Position numbers and translations under genes: made by a program | Origin: Candidatus Gottesmanbacteria bacterium | GTDB taxonomy: Bacteria > Patescibacteriota > Microgenomatia > UBA10105 > UBA927 | Assembly: GCA_023245335.1 (NCBI GenBank) | Contig: JAHFKK010000001.1 | Location: 1,000,019-1,064,018, forward strand | Direction: 5' to 3' | Length of the DNA: 64,000 nucleotides | In this document: positions 1 through 64,000 of the stretch, one piece after another | Layout: each line of letters begins with the position of its first letter | Numbering within the stretch: position 1 is the first letter of the stretch | Notes under the pieces: model-generated | Databases searched by the model: none | The model's input: the letters and a program-made list of their open reading frames with translations, nothing else | Told to the model about the DNA's origin: nothing

Positions 1-707
1 AAGTTCGCCATTCTCACGCCTATTGTTGGTCCGAACCCAAACAGTCCGCTTCTTACCGTGCGCTGAGGATGATCGACATCTAACGTCACTTCTATTCTCG
101 GTTCTATCGTCCTTCTAAAACAGCGTACCTCTAATGTGTCGGCCGGATTCCAAAATGCCACGCGCAACTGAGGTAATCCCCTATTTTTCCCCGATACCGC
201 GTGTTCAAGATGCGCGGTTAATTGAAGATTGCCTAACGCGCGAGGGACGACCACACTATGTGCATCGCTGGTAGATTTGTCTTTATCAGCCGGCAATTCG
301 GCGGGGTAATAACGGTCATGTTCACCTTCCTTCTGTATCACCAGATGCAACATATGGCGCCGTACTATATACCTGTCAATACATAAATGCAAGCCTTACA
401 GAACTGATTTGCGCGGACTGTACAACATGGTTTATACTTTCCGCCTATCCATATATAGCGTTTATGATATGCACAAAAATATAGAGCAACGAAATGCTTT
501 AGAACGGCAGGCCGAACAGTTATTGCGAGGATGCAGAAGAATCGGCTGCGTGCATGCAGTCCTTCAGACCGGCGGTTGCGCTGCCGGAAATACTCATAGG
601 GACATTATCGTCGCGTTATCTGGACGGGAAGGATGTCGGGACGCTCAGATCTCGGAGGGCGGAACTACCGTGCGGGTCATATTTGACGGCGTCAAAGTGA
701 CCTATAC

Positions 708-2051
708 TCAATAACGTTCGGGAACCGGAAATTTTGCGGTCAGTTCGGTCACTTCTTTCGCGATCCGCTGAATAGTTTTGTCGGCGGGTAACTCTTTTTT
801 CATTCTGATAATGAATGCTGCCCGCTCTTCTTTGTTCTCCGGCAAACGAATATCTTTTACAGACGAAATAATCTCCGTTATCCACCCGCCTATGAGCTTC
901 ATCTCTTTCTCTTTCATTCCTCTCGTCGTGATCGCGGGAGTTCCCAACCGAATACCGGAAGGATAGACGGATGTCCCGTTGTCAAAGGGAACCGTATTGC
1001 GGTTGACGACGATATTCGCGTACTCCAAGGCCCAGGCGACAACCCACGCTGAGGCGCCGGATGACCGGAGATCGATTAATACCAGGTGTTTATCCGTGCC
1101 CCCTGACACCACATCCAACCCTGCCTTCATAAACAGCCCGGCGAGTATCTGTGCATTTTTTACGACTTGCTTCGCGTACGCGGAAAATGCCGGAGTTTTT
1201 GCTTCTCCGAGAGCGACTGCTATTCCTGCGATCGTATGTTCGTGCGGCCCGCCCTGAATGCTCGGAAATACCGACTGATCTATAGCGGATGACAGCTCTT
1301 TTTTCGAGAATATCATGGCGCCCCTCGGACCGCGAAGCGTTTTGTGCGTCGTCATCATGACGACATCTGCATAGGGAAACGGCGACGTATTCACGCCACC
1401 CGCAATAAGCCCAGCTTCGTGGGATACGTCAGCGAGGTAATACGCGCCGACACTGTGGGCAATACCGGCCATCCGTTTGTGATCGATTTCCCTTGGATAC
1501 GCAGTGCCACCGGATATAAGTAATTTCGGCTTTACTTCTTTGGCCTGTTTCTGAATCTCGTCATAATCAAATACCCGTGTTCCTTTGTCGACGTGATAAA
1601 ACGTGACATCCCAAATTTTGGCGACAAGCGTCACTTTTTTCCCGGGAAGTTGCCACCCATGGGACAAATGCCCGCCGTCAGGCAAATACATAGATAATAT
1701 TCTTTCTCCCGGTTCCAATAGGGCCGCGATGACGGCAAGATTTGCAGGACTCCCGGAAAGCGCCTGGACATTGACGCCCCATTGGTCAGGATCAAGCTGA
1801 AAAAGCTCAAGCGCACGCTTTTTACAAAGGCTTTCCAGCTCATCCACGACACTATTTCCCTGATAATATCGCTTTTTCGCCTGCCCTTCGGCGTATTTGT
1901 TGATAAATACCGACCCTACTGCCTCCCGGACGGCCTGACTGGTATAGTTTTCCGAAGGAATCATCTCCAAAACTTCCTGCTGGCGCTTGGATTCAGCTGT
2001 GATAAGTACTGCTACTTGCCGGTCGGATGTATTTATTGCCATGTATGACAA
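708..2051 (-). CDS. glyA: Serine hydroxymethyltransferase
   Basis: 447 aa. N-terminal MIPSENYTS, a PLP-lysine region (HKTLRGPRG) and overall length are typical of SHMT. Confidence 0.9.
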   Translation of the reverse strand: MSYMAINTSDRQVAVLITAESKRQQEVLEMIPSENYTSQAVREAVGSVFINKYAEGQAKKRYYQGNSVVDELESLCKKRALELFQLDPDQWGVNVQALSGSPANLAVIAALLEPGERILSMYLPDGGHLSHGWQLPGKKVTLVAKIWDVTFYHVDKGTRVFDYDEIQKQAKEVKPKLLISGGTAYPREIDHKRMAGIAHSVGAYYLADVSHEAGLIAGGVNTSPFPYADVVMMTTHKTLRGPRGAMIFSKKELSSAIDQSVFPSIQGGPHEHTIAGIAVALGEAKTPAFSAYAKQVVKNAQILAGLFMKAGLDVVSGGTDKHLVLIDLRSSGASAWVVAWALEYANIVVNRNTVPFDNGTSVYPSGIRLGTPAITTRGMKEKEMKLIGGWITEIISSVKDIRLPENKEERAAFIIRMKKELPADKTIQRIAKEVTELTAKFPVPERY

Positions 2052-2087
2052 TTATATATGAAAGACAGTATGGATTGTATATACGCC

Positions 2088-2897
2088 TTAAGAGGAGACT
2101 TGAGTCTTTTGTACCAACCGGACGACAGCGGGTTCTATGGCACCGCAGATAAACGGCCGTAGGACACGGTCCGGTACCAACGCCCAACTGTCAAACCGGA
2201 ATAATTCCGACTCATTACCTTCTATCGAATCCTGAACCGATACGACGAGCGGCCGGTCGGTATCATAAAAATGCCTGCCGCCGTTTGCCAAGGATATCCC
2301 GCCTGCGTCATTTTCTACCGACTTCCTGCCGCTTCCTTTGGCATAAGCTACGACCTCATCACGGGTATACGGACGCATGTGTGCGTGTACCCGGAGAATG
2401 ACCGTCTTCGGTTCGGAGACACCGTCTTTACCGCATCGGACCGCGGTAAGTGCGTTCACGATCTCCACATCCTTGTCTGACTGGGCCATGGCCTCCGCCG
2501 ACTGACTGGCCCATGTGTCCGGATCCTGGTGGGGCTTCTCGAGTATCGTGAGGCTGCCGTCATCCTCATGAACAAACTGTACCGAATCCGTATAGAGATA
2601 AATCCGGTCTTTGCCGTCCGGAATGACACGCGCGCCTGCCGTATACGCCTCTGCCGTTCCGCAGATCGCACTCACCCAAGCGGCATCTTCGCGGGCTTTC
2701 TCCTCAGCGATAAAGACCGGGCGGATCTCCGTATGCGGTGCCATCCGCTGGATGCGCGTCTCATCAAACCCCGGTTCTTTCCGATCTATATGCCAACCAG
2801 GCAAGGCCGCCTGAAATATGGCGTCTTTGTTGCTGCCGTTGCGGGTGACGATCGTGATATCCGGTCGTTCGATATTCATAGGGTGTAAAAAACGCAA
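2088..2897 (-). CDS. Hypothetical protein
   Basis: 269-aa ORF with no overlapping competitor. No motif recognised. Confidence 0.45.
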   Translation of the reverse strand: MRFLHPMNIERPDITIVTRNGSNKDAIFQAALPGWHIDRKEPGFDETRIQRMAPHTEIRPVFIAEEKAREDAAWVSAICGTAEAYTAGARVIPDGKDRIYLYTDSVQFVHEDDGSLTILEKPHQDPDTWASQSAEAMAQSDKDVEIVNALTAVRCGKDGVSEPKTVILRVHAHMRPYTRDEVVAYAKGSGRKSVENDAGGISLANGGRHFYDTDRPLVVSVQDSIEGNESELFRFDSWALVPDRVLRPFICGAIEPAVVRLVQKTQVSS

Positions 2898-2922
2898 AAA
2901 GGCCCGCGAAGGGCCTCTTGAG
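2889..2922 (-). terminator. Rho-independent terminator (minus strand)
   Basis: Hairpin ggcccgcgaagggcc followed on the minus strand by a T-run (cctttttgcgtttttt). Confidence 0.45.
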
Positions 2923-3057
2923 AACGAATAGAACGAACTGACTGGTATATCCGGTTTTTCATTTGGTGAACCCCTTCTTCCCGATCTTTCGGGACTAGCT
3001 TATCCGCCAGCTGGCGGATGGGCTTCGTTTCTTGAGAAAAAACCTATGTAAAAAAAT

Positions 3058-3090
3058 AAAACGCCCAAAGCTTTGAGCGCTTTTATTGTT
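3058..3090 (-). terminator. Rho-independent terminator downstream of the histidine phosphatase gene
   Basis: Hairpin gcgctcaaagc/gctttgggcg followed by ttttattttttt on the minus strand, about 30 nt after the CDS stop. Confidence 0.5.
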
Positions 3091-3118
3091 TATATCAATT
3101 TCACCCGCAAAAGTCAAA

Positions 3119-3709
3119 TTAGCCACTCTTCGTAATTGAGCTCACCTCACAGCTATTTTTCGTGTCGTCAAAGACGAACTTGTAGCCTCCGGCGAGCGGG
3201 ATCGCGACCGTGCGGCTGGTCGGAAAATCTATGGGCAGTCCCAGATATTTCATAGTCACAAACCGCATCGGATCGCCGTGCGTGACGACCAAGACTTCCT
3301 TTCCCAAGTACTCACGCCGCTTTTCCTCTATAAATCCCGCCATCCGCTCTGCCAATTCCCCCATGGATTCAGCTCCTCTGGAGAGATATTTGGGGGTGTA
3401 GGAAAGCTCTCCGTTGGTCGCGTCAAAAAGGTTCATAGACGCTCCCTCCGCGTGGGTCAGCACCTCGAGCAGACGGTCATCGAATTGTACCGGCAGATGG
3501 AGGGCCGAGCTCAAAATTTCCGCAGTCTCGCGCGTCCGCAAAAGCGGACTGCTGTAAATAGCTCCCACATGCTTATCCCGGAAGTACGGCGCGAGTAATT
3601 CTACCTGTTCCCGCCCGCGGGAAGACAGCGGGTAACCCGGAGACCTCCCCGGATACATATATCCCGGATTGTCGTACTCTCCGTGGCGGACAAGATAGAG
3701 CGTGGTCAT
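3119..3709 (-). CDS. Histidine phosphatase family protein (phosphoglycerate mutase-like)
   Basis: N-terminal LYLVRHGE with RHG catalytic histidine motif, 196 aa. Confidence 0.8.
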   Translation of the reverse strand: MTTLYLVRHGEYDNPGYMYPGRSPGYPLSSRGREQVELLAPYFRDKHVGAIYSSPLLRTRETAEILSSALHLPVQFDDRLLEVLTHAEGASMNLFDATNGELSYTPKYLSRGAESMGELAERMAGFIEEKRREYLGKEVLVVTHGDPMRFVTMKYLGLPIDFPTSRTVAIPLAGGYKFVFDDTKNSCEVSSITKSG

Positions 3710-4819
3710 TTAGATAATGATCTTTTTTTTACGAAGAACAGCAAGAATTTTTTCGTGAATGTCTTCTTTGGAAAGAATTTTTCCTTCCTCCGCACACTCT
3801 ATGAGCGCCCAGTTTTTACGCGTTTTGGCCAAAGATAGATACATTGCTTCAGATGCCTTTCTATGGGTGAGATCGCTTTCCAATATGTCGCTTCTGGCAC
3901 CCAAATATGCGCGGTCGCCTTTCTTTTTCGTGAGCTCCATCCCGATTTGCCACGGCACGTGGAGGTAGATAACGACATCTTCCCGGGGAATTTTGTGTAC
4001 TTTGTACTCCAGCTCGTCTATCCAATCCAAAAATTCAGTGCGTTTATCCTCCGGGAGGCGCGCGCCCTGGTGTGCCATATTACTCGTCGCATAGCGGTTA
4101 CTTATGATGACTCCCCCGTGCGCAAGCCACATATCCATCTCCTCTTTGGCGGACGCACGATCCAATGCATACGCGAGCGAAGCCAGGTACGGCGAGACGT
4201 TGTCCCCGAATTCACCGGCGAGGAACCGTCCGGCTATCTTGCCGTGAAACGAACTATAATATCGCGGGAAATCAAATCCCTTCACCGGAATTTGGTGATC
4301 TTTGAGATAGTGTGTCAGGAGTTCCGCCTGCGTCGTCTTGCCGGATCCGTCGCCGCCGTCTATGACAATAAGCATTCCCCGGCGCTTCCTCTCGACATCT
4401 ACCTGCTCCAAAAAGTGTTTGAGGATAATGGGCAGACCTTCTTCATCATAATGTTCCAAAAATAAATGATCAGAAGGATTACCGGTGATCATGGCGGAAA
4501 GTTCATTGACCGCATCTTTGTAAAACATCGCCAATACGGGTTTATGATGCGTGAGCGCGTACACGATTTCTCCGCCGACGCCGCTACTGGGCTTGGTCAC
4601 TTCGGCAACGACACAATCGGCTTCGTCTATAGCGGTTTTCTCGCGCTGGAAGATCTCTTCGGCAGACCGCGCGGCATCTTTTTCGAGTTCGTGGTGATCC
4701 AGAATCTGTTCACCGGAGGTCAATGTATGCCCCAGTGTCTTGAGGTTGTCGATAATTGCTTTTTCCTGTACGAGATAATCGCCGTTATTTGTCGTCGCCG
4801 CCGTAAAATATATTTTCAT
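3710..4819 (-). CDS. tmk: Fusion protein: N-terminal nucleoside 2-deoxyribosyltransferase/Rcl-like domain plus C-terminal thymidylate (dTMP) kinase
   Basis: The C-terminal half has the Tmk P-loop IVIDGGDGSGKTTQ and lid region. The N-terminal ~140 aa (MKIYFTAA...GGEIVYAL) resembles the NDT/DNPH1 flavodoxin-like fold. Confidence 0.75.
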   Translation of the reverse strand: MKIYFTAATTNNGDYLVQEKAIIDNLKTLGHTLTSGEQILDHHELEKDAARSAEEIFQREKTAIDEADCVVAEVTKPSSGVGGEIVYALTHHKPVLAMFYKDAVNELSAMITGNPSDHLFLEHYDEEGLPIILKHFLEQVDVERKRRGMLIVIDGGDGSGKTTQAELLTHYLKDHQIPVKGFDFPRYYSSFHGKIAGRFLAGEFGDNVSPYLASLAYALDRASAKEEMDMWLAHGGVIISNRYATSNMAHQGARLPEDKRTEFLDWIDELEYKVHKIPREDVVIYLHVPWQIGMELTKKKGDRAYLGARSDILESDLTHRKASEAMYLSLAKTRKNWALIECAEEGKILSKEDIHEKILAVLRKKKIII

Positions 4820-5487
4820 GTTCTCTTCATGTATCCTAGCATATCCGCGACTTCGTAGACGGTAGGCAATGTGACATCCGCGACTTTTCCCGTCGTTTCG
4901 CTCCAGACAAGGCAGGTACGCATACCGAGTATATGTGCCGGCACGAGATCTACCGGTTCCCTATCTCCGATCATCATATGAGCGCCCGCAGGAAGCCCGG
5001 TTTCCTTCATGATATATCGGAATCCCTTCTCGCTTGGTTTGGTCTCTCCGACGACCTCTGATGTCACGATCTTCTCAAAAGTCGAGGGGTCGAGCCCGAT
5101 AATCTTCAGCCCTTTCGCGACCGACTCCTGCGTTCCGTTGACCAGCATGAAATGCCGGTATCGGGAAAGAGCCCGAAACATACCGGCAAGTCTGGCATCG
5201 GGCTTCAAGTACTTCGCATAGTCAACAGCTGCTGCCGTCTCTATCGCTGAGGCTGTATTAGAAATTTTGGCGATGATGGATACGGTCTTGGTACCGCTCG
5301 GAGTGATCACTTTATAAACTTTATAAAATTCTTCACTCGCTTTCTTCTCGGACCAGCCGGTATGCTTCATGATTACCCGTATCTCACCCGCCCGGATTTC
5401 ATCCCATAACGCGAGTTTTTGGCGGTAGAGTGTCCCGTCAAAATCCCAAACGATGATCTGAACGTCCTGAAACAGTGTATGCGGCAT
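4816..5487 (-). CDS. HAD-superfamily hydrolase
   Basis: N-terminal motif I DFDGTL, 223 aa. Overlaps tmk by 4 bp, suggesting an operon. Confidence 0.7.
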   Translation of the reverse strand: MPHTLFQDVQIIVWDFDGTLYRQKLALWDEIRAGEIRVIMKHTGWSEKKASEEFYKVYKVITPSGTKTVSIIAKISNTASAIETAAAVDYAKYLKPDARLAGMFRALSRYRHFMLVNGTQESVAKGLKIIGLDPSTFEKIVTSEVVGETKPSEKGFRYIMKETGLPAGAHMMIGDREPVDLVPAHILGMRTCLVWSETTGKVADVTLPTVYEVADMLGYMKRT

Positions 5488-5496
5488 AAATAGACG

Positions 5497-6132
5497 CTAC
5501 GATAAAGTGCGGAGTTTCATGCGAACCTCATGGACGAGTGTCACGCGTGCTTTGGCACTTTTTATAATATTAAGCTCATCCGTGACCACCTTCAATACGG
5601 GAATATCATTATCTTCGGCAAGCCATTTGTGATTGAGCATATCCAGAAGCTCCAAATATTTCATCGTGATGTGACGTTCATATCCTCGGCCGCGGGCGTC
5701 GATACGATGTGCAAGCTCGCGAATCGACGTCTCGAGGTAAATGATGAGATCCGGTTTGGGGAAATACGGTTCAAATGAACGATAAATTTTCTGGTACAAC
5801 CGCCACTCACTTTCGTCCATATTGCCTAGGACGTGCTGTGCCTTGGCATAGGAAAACGCATCCTCCTGGATCGGTGTATCCAGTACGACCGGCCGCACGA
5901 CAAGCATATTGCGCGTTTCCAAGATCTGCGAAATTTTTTCCATGAGAAAGAACGTCTGCGAATGAAATGCCCATCGTTTCATGTCCGTATAAAATCTCGG
6001 GAGAAACGCATTTTCCCCGAAATTTTCCTCGATGAGCCCGAATCGGAACTCTTTGGCGAGCAATCTCGAGACCGTGGTCTTCCCGCTTCCCATGGTTCCC
6101 ATGACGGTAAGATAGAATAATTTCTTCTTCAC
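5497..6132 (-). CDS. Deoxynucleoside kinase (dNK/dCK/dGK family)
   Basis: P-loop GTMGSGKTT, the ERS-like motif (here ETSIRE) and ~210 aa length are typical of deoxynucleoside kinases. Confidence 0.75.
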   Translation of the reverse strand: MKKKLFYLTVMGTMGSGKTTVSRLLAKEFRFGLIEENFGENAFLPRFYTDMKRWAFHSQTFFLMEKISQILETRNMLVVRPVVLDTPIQEDAFSYAKAQHVLGNMDESEWRLYQKIYRSFEPYFPKPDLIIYLETSIRELAHRIDARGRGYERHITMKYLELLDMLNHKWLAEDNDIPVLKVVTDELNIIKSAKARVTLVHEVRMKLRTLS

Positions 6133-6158
6133 TCAAACGTTGTATCATATAGAGAGAT

Positions 6159-7883
6159 ATGAGAGCAAGAAAGACGAGGAGCGCGTGGATCGAAATTATT
6201 TTAGGCAGTATTCTCCTTATCGCTACATTTTTACGTTTGTGGCAATTGGGATCTGTCCAACCCGGTTTGGCAAATGACGAGGCAGGCATTATCTATAGTG
6301 CATACTCCATCTGGAAAACAGGGCGCGAGCCGGCAGGCAAATTTTTACCCACTTCTATACAACTCGACAATTCATTTTCCCCCGTATACATCTATATAAC
6401 CGCGCCATTCGTAGGTCTCCTCGGCTTATCCCCGTGGGCAGGAAGGCTTCCATTCGCATTAACTGGAATCATGAGCGTGCTTCTTCTCTATTTCATTGTC
6501 AAAAAACTTAGCGACAACGATATCGTGGCATTAGGTGCTGCTGGCATCTTGGCACTTATCCCTTGGCATATATACGTTTCCCGCGCGGCGTTCGACGCTA
6601 ATTTTGCACTCGTCTTCTTTTTGGCAGGAATATATGCATTTCTTACATCTCAAAACAAACGGGTTAGGTCAATCCTCTGGTCACTCCTTTGGTTTTTTCT
6701 CGCGTTTTATAGTTATCACGCAACCAAACTATATTTCGTATTACTGCTTCCGACTCTCATCCTCATCTATTGGAAGTCACGAACTACCATACAGCGTATA
6801 GTCTTTATCCTCGGTACAATTCTCATCCTCTGCTCGTATGTGATTGTCCTCAAGACAAATGGACCGAATACACGAGCCGATGTTTTGATTTGGCAAAACA
6901 TGGACCAGTATAGTACCGAAGTTAATTGGCAACGCGAAAAATCTACCCTACCCGAAGGCCTTCGACCCGTATTCTCTAATAAAGTAACCGTAGCGGTACG
7001 CAAAGCAACCGAAACCTATCTAGAGGCGTTCTCAACAAACTATCTCTTTCTTTATGGAGAAACTGGTGCACTAACGAGTGTCTATGGCGGCATCATTAAC
7101 CAAGGACAATTATTTATTTTCATGCTACCATTTCTTATCTTTGGTGTCGTCGGTCTTTCAAAAACTTCAACGCGCACCAAACTACTTGTTACACTGCTTT
7201 TTTTATTCGCTCCAGTACCATCAGCCGCAGCATCGGACCGCACGCTTATTTTTCGAAGCTTCATGCTTTTAATCCCGCTTCCTATACTCGCGGGCTACGG
7301 CATTAACGAATGTATTATGTGGCTCAATACACAACGAAGCATCACAAAATGGATTGTTGTAGCGGGATACAGCATCTTTATTATAATCACACTTTGTTCA
7401 TATATTGCACATCTGTGGTACCGATATCCCGTCTATGGCGCAGAACGATGGTTTAAAAGCAGCACAGATCTCAGTATCTATGTACGAGATCATCATACAG
7501 ACTACTCTCGCGTAATCATTGTTCAATCCGGTTCCATGTTCCTATTTCAATTCGGTATATACGCTAAAATAGATCCAATCATAATACAGCGGGCTTGGAA
7601 CGCCAGACCACGAAGTGTCATAGACAATATCGTCTTTGCTGAATCTCCGTCATGCCCACGGATAACCCTCCCCACACGAGAAACCGCGTCATTGACAAAC
7701 CTGCTCCTCGTATGGCCGGATAATTGCGCAAATAGTTTGCTATCCACGCTGCCCCAAGTTTATACAATCAGGGAACGTGGCGAGCCTCTACGCTCCATAT
7801 GGCGAATGTATTCGCTACCAGCTAACACAACCTTCCAAACGAATTATCCGATGGATTTTTTCAGTCTTCCGACGAACCAATGA
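6159..7883 (+). CDS. GT39/GT83 (PMT/ArnT-like) polytopic membrane glycosyltransferase
   Basis: 574 aa with about 11 TM segments. The N-terminal loop carries the DE motif (NDEAGIIYSAYS) typical of ArnT/PMT GT-C enzymes. Confidence 0.7.
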   Translation: MRARKTRSAWIEIILGSILLIATFLRLWQLGSVQPGLANDEAGIIYSAYSIWKTGREPAGKFLPTSIQLDNSFSPVYIYITAPFVGLLGLSPWAGRLPFALTGIMSVLLLYFIVKKLSDNDIVALGAAGILALIPWHIYVSRAAFDANFALVFFLAGIYAFLTSQNKRVRSILWSLLWFFLAFYSYHATKLYFVLLLPTLILIYWKSRTTIQRIVFILGTILILCSYVIVLKTNGPNTRADVLIWQNMDQYSTEVNWQREKSTLPEGLRPVFSNKVTVAVRKATETYLEAFSTNYLFLYGETGALTSVYGGIINQGQLFIFMLPFLIFGVVGLSKTSTRTKLLVTLLFLFAPVPSAAASDRTLIFRSFMLLIPLPILAGYGINECIMWLNTQRSITKWIVVAGYSIFIIITLCSYIAHLWYRYPVYGAERWFKSSTDLSIYVRDHHTDYSRVIIVQSGSMFLFQFGIYAKIDPIIIQRAWNARPRSVIDNIVFAESPSCPRITLPTRETASLTNLLLVWPDNCANSLLSTLPQVYTIRERGEPLRSIWRMYSLPANTTFQTNYPMDFFSLPTNQ

Positions 7884-7997
7884 CACTGGAATCAAAAATA
7901 GTCAGTTGCGTGACATGACGATTTGACACCACATGACCTAATGTATAGCATACGAGTTGCAAGGAGCACATTTACAGGGAGCGGAAACTGGAAATTT

Positions 7998-8165
7998 TTT
8001 AGCGTGTGGCCCCGGTCACGACACAATCGGACCGTGGGATACGAGGAAGGCGTAAGCGAAACTATCTGCGGGTACGCCTCGGTTGCACTCTCAACCGCAA
8101 TCCGGATGAAAAACCCAACCGTAAGGCTGGATATAGATCAACCGGTTATGAGTCCGCCTCTCTAG
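7998..8165 (+). ncRNA. glmS ribozyme (glucosamine-6-phosphate-activated self-cleaving riboswitch)
   Basis: Found 150 nt upstream of the glmS ATG. It aligns to the conserved core AGCG...ACGAGGA-GGCG-UAAGCGAAA-CUGCGGGUACGCCU-CGGUUG...CAACCG...CCGUAAGG (Rfam RF00234: GACGAGGA..UAUCGAAU..GGCGGAUGCCUCC..CGGCUG..CAGCCGUAAGG). Confidence 0.55.
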
Positions 8166-8314
8166 ATCATTCTTACAAATTTACAAACAAAGGGCAGCAC
8201 ATAGCTTGTTCTGTCTTTAACTACGTTTATTAGGTGTGTCACGTATCATGTATCAATGTGTCACGCTCACATTCCTGACACTTGAGACCTGACGCCCATG
8301 ACACTATATATCTT

Positions 8315-10117
8315 ATGTGTGGAATATTCGGATACATCGGTCACAAAACAAACGCTCCGACGATCGTCCTTGAAGGACTCAAACGTCTCGAGTATCGCGG
8401 CTACGACTCCTGGGGAGTTGCCGTGGTGCCGGAGGGAGACGCCGAAAACATTCTCGTCAAGAAAAAGGCAGGAAAAATCGGCGCCGCGACCGTAACGAGC
8501 ATGCCGAAAGGGACACTTGCGTTCGGACATACCCGGTGGGCTACCCACGGCGGAGTGACGGACGTGAACGCCCATCCGCATCTCGACTGCACCAAAACCA
8601 TTGCAGTCATCCATAACGGGATCGTCGAAAATTACGAAGCACTCAAGGAAATGCTCACGAAAGAAGGGCACCACTTCGTATCCCAAACAGATACGGAAAT
8701 CATCGCGCATTTAGTGGAAGAAAATCTTAAGGCCATGAAGCCCGCCATTCGGGACGCCCAACCTGCTTTTTCCAAAGCGGTACAAAAAGCGTTTAATGCT
8801 CTCGACGGGCTTAACGCGATTATCCTTATAAACACCACGTCACACGAGATGGTGGCCGCAAGAAACGGCTCACCGCTTGTCGTTGGATTCGGTGACGGAG
8901 AAAATTTTCTCGCAAGCGATCCTGCGGCACTTCTCCCACATACCAAGCAAGTGCATTATCTGGAAGATGATGAGATGGTCATCGTGAGACCGGATGCCAT
9001 CCATATCTTTAACGCGAGGACCGGCGAACGGGTGCGGCCGCGGAAACAACTTCTCACGTGGACCGAAAAAGACGCGGAGAAAGGACAGTATCCCTACTTC
9101 ATGCTCAAAGAAATTTACGAGCAGCCCGGTCTTATGAGCGAAATTGCATCAGAATCGACGGAACAAGCTAAAGAATTGGCAAAGCAATTCGCTACTGCCT
9201 ACCGCGTATACGTCGTCGGAGCCGGCACATCCGGTCATGCCGCGCGGGCCGCATCGTATTTGTTTTCGGATATCTCCGCACATCTTATTAACTGGGGTAT
9301 CGCAAGCGAATTTGATCATCGGCTAAACGTGATACCGGAAAAAAGCCTAGTGGTAGCACTATCGCAATCGGGAGAAACGATGGATCTTATGGAAGTAGTG
9401 AAAAAAGCAAAGGCGAAAGGGATTGGTGTCGTTTCTATCGTCAACGTGGTGGGTTCTTCCCTATGGCGTATGGCCGATTTCCGTATGCCTATCGGAGCCG
9501 GACCGGAAAAAGGAGTGGCATCGACCAAGGCATTTACGTCAAAAATAGCGCACCTTATCCTTATCGCGTATGCAATGAAAGGAAACATCAGTGATGGACA
9601 AAAACTGCTCATACGGGCCGCCAAAAGCGCCAAAGAAGCGGTAAGCGAATCAAACGTCAAGCGTATCAAAGCGCTTGCGGCGAAGATGAAATCGGTCGAA
9701 CATATGTTCGTCGTGGGTAAGGGTATCTCCTATCCGGCAGCGCAGGAATGCGCGCTCAAGATAAAGGAAATATCCTATATCCATGCGGAAGGCGTCGCGG
9801 CAGGCGAACTCAAGCACGGCCCCCTAGCGCTCGTCACCAAAGGGACGCCATGCATCGTCATCGCGCCCAATGATGAGACCTATCGTGACGTCCTGGGAAG
9901 CGCGATGGAAATGAAAGCGAGAGGCGGTCATATCATCGGGTTTTCATATAAAAATGATGAGGTCTTTGATGATTACATACCGGTCGCCGATGCGGGTGAG
10001 GCGACGATTATCCCGAACGTCATCGTGGCCCAGCTCCTCGCCTACTATCTGACGCTTGAACGGGGCTTTGACCCCGACATGCCGCGAAATCTCGCCAAAA
10101 GCGTAACCGTGAAATAA
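8315..10117 (+). CDS. glmS: Glutamine--fructose-6-phosphate aminotransferase
   Basis: MCGIFGYIG N-terminal nucleophile Cys, two SIS domains, C-terminal ...KSVTVK. The upstream Met at 8282 would put the catalytic Cys at residue 12, so 8315 is preferred. Confidence 0.93.
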   Translation: MCGIFGYIGHKTNAPTIVLEGLKRLEYRGYDSWGVAVVPEGDAENILVKKKAGKIGAATVTSMPKGTLAFGHTRWATHGGVTDVNAHPHLDCTKTIAVIHNGIVENYEALKEMLTKEGHHFVSQTDTEIIAHLVEENLKAMKPAIRDAQPAFSKAVQKAFNALDGLNAIILINTTSHEMVAARNGSPLVVGFGDGENFLASDPAALLPHTKQVHYLEDDEMVIVRPDAIHIFNARTGERVRPRKQLLTWTEKDAEKGQYPYFMLKEIYEQPGLMSEIASESTEQAKELAKQFATAYRVYVVGAGTSGHAARAASYLFSDISAHLINWGIASEFDHRLNVIPEKSLVVALSQSGETMDLMEVVKKAKAKGIGVVSIVNVVGSSLWRMADFRMPIGAGPEKGVASTKAFTSKIAHLILIAYAMKGNISDGQKLLIRAAKSAKEAVSESNVKRIKALAAKMKSVEHMFVVGKGISYPAAQECALKIKEISYIHAEGVAAGELKHGPLALVTKGTPCIVIAPNDETYRDVLGSAMEMKARGGHIIGFSYKNDEVFDDYIPVADAGEATIIPNVIVAQLLAYYLTLERGFDPDMPRNLAKSVTVK

Positions 10118-10392
10118 TACAGGCGTGGCAGTGTACACATTTTTCTGACTCTCCGCCAAACGCTGGCAATCCACGGGTGACGGTCGCGAGAGCATCCTGC
10201 GATGAGTCCTCACTTCAGAATGAGACGTAGCAACATGGAGTGGAAGCTATTATTTCATGAACGAATTGAGGCGAATCGCGGGACACACGACCGGCAGGCC
10301 CCGCTACCAGTGAACTTCGCATGGCGGATCGCAAAAAAATGCGTGCACTGCCAAAGCGCCATTCTAATTTATAAGGTGCTACAATATGTACC

Positions 10393-11622
10393 ATGAATAA
10401 GCGTATTGCCATGATTTCCGTGCACGAGTGCCCGCTCGCATCCAGTGAAGGCAAAGAGCGCGGAGGCATAAATGTCTATGTGTACGAACTATCCAAAGCC
10501 CTAACGAGGCTCGGGTGGCAAATCGACATGTACACCCGCATGCAGGACTCTGTGAATCCCGCGGTCGTCCAGGTGAACGATAATGCGCGCGTCATCCACA
10601 TCCCTGCCGGCCCAAAGACGCCGATTCCCAAACAACAGGTCATCGGACATCTCGATGAATTTTCACGCAATATGGCCGAGTTCATCCGTGACGACGGAGC
10701 AACCTATAATTATATTCATGCACACTATTATTACTCGGGAGTAGTCGGCCGATATATAGCCGATAATTCGCAGTATTCGATACCTCTTGTCATGACATTT
10801 CACACCTTAGGACTACTCAAACAGCTAACGACTACGAATCATGCCGATGATCCAAAGGAGCGCATCCTCATAGAAAAAGAATTAGTTGCGGCAGCCACAA
10901 AAATTATCGCGACGAGTGACAATGACGCCACATACCTTAAAGCACTGTATGACGCTCCATCCGCGCGGATAGCGATCATCCCTCCGGGCGTCGACACGAG
11001 ACTTTTCCACAATGCCCCCAAAGAAGAGGCGAAACAAGCTATAGGCGCAGACCCCACGCATCGGATCATCCTTTCCGTCGGTAGGATTGATCCGGTAAAA
11101 GGATTAGATGTGTTGTTATATGGGCTCAAACTCATGATTAACGCACACCCCGAATACGCACAAAATACCTGTTTATGGATTGTCGGCGGCGATGTAGAAG
11201 AAAAACGCCGTGAATGGAATTCCGAACAAGCCAAGCTGGAATCCATACGCGAGACGCTCGGACTCCGGACGACGGTCAAATTCATCCCGGCGCAATCGCA
11301 GGAAAAACTCCCTGATTATTATAATGCCGCAGACGTCTTAGTCATGGCCTCGCACTACGAGTCTTTTGGGATGGTCGCTTTGGAGGCCTTAGCCTGCGGG
11401 ACACCGGTTATCGCCACAGACGTTACCGGTATCTCCCCGCTTGTGAAGGCGTTCCCGAAAGGACATATCATATCCGCCAACAATCCGATTCTCCTTTCAC
11501 AAAAACTCGCGCACGTCTTATCGCACCCGCCATTGGTGCAGGCAGATACCCAAAAAATTATTTCGTCTTTGGATTGGTCAGAAACCGCCAAAAAAGTGAT
11601 CTACGTCTACGAAGCATTGTGA
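10393..11622 (+). CDS. GT4 family glycosyltransferase (MshA/sucrose-phosphate-synthase-like)
   Basis: N-terminal GGINVYV(YE)L and a C-terminal E-x7-E region (ESFGMVALEALACGTPVIA). Confidence 0.8.
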   Translation: MNKRIAMISVHECPLASSEGKERGGINVYVYELSKALTRLGWQIDMYTRMQDSVNPAVVQVNDNARVIHIPAGPKTPIPKQQVIGHLDEFSRNMAEFIRDDGATYNYIHAHYYYSGVVGRYIADNSQYSIPLVMTFHTLGLLKQLTTTNHADDPKERILIEKELVAAATKIIATSDNDATYLKALYDAPSARIAIIPPGVDTRLFHNAPKEEAKQAIGADPTHRIILSVGRIDPVKGLDVLLYGLKLMINAHPEYAQNTCLWIVGGDVEEKRREWNSEQAKLESIRETLGLRTTVKFIPAQSQEKLPDYYNAADVLVMASHYESFGMVALEALACGTPVIATDVTGISPLVKAFPKGHIISANNPILLSQKLAHVLSHPPLVQADTQKIISSLDWSETAKKVIYVYEAL

Positions 11623-11626
11623 AGGA

Positions 11627-11935
11627 TTAGAGCGAGTTAGCTTGTTTTTGTAGCGCATCCATACTGGCGACTCCCCCGTCATCCGCTGATGCGTCAAACT
11701 GCTGTCGAAGATCCGCAACCGGATTAGCGGACTGCAGACTTCCGAATCCGACGGTCGGTTTGCCGGCCGTCGCCGACAAAGACGGAAGAGGAGCAGGGAC
11801 GGTATTTGCCGGTAAAGAGGACTCGGGAGATGCCGCGGGGGCCGCAGACATCACCCGCAAAATAACAACTCCCGCAATCACAAGACCCGCGATAGTGAGC
11901 GGGATAGCGATGACAAATAATGATGATTTTTTCAT
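11627..11935 (-). CDS. Small membrane-anchored hypothetical protein
   Basis: 102 aa with an N-terminal TM (LFVIAIPLTIAGLVIAGVVIL) and an Ala/Pro/Ser-rich tail. Confidence 0.4.
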   Translation of the reverse strand: MKKSSLFVIAIPLTIAGLVIAGVVILRVMSAAPAASPESSLPANTVPAPLPSLSATAGKPTVGFGSLQSANPVADLRQQFDASADDGGVASMDALQKQANSL

Positions 11936-11938
11936 ATA

Positions 11939-12769
11939 TTATGGTGTCGGCGTCACTTCTACAGGTTTCGTCAATGATTCTACATCGTCTAAAGCGACAC
12001 CGACCGCTTTGCGTGCTGCCACAAATGCCGCATAGAGAGAGCCCAGCTTCGTTTTGGCATCCCCGATTGCCTTCCCGGCATCCTCTCCCGCACTCGTTTC
12101 GCTGGTTACCGGAAGCACGGTCGAAATACTGCCGGTCAAAGTAGTCAAAAGGGTCTGGGCGGTCGCTACTTTTGCCTGGGCGGCGGTGATATCGGAGTCG
12201 ATACCGGACACGTCTTTTCCCTGCGCCTTGAGCGCTGCTGCGGAAACGGAAATCTTATCAAGAAGCGCTGTCATAGATGCAAGCTTTTTTTGCATGGACG
12301 TCAAAGCATTGGTAACCGTCGACCGGAATTTGTCCGCCACGGAAAGTACTCTTTGTTTCTTCCCGGAATCTTTAAACGCCTCTACCTTTCGAAGGAACCC
12401 CGTATGAGATGCTTCATCTTCGCCCGCACGCTTATGGAGCGCATTGGTAAACTCATCTTCGAGCGTCCGCACCTTTGCGTCTGTTACCTTGAGAATTTTC
12501 GCCTCCCGAGCGGCACGGTCCTCCTGGAATGCATCCTCCTCTTTTTTGGTCAGTACCGGTGCCAGAACCCGGAGCGTCGGCCTTGGGTTTTCTCCTCCAC
12601 GACCACGACCGGAACCGGAATGCGTATCCGCTTTGAGTTCGGGAGGACGCTCTGCGGAACCGGTAGAACTAACTACTTCCTGAGTTTGGTCGCCCAAGAC
12701 GTTCGGCCGCATCATGGGGTGACCGAGACCTAAACCAAGAAGAATAAGACCGAAAAACTGATCGAGCAT
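11939..12769 (-). CDS. Secreted/membrane-anchored coiled-coil hypothetical protein
   Basis: 276 aa with an N-terminal hydrophobic segment, then low-complexity and coiled-coil-like sequence. Confidence 0.45.
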   Translation of the reverse strand: MLDQFFGLILLGLGLGHPMMRPNVLGDQTQEVVSSTGSAERPPELKADTHSGSGRGRGGENPRPTLRVLAPVLTKKEEDAFQEDRAAREAKILKVTDAKVRTLEDEFTNALHKRAGEDEASHTGFLRKVEAFKDSGKKQRVLSVADKFRSTVTNALTSMQKKLASMTALLDKISVSAAALKAQGKDVSGIDSDITAAQAKVATAQTLLTTLTGSISTVLPVTSETSAGEDAGKAIGDAKTKLGSLYAAFVAARKAVGVALDDVESLTKPVEVTPTP

Positions 12770-12851
12770 TGTATCCAGTATGGAAAGAATCGGAGTGGAT
12801 TGTCAAGTATATTACAATTGCAGAATTAATGACCAAGAATTGAACATGACG

Positions 12852-13250
12852 TCACCTCGTAATCCTTAATTCTTTTCTCAAGAGGTAATGCAGCGTATTC
12901 GTACGAATTTTGGTTTTCTGGACGGTCCATCCCAACGTATGTGCTAAAGCCTCGACCGATGAAGAGCTTTGTTCTGCTTCAAAGAGTTTTTGTTCGCTCG
13001 GAGGTATCTTGGCAAGTGCACGCCTGAATCCTGGGTGATTCGTGATCGTCTCAATCGCTCTTGCCCTCCTCTTTTGGGATTGTGTCGGGACAGTTGGTAG
13101 GCCGTCCGCAAATATGCGTGCGACTGCCGTACGTCTTTGTGTCGCACTGCGCGCACGCAACTCTCTTTCTGCACGCTCTGCTTCAAGGATAATCTGTTGG
13201 AATACGCTTGGCCCTGCGGGTGATTTCGACAATCTCCGTTCGTCATCCAT
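12852..13250 (-). CDS. Hypothetical protein
   Basis: 132-aa basic protein. First gene of a co-directional run of three. Confidence 0.35.
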   Translation of the reverse strand: MDDERRLSKSPAGPSVFQQIILEAERAERELRARSATQRRTAVARIFADGLPTVPTQSQKRRARAIETITNHPGFRRALAKIPPSEQKLFEAEQSSSSVEALAHTLGWTVQKTKIRTNTLHYLLRKELRITR

Positions 13251-13259
13251 ACGATTCGA

Positions 13260-14789
13260 TTATAGTTCTTTGTTCGCCGCTGGGTCCTGATTATACTTCT
13301 CAGGTTTGCCGAGTTTGATGTAAAACTCCGCCCGCTGCAATTCGGTGCCGATATAGATAAGGTGACTTGGCAAAACGAGGTACTCACCGATATTCACCAT
13401 TTCAATGTAGAGTTCCATAGCGGTCTTTTCCCGCCATTCCTTGAGAAGCAGTCCGCCGTTTGGTGCATAGAGTTTGACGACAATTTCCCATTCGGTATCC
13501 GGGGGCTTCGTAGCGTATTTGGTAGGTCTTCCGACACTATTTTTGTCCGTTTGCTCGACCGAAACGACCACGTTCCCCCGCGGATCATCTTCAAACATCT
13601 GCCTGCTCGTGTAGCCTAACTCTTTGTCATAATTTTCTTTCAGGATCTTTTCGACCAACTCGTAATCATCGCTATAGATGTGCGCGCTATGGGTGATCAT
13701 GACGAACGCCCCCATGGCGACCCCCGACTCGTCGCAAATAAGCTTCTGTAATTTCCGAAGGCTAAATACGTTCCTGGGCCAGCCGTGCACCATATCCTGA
13801 CTCCGAAAATGCGTCGTCATAAAAAGTCTGCCGTCCTCTATGCTGCAGAGAATCTGTGTGAGGCACGGCGTGTCCCCTTTGTTGACGACCGACCAGTCTT
13901 CTTTAATTTTGGCGGTAAATGCAACCATCTTTTTCGAAAACGGTCGTGTTTTGATAAGGTCTATGATGTTTTGGATCTGATCGACGCCGTCATGATCGCG
14001 CAGTCTCTGCCCATACGTATATGCGATGCCGGGAATCTGTTTGGCGGAAAGTACCTGCGGATAATACGAAAGCAAATCTTTTTCCGAAAACGGGAAAAAG
14101 TGCGGCAGATATGGCTTGTCCGGATCCTCGTCATAGACGACCGCCATGACGTTCAGGAACTCTTTGAGTTCATTTTCCTGCGTGTAGCGGGTCGTTTTGT
14201 TGCGGCCGTACCGCATGATATTCATAAGGATTTTGAGCCATGCTTGCGCCGCGGTCTTCCCGTGTATGCGAACACCGATCTGTTCGCTGGGATACGTAAA
14301 CGGTTTGGGGCGACTGGTCGGAAACTTTTTGGGCTCGGTAAATGGCGCGGGCGGGACGGCCCCCAAATCACTGACTGTTTTCCTCAAAAGATCCGGAGAT
14401 TTGCCGCGGAGATTGATGACCTCTACGGATGTGCGGAAAAGGTCTATGGCATCCTTACCTATTTCCTTCTCTATCTGCCCGCCTTTCTCGTCCCCGATAA
14501 TGAAAAAATTCTCGTCGACGCCATTTGCCATAAGCGCCATAAGCGCCTGGCCGCTTCGGGAAAGGTCAGCGCCCCACAAAACGATCTTCCGTACATGCGG
14601 GTTGGCATAGACGTTTCTGATCATTGCCGAAATTCCCGCGGACGAATACAGGTTACCGATGGCGCAATAGTTCTCGTCTTTCAGAAGGTTCGCGACCACC
14701 TGCCGTTCCGTCCACATGATTGCAACCCCGACGGGATTCTTGGGGTCTTTGACATGCAACACTTGTCTATAGAGAATCGGCCAATCCAT
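13260..14789 (-). CDS. thyA: Thymidylate synthase (ThyA, archaeal-type PCL active site) with ~200-aa N-terminal extension domain
   Basis: The C-terminal ~300 aa carries ThyA folate/dUMP motifs including the catalytic Cys in TPCL (archaeal-type rather than PCH). It is adjacent to dcd. The N-terminal domain is unassigned. Confidence 0.65.
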   Translation of the reverse strand: MDWPILYRQVLHVKDPKNPVGVAIMWTERQVVANLLKDENYCAIGNLYSSAGISAMIRNVYANPHVRKIVLWGADLSRSGQALMALMANGVDENFFIIGDEKGGQIEKEIGKDAIDLFRTSVEVINLRGKSPDLLRKTVSDLGAVPPAPFTEPKKFPTSRPKPFTYPSEQIGVRIHGKTAAQAWLKILMNIMRYGRNKTTRYTQENELKEFLNVMAVVYDEDPDKPYLPHFFPFSEKDLLSYYPQVLSAKQIPGIAYTYGQRLRDHDGVDQIQNIIDLIKTRPFSKKMVAFTAKIKEDWSVVNKGDTPCLTQILCSIEDGRLFMTTHFRSQDMVHGWPRNVFSLRKLQKLICDESGVAMGAFVMITHSAHIYSDDYELVEKILKENYDKELGYTSRQMFEDDPRGNVVVSVEQTDKNSVGRPTKYATKPPDTEWEIVVKLYAPNGGLLLKEWREKTAMELYIEMVNIGEYLVLPSHLIYIGTELQRAEFYIKLGKPEKYNQDPAANKEL

Positions 14790-14791
14790 GA

Positions 14792-15397
14792 TTATTTTTC
14801 CTGGGCAATTCTGCTTGCCAGAGGTGTTTTTTGCCCGGCGTATTTCGCCGTTTTTTTCTTACTGTACGGCACCTGGGCAGGAGAACTTAATTCTTCAAAC
14901 GTCATACTGCAAATCCGCATCCCCGGATAGAGGGCGACCGCCATACGGCCTAAATTTCCAAGCTCCATGACGACGACGCCATTCCACCCGGGCTCGAATA
15001 TTGACGCGGTCGAATGGACAACGATTCCGAGCCGTCCGAGACTGGATCTTCCTTCTAAGCGACCAATAAGATCATCTGCGATAGATATGGATTCAACGGT
15101 TGTTGCTAACACGAAATCACCCGGTTGCAGGATAAACGCTTCCCCTTTTGTGAGATTGACTTCCCGCATCATGTCTTTGGAAAGCTTAGGATTCGTCGGG
15201 TCTATATAGGCCATCGTGCTATGGTTGAAAACCCGGAATTGTCTTCCGAGCCGGAGATCGACCGAACAAGAACCAAGCTGTGTCTTCGCATCTATCTTCG
15301 GGGTTATGACAATTCTCTTGGAGAGAACGGCTTTTTTGATATCCCTATCGGACAAAATCATGGGCCTAAGTATAGCCAATACGCGTGCATGAGACAA
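14792..15397 (-). CDS. dcd: dCTP deaminase
   Basis: MILSDRDIKKA N-terminus, ~200 aa trimeric dUTPase-like fold, and the VDLRLG motif. Confidence 0.88.
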   Translation of the reverse strand: MSHARVLAILRPMILSDRDIKKAVLSKRIVITPKIDAKTQLGSCSVDLRLGRQFRVFNHSTMAYIDPTNPKLSKDMMREVNLTKGEAFILQPGDFVLATTVESISIADDLIGRLEGRSSLGRLGIVVHSTASIFEPGWNGVVVMELGNLGRMAVALYPGMRICSMTFEELSSPAQVPYSKKKTAKYAGQKTPLASRIAQEK

Positions 15398-15438
15398 GTC
15401 AGAGGAATAAATGTTTATATTGCGATATACTGTTCCTT

Positions 15439-16296
15439 ATGATCCGGGGCATCATCACAGACATAGACGGCGTCATCGTCGGAGACAAAGTCGGATTCAA
15501 TTCTCCCTTCCCCCATCCTGACGTCCTCGCACGGATAAAGAAAATACATGACTCCGGCATACCGGTGACCCTTTGTACCGGCAAGCCGCATTATGCGGTC
15601 GGGCAAATCATCCGCGTCTGCGGACTCAATAATCCCCATATCACCGACGGCGGAGCCATCATCATAGATCCTATCACCAACACGATTGTCAAAAAACATG
15701 TTATGGATCCCTCGCTCGTTGCCGGACTCGTCGCGTCGTGTCTTAGGACTGACATGTATGTCGAGATCTATACGGAGGAGAGCTATATCATCCAAAAAAG
15801 CCAAGTCCGGGAAAATCTGACCCCGATACATGAGCACATATTGCAAACCGCGCCGGTCATAGTAGACGACTTGGTCGAGGAAGCCAAAAACCATGAGATC
15901 GTGAAAGTTATGCCGGTCGCAACGGATGAGGAAGACAAAAAACGACTGATTTCGATCTACGAGCCGTATAAGGATCAACTGACTCTCGCCTTTGGACTCC
16001 ACCCCATCGCAAACCCGCACCAGTTCGGTCTGATTACCGCCAAAGGCGTCTCAAAGAAACAATCCGCAATCGATGCGACCTCGGCTCTCCAAATTCCACT
16101 ACGTGATTATCTCGGAATTGGAGACAGCACCAGCGACTGGTCATTCATGGAGCTGTGCGGCTATGCGGCTACGATAGGAAACGGCAGCAGTGAACTCAAA
16201 AAACTGGTCGTAAGCAAAGAAGATCACGGATTTATCGCCGAACACTCCGTCGACGAAAACGGGGCGCTCACTATCCTTGATTACTTCGGACTGTGA
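15439..16296 (+). CDS. Cof-type HAD-IIB phosphatase
   Basis: MIRGIITDIDGV motif I. The later GIGDSTSDWSFMELCGYAATIGNG matches Cof-type motif III. The start was moved from 15385 to 15439 so that it begins at motif I and does not overlap dcd. Confidence 0.7.
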   Translation: MIRGIITDIDGVIVGDKVGFNSPFPHPDVLARIKKIHDSGIPVTLCTGKPHYAVGQIIRVCGLNNPHITDGGAIIIDPITNTIVKKHVMDPSLVAGLVASCLRTDMYVEIYTEESYIIQKSQVRENLTPIHEHILQTAPVIVDDLVEEAKNHEIVKVMPVATDEEDKKRLISIYEPYKDQLTLAFGLHPIANPHQFGLITAKGVSKKQSAIDATSALQIPLRDYLGIGDSTSDWSFMELCGYAATIGNGSSELKKLVVSKEDHGFIAEHSVDENGALTILDYFGL

Positions 16297-16297
16297 A

Positions 16298-16666
16298 TTA
16301 CCTCTTCGCACGTCCCCGTGCTTTTGGCGTATCGGGAAACTGAAACACCACGCTGGTCCGACGTGGTATCTGTAATCTCTCCACCCGGTGGTTCAGGAGG
16401 TCGTGAGGATTTTTGCCCCTCGTGTGGTGAAATTTGACATAGGTAAATTTATCAAACGGACCGCCCTGGATCGAACGGACCAATCCCTTCATATTATTGG
16501 CATCTTCCAAAACGCGTCTCACTTCCGGTTTCTGCATCTTCGCAAATGCAACTCGTATGACGTTTCGTATATCCGGAGCATACGCGGTCAGCTCTCCTTC
16601 GACACGGACGGGTTTTTGATGTGTCAATATGATATCAGGTGACATAGTAAGGGTGAAGTATAGCAC
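16298..16666 (-). CDS. Hypothetical protein
   Basis: 122-aa ORF, convergent with the HAD gene. Confidence 0.35.
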   Translation of the reverse strand: MLYFTLTMSPDIILTHQKPVRVEGELTAYAPDIRNVIRVAFAKMQKPEVRRVLEDANNMKGLVRSIQGGPFDKFTYVKFHHTRGKNPHDLLNHRVERLQIPRRTSVVFQFPDTPKARGRAKR

Positions 16667-16677
16667 TATGGGTCGAA

Positions 16678-17034
16678 TTATTTCTTCTTCTTACTCCGCA
16701 TAACGGCAGCATACGCCCCCATGACCCACGGGACTATGGCAGCGGGGTCATCCATGGCGCATGATGGGACTTCCCAAAACGATAATGTTGTAGGTTTCCC
16801 CGTATGACTCCTATAGACAAAACGTTTACTTCCCTCGTCTTCATAATCCTTCTGATTCTCTCTATCTACTTTGAGATACAGCGTCCCTCCGTTTATGAGC
16901 CCGATAAATATGCCGCGCAAATAGATCCCATGGCCGTCAAACATCCGCCGGATGGCGATGCCGTCTACCTCACGCAGAAGTTCGCTTTCGACGTACACTT
17001 TGAAGCTGTCATCCCTCGTCTTCATCCAGGTCAT
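16678..17034 (-). CDS. TfoX/Sxy N-terminal domain protein (competence regulator-like)
   Basis: Characteristic pattern R(R)MFGGxGIY..G..FG...DGxLYLK (here AIRRMFDGHGIYLRGIFIGLINGGTLYLKVD). Confidence 0.6.
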   Translation of the reverse strand: MTWMKTRDDSFKVYVESELLREVDGIAIRRMFDGHGIYLRGIFIGLINGGTLYLKVDRENQKDYEDEGSKRFVYRSHTGKPTTLSFWEVPSCAMDDPAAIVPWVMGAYAAVMRSKKKK

Positions 17035-17095
17035 TGTACATCAACTAGTAGCGCATAATTTGTAACACAAGGACATCAAAGCTATAATCCGGATA

Positions 17096-17458
17096 ATGAA
17101 ATTTCAGGAAGATGAGTACATGCGTTTAGAAGTGATGGATAACATAGAGGTTGACGTCACCGACCTTACAGGCGGAAAGCCGGTCGTCCACCGGACGGGA
17201 TTCATTTTAAATATTAACCTGAAAGAGGGCAATACGCGCAGAGGCAAATCAACGATCACGATGGTAGACAAGTTTCCCAAAGACGCCCGCCGGAGAGAAG
17301 AAAAAATTGAATTACCTACCCCGCCTTTACGAAACTATCTCGACTTATATTCCAGAACGATCATATATGTCCCCAAAGGAGAAATCTTGTCACCTGATAA
17401 TAATTGGAAACTCACCATACGCCGGTCAGATAAAACAACTGCTTCATCTACCCACTAA
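17096..17458 (+). CDS. Hypothetical protein
   Basis: 120-aa ORF. Overlaps the convergent ImmA-like gene by 15 bp. Confidence 0.3.
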   Translation: MKFQEDEYMRLEVMDNIEVDVTDLTGGKPVVHRTGFILNINLKEGNTRRGKSTITMVDKFPKDARRREEKIELPTPPLRNYLDLYSRTIIYVPKGEILSPDNNWKLTIRRSDKTTASSTH

Positions 17459-17827
17459 ATACTTCTGGGCGAAACTATTTGCTTCCCTCTCCTGACGCCG
17501 GATCTCCGAGCGACTCTGAGTGACGAGGATGGAGTTACGGTGTCCGAGGATGACGTGACCGATCTCATGCATGATCGTCCATTCTATATCTTGCTCCGGC
17601 TGATCCAATAATGAATCGGACACGATAATGAGGTGCTTCCCCTTCAGTTCGTCCCCGTGGAACACATACGCCCACGCGTCTTCGACGCTTCCCAATATCC
17701 ACGTGTCCCGTGTGACTTTCCGGATGAGGTCGTCCGACAATTTGGCAACCGTACGCAGCACATATTTTTTCAGTCTCCTGTTGACGTGAAGTTTACCGGC
17801 AAATGCATTCGTAATATCTTTATTCAT
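17444..17827 (-). CDS. ImmA/IrrE-family (DUF955) zinc metallopeptidase
   Basis: HEIGHVILGH is the HExxH Zn-binding motif of the ImmA/IrrE family. 127 aa. Confidence 0.6.
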   Translation of the reverse strand: MNKDITNAFAGKLHVNRRLKKYVLRTVAKLSDDLIRKVTRDTWILGSVEDAWAYVFHGDELKGKHLIIVSDSLLDQPEQDIEWTIMHEIGHVILGHRNSILVTQSRSEIRRQEREANSFAQKYLVGR

Positions 17828-19064
17828 GGATCGTGCTAACGACCTTCGCCTTGGAAGAATTTATATGACTCATGTGCAGTAACACGCCTATGGTAAACGG
17901 TAGAACCGGCGCTATATACAGCCACTCTCTCGCAAGCGTCACCTGATCCCCATGCGCAAGGAGCATATACAGCACAATGTAGCTTATGACCCGGGGGACG
18001 CCGAGGACGATATCGCGTTCGACGAGGAAATGATATTTGTCCCGCCAGTGATCCTTCACCGCATCGATCGCCTGGAAGGAAACCGTCGACAACCACGTAT
18101 TGATAAACGGCCCGGTAATCCCGGTGACGATCACAAATATCCAGAGCCCGGTCGTATTTTGCATGACAGCAAAAACAAGATTACCTGCGGCTAGCCCTAA
18201 GGATCCCAGCCAAAACCATCGGGGATCTTTCCTCAAAAATTTAGCGCTCACCACTCCGGTGACGGTACCCAAAAGATATGATATCGCCTGCGCAGCGCCT
18301 ACCCAGAATTCCTGCCGGAGGATAAGGTAAAAAAGCACCCCGGATATCGTACCGAATGCAACATCGTAGAGGCCAAGAAGCATCTGCTGGCCTAACACCA
18401 AGTTCCAAGTCCGGGTACGACTCTTCCGAAAAAGGTCACGATACGAAAACTGCGGGATCTCATGACTCGGCAATTTCCCGATAAAGAGAACCATGCAAAG
18501 GAGGAGAATAAACACAATGAAGAAAAGGAGTGCATACCCGGGGCTGACGCCGAAATAGAGTGTGGTCCCGGCAAGTGTAATGATGGATCCTCCGATAAAC
18601 GGCGCTATGGCACTAAGAAAGTTAATGACCGACATGGCCCAACCGAAATATTGTTCACGCCCCACCTCGTTGGTCAGGATATATTGGTTCAGGTTAAACG
18701 ATGCCCAAAACATTCCCCCGCCGAAGCCGCTGAATATCGCCAAAGGAAATAGGTAGTGTATGGCATTTCCCTGCAAGTAAAATAACAGAAGATAAAATAC
18801 CGCGCCGCATACGATGGAAATTTTCATCAAAAGACCGGAAGACACTCTGCGTAGTACCCAAGCCGCCGCAACGATAAAGACGAGAAGTGATACAAACGAC
18901 CATAACGAAAATAGCACTGTGGTCCTCAGGTCGCTATGCGCGAAAATGAATATCGTGACAAAGACCGATGCAAGTCCGTTGACGAAATAATCCAGTCCTT
19001 CGATAGTGATGAGATGCCGCTCATCGCGGGAAAGTGAGGCCATATATACATTATATATCAGCAC
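17820..19064 (-). CDS. Polytopic membrane transporter (MFS-like)
   Basis: 414 aa with about 12 hydrophobic segments. No clear signature. Confidence 0.45.
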   Translation of the reverse strand: MLIYNVYMASLSRDERHLITIEGLDYFVNGLASVFVTIFIFAHSDLRTTVLFSLWSFVSLLVFIVAAAWVLRRVSSGLLMKISIVCGAVFYLLLFYLQGNAIHYLFPLAIFSGFGGGMFWASFNLNQYILTNEVGREQYFGWAMSVINFLSAIAPFIGGSIITLAGTTLYFGVSPGYALLFFIVFILLLCMVLFIGKLPSHEIPQFSYRDLFRKSRTRTWNLVLGQQMLLGLYDVAFGTISGVLFYLILRQEFWVGAAQAISYLLGTVTGVVSAKFLRKDPRWFWLGSLGLAAGNLVFAVMQNTTGLWIFVIVTGITGPFINTWLSTVSFQAIDAVKDHWRDKYHFLVERDIVLGVPRVISYIVLYMLLAHGDQVTLAREWLYIAPVLPFTIGVLLHMSHINSSKAKVVSTIHE

Positions 19065-19170
19065 CCGCTTCCGAAGGACAGTATAATAAAGCTGTCTATA
19101 ATATCTGAAACTCTGGTCTCCCCATTTGCGTGCGCCTATAAAACATAAACGAAAGATAGGCTATAATTAA

Positions 19171-20190
19171 TCAATCCTTACGACTCAAACGCTCGTTTAT
19201 CTCCGTAACAACATTATCCGCGTTTCCCGATAAAATATGTATTTTTCTCGGTATTGTTGCGCTTATTAACTCACTAGACTCTTTGATTATTTTTTCAAAT
19301 TCCTCTTGCTTGGCGCTGAGCTGATCAAAAACAAAAAATGACTGATCGAATGTACCGTTATGCAATTCACGGGCTATATCAAATATATAGGCATTAAAAT
19401 TATATGTGTCACTTCCAAAAAACGTGCTTACCGAAAACTTAATTTCTTCCAGTTTAAAAACTCCATCAACTAAGTCTTCCCCTTTCGTTCCCAGATAACC
19501 ATTTCCCTTCTTTATGACCTCCATACCTTTTGTGTGCGCTATTCCTTCCAAGACGCTATCTTGATAAGCTTCATATTTTAACCTTTTTGTAGATTTTACC
19601 TCTGGAAACTCTTCCTCTAAGGATATAGTCGACGAATCTTTAGAGATATTTCTTTCAAGTTCTTTTATCATTTGTTCTCTATTTAATCCTGACAAACTTT
19701 TCTCATCAGGAAAGACGTTACGCACTATGTTTGTGGCCTGTTTATTCATTAAATCTTCAATTCTCTTTTCTGTAACCCCTGTCGATGATTCTATTCGTTT
19801 AAGTGCTTGAATTGTCTGAGTATATATTTCGTGTTGCATTTTTATCGAGGCATCACTTCTGTCTGTGATTACCCTTTCGGAATTTTTGCTCAACACAATT
19901 GCCGTTATGGCAAGTACAATCGACCCACCCGATAAAATAAATGAAAGGAACATATTAATTATATCGAGGGTAGAAAATATAATGTGTTCTTTTGCTATAA
20001 TATTTTGGAGTATGAATGCAACCCCTAAACCTAAAACAAATGCGATAACGATATGTATAATGAGCCAAAATAATTTATTCGCATAATTATTTTCGATGGA
20101 GCTAACCTTCTCAGAAGTCGGAGTTAGCTCAATTGGTAAATTTACTTTCCTAGTTGCCATAAAAAATCTGCCATTCAGCAGCGAAGCCAA
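19171..20190 (-). CDS. Membrane-anchored hypothetical protein
   Basis: Two N-terminal TM helices followed by a charged, coiled-coil-rich region. 339 aa. Confidence 0.45.
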   Translation of the reverse strand: MASLLNGRFFMATRKVNLPIELTPTSEKVSSIENNYANKLFWLIIHIVIAFVLGLGVAFILQNIIAKEHIIFSTLDIINMFLSFILSGGSIVLAITAIVLSKNSERVITDRSDASIKMQHEIYTQTIQALKRIESSTGVTEKRIEDLMNKQATNIVRNVFPDEKSLSGLNREQMIKELERNISKDSSTISLEEEFPEVKSTKRLKYEAYQDSVLEGIAHTKGMEVIKKGNGYLGTKGEDLVDGVFKLEEIKFSVSTFFGSDTYNFNAYIFDIARELHNGTFDQSFFVFDQLSAKQEEFEKIIKESSELISATIPRKIHILSGNADNVVTEINERLSRKD

Positions 20191-20230
20191 TATATTCCTA
20201 ATTTATTCTTTAGTCAAGTCAATTTTGATC

Positions 20231-20635
20231 TTATTTCCATCCAAATATCGCCCCGAAGAAGCCGGCAAGAGGTGAGACGTCCCACCAATGAAAAGTCCAG
20301 GTTGGGATCTCGGCCGGAGTGGCTGTCTTTGGTTTCGATCCAGTTGTCGGTGAGGCCGTGGTCGTCGGGGACGGGTTTGCGGTGGGTGTTGCTTCCAAAG
20401 TCGGACTCGGCAACGGCGTAACAGTAGGCTTGGGAGTCACCGTCGGCCGAGGCGTCGATGTCGGCCTTGGAGTAGATGTGATAACCGGTACGTAAACTGT
20501 CGGTGCGACATAAATGGGAGCCTGTTGCACAGGAGCAGATGTCGGTTGAGTGACCGCTCCCCCGCTACTACCGCCGCACATGACCATAGAGGCATACGAA
20601 CAGGATGAGCCCGTCCACCCGTCACTGCAGATCAC
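20231..20635 (-). CDS. Pro/Thr-rich secreted/anchored protein
   Basis: Low-complexity TPRPTSTPRPTVTPKPTVTPLPSPT linker, 134 aa. Confidence 0.4.
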   Translation of the reverse strand: MICSDGWTGSSCSYASMVMCGGSSGGAVTQPTSAPVQQAPIYVAPTVYVPVITSTPRPTSTPRPTVTPKPTVTPLPSPTLEATPTANPSPTTTASPTTGSKPKTATPAEIPTWTFHWWDVSPLAGFFGAIFGWK

Positions 20636-20834
20636 ATGACCATTACCCTGTGGGCCAGCACTACAACTGACCCCGTTGTGTCCGGAACAACAGCCGCTGG
20701 TCCCCAGAACTTTCGCGGGGGAAAAGAAAAACGTGGCAGCGATTATGAGGGGCAGGAGGACTAAGCGCTTAATGTATCCTCCAAACTGAGCAGTCTACCG
20801 GATTATAGCACGACCTGCTATCATTGCTACCCGT

Positions 20835-21182
20835 ATGCAAACAAGAGAAGCAAAACTCCTTAGTCTGATGATGCAGGACGATGTCGAGATCGAGGAACGG
20901 CTTATCGGCTCAACTATACCGGGCAAACGGATACGCGGCTATGTCAGCAGCTTTTCATTCAACACGAAGGACGGTGGGGGCTCCGGAACAAAATTTTTTG
21001 TCCGGGTGACGTCGACGGATTCGTATCTGTTTGAAACGGATTATAAATTGTCCAAATTTCCGGTTCGGATAAATGACTACGGCCAGATCATAGCTATCGT
21101 CCCCAAAGTGGCCATGCTCGATCAGGGATTAACGGAAATTCATATAACACGGTTTTCCCGCCCAATGCGTCAACGACCCTAA
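20835..21182 (+). CDS. Hypothetical protein
   Basis: 115-aa ORF. Confidence 0.35.
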   Translation: MQTREAKLLSLMMQDDVEIEERLIGSTIPGKRIRGYVSSFSFNTKDGGGSGTKFFVRVTSTDSYLFETDYKLSKFPVRINDYGQIIAIVPKVAMLDQGLTEIHITRFSRPMRQRP

Positions 21183-21191
21183 TGGTTGGGG

Positions 21192-21971
21192 CTAGCGTTG
21201 TTCGTTTAAGGTCTCCGGAAGAGAATTGCTCAACTGCATGGCAATATGGTCAGCCAATTCATCCATGCCGCCTCGTCTTAGTATATACGGCGATGTGTTG
21301 ATGAGTGTGGCTCCTGCGGGCGAATTATGTAAAGAGTAATACCGATCCAGCAATGCCAAAAAATCCATTTCCTTGCCGCGTTTCTTCATGACCGCCCTCC
21401 TCGTGTGCAGTCGGTGTTGCGCTGCATCTCCGTATTGCGCAACCACGGCGTACTTTATCCTGGCTTCCGGGACTATTTCGTCAGACGGCAAATCCGTGAC
21501 AAGCACTCCTCCGCCGGTACGTATAATCCCTTCCCGCACAATCGGCCGCATCAATTGACGTACGACGGTCGATTGCTCTACGGCCCCAGCCGCAATTTCC
21601 AATTTTCCGCGGCTCACCGGCCACGTCTCCGATAATGGATGGACAGTCAGATCACGACGTCCGCTGACAAGATGCATTCTGCCCTGGTCACTTCGTACGA
21701 TTTCAAAATGAGGTTTTCCCTTATCCTCCAGCCAAGTACGTATCAAATCCAGGCCTGCTTGGCGCATCTGCATTGGGCCTTCTTCCGGTTCATCGAAGAT
21801 ATGTTCCCGTAGGCCCTCATGGGCCACACGAAAAACAAGATCATCGGTGTCAAGGACTCGCATTCCCAACCGGCCCGCCAGAGGTAATGCTAACTCCATG
21901 CCTCCCGAACTGCGAGAACCCTGTATAGGAATAGTGGACTGCAGGGAAATTTGTTCCGACCGGACTGCCAT
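21192..21971 (-). CDS. Hypothetical conserved protein
   Basis: 259-aa ORF with no recognisable motif. Immediately upstream of the P-type ATPase. Confidence 0.45.
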   Translation of the reverse strand: MAVRSEQISLQSTIPIQGSRSSGGMELALPLAGRLGMRVLDTDDLVFRVAHEGLREHIFDEPEEGPMQMRQAGLDLIRTWLEDKGKPHFEIVRSDQGRMHLVSGRRDLTVHPLSETWPVSRGKLEIAAGAVEQSTVVRQLMRPIVREGIIRTGGGVLVTDLPSDEIVPEARIKYAVVAQYGDAAQHRLHTRRAVMKKRGKEMDFLALLDRYYSLHNSPAGATLINTSPYILRRGGMDELADHIAMQLSNSLPETLNEQR

Positions 21972-21987
21972 GATGGGAATTATACCA

Positions 21988-24564
21988 TTACGACGCCACT
22001 TCTTTTTTATAAAACCATAATTTCAGAAGTTCGACGAGCGTGATATAGAAAAATACTATTCCCATAAGCAGCACATAATACGTCATGGGCGGACGGACCA
22101 TCTGGAAAAATTTCCCGACCGGTGTAAACGGGAGAACGAGAGAAATCGCGACGATGACGACAAGCCCGCTTGCGAAAACCAGATTGATCTTGCTGCGGAC
22201 AAACGGAACGAGGTGGGTCCGGATACTCATGACGATGAGTGTTTGGGTGACGATGCTTTCGATAAACCACCCGGTCTGAAAAAGCGGCGCATTCGCTTTG
22301 AAGTACCAGAGAAGTAATCCGAATGTGATGAAATCAAATAGAGATGATACCGGTCCGAACACCAGCATAAATCGTTTGATACTCCCGATGCTCCATTTCC
22401 TCGGACGTGCGAGATACCCGGCATCTACCTGATCGTTGGCAAGAAGGAGCTGCGACGTGTCGTAAAAAAGATCGTTGAGAAGTACCTGGATAGGCAGTAA
22501 AGGCAGAAACGGCAGAAACACCGACGAAACCGCGATCGAAAGCATATTGCCGAAATTACTGCTCATACCCATATTGAGGTACTTCATGACATTGCCAAAC
22601 GTTCTCCGCCCTTCTATGACGCCTTCATATAGAACATGCAGTGATTTATGAAGAAGGATGATATCTGCCGATTCCTTCGCGACATCCGCAGCGTTATTTA
22701 CCGAAATGCCGATGTCAGACGCGCGTAGACTCGGCGCGTCGTTTATGCCGTCGCCCAGGTACCCTACCACTTTCCCCATCGCGCGTAGGCTTTTGAGAAC
22801 TTGGGCTTTTTCACTAGGATTCAACCGGGCAAATATGGTCGTTACGAGTGCCCGTTTCCCCAATTCCCCTTCGGTGAGACCGGCAATCTCCTCACCCTTC
22901 ATGACGCCTTTCACGGGAAGCCGGAGGTCTGCGCAAATTTTTTGCGTCACCAACTCGTTATCGCCGGTCAGTATCTTTATCTCTACCCCCGCATCAGCGA
23001 GCAATTTGAGAGATTCGACCGCGCTTGTTTTCGGAGGATCCTCAAACGTGAGAAACCCCATAAATACCAGATCTTTTTCATCATGAAACGTGAGCTTACC
23101 GGTGGCGGTCATCTCCCGGTAGCCTACGGCGAGCATCCGCAGTCCCTGCCGGCTGAACGATTCAAACGTCTGCCGCGCCTTTTTCATGAGAGTTGGGGTC
23201 ATAGCGATTACTTTTCCCCCGTCTGCATAGAAATCAGAAAGTTTCAGAAGTTCTTCCGGTGCACCTTTCACCATGAGAAGTTTTTTCTTTTCATGAGCAA
23301 AAAGTACGGATACGCGCTTGCGGAAGAAATCAAACGGAAGTGTCGCGAGGTATTGGTATCCGGCAACATCAATCGTTTTATGAGCGATGAGTGCTTCCTC
23401 CATCGGCCCTTTGTACCCCGTCTGGTGACGACTATTGAGATACCCGTAGAGATGGATACGCTCATCCCGCACACCCTTGAGATTGACGTAATCCATGAGC
23501 CTGATGGCATTCTCCGTGAGTGTCCCCGTTTTGTCCGTCGCGAGTATTTCGATACTGCCGAAATTTTCGATTGCCGGTAAACTTTTGACGATGACTCCTT
23601 TTTTCGACATACGTATGGCGCCTTTACTCAAGTTGATGGTCAGGATGACGGGCAGGAGTTCCGGCGCGAATCCTATGGCAAGCGCCAAAACAAAAAGGAG
23701 GGATGAAAGTATGTCGTGGCCGAGTACGATGTGGGAAAGAAGTACTATTCCGGAAACGATAAGTGCGGTTTTGGCGAGTAGCATGCCGAAATTATTGATC
23801 CCTTTCTCAAATTCCGTCTGTGGCCTGGGGGTAACTAACGATTTCGCGACCCCACCCAATTCAGTCGAGTTTCCTGTGATGACCACGACTGCGACGGCAA
23901 CGCCGCTTATGACATGCGTCCCCATGAATACGCAGTTAGTTCTTCCCGATACCGGGGCATCTGCTTTCGGTACTATGGTCAGATCCTTTTCCTGCGGATA
24001 TGATTCGCCCGTCAGGGTCGACTGATCTACCAACAAATCCGTCGCGGTCAGTAATCGGCAATCCGCGGGTACGATATCCCCGACCGACAAGCGTATGATG
24101 TCGCCCGGCACGAGACGCGATATCGGGATTTCCCTCTGTACGCCATCGCGAAGTACCGCTGCAGTCAGGGAGACGCGGGCACGGAGCTTTTCCGACGCAT
24201 CCGCCGCTTGGTGTTCCTGATACACGTCGAGCGTAATACTGATAAGAAGGATGACTAATATAATAATGAAGTCAGTAAGCTGTCCGAGAACCGCAGAGAT
24301 AAGAGCCGCGGCCAGAAGCAAAAGGATAAGAGGGTTGACGAGCTTCGAGATAAACCGGGTGAGAAGCGTATCTTTTTTCCGCTCCACGAAGACATTACGA
24401 CCGTACTCCCTCATTCTTCGCTCCGCAGCCTCCTCCGTGAGTCCCTCGGTAGACGTATGCAATGACGAAAGAATATCCTTCTCCCTCGTTACCCACCACC
24501 CCTTCAACAAATCCGCCATGAAATCAGTATACCACCGGCCTTTGTAAGCGAGTTCACTTCGCAA
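21988..24564 (-). CDS. Cation-transporting P-type ATPase (Mg2+/Ca2+ type)
   Basis: DKTGTLT phosphorylation motif, TGDN, GDGINDAPSL hinge, ~10 TM. 858 aa. Confidence 0.9.
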   Translation of the reverse strand: MRSELAYKGRWYTDFMADLLKGWWVTREKDILSSLHTSTEGLTEEAAERRMREYGRNVFVERKKDTLLTRFISKLVNPLILLLLAAALISAVLGQLTDFIIILVILLISITLDVYQEHQAADASEKLRARVSLTAAVLRDGVQREIPISRLVPGDIIRLSVGDIVPADCRLLTATDLLVDQSTLTGESYPQEKDLTIVPKADAPVSGRTNCVFMGTHVISGVAVAVVVITGNSTELGGVAKSLVTPRPQTEFEKGINNFGMLLAKTALIVSGIVLLSHIVLGHDILSSLLFVLALAIGFAPELLPVILTINLSKGAIRMSKKGVIVKSLPAIENFGSIEILATDKTGTLTENAIRLMDYVNLKGVRDERIHLYGYLNSRHQTGYKGPMEEALIAHKTIDVAGYQYLATLPFDFFRKRVSVLFAHEKKKLLMVKGAPEELLKLSDFYADGGKVIAMTPTLMKKARQTFESFSRQGLRMLAVGYREMTATGKLTFHDEKDLVFMGFLTFEDPPKTSAVESLKLLADAGVEIKILTGDNELVTQKICADLRLPVKGVMKGEEIAGLTEGELGKRALVTTIFARLNPSEKAQVLKSLRAMGKVVGYLGDGINDAPSLRASDIGISVNNAADVAKESADIILLHKSLHVLYEGVIEGRRTFGNVMKYLNMGMSSNFGNMLSIAVSSVFLPFLPLLPIQVLLNDLFYDTSQLLLANDQVDAGYLARPRKWSIGSIKRFMLVFGPVSSLFDFITFGLLLWYFKANAPLFQTGWFIESIVTQTLIVMSIRTHLVPFVRSKINLVFASGLVVIVAISLVLPFTPVGKFFQMVRPPMTYYVLLMGIVFFYITLVELLKLWFYKKEVAS

Positions 24565-24584
24565 TAACGGTAAAACGCGCTATA

Positions 24585-25133
24585 ATGCGTTCCTCTATGC
24601 CAAACCGGGAATATCAACCCAAAGAAGCAGCACCCTGGAAGGAACACACGACCGCATCAGCATCTGCGTCCGTATTTTTGTCTGATGATCAGGGTAGGCT
24701 CCTCATGGTCCAGGATATAGACGCCTACGGCGGAAAATGGTCGCCTATCGCGGGCTTTGTCGACGTCGCAAACAACGAGGAACCGGAAGTGGCGGCCCTT
24801 CGCGAAGCCAAAGAAGAATTGGGGCTCGATATCCGGCTCGATGAACTCTTAGGCGTATGGCACTATTATGCGGAAGACGGTCCCAAAAAATCCGATGAAA
24901 AAACTCATATGCACGTGGGCTACTCCTACACCGGCACCATCTTAGGCGGTACGTATACGATGCAAAAGGAAGAAATCCAAAATTACGGCTTCTTCACTCC
25001 CACTCAAATTGAAGACATGCACCGAAACGGGATACTCAAAACACCGCAGTACAACTATGTGGGATACAAACTCTGGCAAGCCGGCACCCGGCATCCTCTC
25101 AACGTCATCCAAACGAACGGGACGACACACTAA
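24585..25133 (+). CDS. NUDIX hydrolase
   Basis: Nudix box G..x..E...REAKEELGL (here EVAALREAKEELGLDI). Confidence 0.7.
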   Translation: MRSSMPNREYQPKEAAPWKEHTTASASASVFLSDDQGRLLMVQDIDAYGGKWSPIAGFVDVANNEEPEVAALREAKEELGLDIRLDELLGVWHYYAEDGPKKSDEKTHMHVGYSYTGTILGGTYTMQKEEIQNYGFFTPTQIEDMHRNGILKTPQYNYVGYKLWQAGTRHPLNVIQTNGTTH

Positions 25134-25134
25134 T

Positions 25135-25998
25135 TCACCGGATCGTATATCGGCTGTCTACATAGGAAGCAATACGGCCTTCCAGATCCGACAATCCGGC
25201 TAGATCTTTGATGTAATGACTCGTATCCAAAACGAGCGCCCCGGACGGGCGGTCCAGAAGTCCGTTCTCTTTGTCCATGCCGTCCCGCTCACGGATATAC
25301 CGCTGTTCACTGATGACGTCCTTGTGTGCCGTCGGGTCGTGTGCCACGCGGTACGTCGCCGATGCGTCTGGGCTCGCGAATAAATACAGTTTCACCTTCG
25401 CATCAGGGAAAAGATCCAGACCCGTTTTCCTGCCGATCACAATCACTCCCCCCAATTGCCCCGCCGAATCCCGCCAAAACTGATAGAGTTTCCATCGCAT
25501 CGCAGGAGATGAGGCGATGACGGCAGACAAATTTTCGATGGCCTTCTGTTTGGGATAGGTGATGAGTTCACCCAGCATATCACGGTCACCGACCATGACA
25601 CGTGCCGTATGCGAACCCTCCTTGGGTTTGTCGATCCGTAGCTTTTCCGGTAACTGATCGTAAAAATCGACGATCCGGTCGGCAAAATCGACAGGGATAG
25701 TTGTGACGTTTGACCCGTCTGTTTTTACCATTTTGCTTTCTATGGCCAATAGCGCCAGCGCTCGGACGGTCGTACCGGTGTTAAATATAGTGAGGTTGTA
25801 GCGGTTCGCGAGCTTCTCGGAAATGACGCGCTTGCCCGCGGTCGTTGACCCGTCCATAGTAATAATCATGGAATGACGATCTATGATTTCTTTGGGTTGG
25901 GCTGGCTGGCGTTCGAGTAGGCTCACCATATAATAAATTGCTCCGGGCTGTCGTTCATCTCCGTGTTTAAAAAAACTTGGAGCATTCCGACAGAGCAA
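25135..25998 (-). CDS. cmk: Cytidylate kinase, with insertions
   Basis: P-loop-like ITMDGSTTAGKRV at the N-terminus and a KLYLFASPDASATYR segment resembling the Cmk C-terminal KIFLTAS..RA.RR. 287 aa is longer than canonical. Confidence 0.55.
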   Translation of the reverse strand: MLCRNAPSFFKHGDERQPGAIYYMVSLLERQPAQPKEIIDRHSMIITMDGSTTAGKRVISEKLANRYNLTIFNTGTTVRALALLAIESKMVKTDGSNVTTIPVDFADRIVDFYDQLPEKLRIDKPKEGSHTARVMVGDRDMLGELITYPKQKAIENLSAVIASSPAMRWKLYQFWRDSAGQLGGVIVIGRKTGLDLFPDAKVKLYLFASPDASATYRVAHDPTAHKDVISEQRYIRERDGMDKENGLLDRPSGALVLDTSHYIKDLAGLSDLEGRIASYVDSRYTIR

Positions 25999-26137
25999 AT
26001 AAAGAATGTTACTGCGTTAGCCCGCAATTATACGCCATTACAGGAAATCACGCTACAAATACAATGGTTCCTGTCCTATAGATGAGAGGCATCCCGTATA
26101 GCCATTTCCGGGGATTTTCGCTAGACTAGGGACTACC

Positions 26138-26752
26138 ATGATTACCGAGGTAATCTTTGACATCGAATCCCAAAAGCTCTTCTCCGAAGTCGAAAACAAC
26201 GATCCGGCAAAATTGGGCGTTTCCATCGTGTCCGCCTATATCCGGGAGGTCAACGAAAATCAGGAAGAAGTGAGCGGTGAAATGAAATCCTTTTGGGAAG
26301 ACGAACTCGACGGACTCTGGCCGATACTCCTCTCTGCCAAACGGGTCATAGGCTTTAACACCCTCAAATTCGACGTACCGGTACTTACCCCGTACGCGCC
26401 TCCCGGAACTCTCGCAAAACTACCGCACCTAGACATCATGCAGCATGTACGAAATGCGCTCGGCCACTCATTGAGCCTCGCAACCCTTGGAGAAAACACG
26501 CTGGGACGGGGCAAAACCGACGTCGGCACCAACGCCGTCATCTACTGGAAATCCCATGATCCGGAAAGCCTCGCCAAGCTCAAATTCTATTGCGAAGCCG
26601 ATGTCGCCCTCACCCGCGACCTCTATGACTACGGAGTAAAAAACAAACTCCTCAAGTACGTGGATACCTGGAACAATCCCCAGACCTTTGCTGTAGACTT
26701 TTCCTACCCCAAAGAAGTGGTTGATGCGTCACGGCAGATTGGACTTTTTTAG
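26138..26752 (+). CDS. DEDD-family 3'-5' exonuclease (DnaQ-like)
   Basis: Exo I FDIES, Exo II GFNTLKFDVPVL, Exo III YCEADVALTRDLY. Confidence 0.6.
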   Translation: MITEVIFDIESQKLFSEVENNDPAKLGVSIVSAYIREVNENQEEVSGEMKSFWEDELDGLWPILLSAKRVIGFNTLKFDVPVLTPYAPPGTLAKLPHLDIMQHVRNALGHSLSLATLGENTLGRGKTDVGTNAVIYWKSHDPESLAKLKFYCEADVALTRDLYDYGVKNKLLKYVDTWNNPQTFAVDFSYPKEVVDASRQIGLF

Positions 26753-26757
26753 CCAGT

Positions 26758-27120
26758 CTACATCTTCATCTCACTGCCAAACTGGAAGTAGTTTCCATCC
26801 GGGTCCGCGAATGTCGACAGCCACATATCCGGCGATTCTCCGGGATGATACGGAACCGCTATGACTTTGGCTCCAAGCTTCTTGACTCTCGCAAATTCCG
26901 TCTTTACGTTTTTCGTGGAGAAGTTTATGAGAATCCGCTTGGGCTCTTTGGCCTTACCATGGACATCTTTATGCGGACCGACCATGAAATAACTGCCGTT
27001 TACGTCAAATCCGAAATAGTCTCCGCCGGTCCAACCCGGTTTCTTCCCGAAAACCTTTTGATAAAACGCCGCAAGCTTTTTCGGCTTGTCGGAAAATACA
27101 AGAACAGAATCAAGTTTCAT
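26758..27120 (-). CDS. VOC-family (glyoxalase/bleomycin-resistance) protein
   Basis: 120 aa, with motifs and length typical of the small VOC family. Confidence 0.65.
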   Translation of the reverse strand: MKLDSVLVFSDKPKKLAAFYQKVFGKKPGWTGGDYFGFDVNGSYFMVGPHKDVHGKAKEPKRILINFSTKNVKTEFARVKKLGAKVIAVPYHPGESPDMWLSTFADPDGNYFQFGSEMKM

Positions 27121-27237
27121 AATTGAAACCTCCTTCGTGACTCACTATACAACCGCTTTTTCCTGTTGTCTATAAGTAAGTGAGATATCGTACAAATGCG
27201 GCCGTACTAAACCGGTGATACAATAGATTTCTCATCC

Positions 27238-28461
27238 ATGAATATATCACTGACCGATCGATATCCTGCCCTGCGTTCCCGCGATTATCAGCTCCAGTGG
27301 ATCGGACAGTTCGTAAGTAACGCCGGTACCCAAATGCAAGTCGTGGCAATCAACTGGCAGTTATATGAGATGACGCACTCCCCGTTTGTATTGGCCATCT
27401 TAGGCGCTTCGCGGATCGTACCCGTCGTGTTGTTTTCCCTAATCGGCGGCACGATCGTCGACGCGCATAACCGGAAAAAAATACTTTATGTCACGCAAGC
27501 TGTTCAGGCAGTCATCGCGGCGCTGCAGGGATTTCTTACCTTCACCGGTCTCGCAAATCCCGTAAACCTCGTCGTGCTAAACGCGTTGCTCATCGCAGTA
27601 TACAGCCTCGATGGTCCCGCCCGGGCAGCGTTTATGCCGTCGCTCGTCAAACGCAAACACTACGGCAACGCGGTAAGCCTCAACATGATCGGGTACTACA
27701 TCTCAACCGTTGCGGGACCCGCGATCAGCGGGTTCGTCATCGCGTATCTGGGGGTAGCATCCGTATACTTTCTCGACGCTGTCTCATACGTCATTCTTTT
27801 ATTCACATTATTTGCCATCCAAGCCCACGGCAGGATCGAGGGTGATGTACAGCCCGCGAGCCTCGCAGCAATTATGGAAGGCCTGACGTTTATCAAATCC
27901 AAAACACTTATTTGGTCCACCATGCTTTTGGATTTCTTTGCCACGTTCTTTGCGGAAGCGACTATCCTCATCCCGGTATTTGCAAAAGACGTCCTTCACA
28001 TAGGCCCGGAGGGTATCGGGCTCTTGTACGCGGCCCCGTTTGTCGGCGGCACGATTATGGGTTTTGTCGCCGCTACCTACGGCAAACGCTTACATACCGG
28101 CCGCATACTCCTTTGGAGCATCATTATGTATGCTCTTGGCACCATCGTATTCGGCCTTTCTCATCTGTATTGGGTGAGCCTGGTCGCGTTAGTAGTAGTG
28201 GGCGCGGGAGACGGACTTTCCGCAGTCATCCGAAATATCATCCGACAGCTGTCAACGCCCGACCATATCCGTGGCAGGATGACTGCGATGAATCAGATAT
28301 TTTATTCCGGCGGACCTAATCTCGGCCAAGTGGAAGCAGGCGTCGTCGCCGGCCTTCTGGGCGCTCCCCTGTCCGTCATCGTCGGGGGCGTAGGGACGCT
28401 TATAGTCGTCGGCATCATGGGGTATGCAATTCCGGTATTACGCAATTATAAAGACGCCTAA
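27238..28461 (+). CDS. MFS transporter
   Basis: 407 aa, 12 TM. The G-x-[LIV]-[VI]-D-x-x-x-R-[RK] motif after TM2 (GGTIVDAHNRKK) is typical. Confidence 0.8.
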   Translation: MNISLTDRYPALRSRDYQLQWIGQFVSNAGTQMQVVAINWQLYEMTHSPFVLAILGASRIVPVVLFSLIGGTIVDAHNRKKILYVTQAVQAVIAALQGFLTFTGLANPVNLVVLNALLIAVYSLDGPARAAFMPSLVKRKHYGNAVSLNMIGYYISTVAGPAISGFVIAYLGVASVYFLDAVSYVILLFTLFAIQAHGRIEGDVQPASLAAIMEGLTFIKSKTLIWSTMLLDFFATFFAEATILIPVFAKDVLHIGPEGIGLLYAAPFVGGTIMGFVAATYGKRLHTGRILLWSIIMYALGTIVFGLSHLYWVSLVALVVVGAGDGLSAVIRNIIRQLSTPDHIRGRMTAMNQIFYSGGPNLGQVEAGVVAGLLGAPLSVIVGGVGTLIVVGIMGYAIPVLRNYKDA

Positions 28462-28472
28462 ACTCCTGTGAA

Positions 28473-29909
28473 TTGTCCTCGGCAGCTACTTCTGATAGCC
28501 TAGATAGTGTGAAGAAACATGCCGTAAAATTCGTCCATCATGCTAAACACATCGCGCACCACCTTCGAAACCATCGGGCAATCACGCGGCGTAACGTGCT
28601 TCTTTTCTTCGTGGGACTGAACATTTTCTTTCTTTTCGTCATTATGATGAATACCATGAGTTTCCCGAACACTATGGTCGGCGGCGTCAACCTGGGACTC
28701 AAAACAAAAACCTATATACGAAACTATCTGGCCGGAGTATATGGCACACCATTTAAACTCACCATCAATTCCCATACGTACGATTTGAACTATGAGCACA
28801 TCGGGGTATATATGAACCCCGATGGCGCCATAAACGAAATATTTGCACCCAATACTAAGCCTTTTCCCGAAAACGTCGGGGCGTTTGTCGCGTCGGTCTT
28901 TCAGAAGCGTCCCGTAAAGATCCCATTGTCATTCTCCCAGGAATTCTACGAATACGTCACCAAAATAAACATCGCAGGAAGCAACCACAACGATATAGTG
29001 TACGTGAATCAGGAAAATAAACAGGTGACACTCTTCACGCCCGAACAACGATATCGTATAAATACCTCCCTATTTCAGACTGAACTCACGAAGCGGTTCG
29101 GGAGACACGAAGATGCGTTACTGGTCCCGCTGGTCGAAGTACCCAATACACTTGAAAAAGACGTAGAGGCAGCAAACACCAAACTCCTTGCCGCCTATAA
29201 AGATCCTCTCACCGTGATCGTCGGGATCAACAGTGCCAACCGCTTCCTCACCCTGTCGCCTGATGACCTCCGACGTTACACGGTTGCAAGTATTTCGGCC
29301 AATTCCCACGACGTACAACTCAACGTAAATAGCAAAGCGTTTGCCCCGGATCTCTCACGGGCTCTTGCCGTGTACACCGCATCGTTTAACCCGACGCTCG
29401 CAAGCGAAAAAATCGGTGACGAGATGAAAAACGCACTGCTTACCCGTATGACCGGCTCACCCATGGATTCCATCAAGGTCGGCATAGACAACGGGCCGAA
29501 TACGGACGGAGAAATAGCCACGAAATATATAGAGATCGATATTTCCCAACAAAAACTTTTCACATTCAACCAGGGCAAACTGGTGAAAACGTACCGCGTG
29601 TCTACCGGCAAGGACTACCCTACACCAGTCGGAAGATTTGCCATTCTCAATAAGGCAGGACTCGGATACTCATCGATCTATAACGTCTGGATGCCATACT
29701 GGATGGCGTTTTCGTTTTCCGACGTCTTGCACGCCTATTTCGGAATTCATGAGCTCCCTTATTACTACACCGGGGGGACGAAGATCCAACGCCCGAGGGA
29801 CTTCATCGGAGCGCCCAATACGGGCGGGTGTGTGGCTCTGGACATCGGTGACGCGAAAGAGGTTTACCAGTTTTCCGATATCGGTACCCCGGTCGTCATT
29901 TACCAATAG
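28473..29909 (+). CDS. L,D-transpeptidase (YkuD domain) with N-terminal TM and large extracellular domain
   Basis: C-terminal catalytic motif HELPYYYTGG...SGGCVAL (here H...APNTGGCVALDIGDAKEVY). Confidence 0.8.
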   Translation: MSSAATSDSLDSVKKHAVKFVHHAKHIAHHLRNHRAITRRNVLLFFVGLNIFFLFVIMMNTMSFPNTMVGGVNLGLKTKTYIRNYLAGVYGTPFKLTINSHTYDLNYEHIGVYMNPDGAINEIFAPNTKPFPENVGAFVASVFQKRPVKIPLSFSQEFYEYVTKINIAGSNHNDIVYVNQENKQVTLFTPEQRYRINTSLFQTELTKRFGRHEDALLVPLVEVPNTLEKDVEAANTKLLAAYKDPLTVIVGINSANRFLTLSPDDLRRYTVASISANSHDVQLNVNSKAFAPDLSRALAVYTASFNPTLASEKIGDEMKNALLTRMTGSPMDSIKVGIDNGPNTDGEIATKYIEIDISQQKLFTFNQGKLVKTYRVSTGKDYPTPVGRFAILNKAGLGYSSIYNVWMPYWMAFSFSDVLHAYFGIHELPYYYTGGTKIQRPRDFIGAPNTGGCVALDIGDAKEVYQFSDIGTPVVIYQ

Positions 29910-30474
29910 CACTTGCCGAACTGCGGACTTTCTTTACAATTGCGGTTGTCGAATTGACGTACGGCAACACCATGACAACGGGCTCTATCCGGGATCCCAA
30001 ATTACGATTGGCATAATCGACCGCACGGATCTTTTGCATGAAGTGCTGATCTTCTACCTCCATGGCTATCTTATCGGGATTCAACTGCACCAGAACATGC
30101 GCATTCTCCGGTATATCATCCGGCGGAATCGCGGTTTCGTCGACAAATACGGCGTCCACGTTCTCAAATTCGCTGACCACCACATCACGGAACCGTTCAA
30201 TGGGTCGGTCCGCACCCTTATACTTCACCGCATACTCAGCGGAGGCAAGTTTGAGTAATACTAAGTCCGCGTATTTTTTTGCTTCCCGTATATGCTGGAC
30301 GTGTCCCGGATGCGTGAGATCCCATGTACCCTCAAGTAGAATAACGGTCTTGCCGCGCTCATGTGCAACTTTCACGAATTCGCACGATTCATCCCGATTG
30401 AGAAGCTTATGTATGGGAGACAACTCTACTTCTCTCAGTTTGATGCGTGACGATACGAGACGTTCAACTGCCAT
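29896..30474 (-). CDS. Cytidylyltransferase-like nucleotidyltransferase (TagD/RfaE-domain-II family; candidate glycerol-3-phosphate cytidylyltransferase)
   Basis: (T/H)xGH motif in GTWDLTHPGHVQHIREAKKYADLVLL. The ORF track extends to 30606 but those 44 N-terminal residues are Cys/Pro-rich and look non-coding, so the ATG at 30474 is preferred. Confidence 0.65.
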   Translation of the reverse strand: MAVERLVSSRIKLREVELSPIHKLLNRDESCEFVKVAHERGKTVILLEGTWDLTHPGHVQHIREAKKYADLVLLKLASAEYAVKYKGADRPIERFRDVVVSEFENVDAVFVDETAIPPDDIPENAHVLVQLNPDKIAMEVEDQHFMQKIRAVDYANRNLGSRIEPVVMVLPYVNSTTAIVKKVRSSASAIGK

Positions 30475-30669
30475 ATGTATAAAACATTGGGCAGGAGGAT
30501 AGTAGCAGGTGTGGGTGATCATGGAGTCGCCCGCTTCCAACGCTAATGCGGAGCATTTGCGGGCAGGGACCATGCACCTTTGTGGGTCAGGATGGAGTCG
30601 GACCATCCACCTCTTTCTTATCAGGAAAGCGTTCTACCGCTGAACTACTGACCCAAATGATATCCTAAG

Positions 30670-33144
30670 ATGTCAGTAATTGTATCATACGTGCGTATAG
30701 GGCCTCAATTGAAACTTCGCCTCGATGCTGTTACGCTAACGGGTATGTTTGACCGCTGGAAGCGATATCTTCCCGTTGGTATCATCATTCTTTTTTCTTT
30801 CTTCCTTTTCCGGAACTATTTTCTGAAAGGCCTGGTCCCGTTCCCGGCGAACTTACTGGTTGCGACATACGAGCCGTGGAGAAGTTATCCGGTGCCGGAA
30901 TATCCCAACGGTCCGCCGAATAAGCCCATGGGGTTTGACAACATCCGCATTTATTATCCTCTCAAAAAAGTAGCAATTGATCTCGTCAAACACGCGAAAC
31001 CTCCTTTGTGGAATCCATATAATTTCACCGGCAACCCGATACTCGCGACGTACCAGTCCGCGATATTTCACCCACTTTCATTTCTCTACCTCCTCCTTCC
31101 GCAAATCGATGCATGGAGTATTATCATCATCCTTCAGCCTATCCTTGCGGGACTTGCGATGTATGCGTTTCTTTCGGCATTGGAATTTTCGATGTCTGCG
31201 TGCCTATTGGGCGCCCTCACGTTTGCATTTTCCGGATTTTTCATCGTGTGGTGGGAAGAAGCCTTCATGTTCACCTACTCGGCATTATTCCTCCCGATCG
31301 CGCTTACCGCCGTTGAATTATTCCTCAAAAGCCGTCGCCGCATCTGGCTTGCCGTATTCGCACTGAGTCTTGCCGGTTCAATCGTATCGGGCGCATTCCA
31401 AATGACGTTTTATGTCTTCCTTTTTACGGCCGCCTGGATCACATACCGGCTGTGGCACGAAAAAAAGAAGTGGCAGTTTTTTGGGATGTTCCTGGGGGCA
31501 GGCATAATCGCCCTCCTTCTTGGAAGCGTTCATCTCCTCCCTAGCATGGAAGCATATTATCACTCCGCGCGTATATCCGCAGACGCCAAGTATATTTTTG
31601 ACGCGTACCTCCTGCCGCTTACACAGCTTATCACCCTCATCGCTCCCGACTATTTCGGCAACCCCGGCACGTATAACTATTTCGGATCAGGATTTTATCA
31701 CGAACGTATGATGTGGTTCGGCGTCGTGCCGCTTTTCTTTGTTCTCATGGAATTTATGCATCCGTCTCAAAAACGACATGCATTATTTTTCCGGATCGCA
31801 TTTCTGGTTACGCTTTCATTGGTCCTTGCTCTCCCCACGACATGGCTTCTCCTCTACTATCTCAAACTTCCGTTGCTTTCGACCCTGACCCCATCGCGCA
31901 TGATGATGCTGGTCACATTCTCGGCGGCGGTTCTTACCGCTTATGGCGTAGAAACATACTGGCAGGGAATCCAAAAACGGACGCTGGTCATAACAACGCT
32001 CCTCCTGGGAGCAAGCATTGCGGTCGCAGGCTTCTATCCTATCTACATCCATCATCTACAGCCCAAACTGACGATGTATTATATGGTGTCACTCCGAAAT
32101 CTCGTCATCCCGACGGCAAGTCTCGGCATCATCGTTATCACTCTTTTCGTGAGCCGGGTACATAAGCGACTCCGGCCGGTAGGTTTTGCTATCCTCACGG
32201 CGGTGCTACTCACCGGCAGCGTTCTGTTTGCGCAAAAATTTCTCTATTTTTCTGAACGGAGATTTATTTATCCGGCGACGCCAGTCCTTAGTGAATTGCA
32301 AAAACGCGCCGGGTTCGACCGATTTTGGACGTACGAGAATGGGTATATAGAAAAAAACTTCGCCACATACTATGGATTATTTAGTCCCGAAGGATACGAC
32401 TCCATCACCATCCGGCGGTACGGTGAACTATTGAGTTTCGCTGACTCGCACGGCGCCTCCATGACGTCTTCCCGTTCGGATGCGCTCATCCAGTCTACCG
32501 ACCATCTCAACAACATTCTCACCGATCCCTACAGGAAAAAACTTCTGGAGCTCCTGGACGTGCGGTATATCTTGCAACGGTTACTGCCTGACAGAAGCGA
32601 AAAAGCCGTATTGCCCGACCCTACGCAACTTCCGACTGTCTGGAAAGACAATACGTATGCAATTCATGAATATAAAGAGGCTCTCCCTCATGCTGCGTTA
32701 TATAGCTTGGTAGCGGTGATTCCCGACGGAAAAACAGAACTCACCGCCATGTTCGACACAACAACAGATATCCATACCCGTCTGTTTCTTGAACAAAAAC
32801 CGGAAGGATTAACCCTGAATCCCGAAGCAACAGGAACTGCTTCAATCACCGGTATACAACCGAATTCCGTCTCTATCCGGACGCAAACCACCGACGCCAT
32901 GATGCTTTTCCTTTCGGATGCATACTATCCGGGCTGGAATGCTTATATTGATAGTGTAAAAACTCCGGTGTATCGTGCGGACTATGCGTTTAGGGCCGTC
33001 GCAGTGCCCAAAGGAACCCATATAGTGATATTCAAATATGAGCCGCTGTCCTGGAAGTTAGGTCTCATACTATCGAGCATAGGAATAGTTTTCCTTGGAT
33101 TTCTCGTGCTAACAAAAAACATCACACAACTAAAAAAGAAGTAA
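30670..33144 (+). CDS. YfhO-family membrane glycosyltransferase (GT-C fold)
   Basis: 824 aa, polytopic. Conserved C-terminal YfhO signature DAYYPGWNAYIDSVKTPVYRADYAFRAVAVPKGTHIVIFKYEP. Confidence 0.8.
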   Translation: MSVIVSYVRIGPQLKLRLDAVTLTGMFDRWKRYLPVGIIILFSFFLFRNYFLKGLVPFPANLLVATYEPWRSYPVPEYPNGPPNKPMGFDNIRIYYPLKKVAIDLVKHAKPPLWNPYNFTGNPILATYQSAIFHPLSFLYLLLPQIDAWSIIIILQPILAGLAMYAFLSALEFSMSACLLGALTFAFSGFFIVWWEEAFMFTYSALFLPIALTAVELFLKSRRRIWLAVFALSLAGSIVSGAFQMTFYVFLFTAAWITYRLWHEKKKWQFFGMFLGAGIIALLLGSVHLLPSMEAYYHSARISADAKYIFDAYLLPLTQLITLIAPDYFGNPGTYNYFGSGFYHERMMWFGVVPLFFVLMEFMHPSQKRHALFFRIAFLVTLSLVLALPTTWLLLYYLKLPLLSTLTPSRMMMLVTFSAAVLTAYGVETYWQGIQKRTLVITTLLLGASIAVAGFYPIYIHHLQPKLTMYYMVSLRNLVIPTASLGIIVITLFVSRVHKRLRPVGFAILTAVLLTGSVLFAQKFLYFSERRFIYPATPVLSELQKRAGFDRFWTYENGYIEKNFATYYGLFSPEGYDSITIRRYGELLSFADSHGASMTSSRSDALIQSTDHLNNILTDPYRKKLLELLDVRYILQRLLPDRSEKAVLPDPTQLPTVWKDNTYAIHEYKEALPHAALYSLVAVIPDGKTELTAMFDTTTDIHTRLFLEQKPEGLTLNPEATGTASITGIQPNSVSIRTQTTDAMMLFLSDAYYPGWNAYIDSVKTPVYRADYAFRAVAVPKGTHIVIFKYEPLSWKLGLILSSIGIVFLGFLVLTKNITQLKKK

Positions 33145-33545
33145 TATCGCACGAACATACATATATGGCACTAGGATTTAGAATAGAAAAATTGCTTTTC
33201 GGAGAGAAGCGGGCAGAGATTAATGCGGCTGCCAGAAAAGCAGACAAGCTTTTGCGTAAACCCATACCACCTTTATTTGAAACGACGGTTCTTTATGTGG
33301 CAAGGAGCTATCTCAGTTGGGGAGCCGCTTCACAAGACAGACAACTCCAACTAGCTCAGTATATTGAAGCGGTCAGCGCAAAAATTCATATACAAACAGA
33401 GGGGAAAAAGGAGCTTAGACCAGCAAGAAAACAATCTTGAGGCGCGGAAGGTTGATGGTTGGTTAATGAGTAGATTCCGATATACGAATTTACCAACCAT
33501 CAATGTCGTGTACTCACGACGTGATTGACTGACTAATATCACTTG

Positions 33546-33617
33546 AGGCGCGGAAGGGAATCGAACCCTTGCATAGAAGTTTTGCAGACTCCCGCGTTAC
33601 CACTTCGCCACCGCGCC
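33546..33617 (-). tRNA. tRNA-Cys (GCA)
   Basis: Reverse complement folds as a cloverleaf: acceptor GGCGCGG/CCGCGCC, anticodon stem GGAGT/ACTTC with loop CTGCAAA (anticodon GCA), T-arm AAGGG-TTCGATT-CCCTT. CCA is not encoded. Confidence 0.8.
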
Positions 33618-33778
33618 ATATACACTACACTATTTCTATAGACATTCTCCCGCGTTATCCCCTTTGGGGATTGATCGGCTACTAAACTCTCGCGATAAGA
33701 TCGGGATCGTTAACTAGCCATCAAGCCAATCCCCACCGCGCCAATGTTTCTTATTGTACCAAGAACCTTCTTGCCACG

Positions 33779-36160
33779 CTAGCTTTTTCGTCGGCCAGTC
33801 CATGCAAATCCTAACCAGAATACAAACGATATTATAGATAATGCGATGCCCCAATTCAGTGACGCCGGTTCATACCGAAACATGACCGTATGTTTACCCT
33901 TGGGCACCACCACCCCCCGAAATGCATAGTTCGTCCGGTAGACCGTTACCTCGTTTTCGTCTACCGTCGCCTTCCAGCCCGGATAGTCGTTGTCGGATAA
34001 TACTAAAAACGCCATTGTCTGTGTTTGCGTATGGATACTCACACGGTCGGTCTCATAGGAAGAAATTGTAGCCGATCCAACGACCCCGTCAGTATGTATC
34101 CATCCGCTTACCGGGGTTTCGACAAACGACGTTGTAGCAAGATTCGTACCTTCCGCAAACATACTCATAAGTTCTTTGTCCGGGTCCGCAATTGATATCA
34201 CGCGGTTCGTAAGATATGCCCTTGGATATGCGGACTGCCTTTGGTATACAACCCAATTGGCATCTTCCCACAGCCGATCACAGTTCCTGGAATCTAACGG
34301 ATCTTTCGGCCTACAACTATTCATTTCTGATTTCCTGACCAGGAGTCCTTCCGTTCCGGTCATATCCCAAAACCGTTCACGGCGCTTTGAAAGCGCCGCA
34401 CTCACAGAAGCATCCGGAACTACCGTGACATCGCTTCTGAGTATTCCGTTGGATCTGTCCCCCGTATTGACATACGAAACCAGCTCGCCGTACCGCCTGA
34501 CGTATAACGGATCGTAATAATTATCGTCGTAAAAACGGTAATACGTCGCGAAATCAGTTGCAATGGACGCCGTGCCAGTATATGCCACCCTGTTAGGCGC
34601 AAACGACCGGAGCGCGGTAAGAAGTCTGTGTTGCGGCATGACATTTTGCGTGTTGGTAAATGGTATAAATTTGTACGCGTCGTAAGCACCGAATACCAAA
34701 ACAGTCATGATAACAATCCATCCGACGACGCGGCGGGAAACATTCGTATACAGTGAAATAAAAAGTGTCAGCATTATGATGCCGTAGGCCGCCGATTCGA
34801 GCATCGTATTCCGCAGAGCAATTGAGAAACACGCCGTTATAATGGGATTGTTACATGGAACATGCAATCGGACGAGTGTGATTGTGACAAAGAGTATTAT
34901 TCCCAACATCGCTCCGACGCCGATGATTAGCCACAACATAGTTCGCGTCTTCTTCACCCTCAGAAACGCATCCATTCCGAGTCCGGCAAGCATAGCTATG
35001 GCAAATGTAGCCATGCTCATGATCCGGGATGGAGCCCCGGTCGTAAGGATCGGAATCGGCAGCCGATAAAGAAACTCCGTTCCCCACCATCGGAGGGACA
35101 AGAGGACGGAACCGATAGCGACGCCGGCAAAAAATATCGGAAGCAAAGGGTGTTTCCCCTTGCGGAATACCATCGCAAATACGGCAAAGAGAAACGCACC
35201 GCTTCCGACCGATGAAACGCTTTCAATATATTCGACCCGACCCCAATAATTGTAGATCGCGGGATTGCCGAAAAAATTCGGGACGAGAACGGTGATGAAA
35301 TGCCCGATCGGGACGAGGAACTTCAAAAAAATAAATGCGGAAGTTTGGGTAGAAATCGCCGCCCTGGTCGAAAGTTCGGCAGTCGGAATGAGCTGAAATG
35401 CAACAAGCCCTAGACCCAAAATTCCTGCGATCACAAGCGTCATCCAAAGAGCAGTATCCTTCACCCTTCCGCTCTCGCGTACACGAAAAACCGCGTATGC
35501 CACAGCAACGAATAGCATGTAGAGGGATAACTGAGGGAATCCGGTCAATATAACCCAAGAAATCGCGACCGGCAGCCAGCCGACCCCACCCCTTCTTCTC
35601 AAAACGAGCCGATCAATGCTCCACAACAGAAACGGGAGTCCGGCGTACGCGTAGAGATATGTCCCGAATATGGAATTGGTGATGACATATCCCGAAACCA
35701 GCCACACTACTGCGGCAAATACCATCCCGACAGGAGTCATACCAAGGGATGCGGTATACAAAAAACTAAAGACCGCTATGGCCAGAAATTGCCCGACGTA
35801 CAGTGTTGTCCACGCGTGTGCGGGCGATGCGACGAAAAACGCGAGACTCAATGGATTTACCAAACCAAAATGTTGTATGGCAAAAAGCGGCTGACCGGCA
35901 CCATTATACGGATTCCATAACGGCAGGCGACCCTGACGCATAAGGTTTGCTGAAAGGACTTTAAAAGGAAATATCTGGCGGAAGACATCGTCTCCGATTG
36001 CTTTATGGGGAATTGCGGGTACGCCGTTTACTGCTGTGTCTGTCTTCCATGGCTCAAACCAAGCTCTTTGAAAATCTCCCGAAAACGGAACTACTCCGCG
36101 GGACCAGAGTATGGAAATGGCGACTATCGCAATAAGTACGACGGAGATATACCGACGCAT
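33779..36160 (-). CDS. YfhO-family membrane glycosyltransferase (second paralog)
   Basis: 793 aa. C-terminal DNDYPGWKATVDENEVTVYRTNYAFRGVVVPKGKHTVMFRYEP is homologous to the paralog at 30670. Confidence 0.8.
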   Translation of the reverse strand: MRRYISVVLIAIVAISILWSRGVVPFSGDFQRAWFEPWKTDTAVNGVPAIPHKAIGDDVFRQIFPFKVLSANLMRQGRLPLWNPYNGAGQPLFAIQHFGLVNPLSLAFFVASPAHAWTTLYVGQFLAIAVFSFLYTASLGMTPVGMVFAAVVWLVSGYVITNSIFGTYLYAYAGLPFLLWSIDRLVLRRRGGVGWLPVAISWVILTGFPQLSLYMLFVAVAYAVFRVRESGRVKDTALWMTLVIAGILGLGLVAFQLIPTAELSTRAAISTQTSAFIFLKFLVPIGHFITVLVPNFFGNPAIYNYWGRVEYIESVSSVGSGAFLFAVFAMVFRKGKHPLLPIFFAGVAIGSVLLSLRWWGTEFLYRLPIPILTTGAPSRIMSMATFAIAMLAGLGMDAFLRVKKTRTMLWLIIGVGAMLGIILFVTITLVRLHVPCNNPIITACFSIALRNTMLESAAYGIIMLTLFISLYTNVSRRVVGWIVIMTVLVFGAYDAYKFIPFTNTQNVMPQHRLLTALRSFAPNRVAYTGTASIATDFATYYRFYDDNYYDPLYVRRYGELVSYVNTGDRSNGILRSDVTVVPDASVSAALSKRRERFWDMTGTEGLLVRKSEMNSCRPKDPLDSRNCDRLWEDANWVVYQRQSAYPRAYLTNRVISIADPDKELMSMFAEGTNLATTSFVETPVSGWIHTDGVVGSATISSYETDRVSIHTQTQTMAFLVLSDNDYPGWKATVDENEVTVYRTNYAFRGVVVPKGKHTVMFRYEPASLNWGIALSIISFVFWLGFAWTGRRKS

Positions 36161-36193
36161 AACACCATGTATTCTACGCTATTTGCTCGAGAG

Positions 36194-36883
36194 TTATAGC
36201 ACCGAGGAAATTTTTTCAAACGTGGCGCGGATAGCTTTGTCGGGAAACATCTGATCTTTGGTAAACTCGTTCGGCACTACGAAACACGTCACCCCTGCCG
36301 CGATTGCGGATGCCGCACCGACGGTAGAATCTTCTATCGCGATCGTCGTTTTTGGATTCGTATTGAGAAGCTCGATCGCCTTGAGGTACATATCGGGCGC
36401 CGGTTTTTTCGGCAGTCCGAAATCGCCCAGTGCCACGATAATCGGAAAATACTGAAGAAGGTTTGTCCCACGCAAATTCCGGATAACTTCCTCCCGATGG
36501 ACCTGCGAAGAAATCGCCATGAGGATACCTTTGGCATACAGGCGTTTGACTATGTCGACTGCGGGTTCGATAAGAACGATGCCATAATCCCGCTGCATTT
36601 GTTGGTACAGACCAAGTTTACGGTAATGTACCTTCAAAAAAATAGATTCAGAAAATTCCTTACCCAGACCGGTGAAGACCCGCTCATAAAATTTCAGCGG
36701 ATCGACCCCGACGCCTTCATGGACATAGAGTTCTTTGGTGAGCTCAATTCCCACTTCGGAAAGGGCGAGCTTGTGGGCGGCAAAATGATAGGATTCCGAG
36801 TCCACCAGTACGCCGTCCATATCCCACACCACGGCATATGCGTCGTCGAATAGTTTGGTAAATTGTGCGGTTTCTTCAGTCAT
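36194..36883 (-). CDS. HAD-IA hydrolase (beta-phosphoglucomutase/phosphatase-like)
   Basis: Motif I DMDGVLVDSE, motif III K....., motif IV IEDSTVG. Confidence 0.75.
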   Translation of the reverse strand: MTEETAQFTKLFDDAYAVVWDMDGVLVDSESYHFAAHKLALSEVGIELTKELYVHEGVGVDPLKFYERVFTGLGKEFSESIFLKVHYRKLGLYQQMQRDYGIVLIEPAVDIVKRLYAKGILMAISSQVHREEVIRNLRGTNLLQYFPIIVALGDFGLPKKPAPDMYLKAIELLNTNPKTTIAIEDSTVGAASAIAAGVTCFVVPNEFTKDQMFPDKAIRATFEKISSVL

Positions 36884-37561
36884 GACCGACTTATTATGGC
36901 AGATTTATCACGGATTACAATGGGATTCCCACAAAAAATCCCTGGCGGAGCCAGGGAAATTTGTTTAATCCACCCGATCTTCCTTTGCGCCTTACCTACT
37001 ATTCGTAGCGCGGCGCAAAGAGCGATCTTTAGCGGACTTCGGTGCCTTTAGCAACCGGATGGTGATAGGGTTCACCCAGAGCAATGAAAAGAAACCACAC
37101 CGCATAGAGCGGAAGCAATTATCTTTTCGTGCATAGGGTTAGGGATTTGAGAGAAAACTAGAAAAGATCATCCCGCTAAATGCGGAATATCTCGATCATG
37201 AACTAGTTTTCAAATAGAAAGGAGGTGATCCATCCCCAGCTTCGGCTAGGGATACCTTGTTACGACTTAGTCCCCATCGCTGAACTTACCTTCGACTCGT
37301 AAACGAATCTTCGGGTACTTTCAACTTTGGTGGCTTGACGGGCGGTGTGTACAAGACCCGAGAACGTATTCACCGCGGCCTGCTGATCCGCGATTACTAC
37401 CAATTCCAACTTCATGAGGTCGGGTTGCAGACCTCAATCTGAATTGAGGCGAAATTTTAGAGATTTGCTTGGCATTACTACCTTGCGTCCCGTTGTTATT
37501 CGCCATTGTAGGGTGTGTGTGGCCCAGGGCATAAGCGCCGTGCTGACTTGACGTCGTCCCC

Positions 37562-37690
37562 TCCTTCCTCCCCCTCTCTATAAACAGAAGTAAATAGTAA
37601 TGAGTAAATAGTAAGTAGATTAAAAACAAAAACGTTTTCTTTCTATTCACTACTCACTATTTACTATTCACTCTTCCGTCCATAGAGAGG
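37562..37690 (-). repeat. ~128-nt palindromic expansion replacing 16S helix 40, built from a TAAATAGTAA-type repeat unit
   Basis: It lies between GGAGACCGCC and GAGGAAGG, where E. coli has the 15-nt h40 hairpin. It forms the stem ccctctctat...atagagaggg with internal tandem repeats taaatagtaaNgag. Confidence 0.7.
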
Positions 37691-37760
37691 GGGCGGTCTC
37701 CGATGACACTTGTAACATCGGATAGGGGTTGCGCTCGTTGTCCCACTTAAGGGAACACCC

Positions 37761-37791
<31 letters not shown>

Positions 37792-37905
37792 GCTGTGCTA
37801 CCATCCTTGCGGATCCCCTCCCATTTCTGGATGGGTAAACGGTAGCATGTCAAACCCTGGTGAGGTCCTTCGCTTTGTCTCGAATTGAACCACACGCTCC
37901 ACTGG

Positions 37906-37937
<32 letters not shown>

Positions 37938-38326
37938 TAAGCTTGCGCTCGTATTCCCCAGGCGGTCTGCTTAACGCGTTAGCTTACGACAGACAGATTG
38001 CTCTGCCCATCTAGCAGACATGCGTTTAGGGCTAGGACTACGCAGGTCTCTAATCTGCTTCGCTCCCCTAGCTTTCGTGTCTCAGCGTCAGATATTGGCC
38101 AGAAAGGTGCCTTCGCCTTCGGTGTTCCTCATGATATCAACGCATTTCACTGCTTCACCATGAGTTCCCCTTTCCTCTCCAATCCTCGTAGTTTACCCAT
38201 CTCGTATCCAACGTCGAGGTTAAGCCTCGAGCTTTCAGATACGATGCGGTATACCGCCTACACGACACTTTACGCCCAGTAAATCCGGATAACGCTTGCA
38301 CCCTACGTATTACCGCGACTGCTGGC

Positions 38327-38560
38327 CTGTCACACATTGTGACAAACTTTGGACTATATCTTCATCCCGATTCGTATCGGGAGTCTCGCGTATAGTCTCT
38401 GAGGACTCTCTCCGCCAAAGGCGGAGGTTGCCTGCTGATTGTCTTGATACATGTCTGCTGTGTAGCAGAATACTTCGCGGTATATCAAGGTGTTCCAGCA
38501 TATAGCGAGATTTTCTTTCATTACATTACTGTATGACTACGCACCAAACCCCTTACCGGG
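38327..38560 (-). other. ~234-nt insertion in 16S rRNA at E. coli position ~514/515 (within the 515F primer site)
   Basis: Conserved flanks ...ACTACGTGAC | insert | GCCAGCAGTCGCGGTAATAC. The insert is hairpin-rich and has no ORF. Confidence 0.7.
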
Positions 38561-38987
38561 GTCACGTAGTTTGTAGGTGCTTATTCGCCAAAGCCTGTCG
38601 ACCTTGGCAAAAGAGGTTTACGATCCGAAAACCTTCATCCCTCACGCGGCGTCGCTCGGTCAGACTTTCGTCCATTGCCGAATATTCCCAGTTGCTGCCA
38701 TCCGTAGATGTATGGCCCGTGTCTCAGTGCCATTGTGGGGGGTCGTGCTCTCACACCCCCTATCCGTCGTCGCCTTGGTAGGCCTTTACCCCACCAACTA
38801 GCTGATAGATGCAGGGCCACTCCTCCTCCGCGCGGTTAAGCGCTTTGACCTTACGGCCTCATGCGGTATTACCCCGTCTTTCGACGAGCTATCCCACAGA
38901 AAAGGGCATGTTCCCTGCTTATACTCACCCGTCCGCCACTGTAAATTAAATCTTGCGACTCAAAAAACCGTTCGACTTGCATGCTTA

Positions 38988-39030
<43 letters not shown>

Positions 39031-39239
39031 AAAAAAATTGACGTAAGGAGCATTTGTTTGACCAAATTCTGCTTACATCAAAAAAAATCCTATCACCATT
39101 CGATTGTTAAAGTACTCTCCTGAGAGAAAACGTAGATTTTCTCCCAACGCGACCTAGTCAAGCTGGCAGGTGCTTTCGCGATTCCTGCCGTCGCTGCTTT
39201 TCCCGGTTAGTGAAAAGCGAGGTGATGCAAAGAGCGAAA

Positions 39240-39266
39240 AAAAGCCCCGCCATTGCGGGGTTTCTT
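39240..39266 (-). terminator. Rho-independent terminator
   Basis: On the minus strand: aaaccccgcaatggcggggcttttttt. Confidence 0.55.
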
Positions 39267-39367
39267 TGGAAAGAACCTCAATGACGTAGCTCTAGTCACT
39301 CATTGTTTTCCTATTATATGCGGAACGTCTATAACGCGTCAAGGTCGAAGAATGAGGGTCCGATCCT

Positions 39368-39949
39368 CTACTTTTTGTTCTTGCCGAATAACGCACTCAA
39401 TAACGTCACTTTCGCATTTGCCAAGGTCAACTCAATCTGCGCCTGAAATGCCTTTAGGACATCACCAAGACCATCCTGCATCCCTTGTACGGCACTCTTT
39501 GCTACAACGGATCCCAAGACTTCGGCTTCCGGCTGTAAACGCGCAATGACGCTCGGGACCTTGTCCTCAACACTGCTCATGAATCCTTGACCTGCCATTT
39601 GCCCGGATTGCGCGAGAAACATCGCATATCCGATTTTGATCTTAGTTGGAAATTCACGAATACTTTTTTCTATCTTTCGTATATCCTTTTTCAGTTCGCC
39701 TTTTTGTATTTCTTTCCCGACAACGAATGCGCCGGTCAGAAAAAGAGCCGTTCCGATGATTTCCGTGGCTACCTTCTTCGCGGCGTAGTATTTGGCCTCG
39801 CGATCGAGCTTTTTTTCAAACATGTACCGGGCTTCACCCTGTGTTTGGCTAAGGAGATAATCATTTTTCGCGCGGTACTCCTGATACCTGCCTGCAGGCG
39901 TATGGGAGTAGATCATTTCTTTAAGATTTGCCATAGAGCGTATGAACAA
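39368..39949 (-). CDS. Hypothetical membrane-associated protein
   Basis: 193 aa with one central hydrophobic segment. Confidence 0.4.
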   Translation of the reverse strand: MFIRSMANLKEMIYSHTPAGRYQEYRAKNDYLLSQTQGEARYMFEKKLDREAKYYAAKKVATEIIGTALFLTGAFVVGKEIQKGELKKDIRKIEKSIREFPTKIKIGYAMFLAQSGQMAGQGFMSSVEDKVPSVIARLQPEAEVLGSVVAKSAVQGMQDGLGDVLKAFQAQIELTLANAKVTLLSALFGKNKK

Positions 39950-40011
39950 GTTGAATACTGCCGGAGTATAGCAAATATGAGCCTATAGTGCAAATTGCCG
40001 CTACCCAAGTC

Positions 40012-40695
40012 TCATACGAGGAAAAGAAGACTCAAGCACCCGATCCCGGACCCCAAAAGCAGCCCCCCTAGGACGTCAGAAAACCAATGTTCACCCAAAT
40101 ATATCCGGCTTATTGATACGAGCAATACATAAACAACCGCAAGTATGATCGGGACCATTTTGTATACACGCGACTTGCCGTTCTCTTTGGTTAGAGTTGA
40201 CTTCAAATACAAGAGAACGCCGATTATCCCTATAAACAAAGCGCGGGCCGCATGCCCCGACGGATACGAAAATTGTTCATTCACATAGTTCGCCGGGAAA
40301 AGCGACGTCGGGTGCTTGATCATGCTAAACGGCGGTGAAGGATGGTGGACAATGGATTTGCCGTATAACTCCGCAAGAAGTATGAGCCCGAACCCTATAG
40401 GAATAACCATCGCCATCGGATAAAACCGCTTCTTTTTCCGGTCGTAAGCCATCCCAACCGCTAACACGATAACAACCACGCTGGTAAATGCCGGGCTCGC
40501 AAAAAATGTGGAGCCTTCCATGATATTGCCGACAAGGGACGCGAGCCGTAAATGTGCCGAGCGGTCTATCCGTTCCTGTATCTTCACGGTAACTGCGAAA
40601 TCGAGATTCCGCAGTTGTGGCCGGTCTTCAAACTTGGAAAGGAATGTGAACGCCACGAGACAACATATGCTCACTCCCAACGCGATGCGTTTCAT
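40012..40695 (-). CDS. PAP2-family phosphatase (candidate undecaprenyl-PP/lipid phosphate phosphatase)
   Basis: PAP2 motifs KxxxxxxRP, PSGH (SYPSGHAARA) and SRxxxxxHxxxD (SRIYLGEHWFSDV). Start taken at MKRIALG, which leaves a 52-bp divergent spacer to the next gene. Confidence 0.75.
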   Translation of the reverse strand: MKRIALGVSICCLVAFTFLSKFEDRPQLRNLDFAVTVKIQERIDRSAHLRLASLVGNIMEGSTFFASPAFTSVVVIVLAVGMAYDRKKKRFYPMAMVIPIGFGLILLAELYGKSIVHHPSPPFSMIKHPTSLFPANYVNEQFSYPSGHAARALFIGIIGVLLYLKSTLTKENGKSRVYKMVPIILAVVYVLLVSISRIYLGEHWFSDVLGGLLLGSGIGCLSLLFLV

Positions 40696-40747
40696 AGAAA
40701 CTATTGTATCGTATTTTCCTATGCTACAATGATTTGCGTACGACGAG

Positions 40748-42319
40748 ATGAAAAAAATACTGTTCTTTAGCCTCACCATTTTCCTAAGCGCCATCGCCGT
40801 ATGGTATGGCATCACCCATCACCGCGGCGTGACCTGCCCCCGATGCAACATTATCGTCATCACGGTAGACAGCATCCGCGCCGACCACCTACCCTGCTAC
40901 GGTTACGCACTAAATACCGCTCCTCATCTTTGTGCTTTTGCCGACGAAAATCTGCGCTTTACCCGCATGTTCGCAAATTCCACCTGGACACGTCCCAGTG
41001 AATTATCCATGCTGACATCTCTTTATCCGGTAAGTCATGGCATGACCGACCCTCTCCCTACTCATATGAATCCCAAAATTACGACACTGCCGCAAGTGTT
41101 GTATCGTAACGGTTATGAAACAACATTCGTGAGTAATGATCATCTGAACATGGCACTCGAGTTAGGCTTCGGACGGGGATTTCAGCACATCCAATTCACT
41201 CCGGCGATCATCAATGACGAAACGATGCACACGTGGTCGGACACGATAGACTCGATACAAACCGCGAACAAAAAACATAAACCGGCATTCGTTTTTATCC
41301 ACACGGACCATGTCCATGATTACATCGAAGAAATTCTACGGCCCCCGCAAAAATTCCCACTAGATCCGGCCTACCGGTCAAATATAAACTATCCAAAACA
41401 ATTTACCGAAGAAACCTGGAAACGTTCCATCGATTATCTTACCCACAGCATGGAGGTTGGTTGGGGAACCGACCCGATAAACGAGCAGGACGCATGGCGC
41501 ACACAACTGCGGCAGGCCAAAACATTGGACGAGGCACGTCAGGTATTTCTCCAGTTTCCAGAAACTCTCCAGTATGATCTCTATCTCAACATCGCACAGG
41601 ATGATCTCTATAAAAATAATTTTGCCGATTTCATGGAATTATGCAGACACCTCTATGATGAGAATATCCGCACCTTTGATCTATCATTTGAAAAACTCCT
41701 CAAGCGCATCGATGAGGACGGCATCAGCCGGAACACGATTGTCGTCGTAATCGGCGACCACGGACAGCTCTTGGGTGAATACGGGCTCATCGGACACATC
41801 CTCGGCATATCCAACGAGGAAATCCACGTTCCCTTTATTGCTCGGATTCCCGGACTATCATCACGTGTCATTGACGGATTGACACAGGGCATCGATCTCT
41901 ACCCCACGCTTCTGGATGTGGTGGGGATATCGCCGCCGAAGACCGTTGCCGGCATCAGTCTCCGTAAACTCTTGACGAATCAAAAAAACGCGCCGCAGAA
42001 TAAATACGTCATAAGCCAGACGCTGCTTCCGGATCACTTGGAAAGCATACAAACAGACCGTTGGCGACTTGTCGAAGGATTTTATCCCATTGGAATCTCA
42101 CGAAATCTCTACGACCTTGCACGCGATCCCAAACAACTCCACAGCGTATCCCCGACGACACAGCCCGTCGTTGATGCGCTCACCAAACTTTTAGAAACCA
42201 CCATACGCCGGCAACCCGTCTATCCGCCGGTGCAGTCGGCCTTCCCTGATTGGTTTGATGCGACTGTCCGAAAACAACGCATAGACAAAGGCTATTACTT
42301 TGACCCGCTTCATGGTTAA
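40748..42319 (+). CDS. Sulfatase-like (alkaline-phosphatase superfamily, PF00884-like) membrane-anchored protein, paralog 1; Thr-type LtaS/EptA-like candidate phosphotransferase
   Basis: N-terminal TM, then CPRCNIIVITVDSIRADHLPCYGY (metal-ligand Asp region). NSTWTRPSELSMLTSLYP sits where the sulfatase C/S-x-P-x-R motif would be. Confidence 0.75.
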   Translation: MKKILFFSLTIFLSAIAVWYGITHHRGVTCPRCNIIVITVDSIRADHLPCYGYALNTAPHLCAFADENLRFTRMFANSTWTRPSELSMLTSLYPVSHGMTDPLPTHMNPKITTLPQVLYRNGYETTFVSNDHLNMALELGFGRGFQHIQFTPAIINDETMHTWSDTIDSIQTANKKHKPAFVFIHTDHVHDYIEEILRPPQKFPLDPAYRSNINYPKQFTEETWKRSIDYLTHSMEVGWGTDPINEQDAWRTQLRQAKTLDEARQVFLQFPETLQYDLYLNIAQDDLYKNNFADFMELCRHLYDENIRTFDLSFEKLLKRIDEDGISRNTIVVVIGDHGQLLGEYGLIGHILGISNEEIHVPFIARIPGLSSRVIDGLTQGIDLYPTLLDVVGISPPKTVAGISLRKLLTNQKNAPQNKYVISQTLLPDHLESIQTDRWRLVEGFYPIGISRNLYDLARDPKQLHSVSPTTQPVVDALTKLLETTIRRQPVYPPVQSAFPDWFDATVRKQRIDKGYYFDPLHG

Positions 42320-43883
42320 ATCAGCCACTATCGGCAGTATCATATTCCTAAGTATATTCACGGTGGTTATACTTTGGCGCTCGCCTCTCAGAGCATCCCG
42401 CACCCCCGTTTGCTGGCACTGCAACGTCATCCTCATAACCGTAGATAGCCTGCGGGCGGACAGTCTCCCCTGTTATGGATACGCGAAAAATACCGCCCCG
42501 TTCATGTGTGAGTACGCAAAAAAGAATATACTATTCTCCCGAGCGTACGCACCTTCGTCCTGGACCCTGCCAAGCGAAATGTCGCTTTTCACCGGTTTAT
42601 ATCCCACCAACCACGGCATGGACACGGCGATGCAGGATATGCTGAACCCACAGATCACTACGCTCCCGATGGCTCTTCAAAAGAGCGGCTACGAAACGAC
42701 AGCGATCTCAAATGCGCAACCCAACATCGGTTTAGAACAAGGATTGGGACGCGGGTTTACGACAGTAAAAGCTACTCCAAATACTCCACATGATGCGATA
42801 CCCATGCTCCTTGAGGCAGTCGATACGATTCAAACTACAAACGACAGGCACAAGCCGGCATTTGTGTATTTTCATACCGATGGCGTACACAACTACAACA
42901 GCGGTTTCCCTGACGTGCCCTCGTCCTACCCGCTCGATCCTACTTATCATCCGCCGATGATGCCCAAAGACATGTACGCATTTACCCAAAATACGTGGGA
43001 CGTGATGCTTGATCATCTTCTATGGGTAACAAACGTGGATGGTAACAAAAATATTGACGACCCATATACGCGCAGCTATACGCACCTTATGAACGCAAAG
43101 ACACTTTCAGAGGCGAAAACGGTGTTTGACTCGCTGCCGTCCGCCGACCGGAATGCAATCAGCTGGGAAAGCGGTAATGATAAAGTACGGGAATTTCTCG
43201 GATCGGATTACGCGCCGCTTTCCCGGCACCTCTATGACGAAGCCGTCCGAAACGTCGATACCTATATGACACAGGTATTCACGCGTCTTGCCGAACGGAA
43301 TCTGGATAAAAATACGATCGTCATCATCACCTCAGAACACGGAGAATTCCTGGGAGAACGCGGACTTTTCGGTCACGGGACGCAATTTTTTGATCCCGAA
43401 ACCCATGTCCCGCTCATTATGCATGTACCCAACGTTTCGCAAAAGACGGTCACGGGACTCACATCCCTTCTTGACGTCTATGCTACCGTTATTGACCTCC
43501 TCGAACTCCGCGTACGGGCCCCCGCAACGAGTGTCAGCCAAGCAAAAACGCTCTTCCTCAAACGTCCTGCGTCTGCCCGCACGTTTGTCATCAGTGAATG
43601 GTTCAGCAACATGCACAATAAAAGCATACGCACGAACGAGTGGCACCTCTTAGAAACACGGAGCCCAAGCGGAGAAGCAATCCGCGAACTGTATCATATT
43701 CTGTTCGATCCGTCCGAAACGACCAATGTCGCCTCTACCAACGCTTCTGTCGTCGCGGCCCTTTCGAAACTCCTTCGCGACACACCGTATTCCGAACAAC
43801 TCTACGAACCAGTCTCCCGATCGTTTCCGGACTGGATCGACGAGGCACATCGCAAAAAACTCATAGAAACAGGGTATTATTAA
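42300..43883 (+). CDS. Sulfatase-like Thr-type alkaline-phosphatase superfamily protein, paralog 2
   Basis: CWHCNVILITVDSLRADSLPCYGY; SSWTLPSEMSLFTGLYP; C-terminal WIDEAHRKKLIETGYY. Confidence 0.75.
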   Translation: MTRFMVKSATIGSIIFLSIFTVVILWRSPLRASRTPVCWHCNVILITVDSLRADSLPCYGYAKNTAPFMCEYAKKNILFSRAYAPSSWTLPSEMSLFTGLYPTNHGMDTAMQDMLNPQITTLPMALQKSGYETTAISNAQPNIGLEQGLGRGFTTVKATPNTPHDAIPMLLEAVDTIQTTNDRHKPAFVYFHTDGVHNYNSGFPDVPSSYPLDPTYHPPMMPKDMYAFTQNTWDVMLDHLLWVTNVDGNKNIDDPYTRSYTHLMNAKTLSEAKTVFDSLPSADRNAISWESGNDKVREFLGSDYAPLSRHLYDEAVRNVDTYMTQVFTRLAERNLDKNTIVIITSEHGEFLGERGLFGHGTQFFDPETHVPLIMHVPNVSQKTVTGLTSLLDVYATVIDLLELRVRAPATSVSQAKTLFLKRPASARTFVISEWFSNMHNKSIRTNEWHLLETRSPSGEAIRELYHILFDPSETTNVASTNASVVAALSKLLRDTPYSEQLYEPVSRSFPDWIDEAHRKKLIETGYY

Positions 43884-43896
43884 AATAATAAAGACC

Positions 43897-45477
43897 ATGA
43901 AAATACACCGGGGGTTCATCGTCATTTGTATCATCCTTCTCATAGGATTCATCGTCTTCATGCGCGAAATGCTCCATCCTCTCTCGTATCGAAATTCCTC
44001 CGCCTTATGCTGGAAATGTAATGTGGTAATTATCGCGATCGACCTTCTACGCGCAGACAGCCTCCCCTGCTATGGGTACCGCTTCGATACCGCCCCGAAT
44101 TTGTGCGCGTACAGCAACAATAACATCCAGTTTTCCCGAGCGTATGCGACATCGTCATGGACGCAACCAAGCGAGGCTTCACTGTTTACCGGACTTTACC
44201 TGCACAGTCACGGCATGAGCGCATCCATGCGCACGATGCTCAATCCCCAGGTCGCGACGTTACCAAAAATTCTATATGCTCATGGCTACGAAACTATCGC
44301 CGTTTCTAACATACAGCCGAACGTCGGCTTGGAAATGGGCTTAGGTAAAGGTTTTACGTCGGTTCGGTTGATCCCCGATACTCCCAATGATTCTGTACGG
44401 GGACTGCTTGGGGCGATCGACGCCATACAAAATGCCAATAATCATCGACGGCCGGCATTCGTGTTTTACCATACGGATACGGTCAGGGATTATCTCAATG
44501 ACATATCCGACCCCCCATCTTCATTTTCATTTGATCCCGTCTACCACTCACCGGCGTTACCTAAAAATATCTACGAGTTCACTGAGCATACATGGACGGT
44601 AATGCGCGACCATCTGCTCTATATCATAAATGTCGATACGCTTCGCGACAAAGACCGTACGTACAGCAAACTGTACGACAAGCTCCAAAACGCAAAAACA
44701 CTTGCAGATGCACGGAAGGTATATGATGCATTACCGGCGTCAGAACAGGGCGAGATTATTTGGGAAAGCGGACAGGCGACCGTACGAACAACACTCGGTA
44801 ATCGCTACGCACCGTTTGTCCGACACCTCTACGATGATTCTGTACGTACCATAGACGACGCCCTGCGTCCGGCTATAGAAAAACTCTCACAGCGCGCGCT
44901 AAGTCGTCGCACCGTGGTGATCATAACGTCAGAACACGGTGAATATCTGGGGGAACGCGGCATCTTCGGCCACACTCAGCCGTTATTTGAACCGGAGACG
45001 CACGTTCCGCTTATTATGCATATCCCGAAAATATCTAAGGCCCGCGTAGAAACGCTCGCTTCACTCATTGATATCTACCACACCGTCTTCGATCTCATCG
45101 GCGTACGTACGGCCATTCCGAAAAGCAGCATTAGTCAAATACCGGCAATACTGCATGACACGCGCGAACCGGGACGAACGTTTGTCATAAGCGAATGGGC
45201 GCATACTCACCGTGACGAGAGTATCCGTACAAACGAGTGGCACTTCATGATGCGATGGACCTCTAATATCATGACGGAGGAGTTGTATGACCTATCCACC
45301 GATCCGACCGAAACCAAGAATGTTGCTTCTACTCATCCGAGCGTAGTGAAATCCTTGAAAGAAACGCTCTACCTGACGCTCGGCTTGGAACCCGTGTATA
45401 CACCTATCAATCTATCTTTTCCAAACTGGATTGACGAGGCTCATCGGAAAAAACTGATTGAGACTGGATACTACTAG
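43897..45477 (+). CDS. Sulfatase-like Thr-type alkaline-phosphatase superfamily protein, paralog 3
   Basis: CWKCNVVIIAIDLLRADSLPCYGY; SSWTQPSEASLFTGLY. The C-terminal 16 aa are identical to paralog 2. Confidence 0.75.
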   Translation: MKIHRGFIVICIILLIGFIVFMREMLHPLSYRNSSALCWKCNVVIIAIDLLRADSLPCYGYRFDTAPNLCAYSNNNIQFSRAYATSSWTQPSEASLFTGLYLHSHGMSASMRTMLNPQVATLPKILYAHGYETIAVSNIQPNVGLEMGLGKGFTSVRLIPDTPNDSVRGLLGAIDAIQNANNHRRPAFVFYHTDTVRDYLNDISDPPSSFSFDPVYHSPALPKNIYEFTEHTWTVMRDHLLYIINVDTLRDKDRTYSKLYDKLQNAKTLADARKVYDALPASEQGEIIWESGQATVRTTLGNRYAPFVRHLYDDSVRTIDDALRPAIEKLSQRALSRRTVVIITSEHGEYLGERGIFGHTQPLFEPETHVPLIMHIPKISKARVETLASLIDIYHTVFDLIGVRTAIPKSSISQIPAILHDTREPGRTFVISEWAHTHRDESIRTNEWHFMMRWTSNIMTEELYDLSTDPTETKNVASTHPSVVKSLKETLYLTLGLEPVYTPINLSFPNWIDEAHRKKLIETGYY

Positions 45478-47027
45478 CGGCGCACAGCGTTCGCGAAACT
45501 TTGCCACTCTGCGTCAAGCCTACTATTCTCCTTCATGAGGCGTTTTGCGGTGTCCAAATGATCGGCGAGAACGTTATTTGTTTCCATCGGATCCTGCGCT
45601 ACATTATATAACTCATACGGAACGAACCCTCCGTTTAACCATTTCATGAACATTTTCCAGCCATCATTCCGTACCGTTTTGACTTCATGATCTGTGTTGT
45701 ATCCGTTGGCAATAAGTAAACGATCCCTCAATCTATTGCCGACTGCACTATCTAAAAGACTGATCCCCTGGAAAAGGTAACGCCGCACCGGTAGCCCCAG
45801 CGCATCGATAATCGTTGGGGCGATATCTATGCCTTGCACCGGACCTTCCACAACGTGCTTGTCGTATCCCGGGATAGACACGATAAAGGGCACTTTTGTA
45901 TTGGAGTCATACAGCGTTATATGACCTAGCCTGCCATGTTCCATAAATTCCTCACCATGTTCTGACGTAATCACTACAATCGTATTTTTTTGTATCGCGG
46001 GGCTCTCAAGAAATGGAATAAGCACCCGGCCGATCCATGCATCCAATTCAAATATCTTCTGATCATAGAGCGCCTTGACGTATTCCACCTGACGGGGATC
46101 ACGAAGGTCTATTTTAGAAAAATAGTTATATTCGGTATAGTAAGAATCCAGTTCGTTCTCTTTGCTTTGCGCAAGTTGTTTTGCAGCCGAGAGCGTCGGC
46201 GCATTTTCCAGTTTCTCAAGAAAAGCCGTATCAACCGTCGCATTCGGTTTCCCCACAGTCTGGGACAATTGATCGACAAGGTACCGGTAAAAACCGGGAG
46301 AAAAATTGTCGTAAATTCCGTCCCACGTCAGCGGTATATTGGGGAAACGATCATTGGTAAACATCGGTGTGGGATTGTTGGGAATATACGGACCGTGCGC
46401 CTCATATGAATGAAGGTATAGAAATGTCTTATGCCCGTTTGTCACGCTTTTGAGGAACGCTGTCAGCGCCGCGCCGAGATCCTCATCCGGACCGTATCCG
46501 ACGGGGATAACACCAGTGACTCCTTGTTTATAGACGCCGTCGACGGGAAACGCCTGATCATGTTCGGGAACTCCGAAATATGTGGTGTATCCGTTTTGCC
46601 GCAATATTTCCGGCAACAGCGGCGCGGTCGCCGGCAACGTCTTCATTTCATCCTCAAGATTGAGGATCCGGTGATACTGCGGATACCAGGAGGTAAACAT
46701 CGACACATCGGCAGGAAGCGTCCATGACGCATTGCTATATGCGTTTTTAAAAAGAACCGATCTTCCTGCATACCTGCAGAGATTCGGGGCGGTGTTTCTC
46801 GCATATCCATAACAGGGCAGGTGGTTTGCGCTCACGGTATCGAGTGAGATCACGATGACATTACAATTTTTGCATACCGGTCCCCTCCTCTGAAAAAATC
46901 CGGCGAGACGGGAGAAATAAGGTGATACAATGAGAAAAAGAATGGCGATGAGACTACCGATGATAACCATCGCACGAATGTGTTTACGGTTTGGGAAACA
47001 ATCATCAATGAACGTACGGTAGCGCAT
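45474..47027 (-). CDS. Sulfatase-like Thr-type alkaline-phosphatase superfamily protein, paralog 4
   Basis: CKNCNVIVISLDTVSANHLPCYGY; ASWTLPADVSMFTSWYP. Convergent with paralog 3, overlapping it by 4 bp. Confidence 0.7.
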   Translation of the reverse strand: MRYRTFIDDCFPNRKHIRAMVIIGSLIAILFLIVSPYFSRLAGFFQRRGPVCKNCNVIVISLDTVSANHLPCYGYARNTAPNLCRYAGRSVLFKNAYSNASWTLPADVSMFTSWYPQYHRILNLEDEMKTLPATAPLLPEILRQNGYTTYFGVPEHDQAFPVDGVYKQGVTGVIPVGYGPDEDLGAALTAFLKSVTNGHKTFLYLHSYEAHGPYIPNNPTPMFTNDRFPNIPLTWDGIYDNFSPGFYRYLVDQLSQTVGKPNATVDTAFLEKLENAPTLSAAKQLAQSKENELDSYYTEYNYFSKIDLRDPRQVEYVKALYDQKIFELDAWIGRVLIPFLESPAIQKNTIVVITSEHGEEFMEHGRLGHITLYDSNTKVPFIVSIPGYDKHVVEGPVQGIDIAPTIIDALGLPVRRYLFQGISLLDSAVGNRLRDRLLIANGYNTDHEVKTVRNDGWKMFMKWLNGGFVPYELYNVAQDPMETNNVLADHLDTAKRLMKENSRLDAEWQSFANAVRR

Positions 47028-47056
47028 ACGAGCGGTATACCTCTAGAGTATACCAG

Positions 47057-47698
47057 ATGCCTATGAGACCGAATCGACATTTCTCGTACCATTTTTCCAC
47101 AAACTCGCTTCTGTATTCCTTCATGATTCTTATCGGTCTTTTTCTGTTCGCTTTTGCCATGTCGTATCACACGTGCGACAGACTCACCTGTATCTCTGTT
47201 TCCGGAAAACACACGTGGAAAGAGATAGACGCGTACGAACATACGGCAAAGACATATCGCGCGCTCTTTCAAGCAAATACCTATCGGGTCCGGGTAGAAA
47301 AAAATTCAGGACTCACGACCGACGATGCGGCGCTCCTTATGAAGGTAAACATGATGAAAATTTCCGGCCTGTTCGATGACGCCCGCTCACCATACCCGGG
47401 CGCATTGTCCGACCGGATTGTCTGCGATCATGCCTACAAACCGGACATCCGGCATATGACAAACGACTCGCAACTACCGATTACCTACTACACGGGGTGG
47501 CTCAATGACCGACTCCAATTCGGCTCATGTTTGGACTCGGAACTACCATACAAAAGCTATAACGCATATGCGTATTGCCCCCGGGAAAAAGCGTTATATC
47601 ATCTCGAGTGGATTATAAACCGCTCGAAGGACAATGAGGATGAATATATGAATTCGATGCGTACCATGCGGTGTCAAACACCATTCCCATCTCTTTAA
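47057..47698 (+). CDS. Membrane-anchored Cys-containing hypothetical protein
   Basis: 213 aa with an N-terminal TM (LLYSFMILIGLFLFAFAM) and a probable extracytoplasmic domain with 6 Cys. Confidence 0.4.
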   Translation: MPMRPNRHFSYHFSTNSLLYSFMILIGLFLFAFAMSYHTCDRLTCISVSGKHTWKEIDAYEHTAKTYRALFQANTYRVRVEKNSGLTTDDAALLMKVNMMKISGLFDDARSPYPGALSDRIVCDHAYKPDIRHMTNDSQLPITYYTGWLNDRLQFGSCLDSELPYKSYNAYAYCPREKALYHLEWIINRSKDNEDEYMNSMRTMRCQTPFPSL

Positions 47699-47713
47699 GT
47701 CCGGGGTAGTATG

Positions 47714-48334
47714 TTATGGAAGCGATCCTTCTGCCTGTTTCATGATTTCGTAAAGGATGATGCCGCAGCTGACCATCACGTTGAGGCTTATGTTAATCCC
47801 CCACATGGGCATCTCTACGATGAGATCTGCCATATCAAGCACCTCGGAAGAAACGCCTTTTGTTTCGTTCCCGACAACGATCGCCAAGGGCAACGCATAT
47901 CGTACATCGTAAAACCGTTTGCTTCTTTTATCCTGTTCGACCGCCACGACGGTAAGCTTCGGGTTCGTCGCCTTGAGCGTCAAAATAGCCGCGGCTGCGG
48001 TCGTCGCATATTCCCAGTTTACCCAACCGGTCGTGTTAATAGACGCTTTTTTTATTCTGGAGTTCGGGGGGGTCAGCGTCTCGCCGCAAAGGATGACTTT
48101 TTCAGCTGCAACCGCATCGGCAAGCCGGAAAATCGATCCCACATTATACGTATCCAATACGTTATCGACGATAATAATAATCGGATTTTTTGTAATTGCC
48201 CGTTGCACGTCAGCATCCGGTACGGTCGTACGAAGTTCTCGTGCATTCAGTTTGATCATGGACTGATTATACTCGGAAATACGTGATACTATACATACCA
48301 TACGGTCACCGTTCATATGAAATCTACTCAACAA
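47714..48334 (-). CDS. TrmH/SpoU-family RNA 2'-O-methyltransferase
   Basis: SPOUT motifs: IIIVDNVLDTYNVGSIFR, VVGNETKGVS, and MPMWGINISLNV (knot). Confidence 0.8.
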   Translation of the reverse strand: MLSRFHMNGDRMVCIVSRISEYNQSMIKLNARELRTTVPDADVQRAITKNPIIIIVDNVLDTYNVGSIFRLADAVAAEKVILCGETLTPPNSRIKKASINTTGWVNWEYATTAAAAILTLKATNPKLTVVAVEQDKRSKRFYDVRYALPLAIVVGNETKGVSSEVLDMADLIVEMPMWGINISLNVMVSCGIILYEIMKQAEGSLP

Positions 48335-49873
48335 CGTATACTCTTCCTCATAATTCTCTTCTCCGTTTTTGCCGTCGGTAAGACCGCATGGGACCGCTTT
48401 TCCGTACCCTGTTATCGCTGTAACGTTGTCGTGGTCGCCATTGATGACCTCAGGGCAGATGCCTTACCGTGTTTCGGCTACCGCCTCGATACGGCATCGA
48501 ACCTTTGCCAATATGCAGCAAAAAATATCGTGTTTTCTGCGGCCTACGCCAATGCCCCATCGACGAAACCCAGTGAAATGTCATTATTTACCAGCCTATA
48601 TCCGCCAAGTCACGGGCTGGTATCGAGTGCGTCGGGGAAACTCAATCCGCGGATAGTCACATTACCCCAGGCGTTCCAAAACGCAGGATATGAAACGACG
48701 TTCGTCGGCGAAGACACACCGGCACTTGCGCCTGAAGCGGGATTCGGACGCGGGTTTGACACCGTTCACATCACCGACAATATTCTCAACAGCACGACCT
48801 CTGCCATATGGAAGGATGCTTTCGATGGCATAAAAACCGCCAACGACAAACACAAACCCGCGTTTGTCTATCTCCACGCAGCTCATGTTCATGATTATGC
48901 AAATAATCTTTTTAAGTTTACTGAGCCCGGCAGCTTTTACCTGGATCCGACCTACCAATTCACGGACTATCCGAGTCAGCAGGAATTTACTCAACTCAAA
49001 TGGGACGCGATGATGGATTTTATCAACAACACCATCAACACGAGCTGGAATGCAGAAGTAGTCGCTCAATATAAAACGTGGCTCCGCCTCGCGGAAAACG
49101 CGCAAACGGTTGACGAGGCCAAGTCTGTATATCTCTCGTTGCCGGCCAATATGCAAAGACCCATATATCATTTGTTCGCCGCTACCTACGTGAATCTTTA
49201 CCAGTTCGACTCGCTCGTCTCGCTTGCGAGGCATAATTACGATCAGTCCATCTGGGCATTCGATAATAAATTTACGCCGCTCCTTGAGCGCTTGAGACAA
49301 AACGGTTTGACCGACAACACCGTCGTCGTCATCCTCGGAGACTACGGTGAACTATTGGGCGAACACAACGTCGTTGGCCACGCACTCGCCGGATTCTATG
49401 AGAAAGAGTTGCATGTCCCGATGATCTGGCACGTCCCCAATGCCGGCCACCGAACCGTGAGCTCTCTCGCACAACTTATAGACGTCTATCCCACCCTGGT
49501 AAACCTGGTCGGCATACCCAAGCCCGACACGCTTGCCGGCATAAACCTGAGAGGACAGATGTTCGGAGATCCCCGCGCACCAAAAAATACGTATACCATC
49601 GGGTATCTCATTCCCCACGACATTTCCTATGCCACGCAAATTCCGTTTACCAGTAACCAATACAGTATCCAAACTGACGCGTGGCGCCTCGTGGAGGTAC
49701 ATAATCCCGGAGGCACCTATCAGACGCTCTATGACCGAAAAACCGATCCGGGGGAGCTCCACAACATGATCGTCAAAGCTCCCGATGTCGCACAGACGCT
49801 CTCGTCTCTCCTTCACACAACCCTTGACCGCCAAATCATATATCCTCCGATTCTTCCTGCGATAAGCCCCTGA
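48317..49873 (+). CDS. Sulfatase-like Thr-type alkaline-phosphatase superfamily protein, paralog 5
   Basis: CYRCNVVVVAIDDLRADALPCFGY; NAPSTKPSEMSLFTSLYP. Confidence 0.7.
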   Translation: MKSTQQRILFLIILFSVFAVGKTAWDRFSVPCYRCNVVVVAIDDLRADALPCFGYRLDTASNLCQYAAKNIVFSAAYANAPSTKPSEMSLFTSLYPPSHGLVSSASGKLNPRIVTLPQAFQNAGYETTFVGEDTPALAPEAGFGRGFDTVHITDNILNSTTSAIWKDAFDGIKTANDKHKPAFVYLHAAHVHDYANNLFKFTEPGSFYLDPTYQFTDYPSQQEFTQLKWDAMMDFINNTINTSWNAEVVAQYKTWLRLAENAQTVDEAKSVYLSLPANMQRPIYHLFAATYVNLYQFDSLVSLARHNYDQSIWAFDNKFTPLLERLRQNGLTDNTVVVILGDYGELLGEHNVVGHALAGFYEKELHVPMIWHVPNAGHRTVSSLAQLIDVYPTLVNLVGIPKPDTLAGINLRGQMFGDPRAPKNTYTIGYLIPHDISYATQIPFTSNQYSIQTDAWRLVEVHNPGGTYQTLYDRKTDPGELHNMIVKAPDVAQTLSSLLHTTLDRQIIYPPILPAISP

Positions 49874-49885
49874 CCAAAACACTCA

Positions 49886-50686
49886 GTGAACCTTTCATTC
49901 TTCTCTGATATGATATATCCCATGAATCTATTCGGGGCACTCGTGCTTTCGGTCGTCGAAGGGATAACAGAGTTTCTTCCTGTTTCCTCAACCGCGCATC
50001 TTGTGTTGGTGTCCAAACTCATGAATCTCACAACGACAAACTTTAGCAAAAGCTTTGACGTCGTGATTCAGTTCGGCGCGATACTTGCTATCGTGAGCTT
50101 ATATTGGAAAACCATAGTGACCAAACCCAAAATGCTTATTCCGATAGCCGCCGCATTTGTCCCGACCGCGATCATCGGGCTTCTCCTCTACAAACTCATC
50201 AAAAACGTACTCCTTACCGATATTCCGGTCATCATAGGCTCATTGATAGTAGGTGGAGTCGTCCTTATTCTTATGGACAGATTTACGAAAAAACCCAAAT
50301 TTGCGGACCTGACGAGCATGCCGCTTACGCACGCAGTCATCATCGGGATCGGGCAGTCACTCGCAGTCGTGCCGGGGGTCTCCAGATCTGCCGTAACCAT
50401 CATCACCGCACTTCTCTTGGGCTGGAATCGGGAATCAGCGGTTGAATTTTCATTTCTCCTTGCGGTTCCGACGATTGCGGCTGCTGCAGGTCTGGACGCA
50501 GTGAAAAATATCCATGCCCTTACCAGTAATCTTCCCGCGCTTGGCGTCGGATTTCTTGGGTCTTGGCTAACGGCCTATTTTGCGGTCAAAGGATTCGTCG
50601 GATTCGTCAAAAGAAACAATTTTGCGGTTTTCGGATGGTATCGCATCATCGCGGCCGGAGCCTTTTGGTTGATCTCGGGCGTATGA
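49886..50686 (+). CDS. uppP: Undecaprenyl-diphosphate phosphatase (BacA/UppP)
   Basis: Signature VEGITEFLPVSSTAHL and a second SRSA(V/A)TI motif. 8 TM, 266 aa. Confidence 0.85.
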   Translation: MNLSFFSDMIYPMNLFGALVLSVVEGITEFLPVSSTAHLVLVSKLMNLTTTNFSKSFDVVIQFGAILAIVSLYWKTIVTKPKMLIPIAAAFVPTAIIGLLLYKLIKNVLLTDIPVIIGSLIVGGVVLILMDRFTKKPKFADLTSMPLTHAVIIGIGQSLAVVPGVSRSAVTIITALLLGWNRESAVEFSFLLAVPTIAAAAGLDAVKNIHALTSNLPALGVGFLGSWLTAYFAVKGFVGFVKRNNFAVFGWYRIIAAGAFWLISGV

Positions 50687-52485
50687 TAGTGTTTTTTGCT
50701 ACACTCGCAGTATTTATTTTCCCAGGGCTCGCTATTCTTCTTCGTTGGGATGTATTCCCAACGGATTATATCAGCGAAAAAATTCCCCTTGGCGTCGCGT
50801 TATCTCTCGCCTGGTGGATCATAGGATTTTGGTTCCTCCGCATCGCACCGATCCCGCTCCATATGTTTGTCATCCTTTCACTCGTTTCTGCCGTCTTCCT
50901 CATCGCGCTCTCACTTCTTGCGCCAAGAAGAGAGAAAAAGATATCTCCGGCAGGATCAATCCGAACGGACATTGTCATCCTTCTTTTTTTCCTTATACTT
51001 CTCGTGCCCGGAAGCCTCATCGCTACCCGTCAAATCGGACCGACCGGACAGGATATGTCTATGCACAGCTACTTGGCAACCATCATATATCATACCGATG
51101 GATTTCCGAAAACGATGCGACCGATTGTCCCTTCGGATCAGTTCGGCTACTACCCGGTAGGATTCCCGACTGTTATGGCTGTGATGATGACCATAAATCG
51201 CCTCCCGGTAATAACCAACGGACTATGGCTCACTATCCTCACATACTGGCTATTTGCCGTATCGCTCTATACGCTCATCCGTACACGTTATTCTGTCTTC
51301 GTCAGCATGCTCGTTACGATTGTCATGAGCTGGGGAAATGCGATGCCCAATGACATCATCGTCTGGGGCTCTAACCCCACCGTATTATCATTGGATTTTC
51401 TGATACTTTCCGTTTCAGCGCTACCCGTTCGGAAACACGCGGGGTCATACATAGTTCTCTTTATTTTTTTCTATGCCTCATTCCTCACCCACTATATGCT
51501 TCCGGTCGCACTCATCTATCTCGCGCTTACGGTCTCGCCATTCTTCGGTCGGGCGATGACGCAATGCATCCGCTTTGTTCAAAAACATCCCGCGTCACTT
51601 ATTATCACGCTCATCGCAACGCCTTTTCTTTGGCACATATATACGTACACCTGGTATATTTCCAATGCAACCAAGCTGTATGTCGCAGGACTTCAGAGAA
51701 ATGATCTGTCCGCATGGGTCGGTGCGCCCGGATGGGAAATCGTACGCGCAAGTTTCCAATTTCTCACGTCCGTATTTTCAGGACCGGTACTTATTTCTTA
51801 TACTCTCTCGATTCTGGTCATCGCGCTTGTTAATAAACGCCATGCCGCACTCCATATCGTTTCGTTCCTCGGCATAATCATACTTATCGTCAATTCACGA
51901 TATTGGTGGCTGCCGCTGTCAGCCATCCTGTATCCCGACCGCGTTATTTTATTTGAAATCATCCCCATAAGCCTCGGGCTTGCCGAAGCGTCCACGATAG
52001 TATTAAACCGCACATACAAATATTTTATTCTTCACCGCCCGCGGAATTATTTCCTCTTGCATGTCATCGCTATCGCGGTCGTCGTCTACGCATTCGGACC
52101 CGGAATTCGCGTCTCATTACAGAAATTCCTGACATCAGCCGACATGAGTGTCATAACGAAAGATGATCTACAAGCCTTCGCATGGATCCGCGAGCGTACA
52201 AATCCAACTGATGTCATCATGAACAATTACTACGACGCGGGTATCTGGATACCGGCAGTGGCAACACGCTCGATCACAACGTATCACACCAATCCTATTG
52301 ATATGGACCTCATCAACGCAAACGTACGACAGCCGGATTACGCGTATATCGGGAATAAGTCGCTCGTGAGTGCGGGCACTGATCGCGTCGATGAGGAAGT
52401 CGCACGTCATCCGGAAAAATATGTATTGGTCTACGAAGCGGGAAGTGCGAAAATTTATCGCGTACGACGAGCTGTAGCCGAATGA
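50683..52485 (+). CDS. Large polytopic membrane protein with C-terminal extracytoplasmic domain (putative GT-C-like glycosyltransferase)
   Basis: About 600 aa with ≥12 TM. The start ATG overlaps the uppP stop (ATGA). The frame's upstream Met at 50563 lies inside uppP and was rejected. Confidence 0.55.
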   Translation: MIVFFATLAVFIFPGLAILLRWDVFPTDYISEKIPLGVALSLAWWIIGFWFLRIAPIPLHMFVILSLVSAVFLIALSLLAPRREKKISPAGSIRTDIVILLFFLILLVPGSLIATRQIGPTGQDMSMHSYLATIIYHTDGFPKTMRPIVPSDQFGYYPVGFPTVMAVMMTINRLPVITNGLWLTILTYWLFAVSLYTLIRTRYSVFVSMLVTIVMSWGNAMPNDIIVWGSNPTVLSLDFLILSVSALPVRKHAGSYIVLFIFFYASFLTHYMLPVALIYLALTVSPFFGRAMTQCIRFVQKHPASLIITLIATPFLWHIYTYTWYISNATKLYVAGLQRNDLSAWVGAPGWEIVRASFQFLTSVFSGPVLISYTLSILVIALVNKRHAALHIVSFLGIIILIVNSRYWWLPLSAILYPDRVILFEIIPISLGLAEASTIVLNRTYKYFILHRPRNYFLLHVIAIAVVVYAFGPGIRVSLQKFLTSADMSVITKDDLQAFAWIRERTNPTDVIMNNYYDAGIWIPAVATRSITTYHTNPIDMDLINANVRQPDYAYIGNKSLVSAGTDRVDEEVARHPEKYVLVYEAGSAKIYRVRRAVAE

Positions 52486-53036
52486 CGGTGTGAGCGGTGG
52501 CGGAGACTCTTCGCCCGCTCCGATGTGACGAATGAAACACTCGCCCGGCCGATTCCCCACCCAAACAATGCCCCAAAAAGAACGTCCAAAGGATAATGCA
52601 CGCCCATATAAATGCGGGAAAGAGAAATGAGTATTGCCAAAAGGTACAAGCCCGTACGGAGTCGGGGTTCATATACGGAGATCACTTCCGCCATAGCAAA
52701 CGATATGGCGGCATGTCCCGACGGAAACGAATATCCGGAGGCGCCATACACGACGATGGTATCCAGTAGCTGTGAAGGCCGTAAACGCCCGATCAACGGT
52801 TTCATGATCCCTTCTACGAGGGCAAGCGTTCCCAATCCGACGGTCACTATAGGAATGAAAAAACGATGATTTTTTTCTTCCTCCCGCAAAAACAGGATGA
52901 CACCAATCACAAACCAGATAATGCCATACGATCCGATGCCGGAAAAAAATTCCGCTACCGCATTACTCCACGCAGTATGCGGCAAATGATTGACTGCAAA
53001 AAATAGCCGATAATCTAGGGCAAGCAGTGTGTTCAT
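52455..53036 (-). CDS. PAP2-family phosphatase (second copy)
   Basis: KPLIGRLRP, PSGHAAISFA, SRIYMGVHYPLDV. 193 aa. Confidence 0.75.
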   Translation of the reverse strand: MNTLLALDYRLFFAVNHLPHTAWSNAVAEFFSGIGSYGIIWFVIGVILFLREEEKNHRFFIPIVTVGLGTLALVEGIMKPLIGRLRPSQLLDTIVVYGASGYSFPSGHAAISFAMAEVISVYEPRLRTGLYLLAILISLSRIYMGVHYPLDVLFGALFGWGIGRASVSFVTSERAKSLRHRSHRHSATARRTR

Positions 53037-53038
53037 GG

Positions 53039-53332
53039 CTAGGGAGTAGGCGTTGCCGTCGAGGCGCTGACGGAAGCGGCTTTGGGTGTTGCCGTGGGTT
53101 TGACTGTCGCTTTCGGCGTCGGCTTCGCCGTCGTTCCCGTAGTCGGCGCAAGCGTATCAGGCGGTTCTACCGAAGTCGTCGGACTTATGAATATAACCCG
53201 TATGGCTCCTTCATCCGGCACGGGAGACACGACTTTGCGTCCGGAAATGACTATACCGATAATAACCACAACAAAAACAACGACCCCGACGATGATGGTG
53301 AGCGCAGCAATAGTCTTTCTCCGGTCATCCAT
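53039..53332 (-). CDS. Small membrane-anchored Pro/Thr-rich protein
   Basis: N-terminal TM IIVGVVVFVVVIIGIVI and C-terminal PTTGTTAKPTPKATVKPTATPKAASVSASTATPTP. Confidence 0.4.
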   Translation of the reverse strand: MDDRRKTIAALTIIVGVVVFVVVIIGIVISGRKVVSPVPDEGAIRVIFISPTTSVEPPDTLAPTTGTTAKPTPKATVKPTATPKAASVSASTATPTP

Positions 53333-53339
53333 ACTACGA

Positions 53340-53455
53340 TCAAGTATATCATACCCGATCGAATAAATAGTAAACAGTATATAGTAAATAGTAGGTAGAA
53401 ACTGTCTTTCTTTTCTTTGCTTCCTATTTTCTGTTCACTGTTTACTTATTTAATA
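53340..53455. repeat. Second copy of the AT-rich palindromic TAAATAGTAA-unit repeat element (intergenic)
   Basis: The stretch aataaatagtaaacagtatatagtaaatagtaggtag...ctgttcactgtttacttattt is related to the 16S h40 expansion. Confidence 0.55.
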
Positions 53456-55485
53456 TCCTCTTTTTTCCACGCAGCGAAGGTGCATTTGGGGTAAGTACTG
53501 CAGCCGTAAAATTTCTTGCCTCGCTTACTCCGCTTGACCACGATATCGCCCCCGCACCGGGGACACTTCATATCGACCTTCTCCCCGTACTGACGGGTAT
53601 ACGTACATTCGGGGAAATTTGTGCAGGCGACAAACTTGCCGAACCGCCCCATCCTAATCACCAGATCATGACCGCAATTGGGACACTTCTCATCGATTTT
53701 TTCTTCCGTGAGCTTCACCTTCTCTGCATCCTGGTAGGTCGTTTGTATAGCGGCAAAAAACGGGCCGTAAAATTGGGCTATCACGGGAACCCATTCTTTT
53801 TCTCCGTTTGCTATGGCATCCAGATCATCTTCCATATGAGCGGTAAACGGCAGATCGAGAATATTTGCAAAATATTGCACCAAAAAGTCCGTCACGGCGA
53901 ACCCGAGTTCCGTGGGCATCAGTTTCTTTTCTTCCCGGATTACATATTGCCGGTCAATAATGGTTGAGATTATCGGCGCATACGTTGACGGTCTGCCGAT
54001 ACCTTTTTCTTCAAGCGTTTTGACCAAAGACGCCTCCGTGTACCTCGGGGGAGGCGCTGTCTGATGCTGTGTCGGCACTGTACTCACCAGACGCACAGTG
54101 TCACCCTCGTGGACATCGGGAATCACGACGTCATCGGCTTCCCCGCCCGCCGGCGAGGCAGGCCGACCGATGATTTTGAGGTAGCCGTCGAATTTGATGA
54201 CCGATCCGGATGCCTCAAATACATAGCCGTTACTGCTAGTCACATCAATGGTCGTTGCATCAAACACTGCTTCTGCCGCCTGGCTCGCCATCGCCCGTTT
54301 CCAGATGAGATCATAAAGGCGATAATGATCACGGTTAAAATCCCCTTCCTCAACCGGAATGGTCATGAGTGCCCCTTGTGTCGGGCGGATCGCCTCGTGA
54401 GCTTCCTGCGCCACTTTGGATTTGGTCTTAAACCTACGAACGCTTGCGGGGACATACTCGCGGCCGTAGGTTTGGATAAGATATGCACGGGCCTCCGAGA
54501 TAAACTTTTCCGATAAATTCACACTGTCCGTCCGGTGATATGTGATATATCCTTCTTCATACAGTTTTTGCGCAATCTGCATTGTTTTTTTGGAAGAAAA
54601 ATACAAACGCCGTCCGGCGTCCTGCTGTAATGTGCTTGTGGTATAAGGCGCTAAAGGCTGCCGGTGCACTTCCTTTTTATCAACTGCGGAAACGGTGAAC
54701 GGCGGCTGCACATCGCCGATGACGGCTGAGGCGGCTATTGCATTCGGGATGGTCGTTGTCGTCGTCGTATATTTGCCGTCAAAAAGGTCAAACGTCAATG
54801 TCTTTTCGTACTTCACCCCATCCTTACGTACCAGATTGGCATGAATAAAGGCAGTATCAGTGCTCCCTCCTGCAAAGTCGCCTGCGATAGTCCAGTATTC
54901 CTGACTTAGGAATTTCTGGATTTCTCGCTCCCGTTCGACGATAAGTCTCACCGTCACTGATTGGACGCGGCCGGCCGAAAGCCAGCGTTTGGACAACTTT
55001 TTCCACAGAAGCGGCGACAATGTATAACCGACAAGCCGATCCAAAACTCTGCGCGCCTGTTGCGCATCAACGAGCTTCAAATCGATTGATCGCGGATTAT
55101 CCAAAGCGGCTTTAATTGCCGTCTCCGTAATTTCATGAAATGCGATGCGTTTGAATTTATCCGGACTGATATGTAACTTCTCATCCCCAAAAACCGCCGC
55201 GATATGCCATGCAATGGCTTCTCCTTCACGATCAGGATCCGTCGCAAGGATGATAGTGTCCGCTTTTTTTGCGAGCGCCTTGAGGGCCGTCACGTGCTTC
55301 GATTTATCCCGCGGGATGATATAGGTGGGAGCAAATCCGTGTTCGACATCTACGCCCAATGAAGACTTGGGCAAATCACGGACGTGCCCCATGGAAGCCT
55401 CGATAGTGTATGCCTCACCCAAAAAACGCGTCAACGTCCGCGCCTTGGTGGGTGACTCTACGATAATAAGTTTAATTTTTTTCAT
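53446..55485 (-). CDS. topA: DNA topoisomerase I
   Basis: TOPRIM N-terminus KLIIVESPTKA, the catalytic Tyr region, and C-terminal C4 zinc ribbons (CPNCGHD...CPRCGGD). Confidence 0.9.
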   Translation of the reverse strand: MKKIKLIIVESPTKARTLTRFLGEAYTIEASMGHVRDLPKSSLGVDVEHGFAPTYIIPRDKSKHVTALKALAKKADTIILATDPDREGEAIAWHIAAVFGDEKLHISPDKFKRIAFHEITETAIKAALDNPRSIDLKLVDAQQARRVLDRLVGYTLSPLLWKKLSKRWLSAGRVQSVTVRLIVEREREIQKFLSQEYWTIAGDFAGGSTDTAFIHANLVRKDGVKYEKTLTFDLFDGKYTTTTTTIPNAIAASAVIGDVQPPFTVSAVDKKEVHRQPLAPYTTSTLQQDAGRRLYFSSKKTMQIAQKLYEEGYITYHRTDSVNLSEKFISEARAYLIQTYGREYVPASVRRFKTKSKVAQEAHEAIRPTQGALMTIPVEEGDFNRDHYRLYDLIWKRAMASQAAEAVFDATTIDVTSSNGYVFEASGSVIKFDGYLKIIGRPASPAGGEADDVVIPDVHEGDTVRLVSTVPTQHQTAPPPRYTEASLVKTLEEKGIGRPSTYAPIISTIIDRQYVIREEKKLMPTELGFAVTDFLVQYFANILDLPFTAHMEDDLDAIANGEKEWVPVIAQFYGPFFAAIQTTYQDAEKVKLTEEKIDEKCPNCGHDLVIRMGRFGKFVACTNFPECTYTRQYGEKVDMKCPRCGGDIVVKRSKRGKKFYGCSTYPKCTFAAWKKEDIK

Positions 55486-56579
55486 ATGACCCCGTAGGTC
55501 TTCTCCCCGAAATCTTTGACGACTCCCCGTAATTCGAGAACCGTCAGGGTAGCGGCCACGACGCTCATTGTCAAGTGTGTGAGCCGGACAATTGTGTCGA
55601 TATGCTGCTTTCCTTCATATAATACATCCAGTATATTCTGCTCCTCTTTTGACTGACCGGCGACCCGTTTATGAACCCCACGCACCGTTTGTGTGTCCAG
55701 ACCGAATTCCTCCAATATATCATCTGCCGATTCAACAAGCCTGGCTCCCTGTTTGAGTAGCCTTGCCGGCCCGCGGCTCAATACGCTTGTGATAGGCCCC
55801 GGAACAGCGAACACATCTCTCCCTTGTTCTACGGCATTCCTTGCCGTAATGAGTGCGCCGCTATCGTCAGCGCCTTCAGTTACCACGACACCGAGCGATA
55901 AACCGCTTATTATCCGGTTCCGGGCAGGAAATAACCCTTTTGCCGGCCGAAGCCCAAGCGGCATCTCTGATACTATCGCGCCGCACCCTGCGGCAATATC
56001 ATGATACAAGTTAGCATTGCTTGACGGAGCGATAATGTCAATACCGCAGCCGAGTACTGCAATCGTTTTCCCTCCGGCATGTATGGCCGCCCGATGTGCC
56101 ACCGCGTCCACTCCATACGCCATACCTGACACTATCGTGAATCCGGCACTCACGAGTTCCCCGGTCAGCCGCTCGGTCACTTCTCTTCCATAGGCGGTTA
56201 TACGGCGTGTTCCGACGACGGCAATCGTCCGGGTGAGATTAATAGGAGCTTCGGTCCGCTTCCCCAACACATACAAGAGAAACGGAGCATCGGGAATTTC
56301 CCGAAGGAGTTTCGGATATTTCTCATCCGTAATCGGCACAACGGAAATATGCAATGCCACGAGTTGTTTGCGGTACCCGGAAAGATCGAATGTCTTCCTG
56401 AAATGTATAAATGCATCGGTAAGCTTATTTCCGAGTCCGGTTTCACGAATACGTTCGTTCGGCGCTTTCCACGCGGCTTCCGCTGAACCAAAATAATCGA
56501 CAAGAAGTTTGAACCGCATCGGCCCGACACCCGGAAATACACTGAAGGCTATGTAATACGGCAGGTCATCATCACTCAC
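55482..56579 (-). CDS. dprA: DNA processing protein A (DprA/Smf)
   Basis: Rossmann-like core IAVVGTRRITAYG...VVVTEGADDSGALITA. 365 aa. 4-bp overlap with topA. Confidence 0.85.
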   Translation of the reverse strand: MSDDDLPYYIAFSVFPGVGPMRFKLLVDYFGSAEAAWKAPNERIRETGLGNKLTDAFIHFRKTFDLSGYRKQLVALHISVVPITDEKYPKLLREIPDAPFLLYVLGKRTEAPINLTRTIAVVGTRRITAYGREVTERLTGELVSAGFTIVSGMAYGVDAVAHRAAIHAGGKTIAVLGCGIDIIAPSSNANLYHDIAAGCGAIVSEMPLGLRPAKGLFPARNRIISGLSLGVVVTEGADDSGALITARNAVEQGRDVFAVPGPITSVLSRGPARLLKQGARLVESADDILEEFGLDTQTVRGVHKRVAGQSKEEQNILDVLYEGKQHIDTIVRLTHLTMSVVAATLTVLELRGVVKDFGEKTYGVI

Positions 56580-56674
56580 CTCTTTAGAATATCACGTGAT
56601 CGCAAGGGCGTGGACGATGATGACATAAAAGTTTATATAATAAATACGTATGCGTGTGAGTCCCGGCACGCGTC

Positions 56675-58558
56675 TCACCGGGTAAACCACTCTTCAAAAA
56701 TCTTTTTGGCGATAGGGGCTGCGACATTGCTTCCCTCTCCTCCTCCTTCAACCAATACGGTCACGGATATCTCCGGCGGACCACTAAGGTAGGATTCGCC
56801 CTTTTTCACGTCATCCGGAATATATTGATCTGGGACAGGAGCAAACGCGGTAAACCATGCATGCGTCCGGTTTTGCTGCGGGTCTCCAAACTCTGCAGTG
56901 CCTGTTTTACAGGCAACGGGTACGGCAATATGCGGGACATTTTGGGCGGACGTGGTCGCGGCCGGTGTGTCGGTAAGCGCAACCGGCGCTTTGGGTACGG
57001 AAAAGTTAAAAAGCGGCCACCCGGTGCCGCCGGTCGCGCATGCTTTTTCCATCCCCTGGTTAATGATATCGAGCGTCTGCGGCTTCAGACCGAGCGACTT
57101 ACAGTTATCCCGTTGCTCTTTGGTGCTCGCAAGGCGATTTATAGTGGGTTTACAAAGGTTGCCGCCGTTTGCGATCGTATTGGTCCAATAGTTGATCTGA
57201 AGCGGCGTCACCAATAAATATCCTTGCCCTATGGCGACGTGATATGTATCCCCGAGGTACCACTCGTCATTACGCTTCGCAAGGTCGTCCGGCGTCGTGA
57301 AGGCTGTTTTTTTCCACGCGGGATCCGGTACCAAACCGCTTGCTTCACTGGAAAGCTCTATGCCAAGAGGCTTTCCTAAACCGAGTTTACGGGACCATTT
57401 CGCAATCTTCGTTATGCCCAAGAATTCTCCGACTTTATAAAAGAAAATATCGTTACTCCTTTGAATTGCTTTCACGATATCGACCGGTCCCTCTGTCTTA
57501 CCGTACTGCAAATAGTACCAATTCGGAAACGTAAACGGACCGATGGTGATGACGCCGTTATCCTCGACAATCGTATCCGGCGTGATCGCTCCTTCTTCGA
57601 GACCTCCGATCGCTAAAATAATTTTAAACGTCGATCCCGGAGGGTAGGTGCCGCCGATCGCCCGGTTAAACATCGGTAGGTCCGGATTACTCATAAGCGC
57701 CTGGTACTGGCCTGTCGACATTCCGGTCGTAAACGCACTCGGAGAAAATCCGGGGCTTGAGTACATGGCGAGGATCTCGCCGCTTGATGGTTTAGAAACA
57801 ATCACTGCTCCTTTTTGTCCCGGAGGAAATGCTGCCGCTGCTGCCTTTGCTACCCCGAGATCCAATGATAACGTGATATCCTCTCCCGGCAGTTCTTCCT
57901 GACGACCGAGCGTACGCAGCACTTTTCCGGCGGCATCGACCTCAACAAATTCCTTTCCGTCCCGGCCGCGCAGGCGTTCGTTAAAGACCTCTTCGGCGCC
58001 CATTCTGCCCACACGATCTCCTAACCCATAATTCCTGCTGTGATAATAGTCATTCTTAAGCTCCTGCTGAGATAGCTCACCCGTATAACCCAATACGTGT
58101 GCAAGGGCGTCTTCATACGGATACTGCCTGAGGTAATCTACTTCCAGGTATTCGCCCGGCGGCAATCCCTGTTTCGTGAGCCGGTCACCCTCATCTTTCG
58201 TGAGATATGTGACGCATTCCATAACTCCCGTAGACGTGCATGGCTTGAGGAGTCGGTAGTGTGGCACGTTGGTAACGAGCGGTTGTCCCGTCCGGTCAAG
58301 AAAAATTCCCCGCGGCGCATGACGGATAAGTGCGCGGGTCCGGTTGTTGTCAGAGAGTTTCCGGTACTCCAATCCGTGAATGAGGGTGAGGTCTATAAGC
58401 CGGACACCCAGCACAAAAAACCCGAGGCTTAATATCGTAGCAAAAACGAGTGCTCTTCCCGCACCGGCCCACCACGGAGTTTCACCCATGCCGGTACGGA
58501 AACGACTGCTTTCCGTGCGCGTCACATTGTCGGAAAACGCTGATCCCAATTTCACCAT
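56675..58558 (-). CDS. mrdA: Penicillin-binding protein 2 / peptidoglycan D,D-transpeptidase
   Basis: N-terminal TM, the STFK active site (PGSTFKII), SxN and KTG(T) motifs. 627 aa. Downstream of mreB. Confidence 0.85.
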   Translation of the reverse strand: MVKLGSAFSDNVTRTESSRFRTGMGETPWWAGAGRALVFATILSLGFFVLGVRLIDLTLIHGLEYRKLSDNNRTRALIRHAPRGIFLDRTGQPLVTNVPHYRLLKPCTSTGVMECVTYLTKDEGDRLTKQGLPPGEYLEVDYLRQYPYEDALAHVLGYTGELSQQELKNDYYHSRNYGLGDRVGRMGAEEVFNERLRGRDGKEFVEVDAAGKVLRTLGRQEELPGEDITLSLDLGVAKAAAAAFPPGQKGAVIVSKPSSGEILAMYSSPGFSPSAFTTGMSTGQYQALMSNPDLPMFNRAIGGTYPPGSTFKIILAIGGLEEGAITPDTIVEDNGVITIGPFTFPNWYYLQYGKTEGPVDIVKAIQRSNDIFFYKVGEFLGITKIAKWSRKLGLGKPLGIELSSEASGLVPDPAWKKTAFTTPDDLAKRNDEWYLGDTYHVAIGQGYLLVTPLQINYWTNTIANGGNLCKPTINRLASTKEQRDNCKSLGLKPQTLDIINQGMEKACATGGTGWPLFNFSVPKAPVALTDTPAATTSAQNVPHIAVPVACKTGTAEFGDPQQNRTHAWFTAFAPVPDQYIPDDVKKGESYLSGPPEISVTVLVEGGGEGSNVAAPIAKKIFEEWFTR

Positions 58559-58641
58559 AGAGGAATCATACTACACCACACAAAGAAGAGTTACTTTACC
58601 TGCGCCACGTAGCCTTGGCGAAGTGGGGCCTGCCCAATTCC

Positions 58642-59253
58642 TTAACGAAATGGAGGTACCTTGTTATACAAAAGTAATACCCCCAACGAATACGCGGTTC
58701 CCAGAACAACTTCCAGCATATTATGGCGTTTGAGTTTGAGCCTGCTCCACCCAAGGATAGGGACAAGGCTCCCCAAAACCCAAAGCGAGAGCTCATACCA
58801 GCTGACGAGTAGCCCTATTGCCAGTACGAAAACCGCCATATGGCCGGAAATTTTTATCCGGAGCGTGATGAGGAAAAACCCAATCAGCCACAGAAGGAAC
58901 AGTTCAAAAAATCTGGATAACGCGGCGTTGTGCCAGAGGTAGGTCGACCAAAAAAGCAAAAAACAAAATGCGAGGAGAAGGATGAGAAGCCGCACGCGTT
59001 TGGGGCGGTTCGAGATATCCCAGTTGGTATGCATCATACGCGTGAGGCGTACCCGCGCGATGGCGACTATGACACCCACGGCAACGATATAGAGCGCGTA
59101 CGTCGCATACAGAAACCCCCGGAGGTGTACGTGCCACGCACCGATAAGCGCGATTGCCAAAAAAACTACCATCGGTTCAAAAATTTCCGATACGATTCGT
59201 GCGAGCACCGACTCTTCTGTCTTCATATATGTATTATACTTTCCGCGCGGCAA
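58642..59253 (-). CDS. Polytopic membrane protein (possible MreD-like)
   Basis: 203 aa, 5-6 TM, sitting between mreB and the PBP2 gene. No mreC is detected. Confidence 0.4.
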   Translation of the reverse strand: MPRGKYNTYMKTEESVLARIVSEIFEPMVVFLAIALIGAWHVHLRGFLYATYALYIVAVGVIVAIARVRLTRMMHTNWDISNRPKRVRLLILLLAFCFLLFWSTYLWHNAALSRFFELFLLWLIGFFLITLRIKISGHMAVFVLAIGLLVSWYELSLWVLGSLVPILGWSRLKLKRHNMLEVVLGTAYSLGVLLLYNKVPPFR

Positions 59254-60322
59254 TTTTCACTTTCGCAAGAAGAATGGGGTCGCTCAAAAGCTTACCGCAT
59301 CCGCGGACGACAGCGGTTTGCGGGTCGTCGGTAATCCATACGGGCATTTTGAGCTCTGTCGCGATGAGTTTATCAATTCCCCGAAGCATGCTGCCGCCTC
59401 CCGCAAGCACGATACCGTGTTCCATGATATCTCCGATAAGCTCAGGCGGTGTTTCTTCGATGGTCTCCCCAAGCGCTTCTATGATTTCGTGGACGACCGG
59501 CGACACTGCTTCACGCACTTCTGCCTCCGACAATCTGACAGACTTGGGCAACCCCGTCTCGATATCGCGTCCGCGGATAACCGTCTGTTTTTCGATCTTT
59601 TCAGTCGGATACGCACTGCCGATCGTAATTTTCACTTCTTCGGCGGTCTGATCACCGATAAGGAGTGCGTGCTTCAGTCTCACAAACGAAACGATCGCTT
59701 CGTCCATCTCATCACCTGCCGTACGGATGCTACGGTTCACCACAATTCCGCCGAGCGACAACACGGCGATTTCCGTCGTCCCTCCGCCGATATCACAAAT
59801 AAACGATCCGCGGCTTTCCTGGATAGGAAGCCCGGCGCCGATTGCCGCTGCCATCGGCTCTTCTATAAGGTACACTTCACGCGCGCCGGCCATAATAGCC
59901 GCCTCCGCAGCGGCCCGACGCTCTACTTCCGTCACTCCCGACGGGATTCCAACGACGACTTTGGGCTTGGGAATGCTCGGGAACCCTTTCCGCTTGGGTT
60001 GTTCGTGAACGAGTTTGATGTAATGGGTGATCATCGCAGCTGTTGCGTCAAAGTCGGCTATCACCCCGTCTTTGAGCGGCCGCAATGCTTCGATCGTATC
60101 GGGGGTACGCCCAAGCATGTGCTTGGCCTCCCTGCCAATCGCGATAATCCGTTTCGTTTTGCGGTGACGCGCGACGACCGACGGCTCGCGGATCATAATA
60201 CCCTTGTCTTTCACAAAAACGAGCGTATTCGCCGTACCTAAATCGATGCCAAGATCATGGGAAAGTAAGCTGAAGAGCCAGTCAAACATAATTATTCCGG
60301 AATTTTTTCCCGACCGACTCAT
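59234..60322 (-). CDS. mreB: Rod shape-determining protein MreB
   Basis: Actin-fold motifs DLGTANTLV, GIVLAGGGS... Confidence 0.9.
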   Translation of the reverse strand: MSRSGKNSGIIMFDWLFSLLSHDLGIDLGTANTLVFVKDKGIMIREPSVVARHRKTKRIIAIGREAKHMLGRTPDTIEALRPLKDGVIADFDATAAMITHYIKLVHEQPKRKGFPSIPKPKVVVGIPSGVTEVERRAAAEAAIMAGAREVYLIEEPMAAAIGAGLPIQESRGSFICDIGGGTTEIAVLSLGGIVVNRSIRTAGDEMDEAIVSFVRLKHALLIGDQTAEEVKITIGSAYPTEKIEKQTVIRGRDIETGLPKSVRLSEAEVREAVSPVVHEIIEALGETIEETPPELIGDIMEHGIVLAGGGSMLRGIDKLIATELKMPVWITDDPQTAVVRGCGKLLSDPILLAKVKIAARKV

Positions 60323-60354
60323 TCTATCACATCTAAATTTCCTGGCCGTGACGT

Positions 60355-60885
60355 GTGCGGTATAATACTATATGTATGCGAAATAGATATCCTCACCGAG
60401 GTCCTCCTATACATAAAGAAGTATTGCTTGGCTACGGAGACGGCTCTGAAGAAGGGTTAACGGAAGCGGAAGCGCCTTGGAGCCAATTATCGGGGGTGCA
60501 CCGGCCGTTTTTTACTAGGGAAGAGCGGGTTGGAACAGTATCTAACTTATCGGGTGACTCGATGGGTTTATTTGAAAATTATGATCGTGAAGCTACTCTA
60601 GTTGAGAATCCATTAACCGGTAAAACGAGATTCATATCCAGAAAATCCATATCCAATTTTTTTACCTCACATCTCCCCAAATTTCCTGTCGAACCGACAT
60701 GGGATTATCAAGAAGTTCGTCGTGGAAGGGCCGCGGGAGTGCTTGAACAGCGTGAGTCACGGGCGCTTCATTTCGACATCGATGAGGAAATTAAAAAACG
60801 TCACGGCGATCCAAAACACCCGTTAGCCTTTAAACATCCCCAAATAGGATATAAGCCCAAAATAACGAGACAACAAGATATATAA
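60355..60885 (+). CDS. Hypothetical protein
   Basis: 176-aa ORF. Confidence 0.35.
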   Translation: MRYNTICMRNRYPHRGPPIHKEVLLGYGDGSEEGLTEAEAPWSQLSGVHRPFFTREERVGTVSNLSGDSMGLFENYDREATLVENPLTGKTRFISRKSISNFFTSHLPKFPVEPTWDYQEVRRGRAAGVLEQRESRALHFDIDEEIKKRHGDPKHPLAFKHPQIGYKPKITRQQDI

Positions 60886-60895
60886 TAATGATCGT

Positions 60896-61123
60896 ATGGA
60901 AGACAAAATAGACCAACCGCGTACCCCGGAAGAAATCGCAAGAGATGGAGGTCAGCGCGGAGCGATACCTTTAGGACCAGGCGGCAACATCATCCACAGC
61001 ACAGGCACCGGGGATGAAGCGATTGAGAGATTTGAAAAAACTCACGGATCAATGAATATTCCGGCGTATCTTCGGAAACCTACACTTCGCAAACCCAAAA
61101 AGCCCCCTTTCAGCGGGAGTTAG
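60896..61123 (+). CDS. Small protein with FtsZ-C-terminal-peptide-like tail (IPAYLRK)
   Basis: 75 aa. ...GSMNIPAYLRKPTLRKPKKPP resembles the conserved FtsZ C-terminal peptide (D/E-IPAFLRK). Confidence 0.3.
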   Translation: MEDKIDQPRTPEEIARDGGQRGAIPLGPGGNIIHSTGTGDEAIERFEKTHGSMNIPAYLRKPTLRKPKKPPFSGS

Positions 61124-61128
61124 TCTAT

Positions 61129-61461
61129 CTATTTTTTCCCGTCGAAACGTACCCTGCCTAATCCCGTCCCATAGTCCCGTAACCCCCGGTCGGTTCTCAC
61201 CGGAAGTATCGCATTGGGATGCTCAAAATTTTTGAGCTTCGTACCATTTTCGACCATGATAACTGTATCTTCGACTCTCCCCGTCACCGTACATGCCGCA
61301 TATCTCTGACAATAGTTACGAACATATCCAAGCGTAAGACCGAACCTACTTGCCAACTTAGATGCATTTAATCGAACGCCCGTATGTTTGACAAGGTACG
61401 ACTTGAGCTCGAACGTTGCAGCGCCATGCTCGTGATTTGCTTCGGAAGAATTTTTTGTCAT
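61129..61461 (-). CDS. Hypothetical protein
   Basis: 110-aa ORF. Confidence 0.35.
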   Translation of the reverse strand: MTKNSSEANHEHGAATFELKSYLVKHTGVRLNASKLASRFGLTLGYVRNYCQRYAACTVTGRVEDTVIMVENGTKLKNFEHPNAILPVRTDRGLRDYGTGLGRVRFDGKK

Positions 61462-61505
61462 AGGGATAATTGTACCACGTGTTGTTCTGACGGTCCAAAT
61501 GAAGA

Positions 61506-62375
61506 TTATATTTTTGGTTTGAGGTCGACCCCGAAGTACAGCCGCATGATGAGGCGGTTCATGAGGAAACCGAATTCGGAAATCATGCGCTGTTTAAATG
61601 GCACCCCTCTGAATCGGAGTAATCCGTCATCAATGATTTTAAGCTTACCGGTATCATCTACCAGGACATTTGATACCTCAAACTCGCTCTTTGCAGAAAA
61701 TAGGTGCCGGATGTGATGTCTCATAAGTGAAAATCCGCCCGGAATACCGATAAAGTCCAGACTCTGTCCGGTTTGCCGCATCATCTCGCGGTTAAGCCTT
61801 GCCATATCGGCAAGCTGTGTCCGCACTGATTGCGTCTCCGTGAGGTGCGTCACGGGTTTCCCCTTCACCGCATCCTGTACATAGAGATACTTGCCCGTCG
61901 TGGTGTCCCGACGTAGTTCTGTCGGCACGGCATATACGCCGAAATATTTTTTGACGAGTGCTATATTTTCATTGTCATCCTTATACCCGGTACTCATGAG
62001 ACTATTGCTCCATTCACGCGGAATTTTTATAACTTTCGGGGTCATTCCCTCCGGAAGATACGAAAATACGATGTGGGTAAATCCCTGCCCCATAGGTACC
62101 GGATCTACGTAGGCGGAATCTATGCCGCAGTTTTTGAGAAACGACGAAGTTGCGGGCAAAAACTCTGCTTTGTTCGCCCAAAGCGGGGGTACGGGTTTCT
62201 TCTGCAATTTTTTGGCCTTTACGGTTTCCAGCGAATGTTTCTCCGCTGTGACCCGCGGTTCTATGGTCACACGGACTACTTCCCGTGCAACTGCGGTCTC
62301 CTTTTGCGGGACGCTACGTTCGGGGGCTTTAGCAGGTGATATGGTGCGTGAAACTTCGGGCGTCAATTCAGGCAT
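61506..62375 (-). CDS. Hypothetical protein
   Basis: 289-aa ORF with a Pro/Lys-rich N-terminus. Confidence 0.4.
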   Translation of the reverse strand: MPELTPEVSRTISPAKAPERSVPQKETAVAREVVRVTIEPRVTAEKHSLETVKAKKLQKKPVPPLWANKAEFLPATSSFLKNCGIDSAYVDPVPMGQGFTHIVFSYLPEGMTPKVIKIPREWSNSLMSTGYKDDNENIALVKKYFGVYAVPTELRRDTTTGKYLYVQDAVKGKPVTHLTETQSVRTQLADMARLNREMMRQTGQSLDFIGIPGGFSLMRHHIRHLFSAKSEFEVSNVLVDDTGKLKIIDDGLLRFRGVPFKQRMISEFGFLMNRLIMRLYFGVDLKPKI

Positions 62376-62464
62376 AGTAGCACAATTACCATTTTAGCGC
62401 ATATACGTCGCGTGTGTCACATACATGAAGATAATCTAGGGATTTCACGGATAGCGACCAAGAA

Positions 62465-62902
62465 TTACTTCCCTGTACCTACCTCTACGGGAAGAAGCAT
62501 ATAACTTTTACTACGCGGGTGGTGGACCACTCCGGGACCCAATTTCTGACGCAACTTGGACAAAAGATTCACGGCTTGGGCCTGGGTGAATTCCACATTT
62601 CGGTCCCGGGCAGCTCTCCTAAGTTTTTCGGGAGTCAGATCGGTATATCCCACCGGAAGTAGGTAGAGGGCCATCATTTCGTTATCATTAAGGTGTATAT
62701 CCTCTACTCTATCCGGTACACGTACGACACCGCGCTCGGGATATATCGTTACCGGGCCGCGGTGGTCTACATGTTCTTTACGATCGTTCTTCTCTATCAT
62801 ACTGTTTCGATAATCATTCCCTCCACTTTTGCCAGGGCGGCTTTTCGTTCGTATAGTATTTAGCACAGGCGGCACATTGAAGAATCGTCTCACCAATGAC
62901 AC
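62465..62902 (-). CDS. Putative winged-helix DNA-binding protein (OmpR/CadC-type C-terminal domain-like)
   Basis: The C-terminal segment LTPEKLRRAARDRNVEFTQAQAVNLLSKLRQKLG...SYMLLP has a weak OmpR-type wHTH pattern. Confidence 0.3.
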   Translation of the reverse strand: MSLVRRFFNVPPVLNTIRTKSRPGKSGGNDYRNSMIEKNDRKEHVDHRGPVTIYPERGVVRVPDRVEDIHLNDNEMMALYLLPVGYTDLTPEKLRRAARDRNVEFTQAQAVNLLSKLRQKLGPGVVHHPRSKSYMLLPVEVGTGK

Positions 62903-63445
62903 CGGCTGCGATCCATCCGGCGCAATCAGCTCCTAATGCATGAAACGCAAGTATGGCACCTATTCCCACTGCTATAGATTCAGCCGACCGCACGATGGCC
63001 CCGACGGGATTACCGTCTACAGTACTCGGTGCCATCCATAGTAGTGCTTTCTTGATCTCGGGATTCATACCGTTGAATTATACAGACTTGCGCAAGTTAA
63101 ACACGTCTATATCTTCTTGTTTCAGCTTTCAAAACTCTTAAAAACTGGAACGAGAAGGGAAAGAGAGGCAGCGAATAGCTGTTTTGATGGCCAAGGCCAC
63201 CTCTCTTTCCCATTTCCCAGCCGTACTCGGCGAATCGTTCTCTTCCCGCTTTCGCAGGTCGAACAAATTCGCCGAGTGATCGGCAAGGAGTCCGCTTCGG
63301 CGGTCGCTGGTTCCCGGTAAAGGGAGGCGACCGCCGTTGGGCGGAGTTTGATTTAGTGAACGAAAGAAACGTAATCGTTATGATCGGTCTGCCTCGGCAG
63401 TTGACGCTTACAGCGCGTATAGGAAGGGTGCACATAGGCACTTCC

Positions 63446-63853
63446 CTAACGAGATTCGTCGTTCGTCTCTTGCAGACGCCTTTGCGGGACACTGTCCAGC
63501 ACTAGAGCCAACGCTTGTGCAGCGTGTGCGATATTTTGCATATTGTTGGTTCTGCCAAGATCGCCTTCGCCAAGCAAAGCTCTGGAAAGAGCAAGTAACG
63601 GTAAATTCTCTGATGCGGTTATCGTCGGTTTCTGTCCCGGCAAAAATAACGTTGTTGCACCGGGCGCATCGTCAGAAGTGTGCACAAACATAAATGGAAG
63701 CATTGGCAGCGTCCACCCGACTTGCACACCTGATCGCGACGGGACAGGCTTTATGGTAAGGCGGTAGTTCATCGCGCCGAAAAAGGCAACGAAAAGGATC
63801 GCCCCAAAAATAAGGGCTATGCCCAAAGCAAAACCGCCAGCCCACCTCATCAC
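63446..63853 (-). CDS. Membrane-anchored hypothetical protein
   Basis: 135 aa with an N-terminal TM. Confidence 0.3.
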   Translation of the reverse strand: MMRWAGGFALGIALIFGAILFVAFFGAMNYRLTIKPVPSRSGVQVGWTLPMLPFMFVHTSDDAPGATTLFLPGQKPTITASENLPLLALSRALLGEGDLGRTNNMQNIAHAAQALALVLDSVPQRRLQETNDESR

Positions 63854-64000
63854 AATCTCAATCCCGACAATACGGTTGATTGTCGCTTGTCTTGTGGCGT
63901 CATCTATCAGTTTTTGATTCGCTAATGCCTGATCGGCCGTCGCTTGATTGATAGCTGACTGTGTCTGTATGCTCCCGGCATTGGCCTGATCAAGGGTCTT

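Follow-up and report, generated by a model that had tools for sequence, protein, structure and literature searches.

The closest described parallels to the locus considered here come from several quarters: mollicute-style salvage, as in the deoxynucleoside kinase (dNK) of Mycoplasma mycoides; the short archaeal thymidylate synthase (ThyA) of the M. jannaschii type (TIGR03283); the dNMP N-glycosidase DNPH1/Rcl; the M. tuberculosis type of thymidylate kinase (Tmk); and the Maf pyrophosphatases. The E. coli PurR regulon and the purine riboswitches of Firmicutes place glyA and guaBA under purine-responsive control. The group to which the organism belongs, the Patescibacteria, is described in reviews as without nucleic-acid precursor biosynthesis and as having many genes for competence and nucleotide interconversion (PMC11665869, PMC7143001), and the conserved genes on which CPR classification draws include those for ribonucleotide reductase (RNR) and ThyA (PMC10221324). 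I propose, as a probable rather than a secure reading, that the locus is a lineage-specific supraoperon of the Candidatus Gottesmanbacteria type (CPR/Microgenomatia) that supplies dTTP and sanitises the dNMP pool, combining salvage with de novo thymidylate made from dCTP.

The window is the whole 64,000-nt stretch of DNA that was analysed. An earlier note had described within it a co-oriented minus-strand run at 708-6132 (glyA, genes for a histidine phosphatase and a HAD phosphatase, an NDT/Rcl-like::Tmk fusion, and a dNK) and a second block at 13260-16296 (ThyA, dcd and a Cof phosphatase). Open reading frames, Pfam and NCBIfam bear out the first, and the second is confirmed at the same coordinates (Table 1). 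The genes named were right, but the list omitted a Maf-like ORF, the three-domain architecture of ThyA and a structured leader RNA. The NUDIX, Cmk and exonuclease genes that it attached to the cluster are present, but they fall outside the conserved unit: they lie 18 kb away, with unrelated genes between (MFS transporters, a P-type ATPase), and in relatives they do not accompany the cluster. The cluster itself is directly upstream of rpsB-tsf-frr.

Table 1. Features of the thymidylate neighbourhood and its surroundings (positions in the window)
Feature	Position	Strand	Basis
glyA, serine hydroxymethyltransferase (SHMT), 447 aa	708-2051	-	Pfam SHMT E 2.6e-152; NCBIfam NF000586 495 bits, cutoff 335
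Diverged Maf-fold protein, putative (d)NTP pyrophosphatase, 263 aa from ATG 2879	2088-2879	-	Predicted fold
Upstream ORF (uORF), 28 codons	2876-2962	-	AUG inside RNA motif; spans terminator hairpin
Intrinsic-terminator-like hairpin and U-tract, immediately upstream of Maf-like ATG	2897-2919	-	Expression platform
Riboswitch-like aptamer, 95 nt, upstream of Maf-like-glyA	2951-3045	-	Covariance model, covariation
Terminator-like hairpin, 36 nt after HisPhos stop	3058-3083	-	Conserved in relatives
Histidine-phosphatase superfamily (branch 1; HisPhos), 196 aa	3119-3709	-	Pfam His_Phos_1 E 8.9e-35; RHG motif present
DNPH1/Rcl-like dNMP N-glycosidase domain and dTMP kinase fusion	3710-4819	-	Pfam, NCBIfam, PDB
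 dTMP kinase domain, aa ~149-369	3710-~4375	-	Thymidylate_kin aa 153-347, E 7.5e-18
 DNPH1/Rcl-like domain, aa 1-~145	~4385-4819	-	Nuc_deoxyrib_tr aa 14-99, E 3e-8
HAD-IA phosphatase, pyrimidine 5'-nucleotidase-like	4816-5487	-	Pfam Hydrolase/HAD_2 E 1e-12 to 1e-13; DxDxT present
Deoxynucleoside kinase, 211 aa from GTG	5497-6132	-	Pfam dNK E 1.3e-41
Three-domain thymidylate synthase, 509 aa	13260-14789	-	MtrA-like aa 2-128; archaeal ThyA aa 175-387; PterinBD/DUF4346 aa 433-502
dCTP deaminase (dcd)	14792-15361	-	TIGR02274 205 bits, cutoff 92.8
Cof-type HAD-IIB phosphatase, divergent from dcd	15385-16296	+	Pfam Hydrolase_3 E 4.2e-28
NUDIX	24585-25133
Cmk	25135-25998
RNase_H_2/exonuclease-like ORF	26138-26752

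By ORF coordinates, 9 nt separate dNK from HAD, the HAD frame runs 4 nt into that of the fusion, and HisPhos follows the fusion without a gap (0 nt), a spacing consistent with translational coupling. The hairpin that follows HisPhos is probably the end of the dNK-HAD-fusion-HisPhos transcription unit. Shuffling the sequence of positions 1-7000 does not lower the frequency of promoter-like and terminator-like sites. Judged by sequence, dNK is closest to the broad-specificity Mycoplasma-type kinases: its PDB matches are the dNK 8puu (E 9e-21), the Mycoplasma dNK (2jaq/2jas, E 1.6e-16) and human dCK (E 2e-11). The likeness to mollicute-style salvage extends to sister genomes, where dNK is combined with a thymidine kinase (TK), but dTMP here comes from dcd and ThyA, not TK. 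The two phosphatases are harder to place. The best NCBIfam matches of the HAD protein, Pyr-5-nucleotidase and YjjG, are both under cutoff, and its PDB matches to YfnB and XMP phosphatase are weak. HisPhos most resembles the phosphoserine phosphatase of H. thermophilus (4ij5, E 1.2e-16) and PhoE (E 1e-8), with every NCBIfam match under its cutoff. In two Roizmanbacteria loci it stands beside the fusion with no SHMT, and so its link to serine or one-carbon supply is weak.

The fusion protein has 920 homologues, and its full-length form occurs in at least 80 species-level genomes. Its N-terminal domain belongs to the superfamily of the Lactobacillus-type NDT/PDT enzymes (PF05014) and passes that Pfam model (34.2 bits, cutoff 28.8), yet in PDB it matches DNPH1/Rcl chains only (E 5e-11; entries 4fyh, 4p5e, 9i3q), with no NDT structure among the matches up to E 10. 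As in DNPH1, there is a Glu nucleophile (119 of 120 family members), an acidic triad residue (Asp69, replaced by Glu in 95%) and both serines that bind the 5'-phosphate (Ser87 and Ser117, 95-96%). The serines distinguish the domain from NDT/PDT and indicate a nucleotide rather than a nucleoside as substrate. What sets it apart from DNPH1 is that it is bacterial, covalently joined to a dTMP kinase and of predicted activity. Moreover, the equivalent of Arg19 is not conserved across the 120, and at the Tyr13 position 79% keep Tyr while 21% have Phe; the domain may therefore have a substrate or an activity other than that of DNPH1. The kinase domain is closest to M. tuberculosis TMPK (PDB 1g3u, E 8e-19; NF005923), with which its P-loop including the Asp, its FPRY, LDR and R-Y-x-x-S-N thymine/phosphate motifs and its Asn100-type thymine contacts align. 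It differs in having NRY for DRY, His for Tyr103, and DNPH1 as a partner; both NCBIfam dTMP-kinase models score under cutoff.

ThyA, described before as archaeal-type, is so in its core, but the protein is a fusion of MtrA-like, ThyA and PterinBD/DUF4346 domains. The core (aa 175-377) covers TIGR03283 from end to end but scores below the equivalog cutoff (141.6 vs 174.55), and the short archaeal enzyme does not have the flanking domains. The catalytic Cys of the PC motif, RSxD, the dUMP-specific Asn and the H..Y motif align with thymidylate synthase (TS). By analogy with the bifunctional DHFR-TS of protozoa, a TS is joined to folate/pterin-related domains; the extra domains presumably handle a pterin cofactor. 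Among the best 120 homologues, identity is 77% or more and every protein has the three domains; clustered at 50% identity, proteins of this kind (450-530 aa) form at least 285 clusters, with members in KSB1, Iainarchaeum (DPANN) and Parcubacteria (CPR). It is a widespread, highly conserved, housekeeping-type family. The dcd gene, called as an ORF at 14792-15397, probably starts in truth at M13 (15361), and its stop lies 2 nt before the start of ThyA. Dcd resembles the E. coli enzyme and the M. tuberculosis DCD:DUT enzyme to the same degree, and carries HSTA as does the latter, where E. coli has HVTA; it could be bifunctional, making a separate dUTP pyrophosphatase unnecessary. The Cof gene stays beside dcd in some relatives (L009, L010, L020).

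Nearer to glyA, whose product is the one-carbon donor for ThyA, lies the protein omitted earlier, which a mechanical call extends to TTG 2897 (269 aa). Its homologues form only 25 clusters, all at least 47% identical and from one lineage. A Maf-type nucleotide pyrophosphatase fold is predicted: the AF2 model (pLDDT 88.5) retrieves with Foldseek only Maf structures as top PDB matches (2amh, YceF, YhdE, B. subtilis Maf; prob 1.0, E 1e-8 to 1e-7), HAM1/ITPase ranking after them. The Pfam Maf score is 16.7 bits, under the cutoff of 27, and a profile-sequence hhalign of the family against B. subtilis Maf gave no match. Three motifs do not vary across the family alignment (K-A, (Y)-x-D-x-x-Q and E-K-P) and hold the Lys-Ala, Asp and Glu-Lys-Pro of Maf (PF02545) in the same order, but the protein is about 70 aa longer, is without the triphosphate motif SxSPRR (SPRR), and sits next to glyA under riboswitch-like control.

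The structured RNA occupies the 240-nt gap between HisPhos and the Maf-like ORF. P1 pairs G-U6-C with G-A5-6-C, a conserved internal loop (UCAAGNAAC / ACCAAAY) follows, and P2 is a variable stem with one or two hairpins. Covariance model R1 finds it in the window at 65.2 bits (E 1.3e-12), the sole copy in 64 kb. Both sides have changed in 9 of 15 pairs, and the covariation score of 0.246, against 0.084 in shuffles, was equalled in 0 of 500; RNAalifold recovers P1 independently. Single-sequence MFE folds give P1, P2 and the terminator in 7 of 14 leaders and show an anti-terminator in three relatives (L006, L016, L080); the window leader's own anti-terminator complementarity is weak. The terminator-like hairpin before the Maf-like start keeps its position, with compensatory stem changes, in relatives. 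With no match in Rfam 15, the leader looks like a previously undescribed RNA element and a candidate new riboswitch. The motif is known from 46 loci (35 distinct sequences), including 16 of 16 Maf-containing genome loci and 0 of 66 others. Among the 35 variants, the AUG within the motif is the gene start in 12 and opens a short uORF in 8; ACG takes its place in the rest, with a terminator in 9 and a gene start 17-25 nt downstream in 6. In the window the last letters of the uORF are AUGA, in which its stop and the Maf-like start codon overlap, and five independent variants share this arrangement, with uORFs of 25-29 codons and the stop and the ATG together reading ATGA. Other genes behind the motif are adenosine deaminase-guaB-guaA, guaB, and Cmk-like proteins (one then glyA). 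As in purine-responsive control, glyA, guaB, guaA and adenosine deaminase thus stand behind one sensor, but here it is an RNA whose two-helix/internal-loop architecture is unrelated to the three-way junction of the purine riboswitch. With guaB, guaA and add in it, the regulon suggests purines, an awkward fit for a purely thymidylate role of Maf-like-GlyA.

The order Dcd-ThyA...glmS-dNK-HAD-fusion-HisPhos-X-SHMT-rpsB is found at 16 of 80 species-level genome loci (Gottesmanbacteria) and on several metagenome contigs, Dcd and the ThyA fusion being visible upstream in 12 of the 16. Since these are distinct species-level genomes, with proteins diverged to 47-85% identity, the clustering is not chance. 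DNPH1::Tmk is present in 80 of 80 loci retrieved. At 6-7 sister loci the arrangement is instead dNK-fusion-TK(-PNP-GGDEF)-rpsB: TK, with or without PNP, occupies the slot of HisPhos-Maf-GlyA/ThyA, so the variable module is an alternative route to dTMP. The earlier claim of a coherent pyrimidine-deoxynucleotide/thymidylate neighbourhood thus gains support from conserved synteny, from tight or overlapping genes and from the substitution of TK for the module.

If the locus is a supraoperon, unit 1 (dNK-HAD-DNPH1::Tmk-HisPhos) would take scavenged deoxynucleosides to dNMPs by dNK and dTMP to dTDP by Tmk. The DNPH1-type N-glycosidase domain and the two phosphatases would destroy or dephosphorylate unwanted or surplus dNMPs, candidate targets being dUMP-like or 5-substituted dUMPs as well as purine dNMPs in excess. 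This would sanitise the pool and set up a kinase/nucleotidase substrate cycle. Unit 2, the Maf-like pyrophosphatase and GlyA, would make dTMP de novo together with two enzymes encoded 10-12 kb away, Dcd and the three-domain ThyA: Dcd would convert dCTP to dUTP/dUMP, the Maf-like enzyme may add a pyrophosphatase step, and ThyA would combine dUMP with CH2-THF from GlyA into dTMP for Tmk. The leader of about 95 nt before unit 2 would act like an OFF riboswitch. Folded, P1 and P2 would bury a Shine-Dalgarno-like AGGA and the AUG, or the terminator would form. Unfolded, its 3' half would pair with a downstream mimic (an anti-terminator), or the short uORF would be translated across the terminator and its ribosomes passed to the Maf-like start through the AUGA overlap.

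Could ordinary housekeeping genes have become adjacent by accident, with no functional coupling? The enzyme families are all common, the genomes of CPR are compact and have long stretches of genes in one direction, and the cluster abuts ribosomal and translation genes. Accident, however, would have to preserve the order in 16 species-level genomes despite their divergence, make start and stop codons overlap or abut, substitute TK/PNP, themselves dTMP-related genes, at the same position, and furnish a dedicated cis-regulatory RNA; I consider it improbable. The alternative raised in the earlier note, that a modified pyrimidine has its own pathway here (the base might be 5-hydroxymethyl-dU/dC or carry a different 5-substituent), would make the TS-like protein a hydroxymethylase, have the fused kinase serve the modified dNMP, and let DNPH1, Maf and the phosphatases exclude the canonical nucleotide. 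The phage hypermodification toolkit is a dCTP deaminase, a TS-like enzyme and a dNMP kinase, a set that the locus resembles; the TS bears unusual extra domains and matches the CMP 5-hydroxymethylase MilA (E 4e-9), and human DNPH1 is named 5-hydroxymethyl-dUMP N-hydrolase in PDB entries. Against this, the best matches of the TS domain are bona fide thymidylate synthases and TIGR03283, the dUMP-type Asn is kept, and no second thymidylate synthase is seen beside it. The three-domain protein keeps at least 77% identity across more than 120 clusters and also occurs in KSB1, DPANN and Parcubacteria, which speaks for housekeeping, not a mobile or defence function. Adjacent glycosyl-, amino- or other base-decorating transferases and phage genes were not found, and the replacement of the module by TK in sisters implies functional equivalence as a dTMP source. 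The proposal is thus unsupported, and very improbable.

Salvage deserves a closer hearing. The earlier note saw an organism that scavenges deoxynucleosides or DNA rather than reducing ribonucleotides, and in its strict form (no RNR, pyr or dut, the cluster being the core of an obligate scavenging lifestyle) this is possible but doubtful. A broad-type dNK heads the operon, TK and PNP are added in sister lineages, the competence genes DprA and TfoX (TfoX_N) lie in the window, and the reviews on precursor-biosynthesis loss and competence genes (PMC11665869, PMC7143001) agree with it. So does the lack of nrd, pyr or dut genes in the window, which however covers only about 5% of the 1.218-Mb genome. 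Loss of base synthesis does not imply loss of ribonucleotide reduction, and the use of RNR as a CPR classification gene (PMC10221324) implies that it is common in the group, contrary to the note's view that its absence is usual there. The salvage component is real; since dcd, ThyA and glyA encode a de novo dTMP route, which needs a steady supply of dCTP, the cluster is not purely salvage. The leader, for its part, might bind no metabolite, being a site for an RNA-binding protein (PyrR/TRAP-like) or a ribosome-mediated leader-peptide attenuator. A uORF of 25-31 codons spans the terminator in 8 variants, five ending in AUGA on the gene start; the motif is without a known ligand, small (two helices and an internal loop) and narrow in lineage. 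I think this rather unlikely: 15 of 35 variants have ACG for AUG and no uORF yet keep the whole motif, the in-motif AUG is the start codon of the regulated gene in 12, and the terminator stem sequence accounts for the similarity of the uORF peptides. A single aptamer that serves translational, terminator and uORF platforms and stands before varied nucleotide-metabolism genes is the classical signature of a riboswitch.

Read as a supraoperon for dTTP supply and pool sanitation, the locus would mean that a CPR bacterium with a tiny genome keeps its genes for the synthesis and cleanup of DNA building blocks, thymidine nucleotides especially, in one conserved neighbourhood, one that holds two fused enzymes of unusual make-up, a Maf-type enzyme that has diverged and a riboswitch-like RNA.

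The cluster consists of known families in a lineage-specific arrangement. Every gene that the earlier note had named was recovered, on the minus strand, in a six-frame list of ORFs and in Pfam and NCBIfam scans, and rpsB-tsf-frr lies just outside the start of the window. In the first block, 9 nt separate the deoxynucleoside kinase gene (dNK) from that of the HAD phosphatase, which overlaps the fusion gene by 4 nt, and the start of the histidine phosphatase gene (HisPhos) abuts the stop of the fusion. This spacing indicates that the four genes form one tightly coupled unit. The NUDIX, Cmk and exonuclease genes counted by the earlier note are present too, but between them and the cluster lie hypothetical genes, MFS transporters and a P-type ATPase.

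Features of the nucleotide cluster and of the DNA around it (window coordinates)
Feature	Coordinates	Strand	Remarks
glyA	708-2051	-	SHMT, E 2.6e-152
Maf-like ORF	ATG at 2879		263 aa, between glyA and HisPhos
uORF (short upstream ORF)	2876-2962	-	
Terminator	2897-2919	-	
Leader RNA motif	2951-3045	-	upstream of Maf-like-glyA
GGTGGTATAAAT box	3058-3100	-	directly upstream of the terminator-like hairpin past HisPhos
HisPhos	3119-3709	-	branch-1 histidine phosphatase
Fusion	3710-4819	-	369 aa; N-terminal Nuc_deoxyrib_tr-superfamily and C-terminal thymidylate-kinase domains
HAD phosphatase	4816-5487	-	HAD-IA
dNK	5497-6132	-	deoxynucleoside kinase
PMT_2 glycosyltransferase	6159-7883	+	
glmS ribozyme/riboswitch	7990-8155	+	53 bits, gathering score 37
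glmS	8282-10117		
GT4 enzyme	10393-11622		
ThyA fusion	13260-14789	-	TS-domain protein
dcd	14792-15397		alignment to solved Dcd proteins begins at M13
Cof-type phosphatase	beside dcd/ThyA fusion		second block; divergent orientation
TfoX_N gene	16678-17034	-	directly past the Cof/dcd/thyA block
NUDIX, Cmk, RNase_H_2/exonuclease-like ORF	24.6-26.8 kb		
YfhO-family membrane protein	30670-33144	+	
YfhO-family membrane protein	33779-36160	-	
16S rRNA gene	37218-39036	-	
Group I intron	38327-38573		in 16S rRNA gene; Rfam RF00028, 73.5 bits
Sulfatase paralogues (five)	40748-49873	four +, one -	517-527 aa
DprA	55482-56579	-	

At the centre of the first block is the fusion. The earlier note called its N-terminal half NDT/Rcl-like, and the evidence favours the second name: a search of the PDB with the first 148 amino acids matched DNPH1/Rcl and nothing else, no nucleoside deoxyribosyltransferase included, residues 4-143 aligning with 12 DNPH1/Rcl sequences (E 5.4e-11 to 2e-9). 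DNPH1/Rcl is a 2'-deoxynucleoside 5'-phosphate N-hydrolase, and PDB deposits also name it 5-hydroxymethyl-dUMP N-hydrolase. When 120 members of the fusion family are aligned with rat and human DNPH1, the nucleophilic glutamate (E84; rat E93, in the GxGxE motif) is kept in 119 of them. The serines that bind the 5'-phosphate (rat S87 and S117) are present as S78 in 95% and as S108 in 96%, with Thr in the remainder of the latter. At the other two positions of the catalytic triad, Tyr13 is kept in 79% of members and replaced by Phe in 21%, and Asp69 is replaced by Glu in 95%; the equivalent of Arg19 is not conserved. From this pattern the domain looks like an active N-glycosidase of nucleotides, rather than of nucleosides, with a specificity of its own.

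The C-terminal half is nearest to the TMPK of M. tuberculosis and retains the P-loop and the residues that contact thymine. The motifs GDGSGKT, FPRY, LDR and S-N are found, and DRY reads NRY. It scores above the cutoff for PF02223 (65.3 bits against 27) and below those for NF005923 (131.3 against 193) and TIGR00041 (62.1 against 83.25). There are 920 homologues of the fusion, and it is full-length in all 80 of the best species-level genome loci, which carry the labels Gottesmanbacteria, Roizmanbacteria, Woesebacteria and Microgenomates; its named relatives are Candidatus Gottesmanbacteria, Patescibacteria or Microgenomates. Metagenome-assembled genomes (TPA) with the cluster are often titled 'uncultured Gammaproteobacteria bacterium' (L009, L012, L016, L018-L020 and many more among the loci and contigs of relatives, which are designated by L-numbers), probably a labelling artefact. 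A literature search found nothing on a DNPH1-Tmk fusion, and the architecture is so far undescribed.

The thymidylate synthase of the second block is also more than a single domain. The earlier note took it for archaeal-type ThyA, which is true of the short TS core (amino acids 175-387), but the 509-aa protein adds an MtrA-like domain (2-128) and a PterinBD/DUF4346 domain (433-502), and it misses the cutoff of the archaeal equivalog TIGR03283 (141.6 bits against 174.55, over model positions 3-199 of 201). The TS motifs of 3uwl/1tsy have their aligned counterparts in TPCLTQ, FRSQDM, PRNVFS and SAHIY, and the catalytic Cys (P-C), R-S-x-D, the dUMP-specifying Asn and H-x-Y are intact. All three domains are found in each of the best 120 relatives, which are at least 77% identical and lie within Gottesmanbacteria. 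In a library clustered at 50% identity, at least 285 clusters match with E <=1e-30, most of them 450-530 aa long and aligned end to end, and the named members come from candidate division KSB1, Iainarchaeum (DPANN archaea) and Parcubacteria. An AF2 model had a pLDDT of 53.7, and below 50 in the TS core, from an alignment that was shallow (at least 77% identity). No literature was found on a DUF4346/PterinBD or MtrA-TS fusion; the three-domain ThyA is widespread and uncharacterised.

Of the enzymes around it, Dcd is equally similar to monofunctional and bifunctional enzymes (155 bits to that of E. coli, 149 to that of M. tuberculosis). It has the 'HSTA' of the latter, with Glu in place of the Asp of IDPG, and the His-Ser/Val position is not decisive. 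dNK scores 143 bits against PF01712 (cutoff 27), matches dNK, dGK and dCK in the PDB and is nearest to the broad-specificity dAK/dGK-type kinases of Mycoplasma. This fits a division of labour in which dNK would serve dA, dG and dC and either a thymidine kinase (TK) or ThyA would serve dT. The HAD phosphatase is like pyrimidine-5'-nucleotidases, at NCBIfam scores below the cutoffs. HisPhos has PspA as its best PDB match, which made a role as phosphoserine phosphatase feeding GlyA attractive, but this reading was set aside: its NCBIfam scores all fall far below cutoff, and the link to GlyA is weakened further in that HisPhos accompanies the fusion where SHMT is missing.

What the cluster is for is best judged from its relatives, for which ORFs were called in 86 loci and compared with the proteins of the window. 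Sixteen species-level genomes have the full order, (Cof)-Dcd-ThyA fusion ... glmS / dNK-HAD-fusion-HisPhos-Maf-like-SHMT-rpsB. In 6-7 other loci, where the fusion is 51-67% identical, the order is dNK-fusion-TK(-PNP-GGDEF)-rpsB, with Dcd near and both ThyA and SHMT absent, and one locus has both ThyA and TK. Remoter genomes keep only the fusion, often beside rpsB and sometimes with Dcd or the ThyA fusion. Since the fusion persists through all three arrangements, DNPH1::Tmk is the constant core, and the neighbour that varies is the source of dTMP: TK, or ThyA and GlyA with accessory genes. Nothing argues more strongly than this swap that the cluster serves thymidylate supply and not a modified base, and a dedicated pathway for a modified pyrimidine, the alternative offered by the earlier note, is unlikely.

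The earlier note's first suggestion, an organism that scavenges deoxynucleosides or DNA instead of reducing ribonucleotides, is neither favoured nor refuted by the 64-kb window, about 5% of the genome. No nrd, pyr or dut gene was found in it, and a literature search turned up no paper on the RNR content of Gottesmanbacteria. Reviews describe CPR bacteria as lacking de novo nucleotide synthesis and having many competence genes (PMC7143001, PMC11665869); RNR is among the conserved genes used in CPR phylogeny (PMC10221324). The window itself contains two genes of DNA uptake, encoding a TfoX_N protein (a competence regulator domain) and DprA, both consistent with DNA scavenging.

Between glyA and HisPhos the earlier note had listed nothing, and here lies the Maf-like ORF, whose homologues make up only 25 clusters from one lineage. 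Its score against Pfam Maf (PF02545), 16.7 bits, is under the gathering cutoff of 27. An AlphaFold model from the family alignment (pLDDT 88.5) was compared with the PDB by Foldseek, and the top 12 matches were all Maf (probability 1.0, target-normalised TM 0.56-0.68), the best being a Maf-like protein of T. brucei, YceF, YhdE and B. subtilis Maf, with E about 1e-8; HAM1/ITPases came next. Invariant in the family are K-A, D-x-x-Q and E-K-P, in the order expected for Maf. Maf proteins have an N-terminal SxSPRR that binds phosphate, and this is not found in the family, where V-T-x(4-5)-K stands in its place with V11, T12 and K18 invariant. An hhalign comparison of the family profile with an approximate sequence of B. 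subtilis Maf gave a probability of 1.7%, and because of that result the predicted Maf assignment stands on the fold search and the order of motifs.

Two terminator-like hairpins lie in the 240 nt that separate HisPhos from the Maf-like gene, and between them is a segment conserved even in relatives whose flanking proteins share only about 50% identity. In this leader RNA a helix P1 (5'-G-U6-C paired with G-A5-6-C) encloses an internal loop that hardly varies, with UCAAGNAAC as its 5' and ACCAAAY as its 3' strand, and a second helix, P2, varies in sequence and length and forms one or two hairpins. A pattern search found the motif in 20 of 20 loci with the Maf-like gene and in none of the others. 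The pattern occurs also in 30 metagenome contigs, two of which, L088 and L097, are false positives in coding sequence (17 bits). In 35 distinct sequences, 85.7% of the cells of the two-helix structure are paired and nine of the 15 pairs show changes on both sides, where cells count sequences and not evolutionary events, and where the search pattern itself prescribed three pairs of P1 and the first of P2. P2 supplies such double changes as GAAUAACC/GGUUAUUC, GAAUGUCC/GGACAUUC and GUCCCGCC/GGCGGGAC, and P1 occurs as AUUUUUC/GAAAAAU and in a 4U/4A version. The covariation score is 0.246 against 0.084 for shuffles (0 of 500 as high), with slid controls at 0.109 or less. RNAalifold recovers P1 independently, and single-sequence MFE folds recover P1, P2 and the terminator in seven of 14 leaders.

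With a covariance model, true sites reach 55-73 bits and nothing else in about 1.5 Mb exceeds 20 bits; the window has exactly one copy. In the window and 66 other loci, no copy was found ahead of thyA, dcd, dNK or TK (best E 0.13-0.7), and a weak match in L048 lies inside a coding region. Three representatives had no relevant match in Rfam 15 at E up to 10, and the known riboswitches (THF, ZTP, glycine, purine, PreQ1 and others) likewise had no Rfam match in the gap. A scan for sigma-70 promoters found 8 against 8.7 expected in shuffled sequence and did not locate that of the Maf-like-GlyA unit. The GGTGGTATAAAT box is kept across relatives. Whether it is a -10 element is questionable, as a transcript begun there would open with a terminator.

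How the leader might act can be read from what follows it. The regulated gene begins, in 12 variants, with the AUG within ACCAAAUG-AAAAA; an SD-like AGGA 8 nt before it belongs to the 3' strand of P2, and both would be masked on folding. In eight more, including that of the window, the same AUG opens a uORF of 17-62 codons that runs through the terminator hairpin and, in five of the eight, ends in AUGA on the Maf-like start codon. ACG replaces AUG in 15 variants. In nine of them an intrinsic terminator follows after about 40 nt, and ahead of it stands a mimic (GUUUUUUC-UUUGGU-AGACCC) whose sequence complements the aptamer's entire 3' half, a putative anti-terminator that is the predicted MFE structure in L006, L016 and L080; in the other six the gene starts 17-25 nt past the motif.

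The genes behind the motif are mostly Maf-like followed by glyA. Others are a 264-aa protein without assigned function followed by glyA, IMP dehydrogenase (guaB), the series adenosine deaminase-guaB-guaA (the last encoding GMP synthase), and Cmk-like P-loop proteins of 242-260 aa. The Cmk-like genes, on metagenome contigs (L092:5057-6083, oriented; L094:375-1192; L108:187-999), occupy the Maf-like slot, with glyA next in L108. Their similarity to cytidylate kinase is weak (Pfam E 0.0025 in one case, no Pfam match in the others).

One aptamer, several expression platforms and a coherent regulon in nucleotide metabolism are hallmarks of riboswitches, and the leader is for these reasons a well-supported candidate for a new class in CPR bacteria, one that appears to turn expression OFF on folding. 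The PurR regulon of E. coli includes glyA and guaBA, so the genes behind the leader are like those of purine-responsive regulons. By that analogy the ligand may be a purine or a signal of the nucleotide pool, a low-confidence guess.

Taking as observed the identities and architecture of the proteins, their residue conservation, the synteny, the module swap and the RNA structure with its platforms, I suggest that the parts would work together as follows. dNK would make dNMPs from scavenged deoxynucleosides and Tmk would commit dTMP, with the fused DNPH1 domain either removing other substrates that Tmk could activate or channelling surplus dNMPs to deoxyribose-5-phosphate. HAD and HisPhos would form the return arm of substrate cycles between kinase and nucleotidase. 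Dcd would make dUTP or dUMP, and the Maf-like protein may either provide the pyrophosphatase step or have a house-cleaning role. GlyA would charge the one-carbon carrier used by ThyA, probably bound by the MtrA-like and PterinBD domains of the latter.

A joint reading of all this, which I hold tentatively and with somewhat less than even confidence, is of a new riboswitch class of Microgenomatia, a 'proofreading' thymidylate kinase and a ThyA that handles its own pterin cofactor. The leader would sense a purine or nucleotide-pool metabolite and turn off Maf-like-GlyA, a module of nucleotide sanitation and one-carbon metabolism, and elsewhere the genes that convert adenosine to GMP. The fusion would hydrolyse wrong dNMPs (dUMP-like or 5-substituted dUMPs that derive from scavenged DNA) where nucleotides enter the dTTP pool, and a ThyA flanked by MtrA and PterinBD domains would be self-contained, suited to organisms without a canonical folate cycle.

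Around the cluster the window has features of other kinds. Its GC skew is negative in 31 of 32 2-kb bins whatever the orientation of the genes (cumulative -2.41 over 1-64000), resembling the strand-composition disparity of other Microgenomates genomes (PMC7143001). The glmS ribozyme/riboswitch, upstream of glmS, lies with it in the stretch that separates the first block of the nucleotide cluster from the second, and both the ribozyme and the group I intron fit a CPR genome; the 'ORFs' at 37321-38781 are within the 16S rRNA gene. Genes of cell-envelope glycosylation (the two large YfhO proteins, PMT_2 and GT4) are interleaved with those of nucleotide metabolism. The five sulfatases stand in a row broken by a SpoU methylase and a hypothetical gene, which is unusual for a 1.2-Mb CPR genome.

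CPR/Patescibacteria are thought to depend on scavenged building blocks of nucleic acids, and the locus bears on how they keep a clean and balanced dNTP pool. It does so through concrete, testable parts: a kinase joined to a DNPH1-type hydrolase in at least 80 species, a lineage-specific enzyme of Maf fold, and a three-domain ThyA shared by CPR, DPANN archaea and KSB1. The exchange of TK for ThyA/GlyA represents two evolutionary solutions to the supply of dTMP. The leader could serve as a tool for inducible expression, which the field says it is missing (PMC11665869). If true, it would be the first riboswitch class described from CPR bacteria, as far as searches show (none was found in the literature), and its ligand would reveal a nucleotide signal that these bacteria monitor.

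What the first reader, a model, noticed from the sequence alone, without database searches (positions are those of the whole stretch)
3710..4819. Domain fusion: nucleoside 2-deoxyribosyltransferase/Rcl-like domain fused to thymidylate kinase
Residues 1-~140 have the hallmarks of the NDT/DNPH1 fold (MKIYFTAA...GxE...YALT). The remainder is a canonical Tmk with an intact P-loop. The fusion could channel deoxyribose between base exchange and phosphorylation, or hydrolyse non-canonical dNMPs before Tmk acts. It is an unusual architecture.
Basis: partly seen in the sequence, partly recalled or inferred. Interest (0 to 1): 0.6.

Follow-up and report, generated by a model that had tools for sequence, protein, structure and literature searches.

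The report
DNPH1-like domain fused to thymidylate kinase
The thymidylate kinase of this tiny candidate-phyla bacterium carries an extra front domain related to the human nucleotide-pool cleaner DNPH1, a fusion conserved in its relatives but never studied, which probably removes faulty thymidylate look-alikes before the kinase can activate them.

Summary
Window 3710-4819 (minus strand) is one 369-aa ORF. Residues 1-128 are a PF05014 NDT/DNPH1-fold domain, a helix (129-147) links the halves, and residues 148-369 are an intact Mycobacterium-type thymidylate kinase.

The N-domain is DNPH1-like, not a classical nucleoside deoxyribosyltransferase. Its best solved relatives by sequence (E = 5.6e-11) and all top-50 fold matches are rat or human DNPH1. 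It keeps the nucleophile Glu (E84), the Tyr (Y4), both phosphate-binding serines (S78, S108) and the sugar and base contacts. Three DNPH1 features are remodelled: GSIRGG is AATTNNG, the LTEHV His is Gln (Q38), and the acid Asp is Glu (E60).

The fusion is real and old. It occurs in 69 species-level genomes, which where named are Microgenomates-type CPR, at a housekeeping locus. Here it lies in a conserved block of dNK, HAD nucleotidase, the fusion, His-phosphatase, a Maf-like gene and SHMT.

The function is inferred. The most likely role (about 0.45) is a dNMP N-glycosidase that sanitises the kinase's substrate pool. The rivals are a non-catalytic nucleotide-binding or oligomerisation domain, since several fused lineages lost the nucleophile, and a natural phosphodeoxyribosyltransferase. 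I found no literature on it. I rate it a new variant of a known kind.

The parts
3710..4819 (-). Complete ORF of 369 aa plus the TAA stop: a DNPH1-like domain fused to thymidylate kinase
4436..4819 (-). N-terminal DNPH1/NDT-fold domain, residues 1-128
   Evidence: PF05014 at 34.2 bits. PDB phmmer best hit is rat DNPH1 4fyh, E = 5.6e-11. AF2 model pLDDT is 89.7, and all Foldseek top-50 hits are DNPH1.
4778..4810 (-). Residues 4-14, Y-F-T-A-A-T-T-N-N-G-D. Y4 aligns with DNPH1 Tyr24. The loop takes the place of the GSIRGG phosphate loop.
   Evidence: Alignment. Motif table. Roles of the residues from PMC3834327 and PMC10603095.
4706..4717 (-). Residues 35-38, S-G-E-Q: the family-specific version of DNPH1's T-E-H-V helical element. 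Q38 most likely corresponds to His56 and E37 to Glu55.
   Evidence: The register is ambiguous by 2 residues.
4568..4591 (-). Residues 77-84, P-S-S-G-V-G-G-E. S78 aligns with the phosphate-binding Ser and E84 (codon 4568-4570) with the nucleophile Glu.
   Evidence: Alignment with DNPH1 and with LlNDT. E84 is invariant in A2. DNA checked.
4472..4501 (-). Residues 107-116, L-S-A-M-I-T-G-N-P-S. S108 and M110 align with DNPH1's trans-acting Ser and Met. G113-N-P-S116 is invariant in the family.
4379..4435 (-). Linker helix, residues 129-147, running into the first kinase strand
   Evidence: Secondary structure of the AF2 models. It is the least conserved segment, with 49% mean pairwise identity.
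3713..4378 (-). Thymidylate kinase domain, residues 148-369, of the M. tuberculosis type
   Evidence: PF02223 at 65.3 bits. NF005923 at 131 bits. 1g3u/4unp at E about 8e-19. Foldseek TM-score relative to the target up to 0.87.
4334..4357 (-). Kinase P-loop G155-G-D-G-S-G-K-T162
   Evidence: DNA read. G155-K161 are invariant in A2.
4816..5487 (-). Upstream HAD hydrolase resembling pyrimidine 5'-nucleotidases. Its stop overlaps the fusion's start codon (ATGA).
   Evidence: Conserved next to the fusion in 19 loci.
5497..6132 (-). Deoxynucleoside kinase (PF01712), first gene of the block
   Evidence: Conserved in 21 loci.
3119..3709 (-). Histidine phosphatase (PF00300). Its ATG directly follows the fusion's TAA.
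   Evidence: Conserved in 17 loci.
2088..2897 (-). Divergent Maf-like protein, conserved in the block
   Evidence: Pfam Maf hits 11 of 15 family members, best E = 1.2e-5. Present in 16 loci.
708..2051 (-). Serine hydroxymethyltransferase, last gene of the block
   Evidence: Pfam SHMT. Within the fetched locus around the fusion in 27 loci, including distant ones.

Best explanation
The gene encodes this CPR bacterium's thymidylate kinase with a DNPH1-type domain built onto its N-terminus. Shown: the fold, the homology, the conserved active-site residues, the age and spread of the fusion, and its nucleotide-metabolism neighbourhood. Inferred: the N-domain binds a 2'-deoxynucleoside 5'-monophosphate. 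Its phosphate would be held by S78, by S108 from the partner subunit, and by the T9-N12 loop. The base would stack on I56 and be read by Q38. E84 would attack C1' to form a covalent 5-phospho-deoxyribosyl-enzyme, which is then hydrolysed, possibly with the help of E37. The products are the free base and deoxyribose 5-phosphate. The most likely substrates are thymidylate look-alikes such as 5-hydroxymethyl-dUMP, dUMP or other 5-substituted dUMPs. These arise when scavenged DNA is broken down, and they would otherwise compete for the attached kinase or be activated by it. On this reading the fusion joins a pool-sanitising glycosidase to the gatekeeper of dTTP synthesis.
For: Homology and fold.

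Ligand contacts: by the alignment, the contacts described for rat and human DNPH1 (PMC3834327, PMC10603095) fall on Y4, I56, S78, G80, E84, S108 and M110. In the 75 relatives at 61% identity or more, E84 is invariant, and I56, S78, G80, S108 and M110 are each conserved in at least 90% of them. Y4 is less conserved; it is Tyr or Phe in close relatives.

Phosphate-type pocket: S78 and S79 align with LlNDT D92 and V93. These are two of the five positions changed (to G and T) in the variant 4hx9, which I recall as the designed phosphodeoxyribosyltransferase.

Sugar preference: Tyr at position 4, rather than MilB's Phe, suggests deoxyribose by the logic in PMC10603095.

Selection: E84, S78 and Ser/Thr108 are kept together in 57 of 69 fused genomes down to about 50% identity.

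Context: the block holds dNK, a nucleotidase-like HAD (ATGA overlap), a His-phosphatase (TAA-ATG junction), a Maf-like protein and SHMT. Maf and YjjG-like HAD enzymes are house-cleaning families. This lineage of the domain is also fused to an ITPase-type house-cleaning NTPase in P0136 and P0158, and there the Glu is kept.

Kinase half: it is intact. The window encodes DprA, which fits a lifestyle of DNA uptake.
Against: No activity data exist. Three DNPH1 features are changed. The GSIRGG/Arg30 loop is AATTNNG. His56 is absent (Gln or Gly, depending on the register). The acid Asp80 is Glu here and Gln in 17 related species. The candidate water-activating Glu (E37) is Glu in only 28 of 57 genomes of the main clade. 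Other kinase-fused lineages have lost the nucleophile but kept the domain: P0132, P0142, P0152, P0195, and loci L023, L055, L058, L060, L063-L067, L072 and L073. This shows that catalysis is not what maintains the fusion everywhere. The substrate identity is pure inference. I could not inspect model coordinates, so the active-site geometry and the domain interface were not examined.
Confidence: 0.45

Rival explanations
1. The N-domain is a non-catalytic module. It would be a (d)NMP-binding sensor or an obligate dimerisation domain that tunes or stabilises the kinase, and the catalytic residues in this clade would be a legacy of its origin.
For: The nucleophile was lost repeatedly while the domain was retained. 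Examples are E to L in L023 and in the L063-L067/L072 clade, E to Q in L055 and L073, and E to I in L058 and L060. It is also lost in the Tmk+TK triple fusion P0132, in the Tmk fusions P0142 and P0152, and in the ADK fusion P0195. Some motifs (GNPS 113-116, E122-x-Y124) stay conserved in several lineages where E84 is gone (L023, L055, L058, L060, L073). Position 60 is Gln in 17 species. DNPH1 is a dimer with trans-acting residues (PMC10603095). The short rigid linker and the pTM of 0.78 for the whole chain suggest a fixed arrangement of the two domains.
Against: In the window's clade, E84, E60, G82 and G83 are invariant and S78, S108 and M110 are near-invariant across 75 proteins. Across 69 genomes, 57 keep the nucleophile together with both phosphate Ser/Thr positions. 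That pattern is what purifying selection on a working active site would produce. A pure dimerisation role would not need them.
Confidence: 0.25
2. The N-domain is a natural phosphodeoxyribosyltransferase. It would exchange the base on a dNMP (dNMP + thymine gives dTMP + base) through the E84 covalent intermediate. The fused kinase would pull the reversible reaction forward by turning dTMP into dTDP, letting a scavenger rebalance its dNMP supply.
For: The active site is a hybrid of the two known types. It has DNPH1-type phosphate serines with S78 and S79 at the D92/V93 positions, two of the five positions altered in the LlNDT variant 4hx9. It has an invariant Gln (Q38) just after strand 2, where L. 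leichmannii NDT has its base-binding Gln46 (topological inference plus my own knowledge, not confirmed by alignment). DNPH1's His56 is absent, and the candidate hydrolytic Glu (E37) is dispensable in half of the family. DNPH1 E55 mutants trap the covalent intermediate (PMC10603095). The partner is a kinase that consumes the would-be product.
Against: All close solved relatives are hydrolases. No natural enzyme of this kind turned up in the literature searched. The window's own protein does carry E37. The window also encodes a dCTP deaminase and a thymidylate-synthase-like protein next to each other, plus SHMT, so a conventional dTMP route probably exists. The TK and ADK fusions have lost the nucleophile.
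Confidence: 0.12
3. The N-domain is a classical nucleoside 2-deoxyribosyltransferase. It would swap bases on deoxynucleosides, which the neighbouring dNK then phosphorylates and Tmk carries on.
For: The Pfam family name and some database annotations ('nucleoside 2-deoxyribosyltransferase'). A dNK gene lies two genes upstream. A lineage exists in which thymidine kinase is fused on as well (P0132).
Against: The Asp that binds the sugar 5'-OH in NDT (D92) is Ser here. Both DNPH1 phosphate serines are conserved. The hhalign match to LlNDT is weak (probability 10.9%), whereas DNPH1 matches at E = 5.6e-11 and fills the top 50 fold hits. The domain has no free C-terminus, whereas class II NDTs use the C-terminal carboxylate of the partner subunit for base binding (my own knowledge). 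P0132 lacks the nucleophile.
Confidence: 0.05

Closest known systems
Mammalian DNPH1 / Rcl, the 2'-deoxynucleoside 5'-phosphate N-hydrolase and hmdUMP sanitiser (PDB 4fyh, 4p5e, 8qhq, 8qhr)
   Same: Same fold. It is the best sequence match (E = 5.6e-11, about 27% identity, aligned over essentially the whole domain) and fills the top 50 structural hits. The Tyr and the Glu nucleophile, both phosphate serines, the stacking Ile, the trans Met and the G-V-G-x-E motif are all kept (PMC3834327, PMC10603095).
   Different: It is fused to a kinase instead of standing alone. The GSIRGG/Arg30 loop is A-A-T-T-N-N-G. LTEHV is LT-SG-EQ-I, so the His is replaced by Gln. The acid Asp80 is Glu, or Gln in some relatives. 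It has an extra invariant GNPS loop and an E-H-Y motif. Stand-alone prokaryotic relatives keep the canonical DNPH1 motifs, so these changes are specific to the fused clade.
Class II nucleoside 2-deoxyribosyltransferase, L. leichmannii NDT (1f8x)
   Same: Same superfamily (PF05014). The core aligns as E60-D72 and E84-E98. The chemistry goes through a covalent glycosyl-enzyme intermediate.
   Different: NDT's Asp92 is Ser78 here. The match is only weak (hhalign probability 10.9%). There is no free C-terminal carboxylate. The pocket is of the phosphate-binding type.
LlNDT variant in PDB 4hx9, recalled as the designed phosphodeoxyribosyltransferase of Kaminski & Labesse 2013
   Same: Small or hydroxyl residues replace Asp92 and Val93 (G and T in 4hx9; S78 and S79 here), which would make room for a 5'-phosphate.
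   Different: 4hx9 is an engineered NDT with F13R and N123S. The window protein has T10 and N105 at the aligned positions and is a natural DNPH1 relative. Transferase activity has not been tested for it. The paper itself could not be read, and the tool names 4hx9 only 'Nucleoside deoxyribosyltransferase'.
M. tuberculosis thymidylate kinase (1g3u, 4unp; NCBIfam NF005923)
   Same: The kinase half aligns end to end (E about 8e-19). By the alignment, with Mtb numbers from my own knowledge, the matches are: P-loop Asp (D157 to D9), F184-P-R-Y187 (F36 to Y39), Y217 (F70), R221 (R74), R242 (R95) and N247 (N100). It also has a basic LID.
   Different: Y103 is His250 and D94 is Asn241, and both are invariant in the family. 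The score is below NCBIfam's equivalog cut-off (131 against 193 bits). It carries the N-terminal domain.
MilB / BcmB-type CMP and hmCMP N-glycosidases of nucleoside-antibiotic pathways
   Same: They are prokaryotic PF05014-fold nucleotide hydrolases with a Ser at the S98 position and a Glu nucleophile (as described in PMC10603095).
   Different: MilB has Phe in place of the Tyr (a ribose preference) and uses an Arg for the phosphate. The window protein has Tyr and no such Arg. I did not compare the sequences directly.

Membership tests
NDT/DNPH1 superfamily (Pfam PF05014) | Sequence match above the curated cut-off | tested here: met
   34.2 bits against a cut-off of 28.8, residues 14-99. The same domain is precomputed for most of the 120 homologues.
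NDT/DNPH1 superfamily (Pfam PF05014) | Rossmann-like alpha/beta fold of DNPH1/NDT | tested here: met
   AF2 model with pLDDT 89.7 and pTM 0.87. All Foldseek top-50 hits are DNPH1, TM-score 0.7-0.84.
DNPH1/Rcl dNMP N-hydrolase | Nucleophile Glu (human E104) in the G-V-G-x-E motif | tested here: met
   E84 aligns with rat E93. It is invariant in the 75 relatives and present in 58 of 69 fused genomes.
DNPH1/Rcl dNMP N-hydrolase | Triad Tyr (human Y24) | tested here: met
   Y4 aligns with it. Across the family the position is Tyr in 52 loci, Phe in 9 and Leu in 6.
DNPH1/Rcl dNMP N-hydrolase | General acid Asp (human D80) | tested here: inconclusive
   Glu60 is at the aligned position. It is Gln in 17 related species.
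DNPH1/Rcl dNMP N-hydrolase | Two phosphate-binding serines (human S98 and S128') | tested here: met
   S78 and S108 align with them. Each is Ser in 60 loci.
DNPH1/Rcl dNMP N-hydrolase | G-S-I-R-G-G loop (backbone phosphate contacts, Arg30) | tested here: not met
   The sequence is A7-A-T-T-N-N-G13. Stand-alone relatives keep GSI(R/S)GGR.
DNPH1/Rcl dNMP N-hydrolase | LTEHV element with Glu55 (water activation) and His56 (leaving-group stabilisation) | tested here: not met
   The motif is L-T-S-G-E-Q-I, and no His is present in any register. E37 may stand in for Glu55, but it is Glu in only 28 of 57 genomes of the main clade.
DNPH1/Rcl dNMP N-hydrolase | dNMP N-glycosidase activity; homodimer with trans-acting residues | not testable with these tools
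   This needs enzyme assays and a multimer model or a solved structure.
Nucleoside 2-deoxyribosyltransferase (class I/II NDT) | Asp binding the sugar 5'-OH (LlNDT D92) | tested here: not met
   Ser78 is at the aligned position.
Nucleoside 2-deoxyribosyltransferase (class I/II NDT) | Base-binding Gln46 and the partner subunit's C-terminal carboxylate | tested here: inconclusive
   hhalign did not align the N-terminal half. Q38 sits at a similar topological place. The domain's C-terminus continues into the kinase, so it has no free carboxylate. The NDT roles are from my own knowledge.
Thymidylate kinase (PF02223; Mtb type NF005923) | Pfam match above cut-off and the Tmk fold | tested here: met
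   65.3 bits against a cut-off of 27. Foldseek TM-score relative to the target is 0.8-0.87 for Pf, human and Mtb TMPK.
Thymidylate kinase (PF02223; Mtb type NF005923) | P-loop GxxGxGK[ST] with the Asp | tested here: met
   G155-G-D157-G-S-G-K161-T. G155 to K161 are invariant.
Thymidylate kinase (PF02223; Mtb type NF005923) | dTMP-site residues (Mtb F36, P37, Y39, F70, R74, R95, N100, Y103) | tested here: met
   The alignment gives F184, P185, Y187, Y217, R221, R242, N247 and H250. Only Y103 to His and D94 to Asn differ. The Mtb numbering is from my own knowledge.
Thymidylate kinase (PF02223; Mtb type NF005923) | NCBIfam equivalog score cut-off | tested here: not met
   NF005923 scores 131.3 against 193, and TIGR00041 scores 62.1 against 83.25. 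It is a divergent subfamily.

The most novel reading that the evidence does not exclude
The N-domain is the first natural phosphodeoxyribosyltransferase. It would move 5-phospho-deoxyribose from any scavenged dNMP onto thymine, and the fused kinase would immediately trap the dTMP as dTDP. As far as I know, this activity has so far existed only as an engineered enzyme. It would give genome-reduced CPR bacteria a way to rebalance dNTP pools at the monophosphate level.
Probability: 0.12. Interest if true: 0.85.

Novelty: new variant of a known kind. Interest (0 to 1): 0.55.

Why it matters
DNPH1 is under intense study as a drug target because its loss sensitises BRCA-deficient tumours to PARP inhibitors (PMC10603095). 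The biology of its prokaryotic relatives is essentially unexplored.

A fusion of a DNPH1-type domain to thymidylate kinase that is conserved across a lineage is a natural Rosetta stone. It ties this glycosidase family to thymidylate metabolism independently of the mammalian work.

It also offers a bacterial system with a naturally remodelled active site (His to Gln, Asp to Glu, a new phosphate loop). That system could be used to work out what decides substrate choice and the balance between hydrolysis and transfer.

For CPR bacteria, which are thought to live on scavenged nucleic acids, it points to quality control at the dNMP level as part of a compact salvage and sanitation operon.

If the domain turned out to be a transferase, it would also be a ready-made biocatalyst for nucleotide-analogue synthesis.

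Tried and rejected
Rejected readings:
- Unrelated fold (CheY, TIR or SLOG). Only sub-threshold Pfam hits appeared (ThsB_TIR at E = 0.053), while the DNPH1 matches by sequence and fold are decisive.
- Assembly or frameshift artefact. The same architecture occurs in 69 independent genomes.

Searches that gave nothing:
- Literature searches for the fusion found no relevant paper.
- The phage collection matched only the kinase half.
- A profile of the unknown neighbour against PDB sequences gave no significant hit. Scanning each family member against Pfam then showed a consistent weak Maf signal.

- The designed-PDT paper was not held. I read the mutated positions off the PDB sequence of 4hx9 instead.
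- Model coordinates are not exposed to scripts. I therefore could not superpose the model on DNPH1 or NDT or examine the interface between the domains.

Weak or revised arguments:
- hhalign of the family profile against LlNDT aligned only the catalytic core, at low probability. The Q38-Gln46 equivalence stays unproven.
- I first read the family as lacking DNPH1's water-activating Glu55. Checking the alignment register showed that E37 probably corresponds to it in this protein, so I dropped that argument for a transferase.

Not tested:
- I could not test whether the genome has a second tmk, or dut or deoC, because only the window and 20-kb loci were accessible. No second tmk lies in the 64-kb window.
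Full report
**1. The observation**

Window 3710-4819 holds a single 369-aa ORF on the minus strand. So is the kinase P-loop G155-GDGSGK-T162, which I checked against the DNA. Pfam places PF05014 (Nuc_deoxyrib_tr, 34.2 bits against a cut-off of 28.8) on residues 14-99. It places PF02223 (Thymidylate_kin, 65.3 bits against a cut-off of 27) on residues 153-347.

**2. What the N-domain is**

By sequence, its best solved relatives are rat and human DNPH1/Rcl (E = 5.6e-11, aligned over residues 4-143). An AlphaFold2 model of residues 1-147 is confident (pLDDT 89.7, pTM 0.87). All of its top-50 Foldseek hits in the PDB are DNPH1 chains, with TM-scores of 0.7-0.84. Classical nucleoside deoxyribosyltransferase is a much weaker match. 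A family profile aligned only the catalytic core of L. leichmannii NDT, at 10.9% probability. I had verified that NDT sequence against 1f8x.

**3. Residue-level anatomy**

Published structures give the DNPH1 ligand contacts (PMC3834327, PMC10603095). The triad is Y24/D80/E104. The phosphate is held by S98, by S128' from the partner subunit, and by backbone amides of the GSIRGG loop. The base is sandwiched by I29 and I76, and the sugar is contacted by G, E104 and M' (the partner subunit's Met). A helical LTEHV element carries H56, which stabilises the leaving group, and E55, which activates the hydrolytic water.

By the alignment these fall on Y4, E60, E84, S78, S108, T9, I56, G80 and M110.
- In 75 relatives at 61% identity or more, E84, E60, G82 and G83 are invariant, and S78, G80, S108, I56 and M110 are near-invariant.
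- S78 and S79 align with NDT D92 and V93. The LlNDT variant in PDB 4hx9, which I recall as the designed phosphodeoxyribosyltransferase, differs from wild type exactly there (D92G, V93T) and at F13R, E91Q and N123S.

The pocket is therefore of the type that accepts a 5'-phosphate. Tyr at position 4 suggests deoxyribose, because MilB, which prefers ribose, has Phe there (PMC10603095).

Three things differ from DNPH1.
- The GSIRGG loop is A-A-T-T-N-N-G.
- D80 is Glu.
- LTEHV is L-T-S-G-E-Q-I.

The register of this last motif is ambiguous by two residues. hmmalign puts the 'EH' of 42 stand-alone relatives on positions 37-38, and that of human DNPH1 on 35-36. The likelier mapping is E55 to E37 and H56 to Q38, with 'SG' as an insertion. 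Q38 is Gln in 55 of 57 genomes of the main clade. E37 is Glu in 61 of 75 close relatives but in only 28 of 57 across the wider clade.

Stand-alone prokaryotic relatives of about 140 aa keep the canonical DNPH1 motifs (GSIxGGR, T-EH-V, RD, PSLGVGYE). The changes are therefore specific to the kinase-fused clade.

**4. The kinase half**

It aligns end to end with M. tuberculosis TMPK (E about 8e-19). In the full-length model (pLDDT 85.7, pTM 0.78) it superposes on TMPK structures with TM-scores up to 0.87 relative to the target. The P-loop, F-P-R-Y, A-L-D-R, N-R-Y...S-N and a basic LID are present and conserved. The family-specific differences are His250 for Mtb Y103 and Asn241 for D94. It scores below NCBIfam's equivalog cut-offs, so it is a divergent but apparently functional Tmk.

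**5. Distribution and evolution**

- A database search returned 920 related proteins. The 120 best are all about 340-400 aa, and most carry both domains.
- A scan of species-representative genomes gave 78 loci. Of these, 69 are fused and the rest are unfused Tmk relatives in other CPR lineages. The informative record titles name Gottesman-, Roizman- and Woesebacteria and the Microgenomates or Patescibacteria groups. Titles reading 'uncultured Gammaproteobacteria' are evidently mislabels.
- Of the 69 fused genomes, 57 keep E84, S78 and Ser/Thr108 together. Position 60 is Glu in 39 and Gln in 17. Eleven have lost the nucleophile, in at least three separate lineages (L023; L055, L058, L060 and L073; L063-L067 and L072).
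- The exhaustive search with the N-domain alone (884 hits) also turned up other fusions. P0132 is Tmk plus thymidine kinase, with the nucleophile lost. P0142 and P0152 are further Tmk fusions, also without it. P0195 is an adenylate-kinase fusion without it. P0136 and P0158 are ITPase-type NTPase fusions that keep it.
- Within close relatives the N-domain is nearly as conserved as the kinase: 67% against 71% mean pairwise identity.

**6. Genomic context**

In the window the gene sits in a co-directional block: dNK (5497-6132), HAD hydrolase (4816-5487), the fusion, a His-phosphatase (3119-3709), a divergent Maf-like protein (2088-2897) and SHMT (708-2051).
- The HAD resembles pyrimidine 5'-nucleotidases, and its stop overlaps the fusion's start as ATGA.
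- The His-phosphatase ATG directly follows the fusion's TAA.
- The Maf signal appears in 11 of 15 family members, best E = 1.2e-5.

The block is conserved in 16-21 loci of the Gottesmanbacteria-type clade, and SHMT lies directly beside the fusion in some distant loci as well. Downstream lie rpsB, tsf, frr and an M50 protease. They are present in 25-34 loci and were confirmed by Pfam for the window's own record. This is a housekeeping location.

About 8.5 kb away the window also encodes a dCTP deaminase next to a thymidylate-synthase-like fusion protein, and further on a cytidylate kinase, a NUDIX protein and DprA. No second tmk lies in the window.

**7. Interpretation**

What is shown:
- the fold and the homology;
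- a phosphate-type pocket with a conserved nucleophile;
- an intact kinase;
- an old fusion that is fixed in the lineage;
- a neighbourhood devoted to nucleotide salvage and sanitation.

What is inferred: the N-domain binds a 2'-deoxynucleoside 5'-monophosphate and cleaves its glycosidic bond through a covalent E84 intermediate. My best estimate (0.45) is a hydrolase that removes thymidylate look-alikes before the attached kinase can use them or be inhibited by them. Candidates are hmdUMP, dUMP and other 5-substituted dUMPs from scavenged DNA.

Three things point this way. The closest relatives are hydrolases. The partner enzyme is the gatekeeper for T-type nucleotides. The neighbours (a YjjG-like HAD and a Maf-like protein) and the ITPase fusions in this lineage of the domain all belong to house-cleaning families.

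Rivals:
- A non-catalytic binding or oligomerisation domain (0.25). This rests on the repeated loss of the nucleophile in other fused lineages.
- A natural phosphodeoxyribosyltransferase whose product the kinase traps (0.12). This rests on the hybrid DNPH1/NDT-like site, the missing His, and the fact that E37 is dispensable in half the family.
- A classical nucleoside NDT (0.05). This is contradicted by Ser at the D92 position and by the phosphate serines.

**8. Comparison with what is known, and novelty**

It works most like DNPH1, and it is a member of the PF05014 superfamily. It fails two defining DNPH1 features, the GSIRGG loop and the LTEHV His, so I do not file it as a DNPH1 orthologue. 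It is a distinct kinase-fused subfamily. The kinase half is a divergent Mtb-type Tmk.

Public databases annotate these proteins variously as 'dTMP kinase', 'nucleoside 2-deoxyribosyltransferase' or 'hypothetical'. I found no paper describing the fusion, and no phage record has it. I rate it a new variant of a known kind.

**9. Limits**

- No activity data exist.
- Model coordinates could not be inspected.
- The whole genome could not be searched.
- The residue roles of NDT (Gln46, the C-terminal carboxylate), the Mtb TMPK numbering and the identity of 4hx9 as the designed phosphodeoxyribosyltransferase rest on my own knowledge. The LlNDT sequence itself was verified.

Noticed in passing
window 13260-14789 (-), next to 14792-15397 (-): A 509-aa protein combines an MtrA-like N-terminus (PF04208), a partial thymidylate-synthase domain (PF00303, profile positions 92-226 of 266) and a C-terminal pterin-binding DUF4346. 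It lies directly downstream of a dCTP deaminase. This is an unusual ThyA-like fusion and might use a different one-carbon carrier.
   Followed up: no
window 2088-2897 (-): A conserved 269-aa protein has no NCBIfam hit and no PDB hit by sequence. Eleven of 15 family members give a weak Pfam Maf match (best E = 1.2e-5). It is probably a divergent Maf-type nucleotide pyrophosphatase, and it travels with the fusion in 16 genomes.
   Followed up: partly
outside the window: P0132, P0195, P0136/P0158, P0137, P0134: The same DNPH1-like domain occurs in other fusions: Tmk plus thymidine kinase (576 aa), adenylate kinase (602 aa), an ITPase-type NTPase (DUF84), and tandem duplications. One tandem duplication is in a starfish. 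The kinase fusions have lost the nucleophile Glu, while the ITPase fusions keep it.
   Followed up: partly
window 37218-39036 (-), with 38327-38573: A 16S rRNA gene is interrupted by a group I intron. No 23S rRNA hit was reported anywhere in the window, so the 16S gene is unlinked here. Such insertions are typical of CPR bacteria.
   Followed up: no
window 7990-8155 (+): A glmS ribozyme lies upstream of the glmS gene at 8282-10117. glmS is also a conserved neighbour of the block, present in 22 loci.
   Followed up: no
window 40748-49873: A cluster of five paralogous sulfatase-family proteins (about 520 aa each), four on the plus strand and one on the minus strand. BacA and PAP2 phosphatases follow. 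The cluster may be involved in cell-envelope or lipid-carrier chemistry.
   Followed up: no
L074 5478-6855, L075 9309-10687, L076 9983-11349: In CPR lineages without the fusion (for example Levybacteria), two adjacent Tmk-like ORFs of about 228 aa each sit in tandem at the corresponding place.
   Followed up: no
window 55482-56579 (-): A DprA gene (DNA-processing protein of natural transformation) lies next to topA. It fits the idea that this organism takes up DNA, which is relevant to dNMP quality control.
   Followed up: no
L026-L061 and L068, immediately upstream of the fusion: In the Roizmanbacteria-type clade, a protein of about 760 aa directly precedes the fusion on the same strand in 26 loci. 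By inspection of its sequence only, it looks like a ClpB-like AAA+ ATPase with N-terminal membrane segments. dCTP-deaminase-like and OMP-decarboxylase-like genes are also common nearby.
   Followed up: no

Follow-up and report, generated by a model that had tools for sequence, protein, structure and literature searches.

The closest described systems belong to the glmS ribozyme family (RF00234). In Bacillus subtilis, glmS expression is lowered via RNase J1 attack on the 5'-OH cleavage product. In Enterobacteria, glmS is controlled by the GlmY/GlmZ-RapZ system, which combines trans-acting small RNAs with a protein adaptor and involves no self-cleaving leader. Structural variants of the glmS ribozyme with extra core stems, which belong to the rare cases outside Firmicutes, are said to have been described in Deinococcus-Thermus by McCown, Roth and Breaker in 2011. 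For the family in general, cleavage with glucosamine-6-phosphate (GlcN6P) as the cofactor destabilizes the glmS message and results in negative feedback (PMC5473149).

The CPR/Patescibacteria possess tiny genomes with few recognizable regulators, and metabolic control in these bacteria is almost unstudied. No discussion of a glmS ribozyme or riboswitch in CPR, Patescibacteria or Microgenomates was found in the literature, although copies may still be listed in Rfam or GenBank. As judged from its sequence, the glmS leader in the Microgenomates (CPR) genome analyzed here contains a complete glmS ribozyme, a member of a known family rather than a new kind of element.

Identification and phylogenetic spread of the ribozyme

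A 431-nt intergenic leader (7884–8314) separates glmS from an upstream ORF for a membrane glycosyltransferase of the PMT_2 family (6159–7883). Apart from the ribozyme itself, the features of this locus are as follows:

7923–7951, + strand: promoter-like site TTGACA-17 nt-TAGCAT, identified by a consensus scan with 10 of 12 matches
8157–8314, + strand: spacer of 158 nt between the ribozyme and the start codon, with no Shine-Dalgarno sequence and with four TGACAC/GTGTCA copies
8315–10117, + strand: glmS, glutamine--fructose-6-phosphate aminotransferase, 600 aa (TIGR01135, NF001484)

The assignment of glmS is supported by the NCBIfam profiles TIGR01135 (633.7 bits, with a cut-off of 418) and NF001484 (658 bits). 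The gene starts with the ATG at 8315, which is followed by TGT, so that the protein has a Met-Cys N-terminus (MCGIFGYIG).

A scan of the entire 64-kb window (the whole stretch of DNA analyzed) against the 4227 families of Rfam 15 at the gathering threshold identifies RF00234 at 7990–8155 on the + strand. The match covers model positions 1–167 of 167, and its 53.0 bits exceed the gathering score of 37, with an E-value of 2e-9 (1.4e-11 when the leader is searched alone). This is the sole cis-regulatory match in the window, and neither the gathering scan of the window nor a permissive scan of the leader detects any other Rfam family in the glmS leader. A covariance model built from nine relatives, from which the window copy was left out and the variable insert hairpins were trimmed (hereafter, the clade model), yields a single match in the window, at 7997–8156, with 111.1 bits and an E-value of 2e-26. 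The ribozyme (8001–8156, +) and glmS are located on the same strand, with the RF00234 match 160 nt upstream of the gene.

These searches bear out the preliminary description, which had proposed a probable glmS ribozyme upstream of glmS and had named an RF00234 cmsearch score below the gathering score as one result that would speak against it. The letters it quoted, A8001/G8002 CGUGUGGCCCCGGUCAC, GAUACGAGGAAGGCGUAAGCGAAACUAUCUGCGGGUACGCCUCGGUUGCACUCUCAACCG (8039–8097) and CCGUAAGGCUGG (8119–8130), are present exactly, and the cleavage site it predicted, A8001/G8002, is the position aligned to A-1/G+1 of the family. The extent it gave, 7998–8165, is otherwise right, with an end about 10 nt too far downstream because the functional element ends at ~8153–8156, at the 3' strand of P3.1.

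The closest GlmS relatives among the GTDB species representatives (up to 80% identity) come from MAGs of Candidatus Gottesmanbacteria, Woesebacteria, Microgenomates and Patescibacteria group bacteria. Of the 19 closest loci, 12 have a ribozyme upstream of glmS that Rfam detects at the gathering threshold. The clade model identifies it directly 5' of glmS in 22 of the 80 loci of GlmS relatives (L001–L014, L017, L019, L022, L023, L027, L028, L039 and L065), which include approximately all relatives with a GlmS identity of at least ~55% and three with lower identity (L027, L039 and L065; 48–55%). No match to this model was detected in the remaining loci of the 80, from Levy-, Roizman-, Davies- and Peregrinibacteria and Saccharimonadales. 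An entire sub-clade of Microgenomates shares the glmS ribozyme as a conserved element upstream of glmS. The expectation that a copy in this genome would be phylogenetically notable thus holds only in part: no paper on CPR copies was found, but the ribozyme is a trait of the sub-clade rather than a one-off in this genome, and, with a score above the Rfam threshold, the window copy would already be flagged by routine Rfam-based annotation. Many of the GTDB representative MAGs with the Microgenomates-type GlmS and the ribozyme, L001, L002 and L005 among them, are titled "uncultured Gammaproteobacteria bacterium" (TPA_asm); apparently, these titles are placeholder or wrong taxonomy labels.

Anchored extraction of these copies reveals a clade signature that consists of A/GCGUGUGG (the slash marks the cleavage site), AUACGAGGA and UCUGCGG. 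A metagenome scan with this signature yielded 60 contigs, all 60 of which contain a full-length match to the clade model (45–123 bits). A glmS gene starting with MCGI is located directly downstream in 56 of the 57 contigs with enough sequence, 54 being recognized by pattern and two on inspection. The identical GlmS protein is also encoded on metagenome contigs of 340 kb and >1 Mb.

The length of the element varies widely in the clade. Insertions in P1 reach 210 nt, and the P2 loop of many relatives accommodates one or two additional hairpins, so that the distance from ACGAGGA to UCUGCGG is 56–138 nt compared to 24 nt in the window copy. The latter is compact, without extra stems in the P2 loop or P1, a form that it shares with L001; its RNA proper, from the cleavage site 8001/8002, is ~155 nt long. 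Rfam scores in the clade are low for full-length matches (38–68 bits), and 4 of the 22 loci positive with the clade model (L004, L009, L011 and L012) were left out by the gathering scan because of large insertions in P1 or the P2 loop. With the clade model, these four contain clear glmS ribozymes upstream of glmS (~2470–2930), with scores of 40–111 bits. Standard annotation accordingly under-counts the Microgenomates copies, given that such insertion-bearing relatives go unreported at the Rfam gathering threshold.

Architecture and covariation

The structure of the window copy was mapped with the help of the Rfam alignment, and residues were numbered and assigned roles according to Andreasson et al. 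2020 (PMC7125110) and Yu et al. 2024 (PMC11602151). It consists of the following elements:

8001–8002, + strand: predicted scissile bond between A(-1) 8001 and G(+1) 8002, aligned to the AG of the family consensus aAGCGCC
8003–8008, + strand: 5' strand of the P2.2 pseudoknot (C2 G3 U4 G5, bulged U6, G7), numbered as in PMC7125110
8009–8039, + strand: P1 hairpin of 31 nt, from the Rfam alignment and the MFE fold
8040–8047, + strand: catalytic core strand U-ACGAGG-A, with ACGAGGA invariant in 21 relatives and the window
8048–8079, + strand: P2 helix, AGGCG (8048–8052) with CGCCU (8075–8079), from pairing in relatives
8080–8097, + strand: P3 hairpin CGGUUG/CAACCG (8080–8085 with 8092–8097), from pairing in relatives
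8102–8145, + strand: P4, the A-rich internal loop IL4 and P4.1, from the Rfam alignment
8150–8153, + strand: 3' strand of the P3.1 pseudoknot, GAGU, which pairs with ACUC (A8087–C8090) of the P3 loop

The A/GCGUGUGG sequence at the cleavage site is retained in 20 of 21 relatives. In P2.2, all five pairs can form (C8003-G8070, G8004-C8069, U8005.G8068, G8006.U8067 and, beyond the bulged U8007, G8008-C8066); C2-G56, G3-C55 and G7-C52 exactly match the canonical pairs, 4-54 is a U.G wobble and 5-53 is a G.U wobble. P1 is formed by C8010-G8038, C8011-G8037, C8012-G8036, C8013-G8034, G8014-C8033, G8015-C8032 and U8016-A8031, with a bulged U8035 and G8009.A8039 at the base. In the core, C8042-G8058 and G8043-C8057 constitute P2.1, A8041 forms the triple A8041·(C8042-G8058), and G8046 is, by alignment, the counterpart of the catalytic guanine (Tte G40, Bsu G42). 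U8040, immediately 5' of ACGAGG, stands where the Rfam consensus has G, and G8056 is found opposite A8044, where the relatives have U. P2 encloses the 3' strands of P2.1 (C8057 G8058) and of P2.2 (8066–8070), followed by G8071 and G8072. P4 and P4.1 contain one mismatch each, and P4.1 is capped by the GNRA tetraloop GUAA (8121–8124); such a loop, GNRA with a pyrimidine as its second nucleotide, is a typical feature of the family (PMC2258182). A terminator-like site on the minus strand (8132–8113) is merely the P4.1 hairpin and the A-rich IL4 read backwards. The MFE fold alone yields P1, P2, P3, P4 and P4.1, with a z-score of -1.64 that is not significant alone, as expected of a pseudoknotted RNA.

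Covariation was assessed in two alignments, one of 21 genome-derived copies, anchored and spliced, and the other of 57 distinct metagenomic and window sequences (the compact set), in which the nested helices were fitted to the covariance model. In the genome-derived alignment, 83.9% of the cells of the full structure with both pseudoknots are paired, compared to 36–49% when the 3' partners are slid. Changes on both sides are present in 29 of 41 pairs (14–20 when slid), and the covariation score is 0.397 versus at most 0.172 for the slid controls; none of 500 shuffles reached the observed value. In the compact set, 92.8% of the cells are paired versus 39–47% in the slid controls, compensatory changes occur in 37 of 42 pairs, and the covariation score is 0.549 versus at most 0.112.

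The individual helices behave consistently in the two sets. P2 is 97% paired with compensatory changes in 4 of 5 pairs in the genome-derived alignment, and 95% paired with all 5 pairs compensatory in the compact set. P3 in the compact set is 99.7% paired, with compensatory changes in 6 of 6 pairs, and P4 and P4.1 are 90% and 94.5% paired, respectively, with compensatory changes in every pair. The lower pairing of P4 and P4.1 in the genome-derived alignment (67–69%) reflects register slips of MAFFT rather than real mismatches, given the 90–94% observed in the compact set. The P3.1 pseudoknot, which is part of neither covariance model, is 87.6% paired with three compensatory pairs among the genome-derived copies and 77.7% paired with 5 of 5 compensatory pairs in the compact set. 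The P1 base pair alternates between C-G and U-A, 13:7 and 36:17 in the two sets, respectively. P2.2 is paired in 98% of the cells among the 21 relatives; in the compact set, it is invariant by construction and gives no covariation evidence because the search pattern fixed it. Both P2.2 and P2.1 hardly vary in the clade, as is the case in the glmS ribozyme family at large. A plain MAFFT alignment of the full-length matches and a model-fitted alignment could not be used to assess P2.2 and P2.1, owing to the 50–130-nt insertions and the local-end alignment.

These observations bear on the possibility that a fortuitous match or a short coding ORF, rather than a structured RNA, accounts for the region. 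Two mechanically called ORFs of 75–80 aa (7923–8165 and 8006–8233, + strand) overlap the ribozyme region. However, the E-value of 2e-9, the independent detection by a model built without the window copy, and the compensatory changes in all helices, which follow RNA pairing and not codon structure, leave this explanation with a negligible probability, and the two ORFs are effectively refuted as coding sequences by the clade model detection and the covariation. The variation of length among the relatives by hairpin insertions also argues against it. The match in sequence and structure, the synteny with glmS, the conservation across the clade, the covariation of every helix and the presence of the catalytic and ligand-pocket residues jointly establish the family membership and the architecture of this RNA.

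[quoted passage not shown] Against this background, it can be asked whether the altered core, with U26, U4.G54 and G5.U53, makes the lineage-specific variant a functionally distinct subclass, for example, one with another ligand preference, an altered dependence on Mg2+ or GlcN6P, or constitutive cleavage. These substitutions, fixed in the whole clade, affect positions of high conservation in the Rfam consensus, and both the low Rfam scores of the full-length matches and the four insertion-bearing relatives under the gathering score speak for such a subclass. Nevertheless, the reported contacts to the substrate and the cofactor are all retained (A-1, G1, C2-G56, G57, A27·C28-G45 and the catalytic G), a glmS gene accompanies the element in nearly all testable metagenomic contigs, and the 5-53 pair is reported to be poorly conserved in the family anyway, so that a change in behavior is very unlikely.

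Gene context and predicted control of glmS

Given this evidence, the RNA very probably functions as a metabolite-dependent self-cleaving ribozyme in the 5' leader of the Microgenomates glmS mRNA, according to the textbook mechanism. Transcription would probably start at the promoter-like site 7923–7951, ~40–45 nt upstream of the cleavage site. This is the only such site on the + strand within 7700–8400, and the promoter assignment is a weak one because matches of this kind are within chance expectation (one found versus 1.3 expected). The nascent leader is predicted to fold into a nested double-pseudoknot core (P2.2-P2-P2.1) stacked on P1 and braced by the P3/P3.1/P4/P4.1 domain. Upon accumulation of GlcN6P, the product of GlmS, this metabolite would bind the preformed pocket and serve as the cofactor for the predicted self-cleavage between A8001 and G8002. 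By analogy with B. subtilis, the downstream fragment with its 5'-OH would then decay faster, resulting in less GlmS and, as the presumed outcome, in negative feedback on the amino-sugar supply for peptidoglycan and glycoconjugates. No RNase J-like domain was detected among the 10 large ORFs scanned in the 64-kb window, a sample too small to be informative for the genome. A search of the + strand from the ribozyme to glmS detected no intrinsic terminator.

In the window, glmS is located among envelope genes that encode the PMT_2 glycosyltransferase (6159–7883), an MshA-like GT4 glycosyltransferase (10393–11622; 292 bits, below the equivalog cut-off), two YfhO-family proteins, an L,D-transpeptidase and a PBP2-type transpeptidase (the coordinates of the other envelope genes are 28473–29909, 30670–36160 and 56675–58558). 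Given that the PMT_2 and GT4 genes flank glmS and that peptidoglycan enzymes are encoded in the window, the link between the control of glmS and the envelope glycosylation machinery that the preliminary description made is a reasonable inference. Elsewhere in the window, the 16S rRNA gene (37218–39036, - strand, 1819 nt) is interrupted by a group I intron (38327–38573; RF00028, 73.5 bits), an arrangement associated with CPR bacteria, and a 509-aa ORF (13260–14789, - strand) displays an unusual fusion of MtrA-like, thymidylate-synthase and PterinBD-DUF4346 domains.

Features of the glmS start region complicate this picture. There is no Shine-Dalgarno (SD) sequence before glmS in the window, whereas AAGGAG(G) is present in 18 of 21 relatives, and the spacer of 158 nt compares with 32–96 nt in most close relatives. 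Across the window, SD motifs are almost absent, with a weak match in 8 of 45 ORFs, which is near the chance level, despite the 3' end of the 16S rRNA, CACCUCCUUUC, being a normal anti-SD sequence. By contrast, -10-like hexamers are enriched 6–11 nt upstream of start codons (22 matches, 7 of them at offset 7, compared to a background of ~1.7 per offset). This pattern, with 21192–21971 on the - strand, 10393–11622 on the + strand and 36194–36883 on the - strand as examples, suggests that leaderless mRNAs are widespread in this genome. A TTGAGA-17 nt-TATATA sequence ends 4 nt before the ATG of glmS, and, together with the -10-like boxes upstream of other starts, this TATATA-like box implies that part of glmS expression could bypass the ribozyme.

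A corresponding rival reading is that the RNA is a true glmS ribozyme homologue that has been partly or wholly decoupled from its gene, with a proximal promoter from which glmS would be transcribed as a leaderless mRNA that begins at the ATG at 8315 or close to it, so that the ribozyme would control only a minority of transcripts from a distal promoter or would be a relic. Although the lack of an SD sequence, the long spacer, the promoter-like site adjacent to the ATG and the window-wide statistics all point in this direction, the ribozyme shows no signs of decay: its 111 bits with the clade model are within the range of the close relatives (111–133 bits), and the core residues are all intact. 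Moreover, the TATATA box breaks the usual A2/T6 rule, and its offset of 4–5 nt is less than the modal 7 nt. The SD sequence is missing from several metagenomic relatives as well, yet these retain the ribozyme; hence, SD-independent initiation on leadered mRNAs seems to be normal in this group. Decoupling is therefore quite improbable.

The leader also contains a cluster of TGACAC hexamers. Six of the 33 copies in the window are found within 7881–8304, at 7881, 7924, 8276 and 8299 (TGACAC, + strand) and at 8236 and 8258 (GTGTCA), flanking the ribozyme, with none inside it. The cluster includes a direct repeat, TGTGTCACG, at 8235 and 8257, and one copy overlaps the -35 box of the promoter-like site. 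This cluster may be an operator array for a regulator; the closest relative, L010, has no such cluster in its spacer. The hexamers were also considered as -35 boxes of additional promoters, and this possibility was rejected because no fitting -10 boxes are present at 16–18 nt. For GTGTCACG alone, there is no window-wide enrichment (3 found versus 1.65 expected). It is conceivable, if unlikely, that the Microgenomates ribozymes constitute a distinct sub-class in which a remodelled core (the U26 triple, two G.U pairs and optional hairpins) confers different kinetics or ligand preference, and that, at this locus, a second layer of control is added by the TGACAC operator array, the proximal leaderless promoter or both.

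With the textbook mechanism as the preferred reading, the conservation of the ribozyme on glmS predicts that at least one Microgenomates sub-clade retains direct RNA-based feedback on amino-sugar synthesis, which fits the surrounding peptidoglycan and glycosyltransferase genes. Such an RNA could be a natural ligand-responsive part for a CPR group in which genetic tools are sought; riboswitches have been proposed as genetic tools for that group (PMC11665869). To researchers working on ribozymes, the clade offers naturally occurring "double mutants" in P2.2 and the 26·7-52 triple, along with many insertion variants. The understanding of the glmS ribozyme family is unchanged, and the clade signature, the insertion variants and the sub-threshold copies are a modest addition to its known diversity.

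Comparison with known systems

In its position in the same-strand 5' leader of glmS, the window copy resembles the canonical glmS ribozymes of B. subtilis, B. anthracis and Thermoanaerobacter tengcongensis. It shares with them the A/G cleavage site followed by CG; P1, P2, P2.1, P2.2, P3, P3.1, P4 and P4.1 in this order; the ACGAGG core with the catalytic guanine; the GCGG strand of P2.2; the A-rich IL4; the GYAA tetraloop; and a length that is that of a compact canonical ribozyme. The host differs, CPR/Microgenomates as opposed to Firmicutes, and there is no downstream SD site here.

The differences in the core are clade-wide. The Rfam consensus reads AGCGCC...GACGAGGA...UCGGCGG, whereas, in the clade, U4 and G5 form wobble pairs with G54 and U53, respectively, so that P2.2 is CGUG/UGCG instead of the canonical CGCC/GGCG. 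The canonical G at position 26, immediately 5' of ACGAGG and the third strand of the 26·7-52 triple, is replaced by U, and the closing pair of P1 is G.A instead of A-U. When position 5 or position 53 alone is changed in a Thermoanaerobacter core construct, the rate drops ~1000-fold, and given this sensitivity, activity in the sequence context of the window copy is an assumption. Across the family, the 5-53 pair is reported to be poorly conserved in nature. Being poorly conserved in nature yet sensitive to mutation, it makes the Microgenomates glmS ribozymes look, at the sequence level, like a co-adapted variant rather than decayed copies.

The GlmY/GlmZ-RapZ system of Enterobacteria follows the same logic, GlcN6P feedback on glmS at the mRNA level, and nothing similar to its components was seen here. 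The structural variants of Deinococcus-Thermus reportedly have extra stems in the core, as do many relatives of the window copy. Those variants carry insertions, whereas the window copy itself is compact and lacks them.
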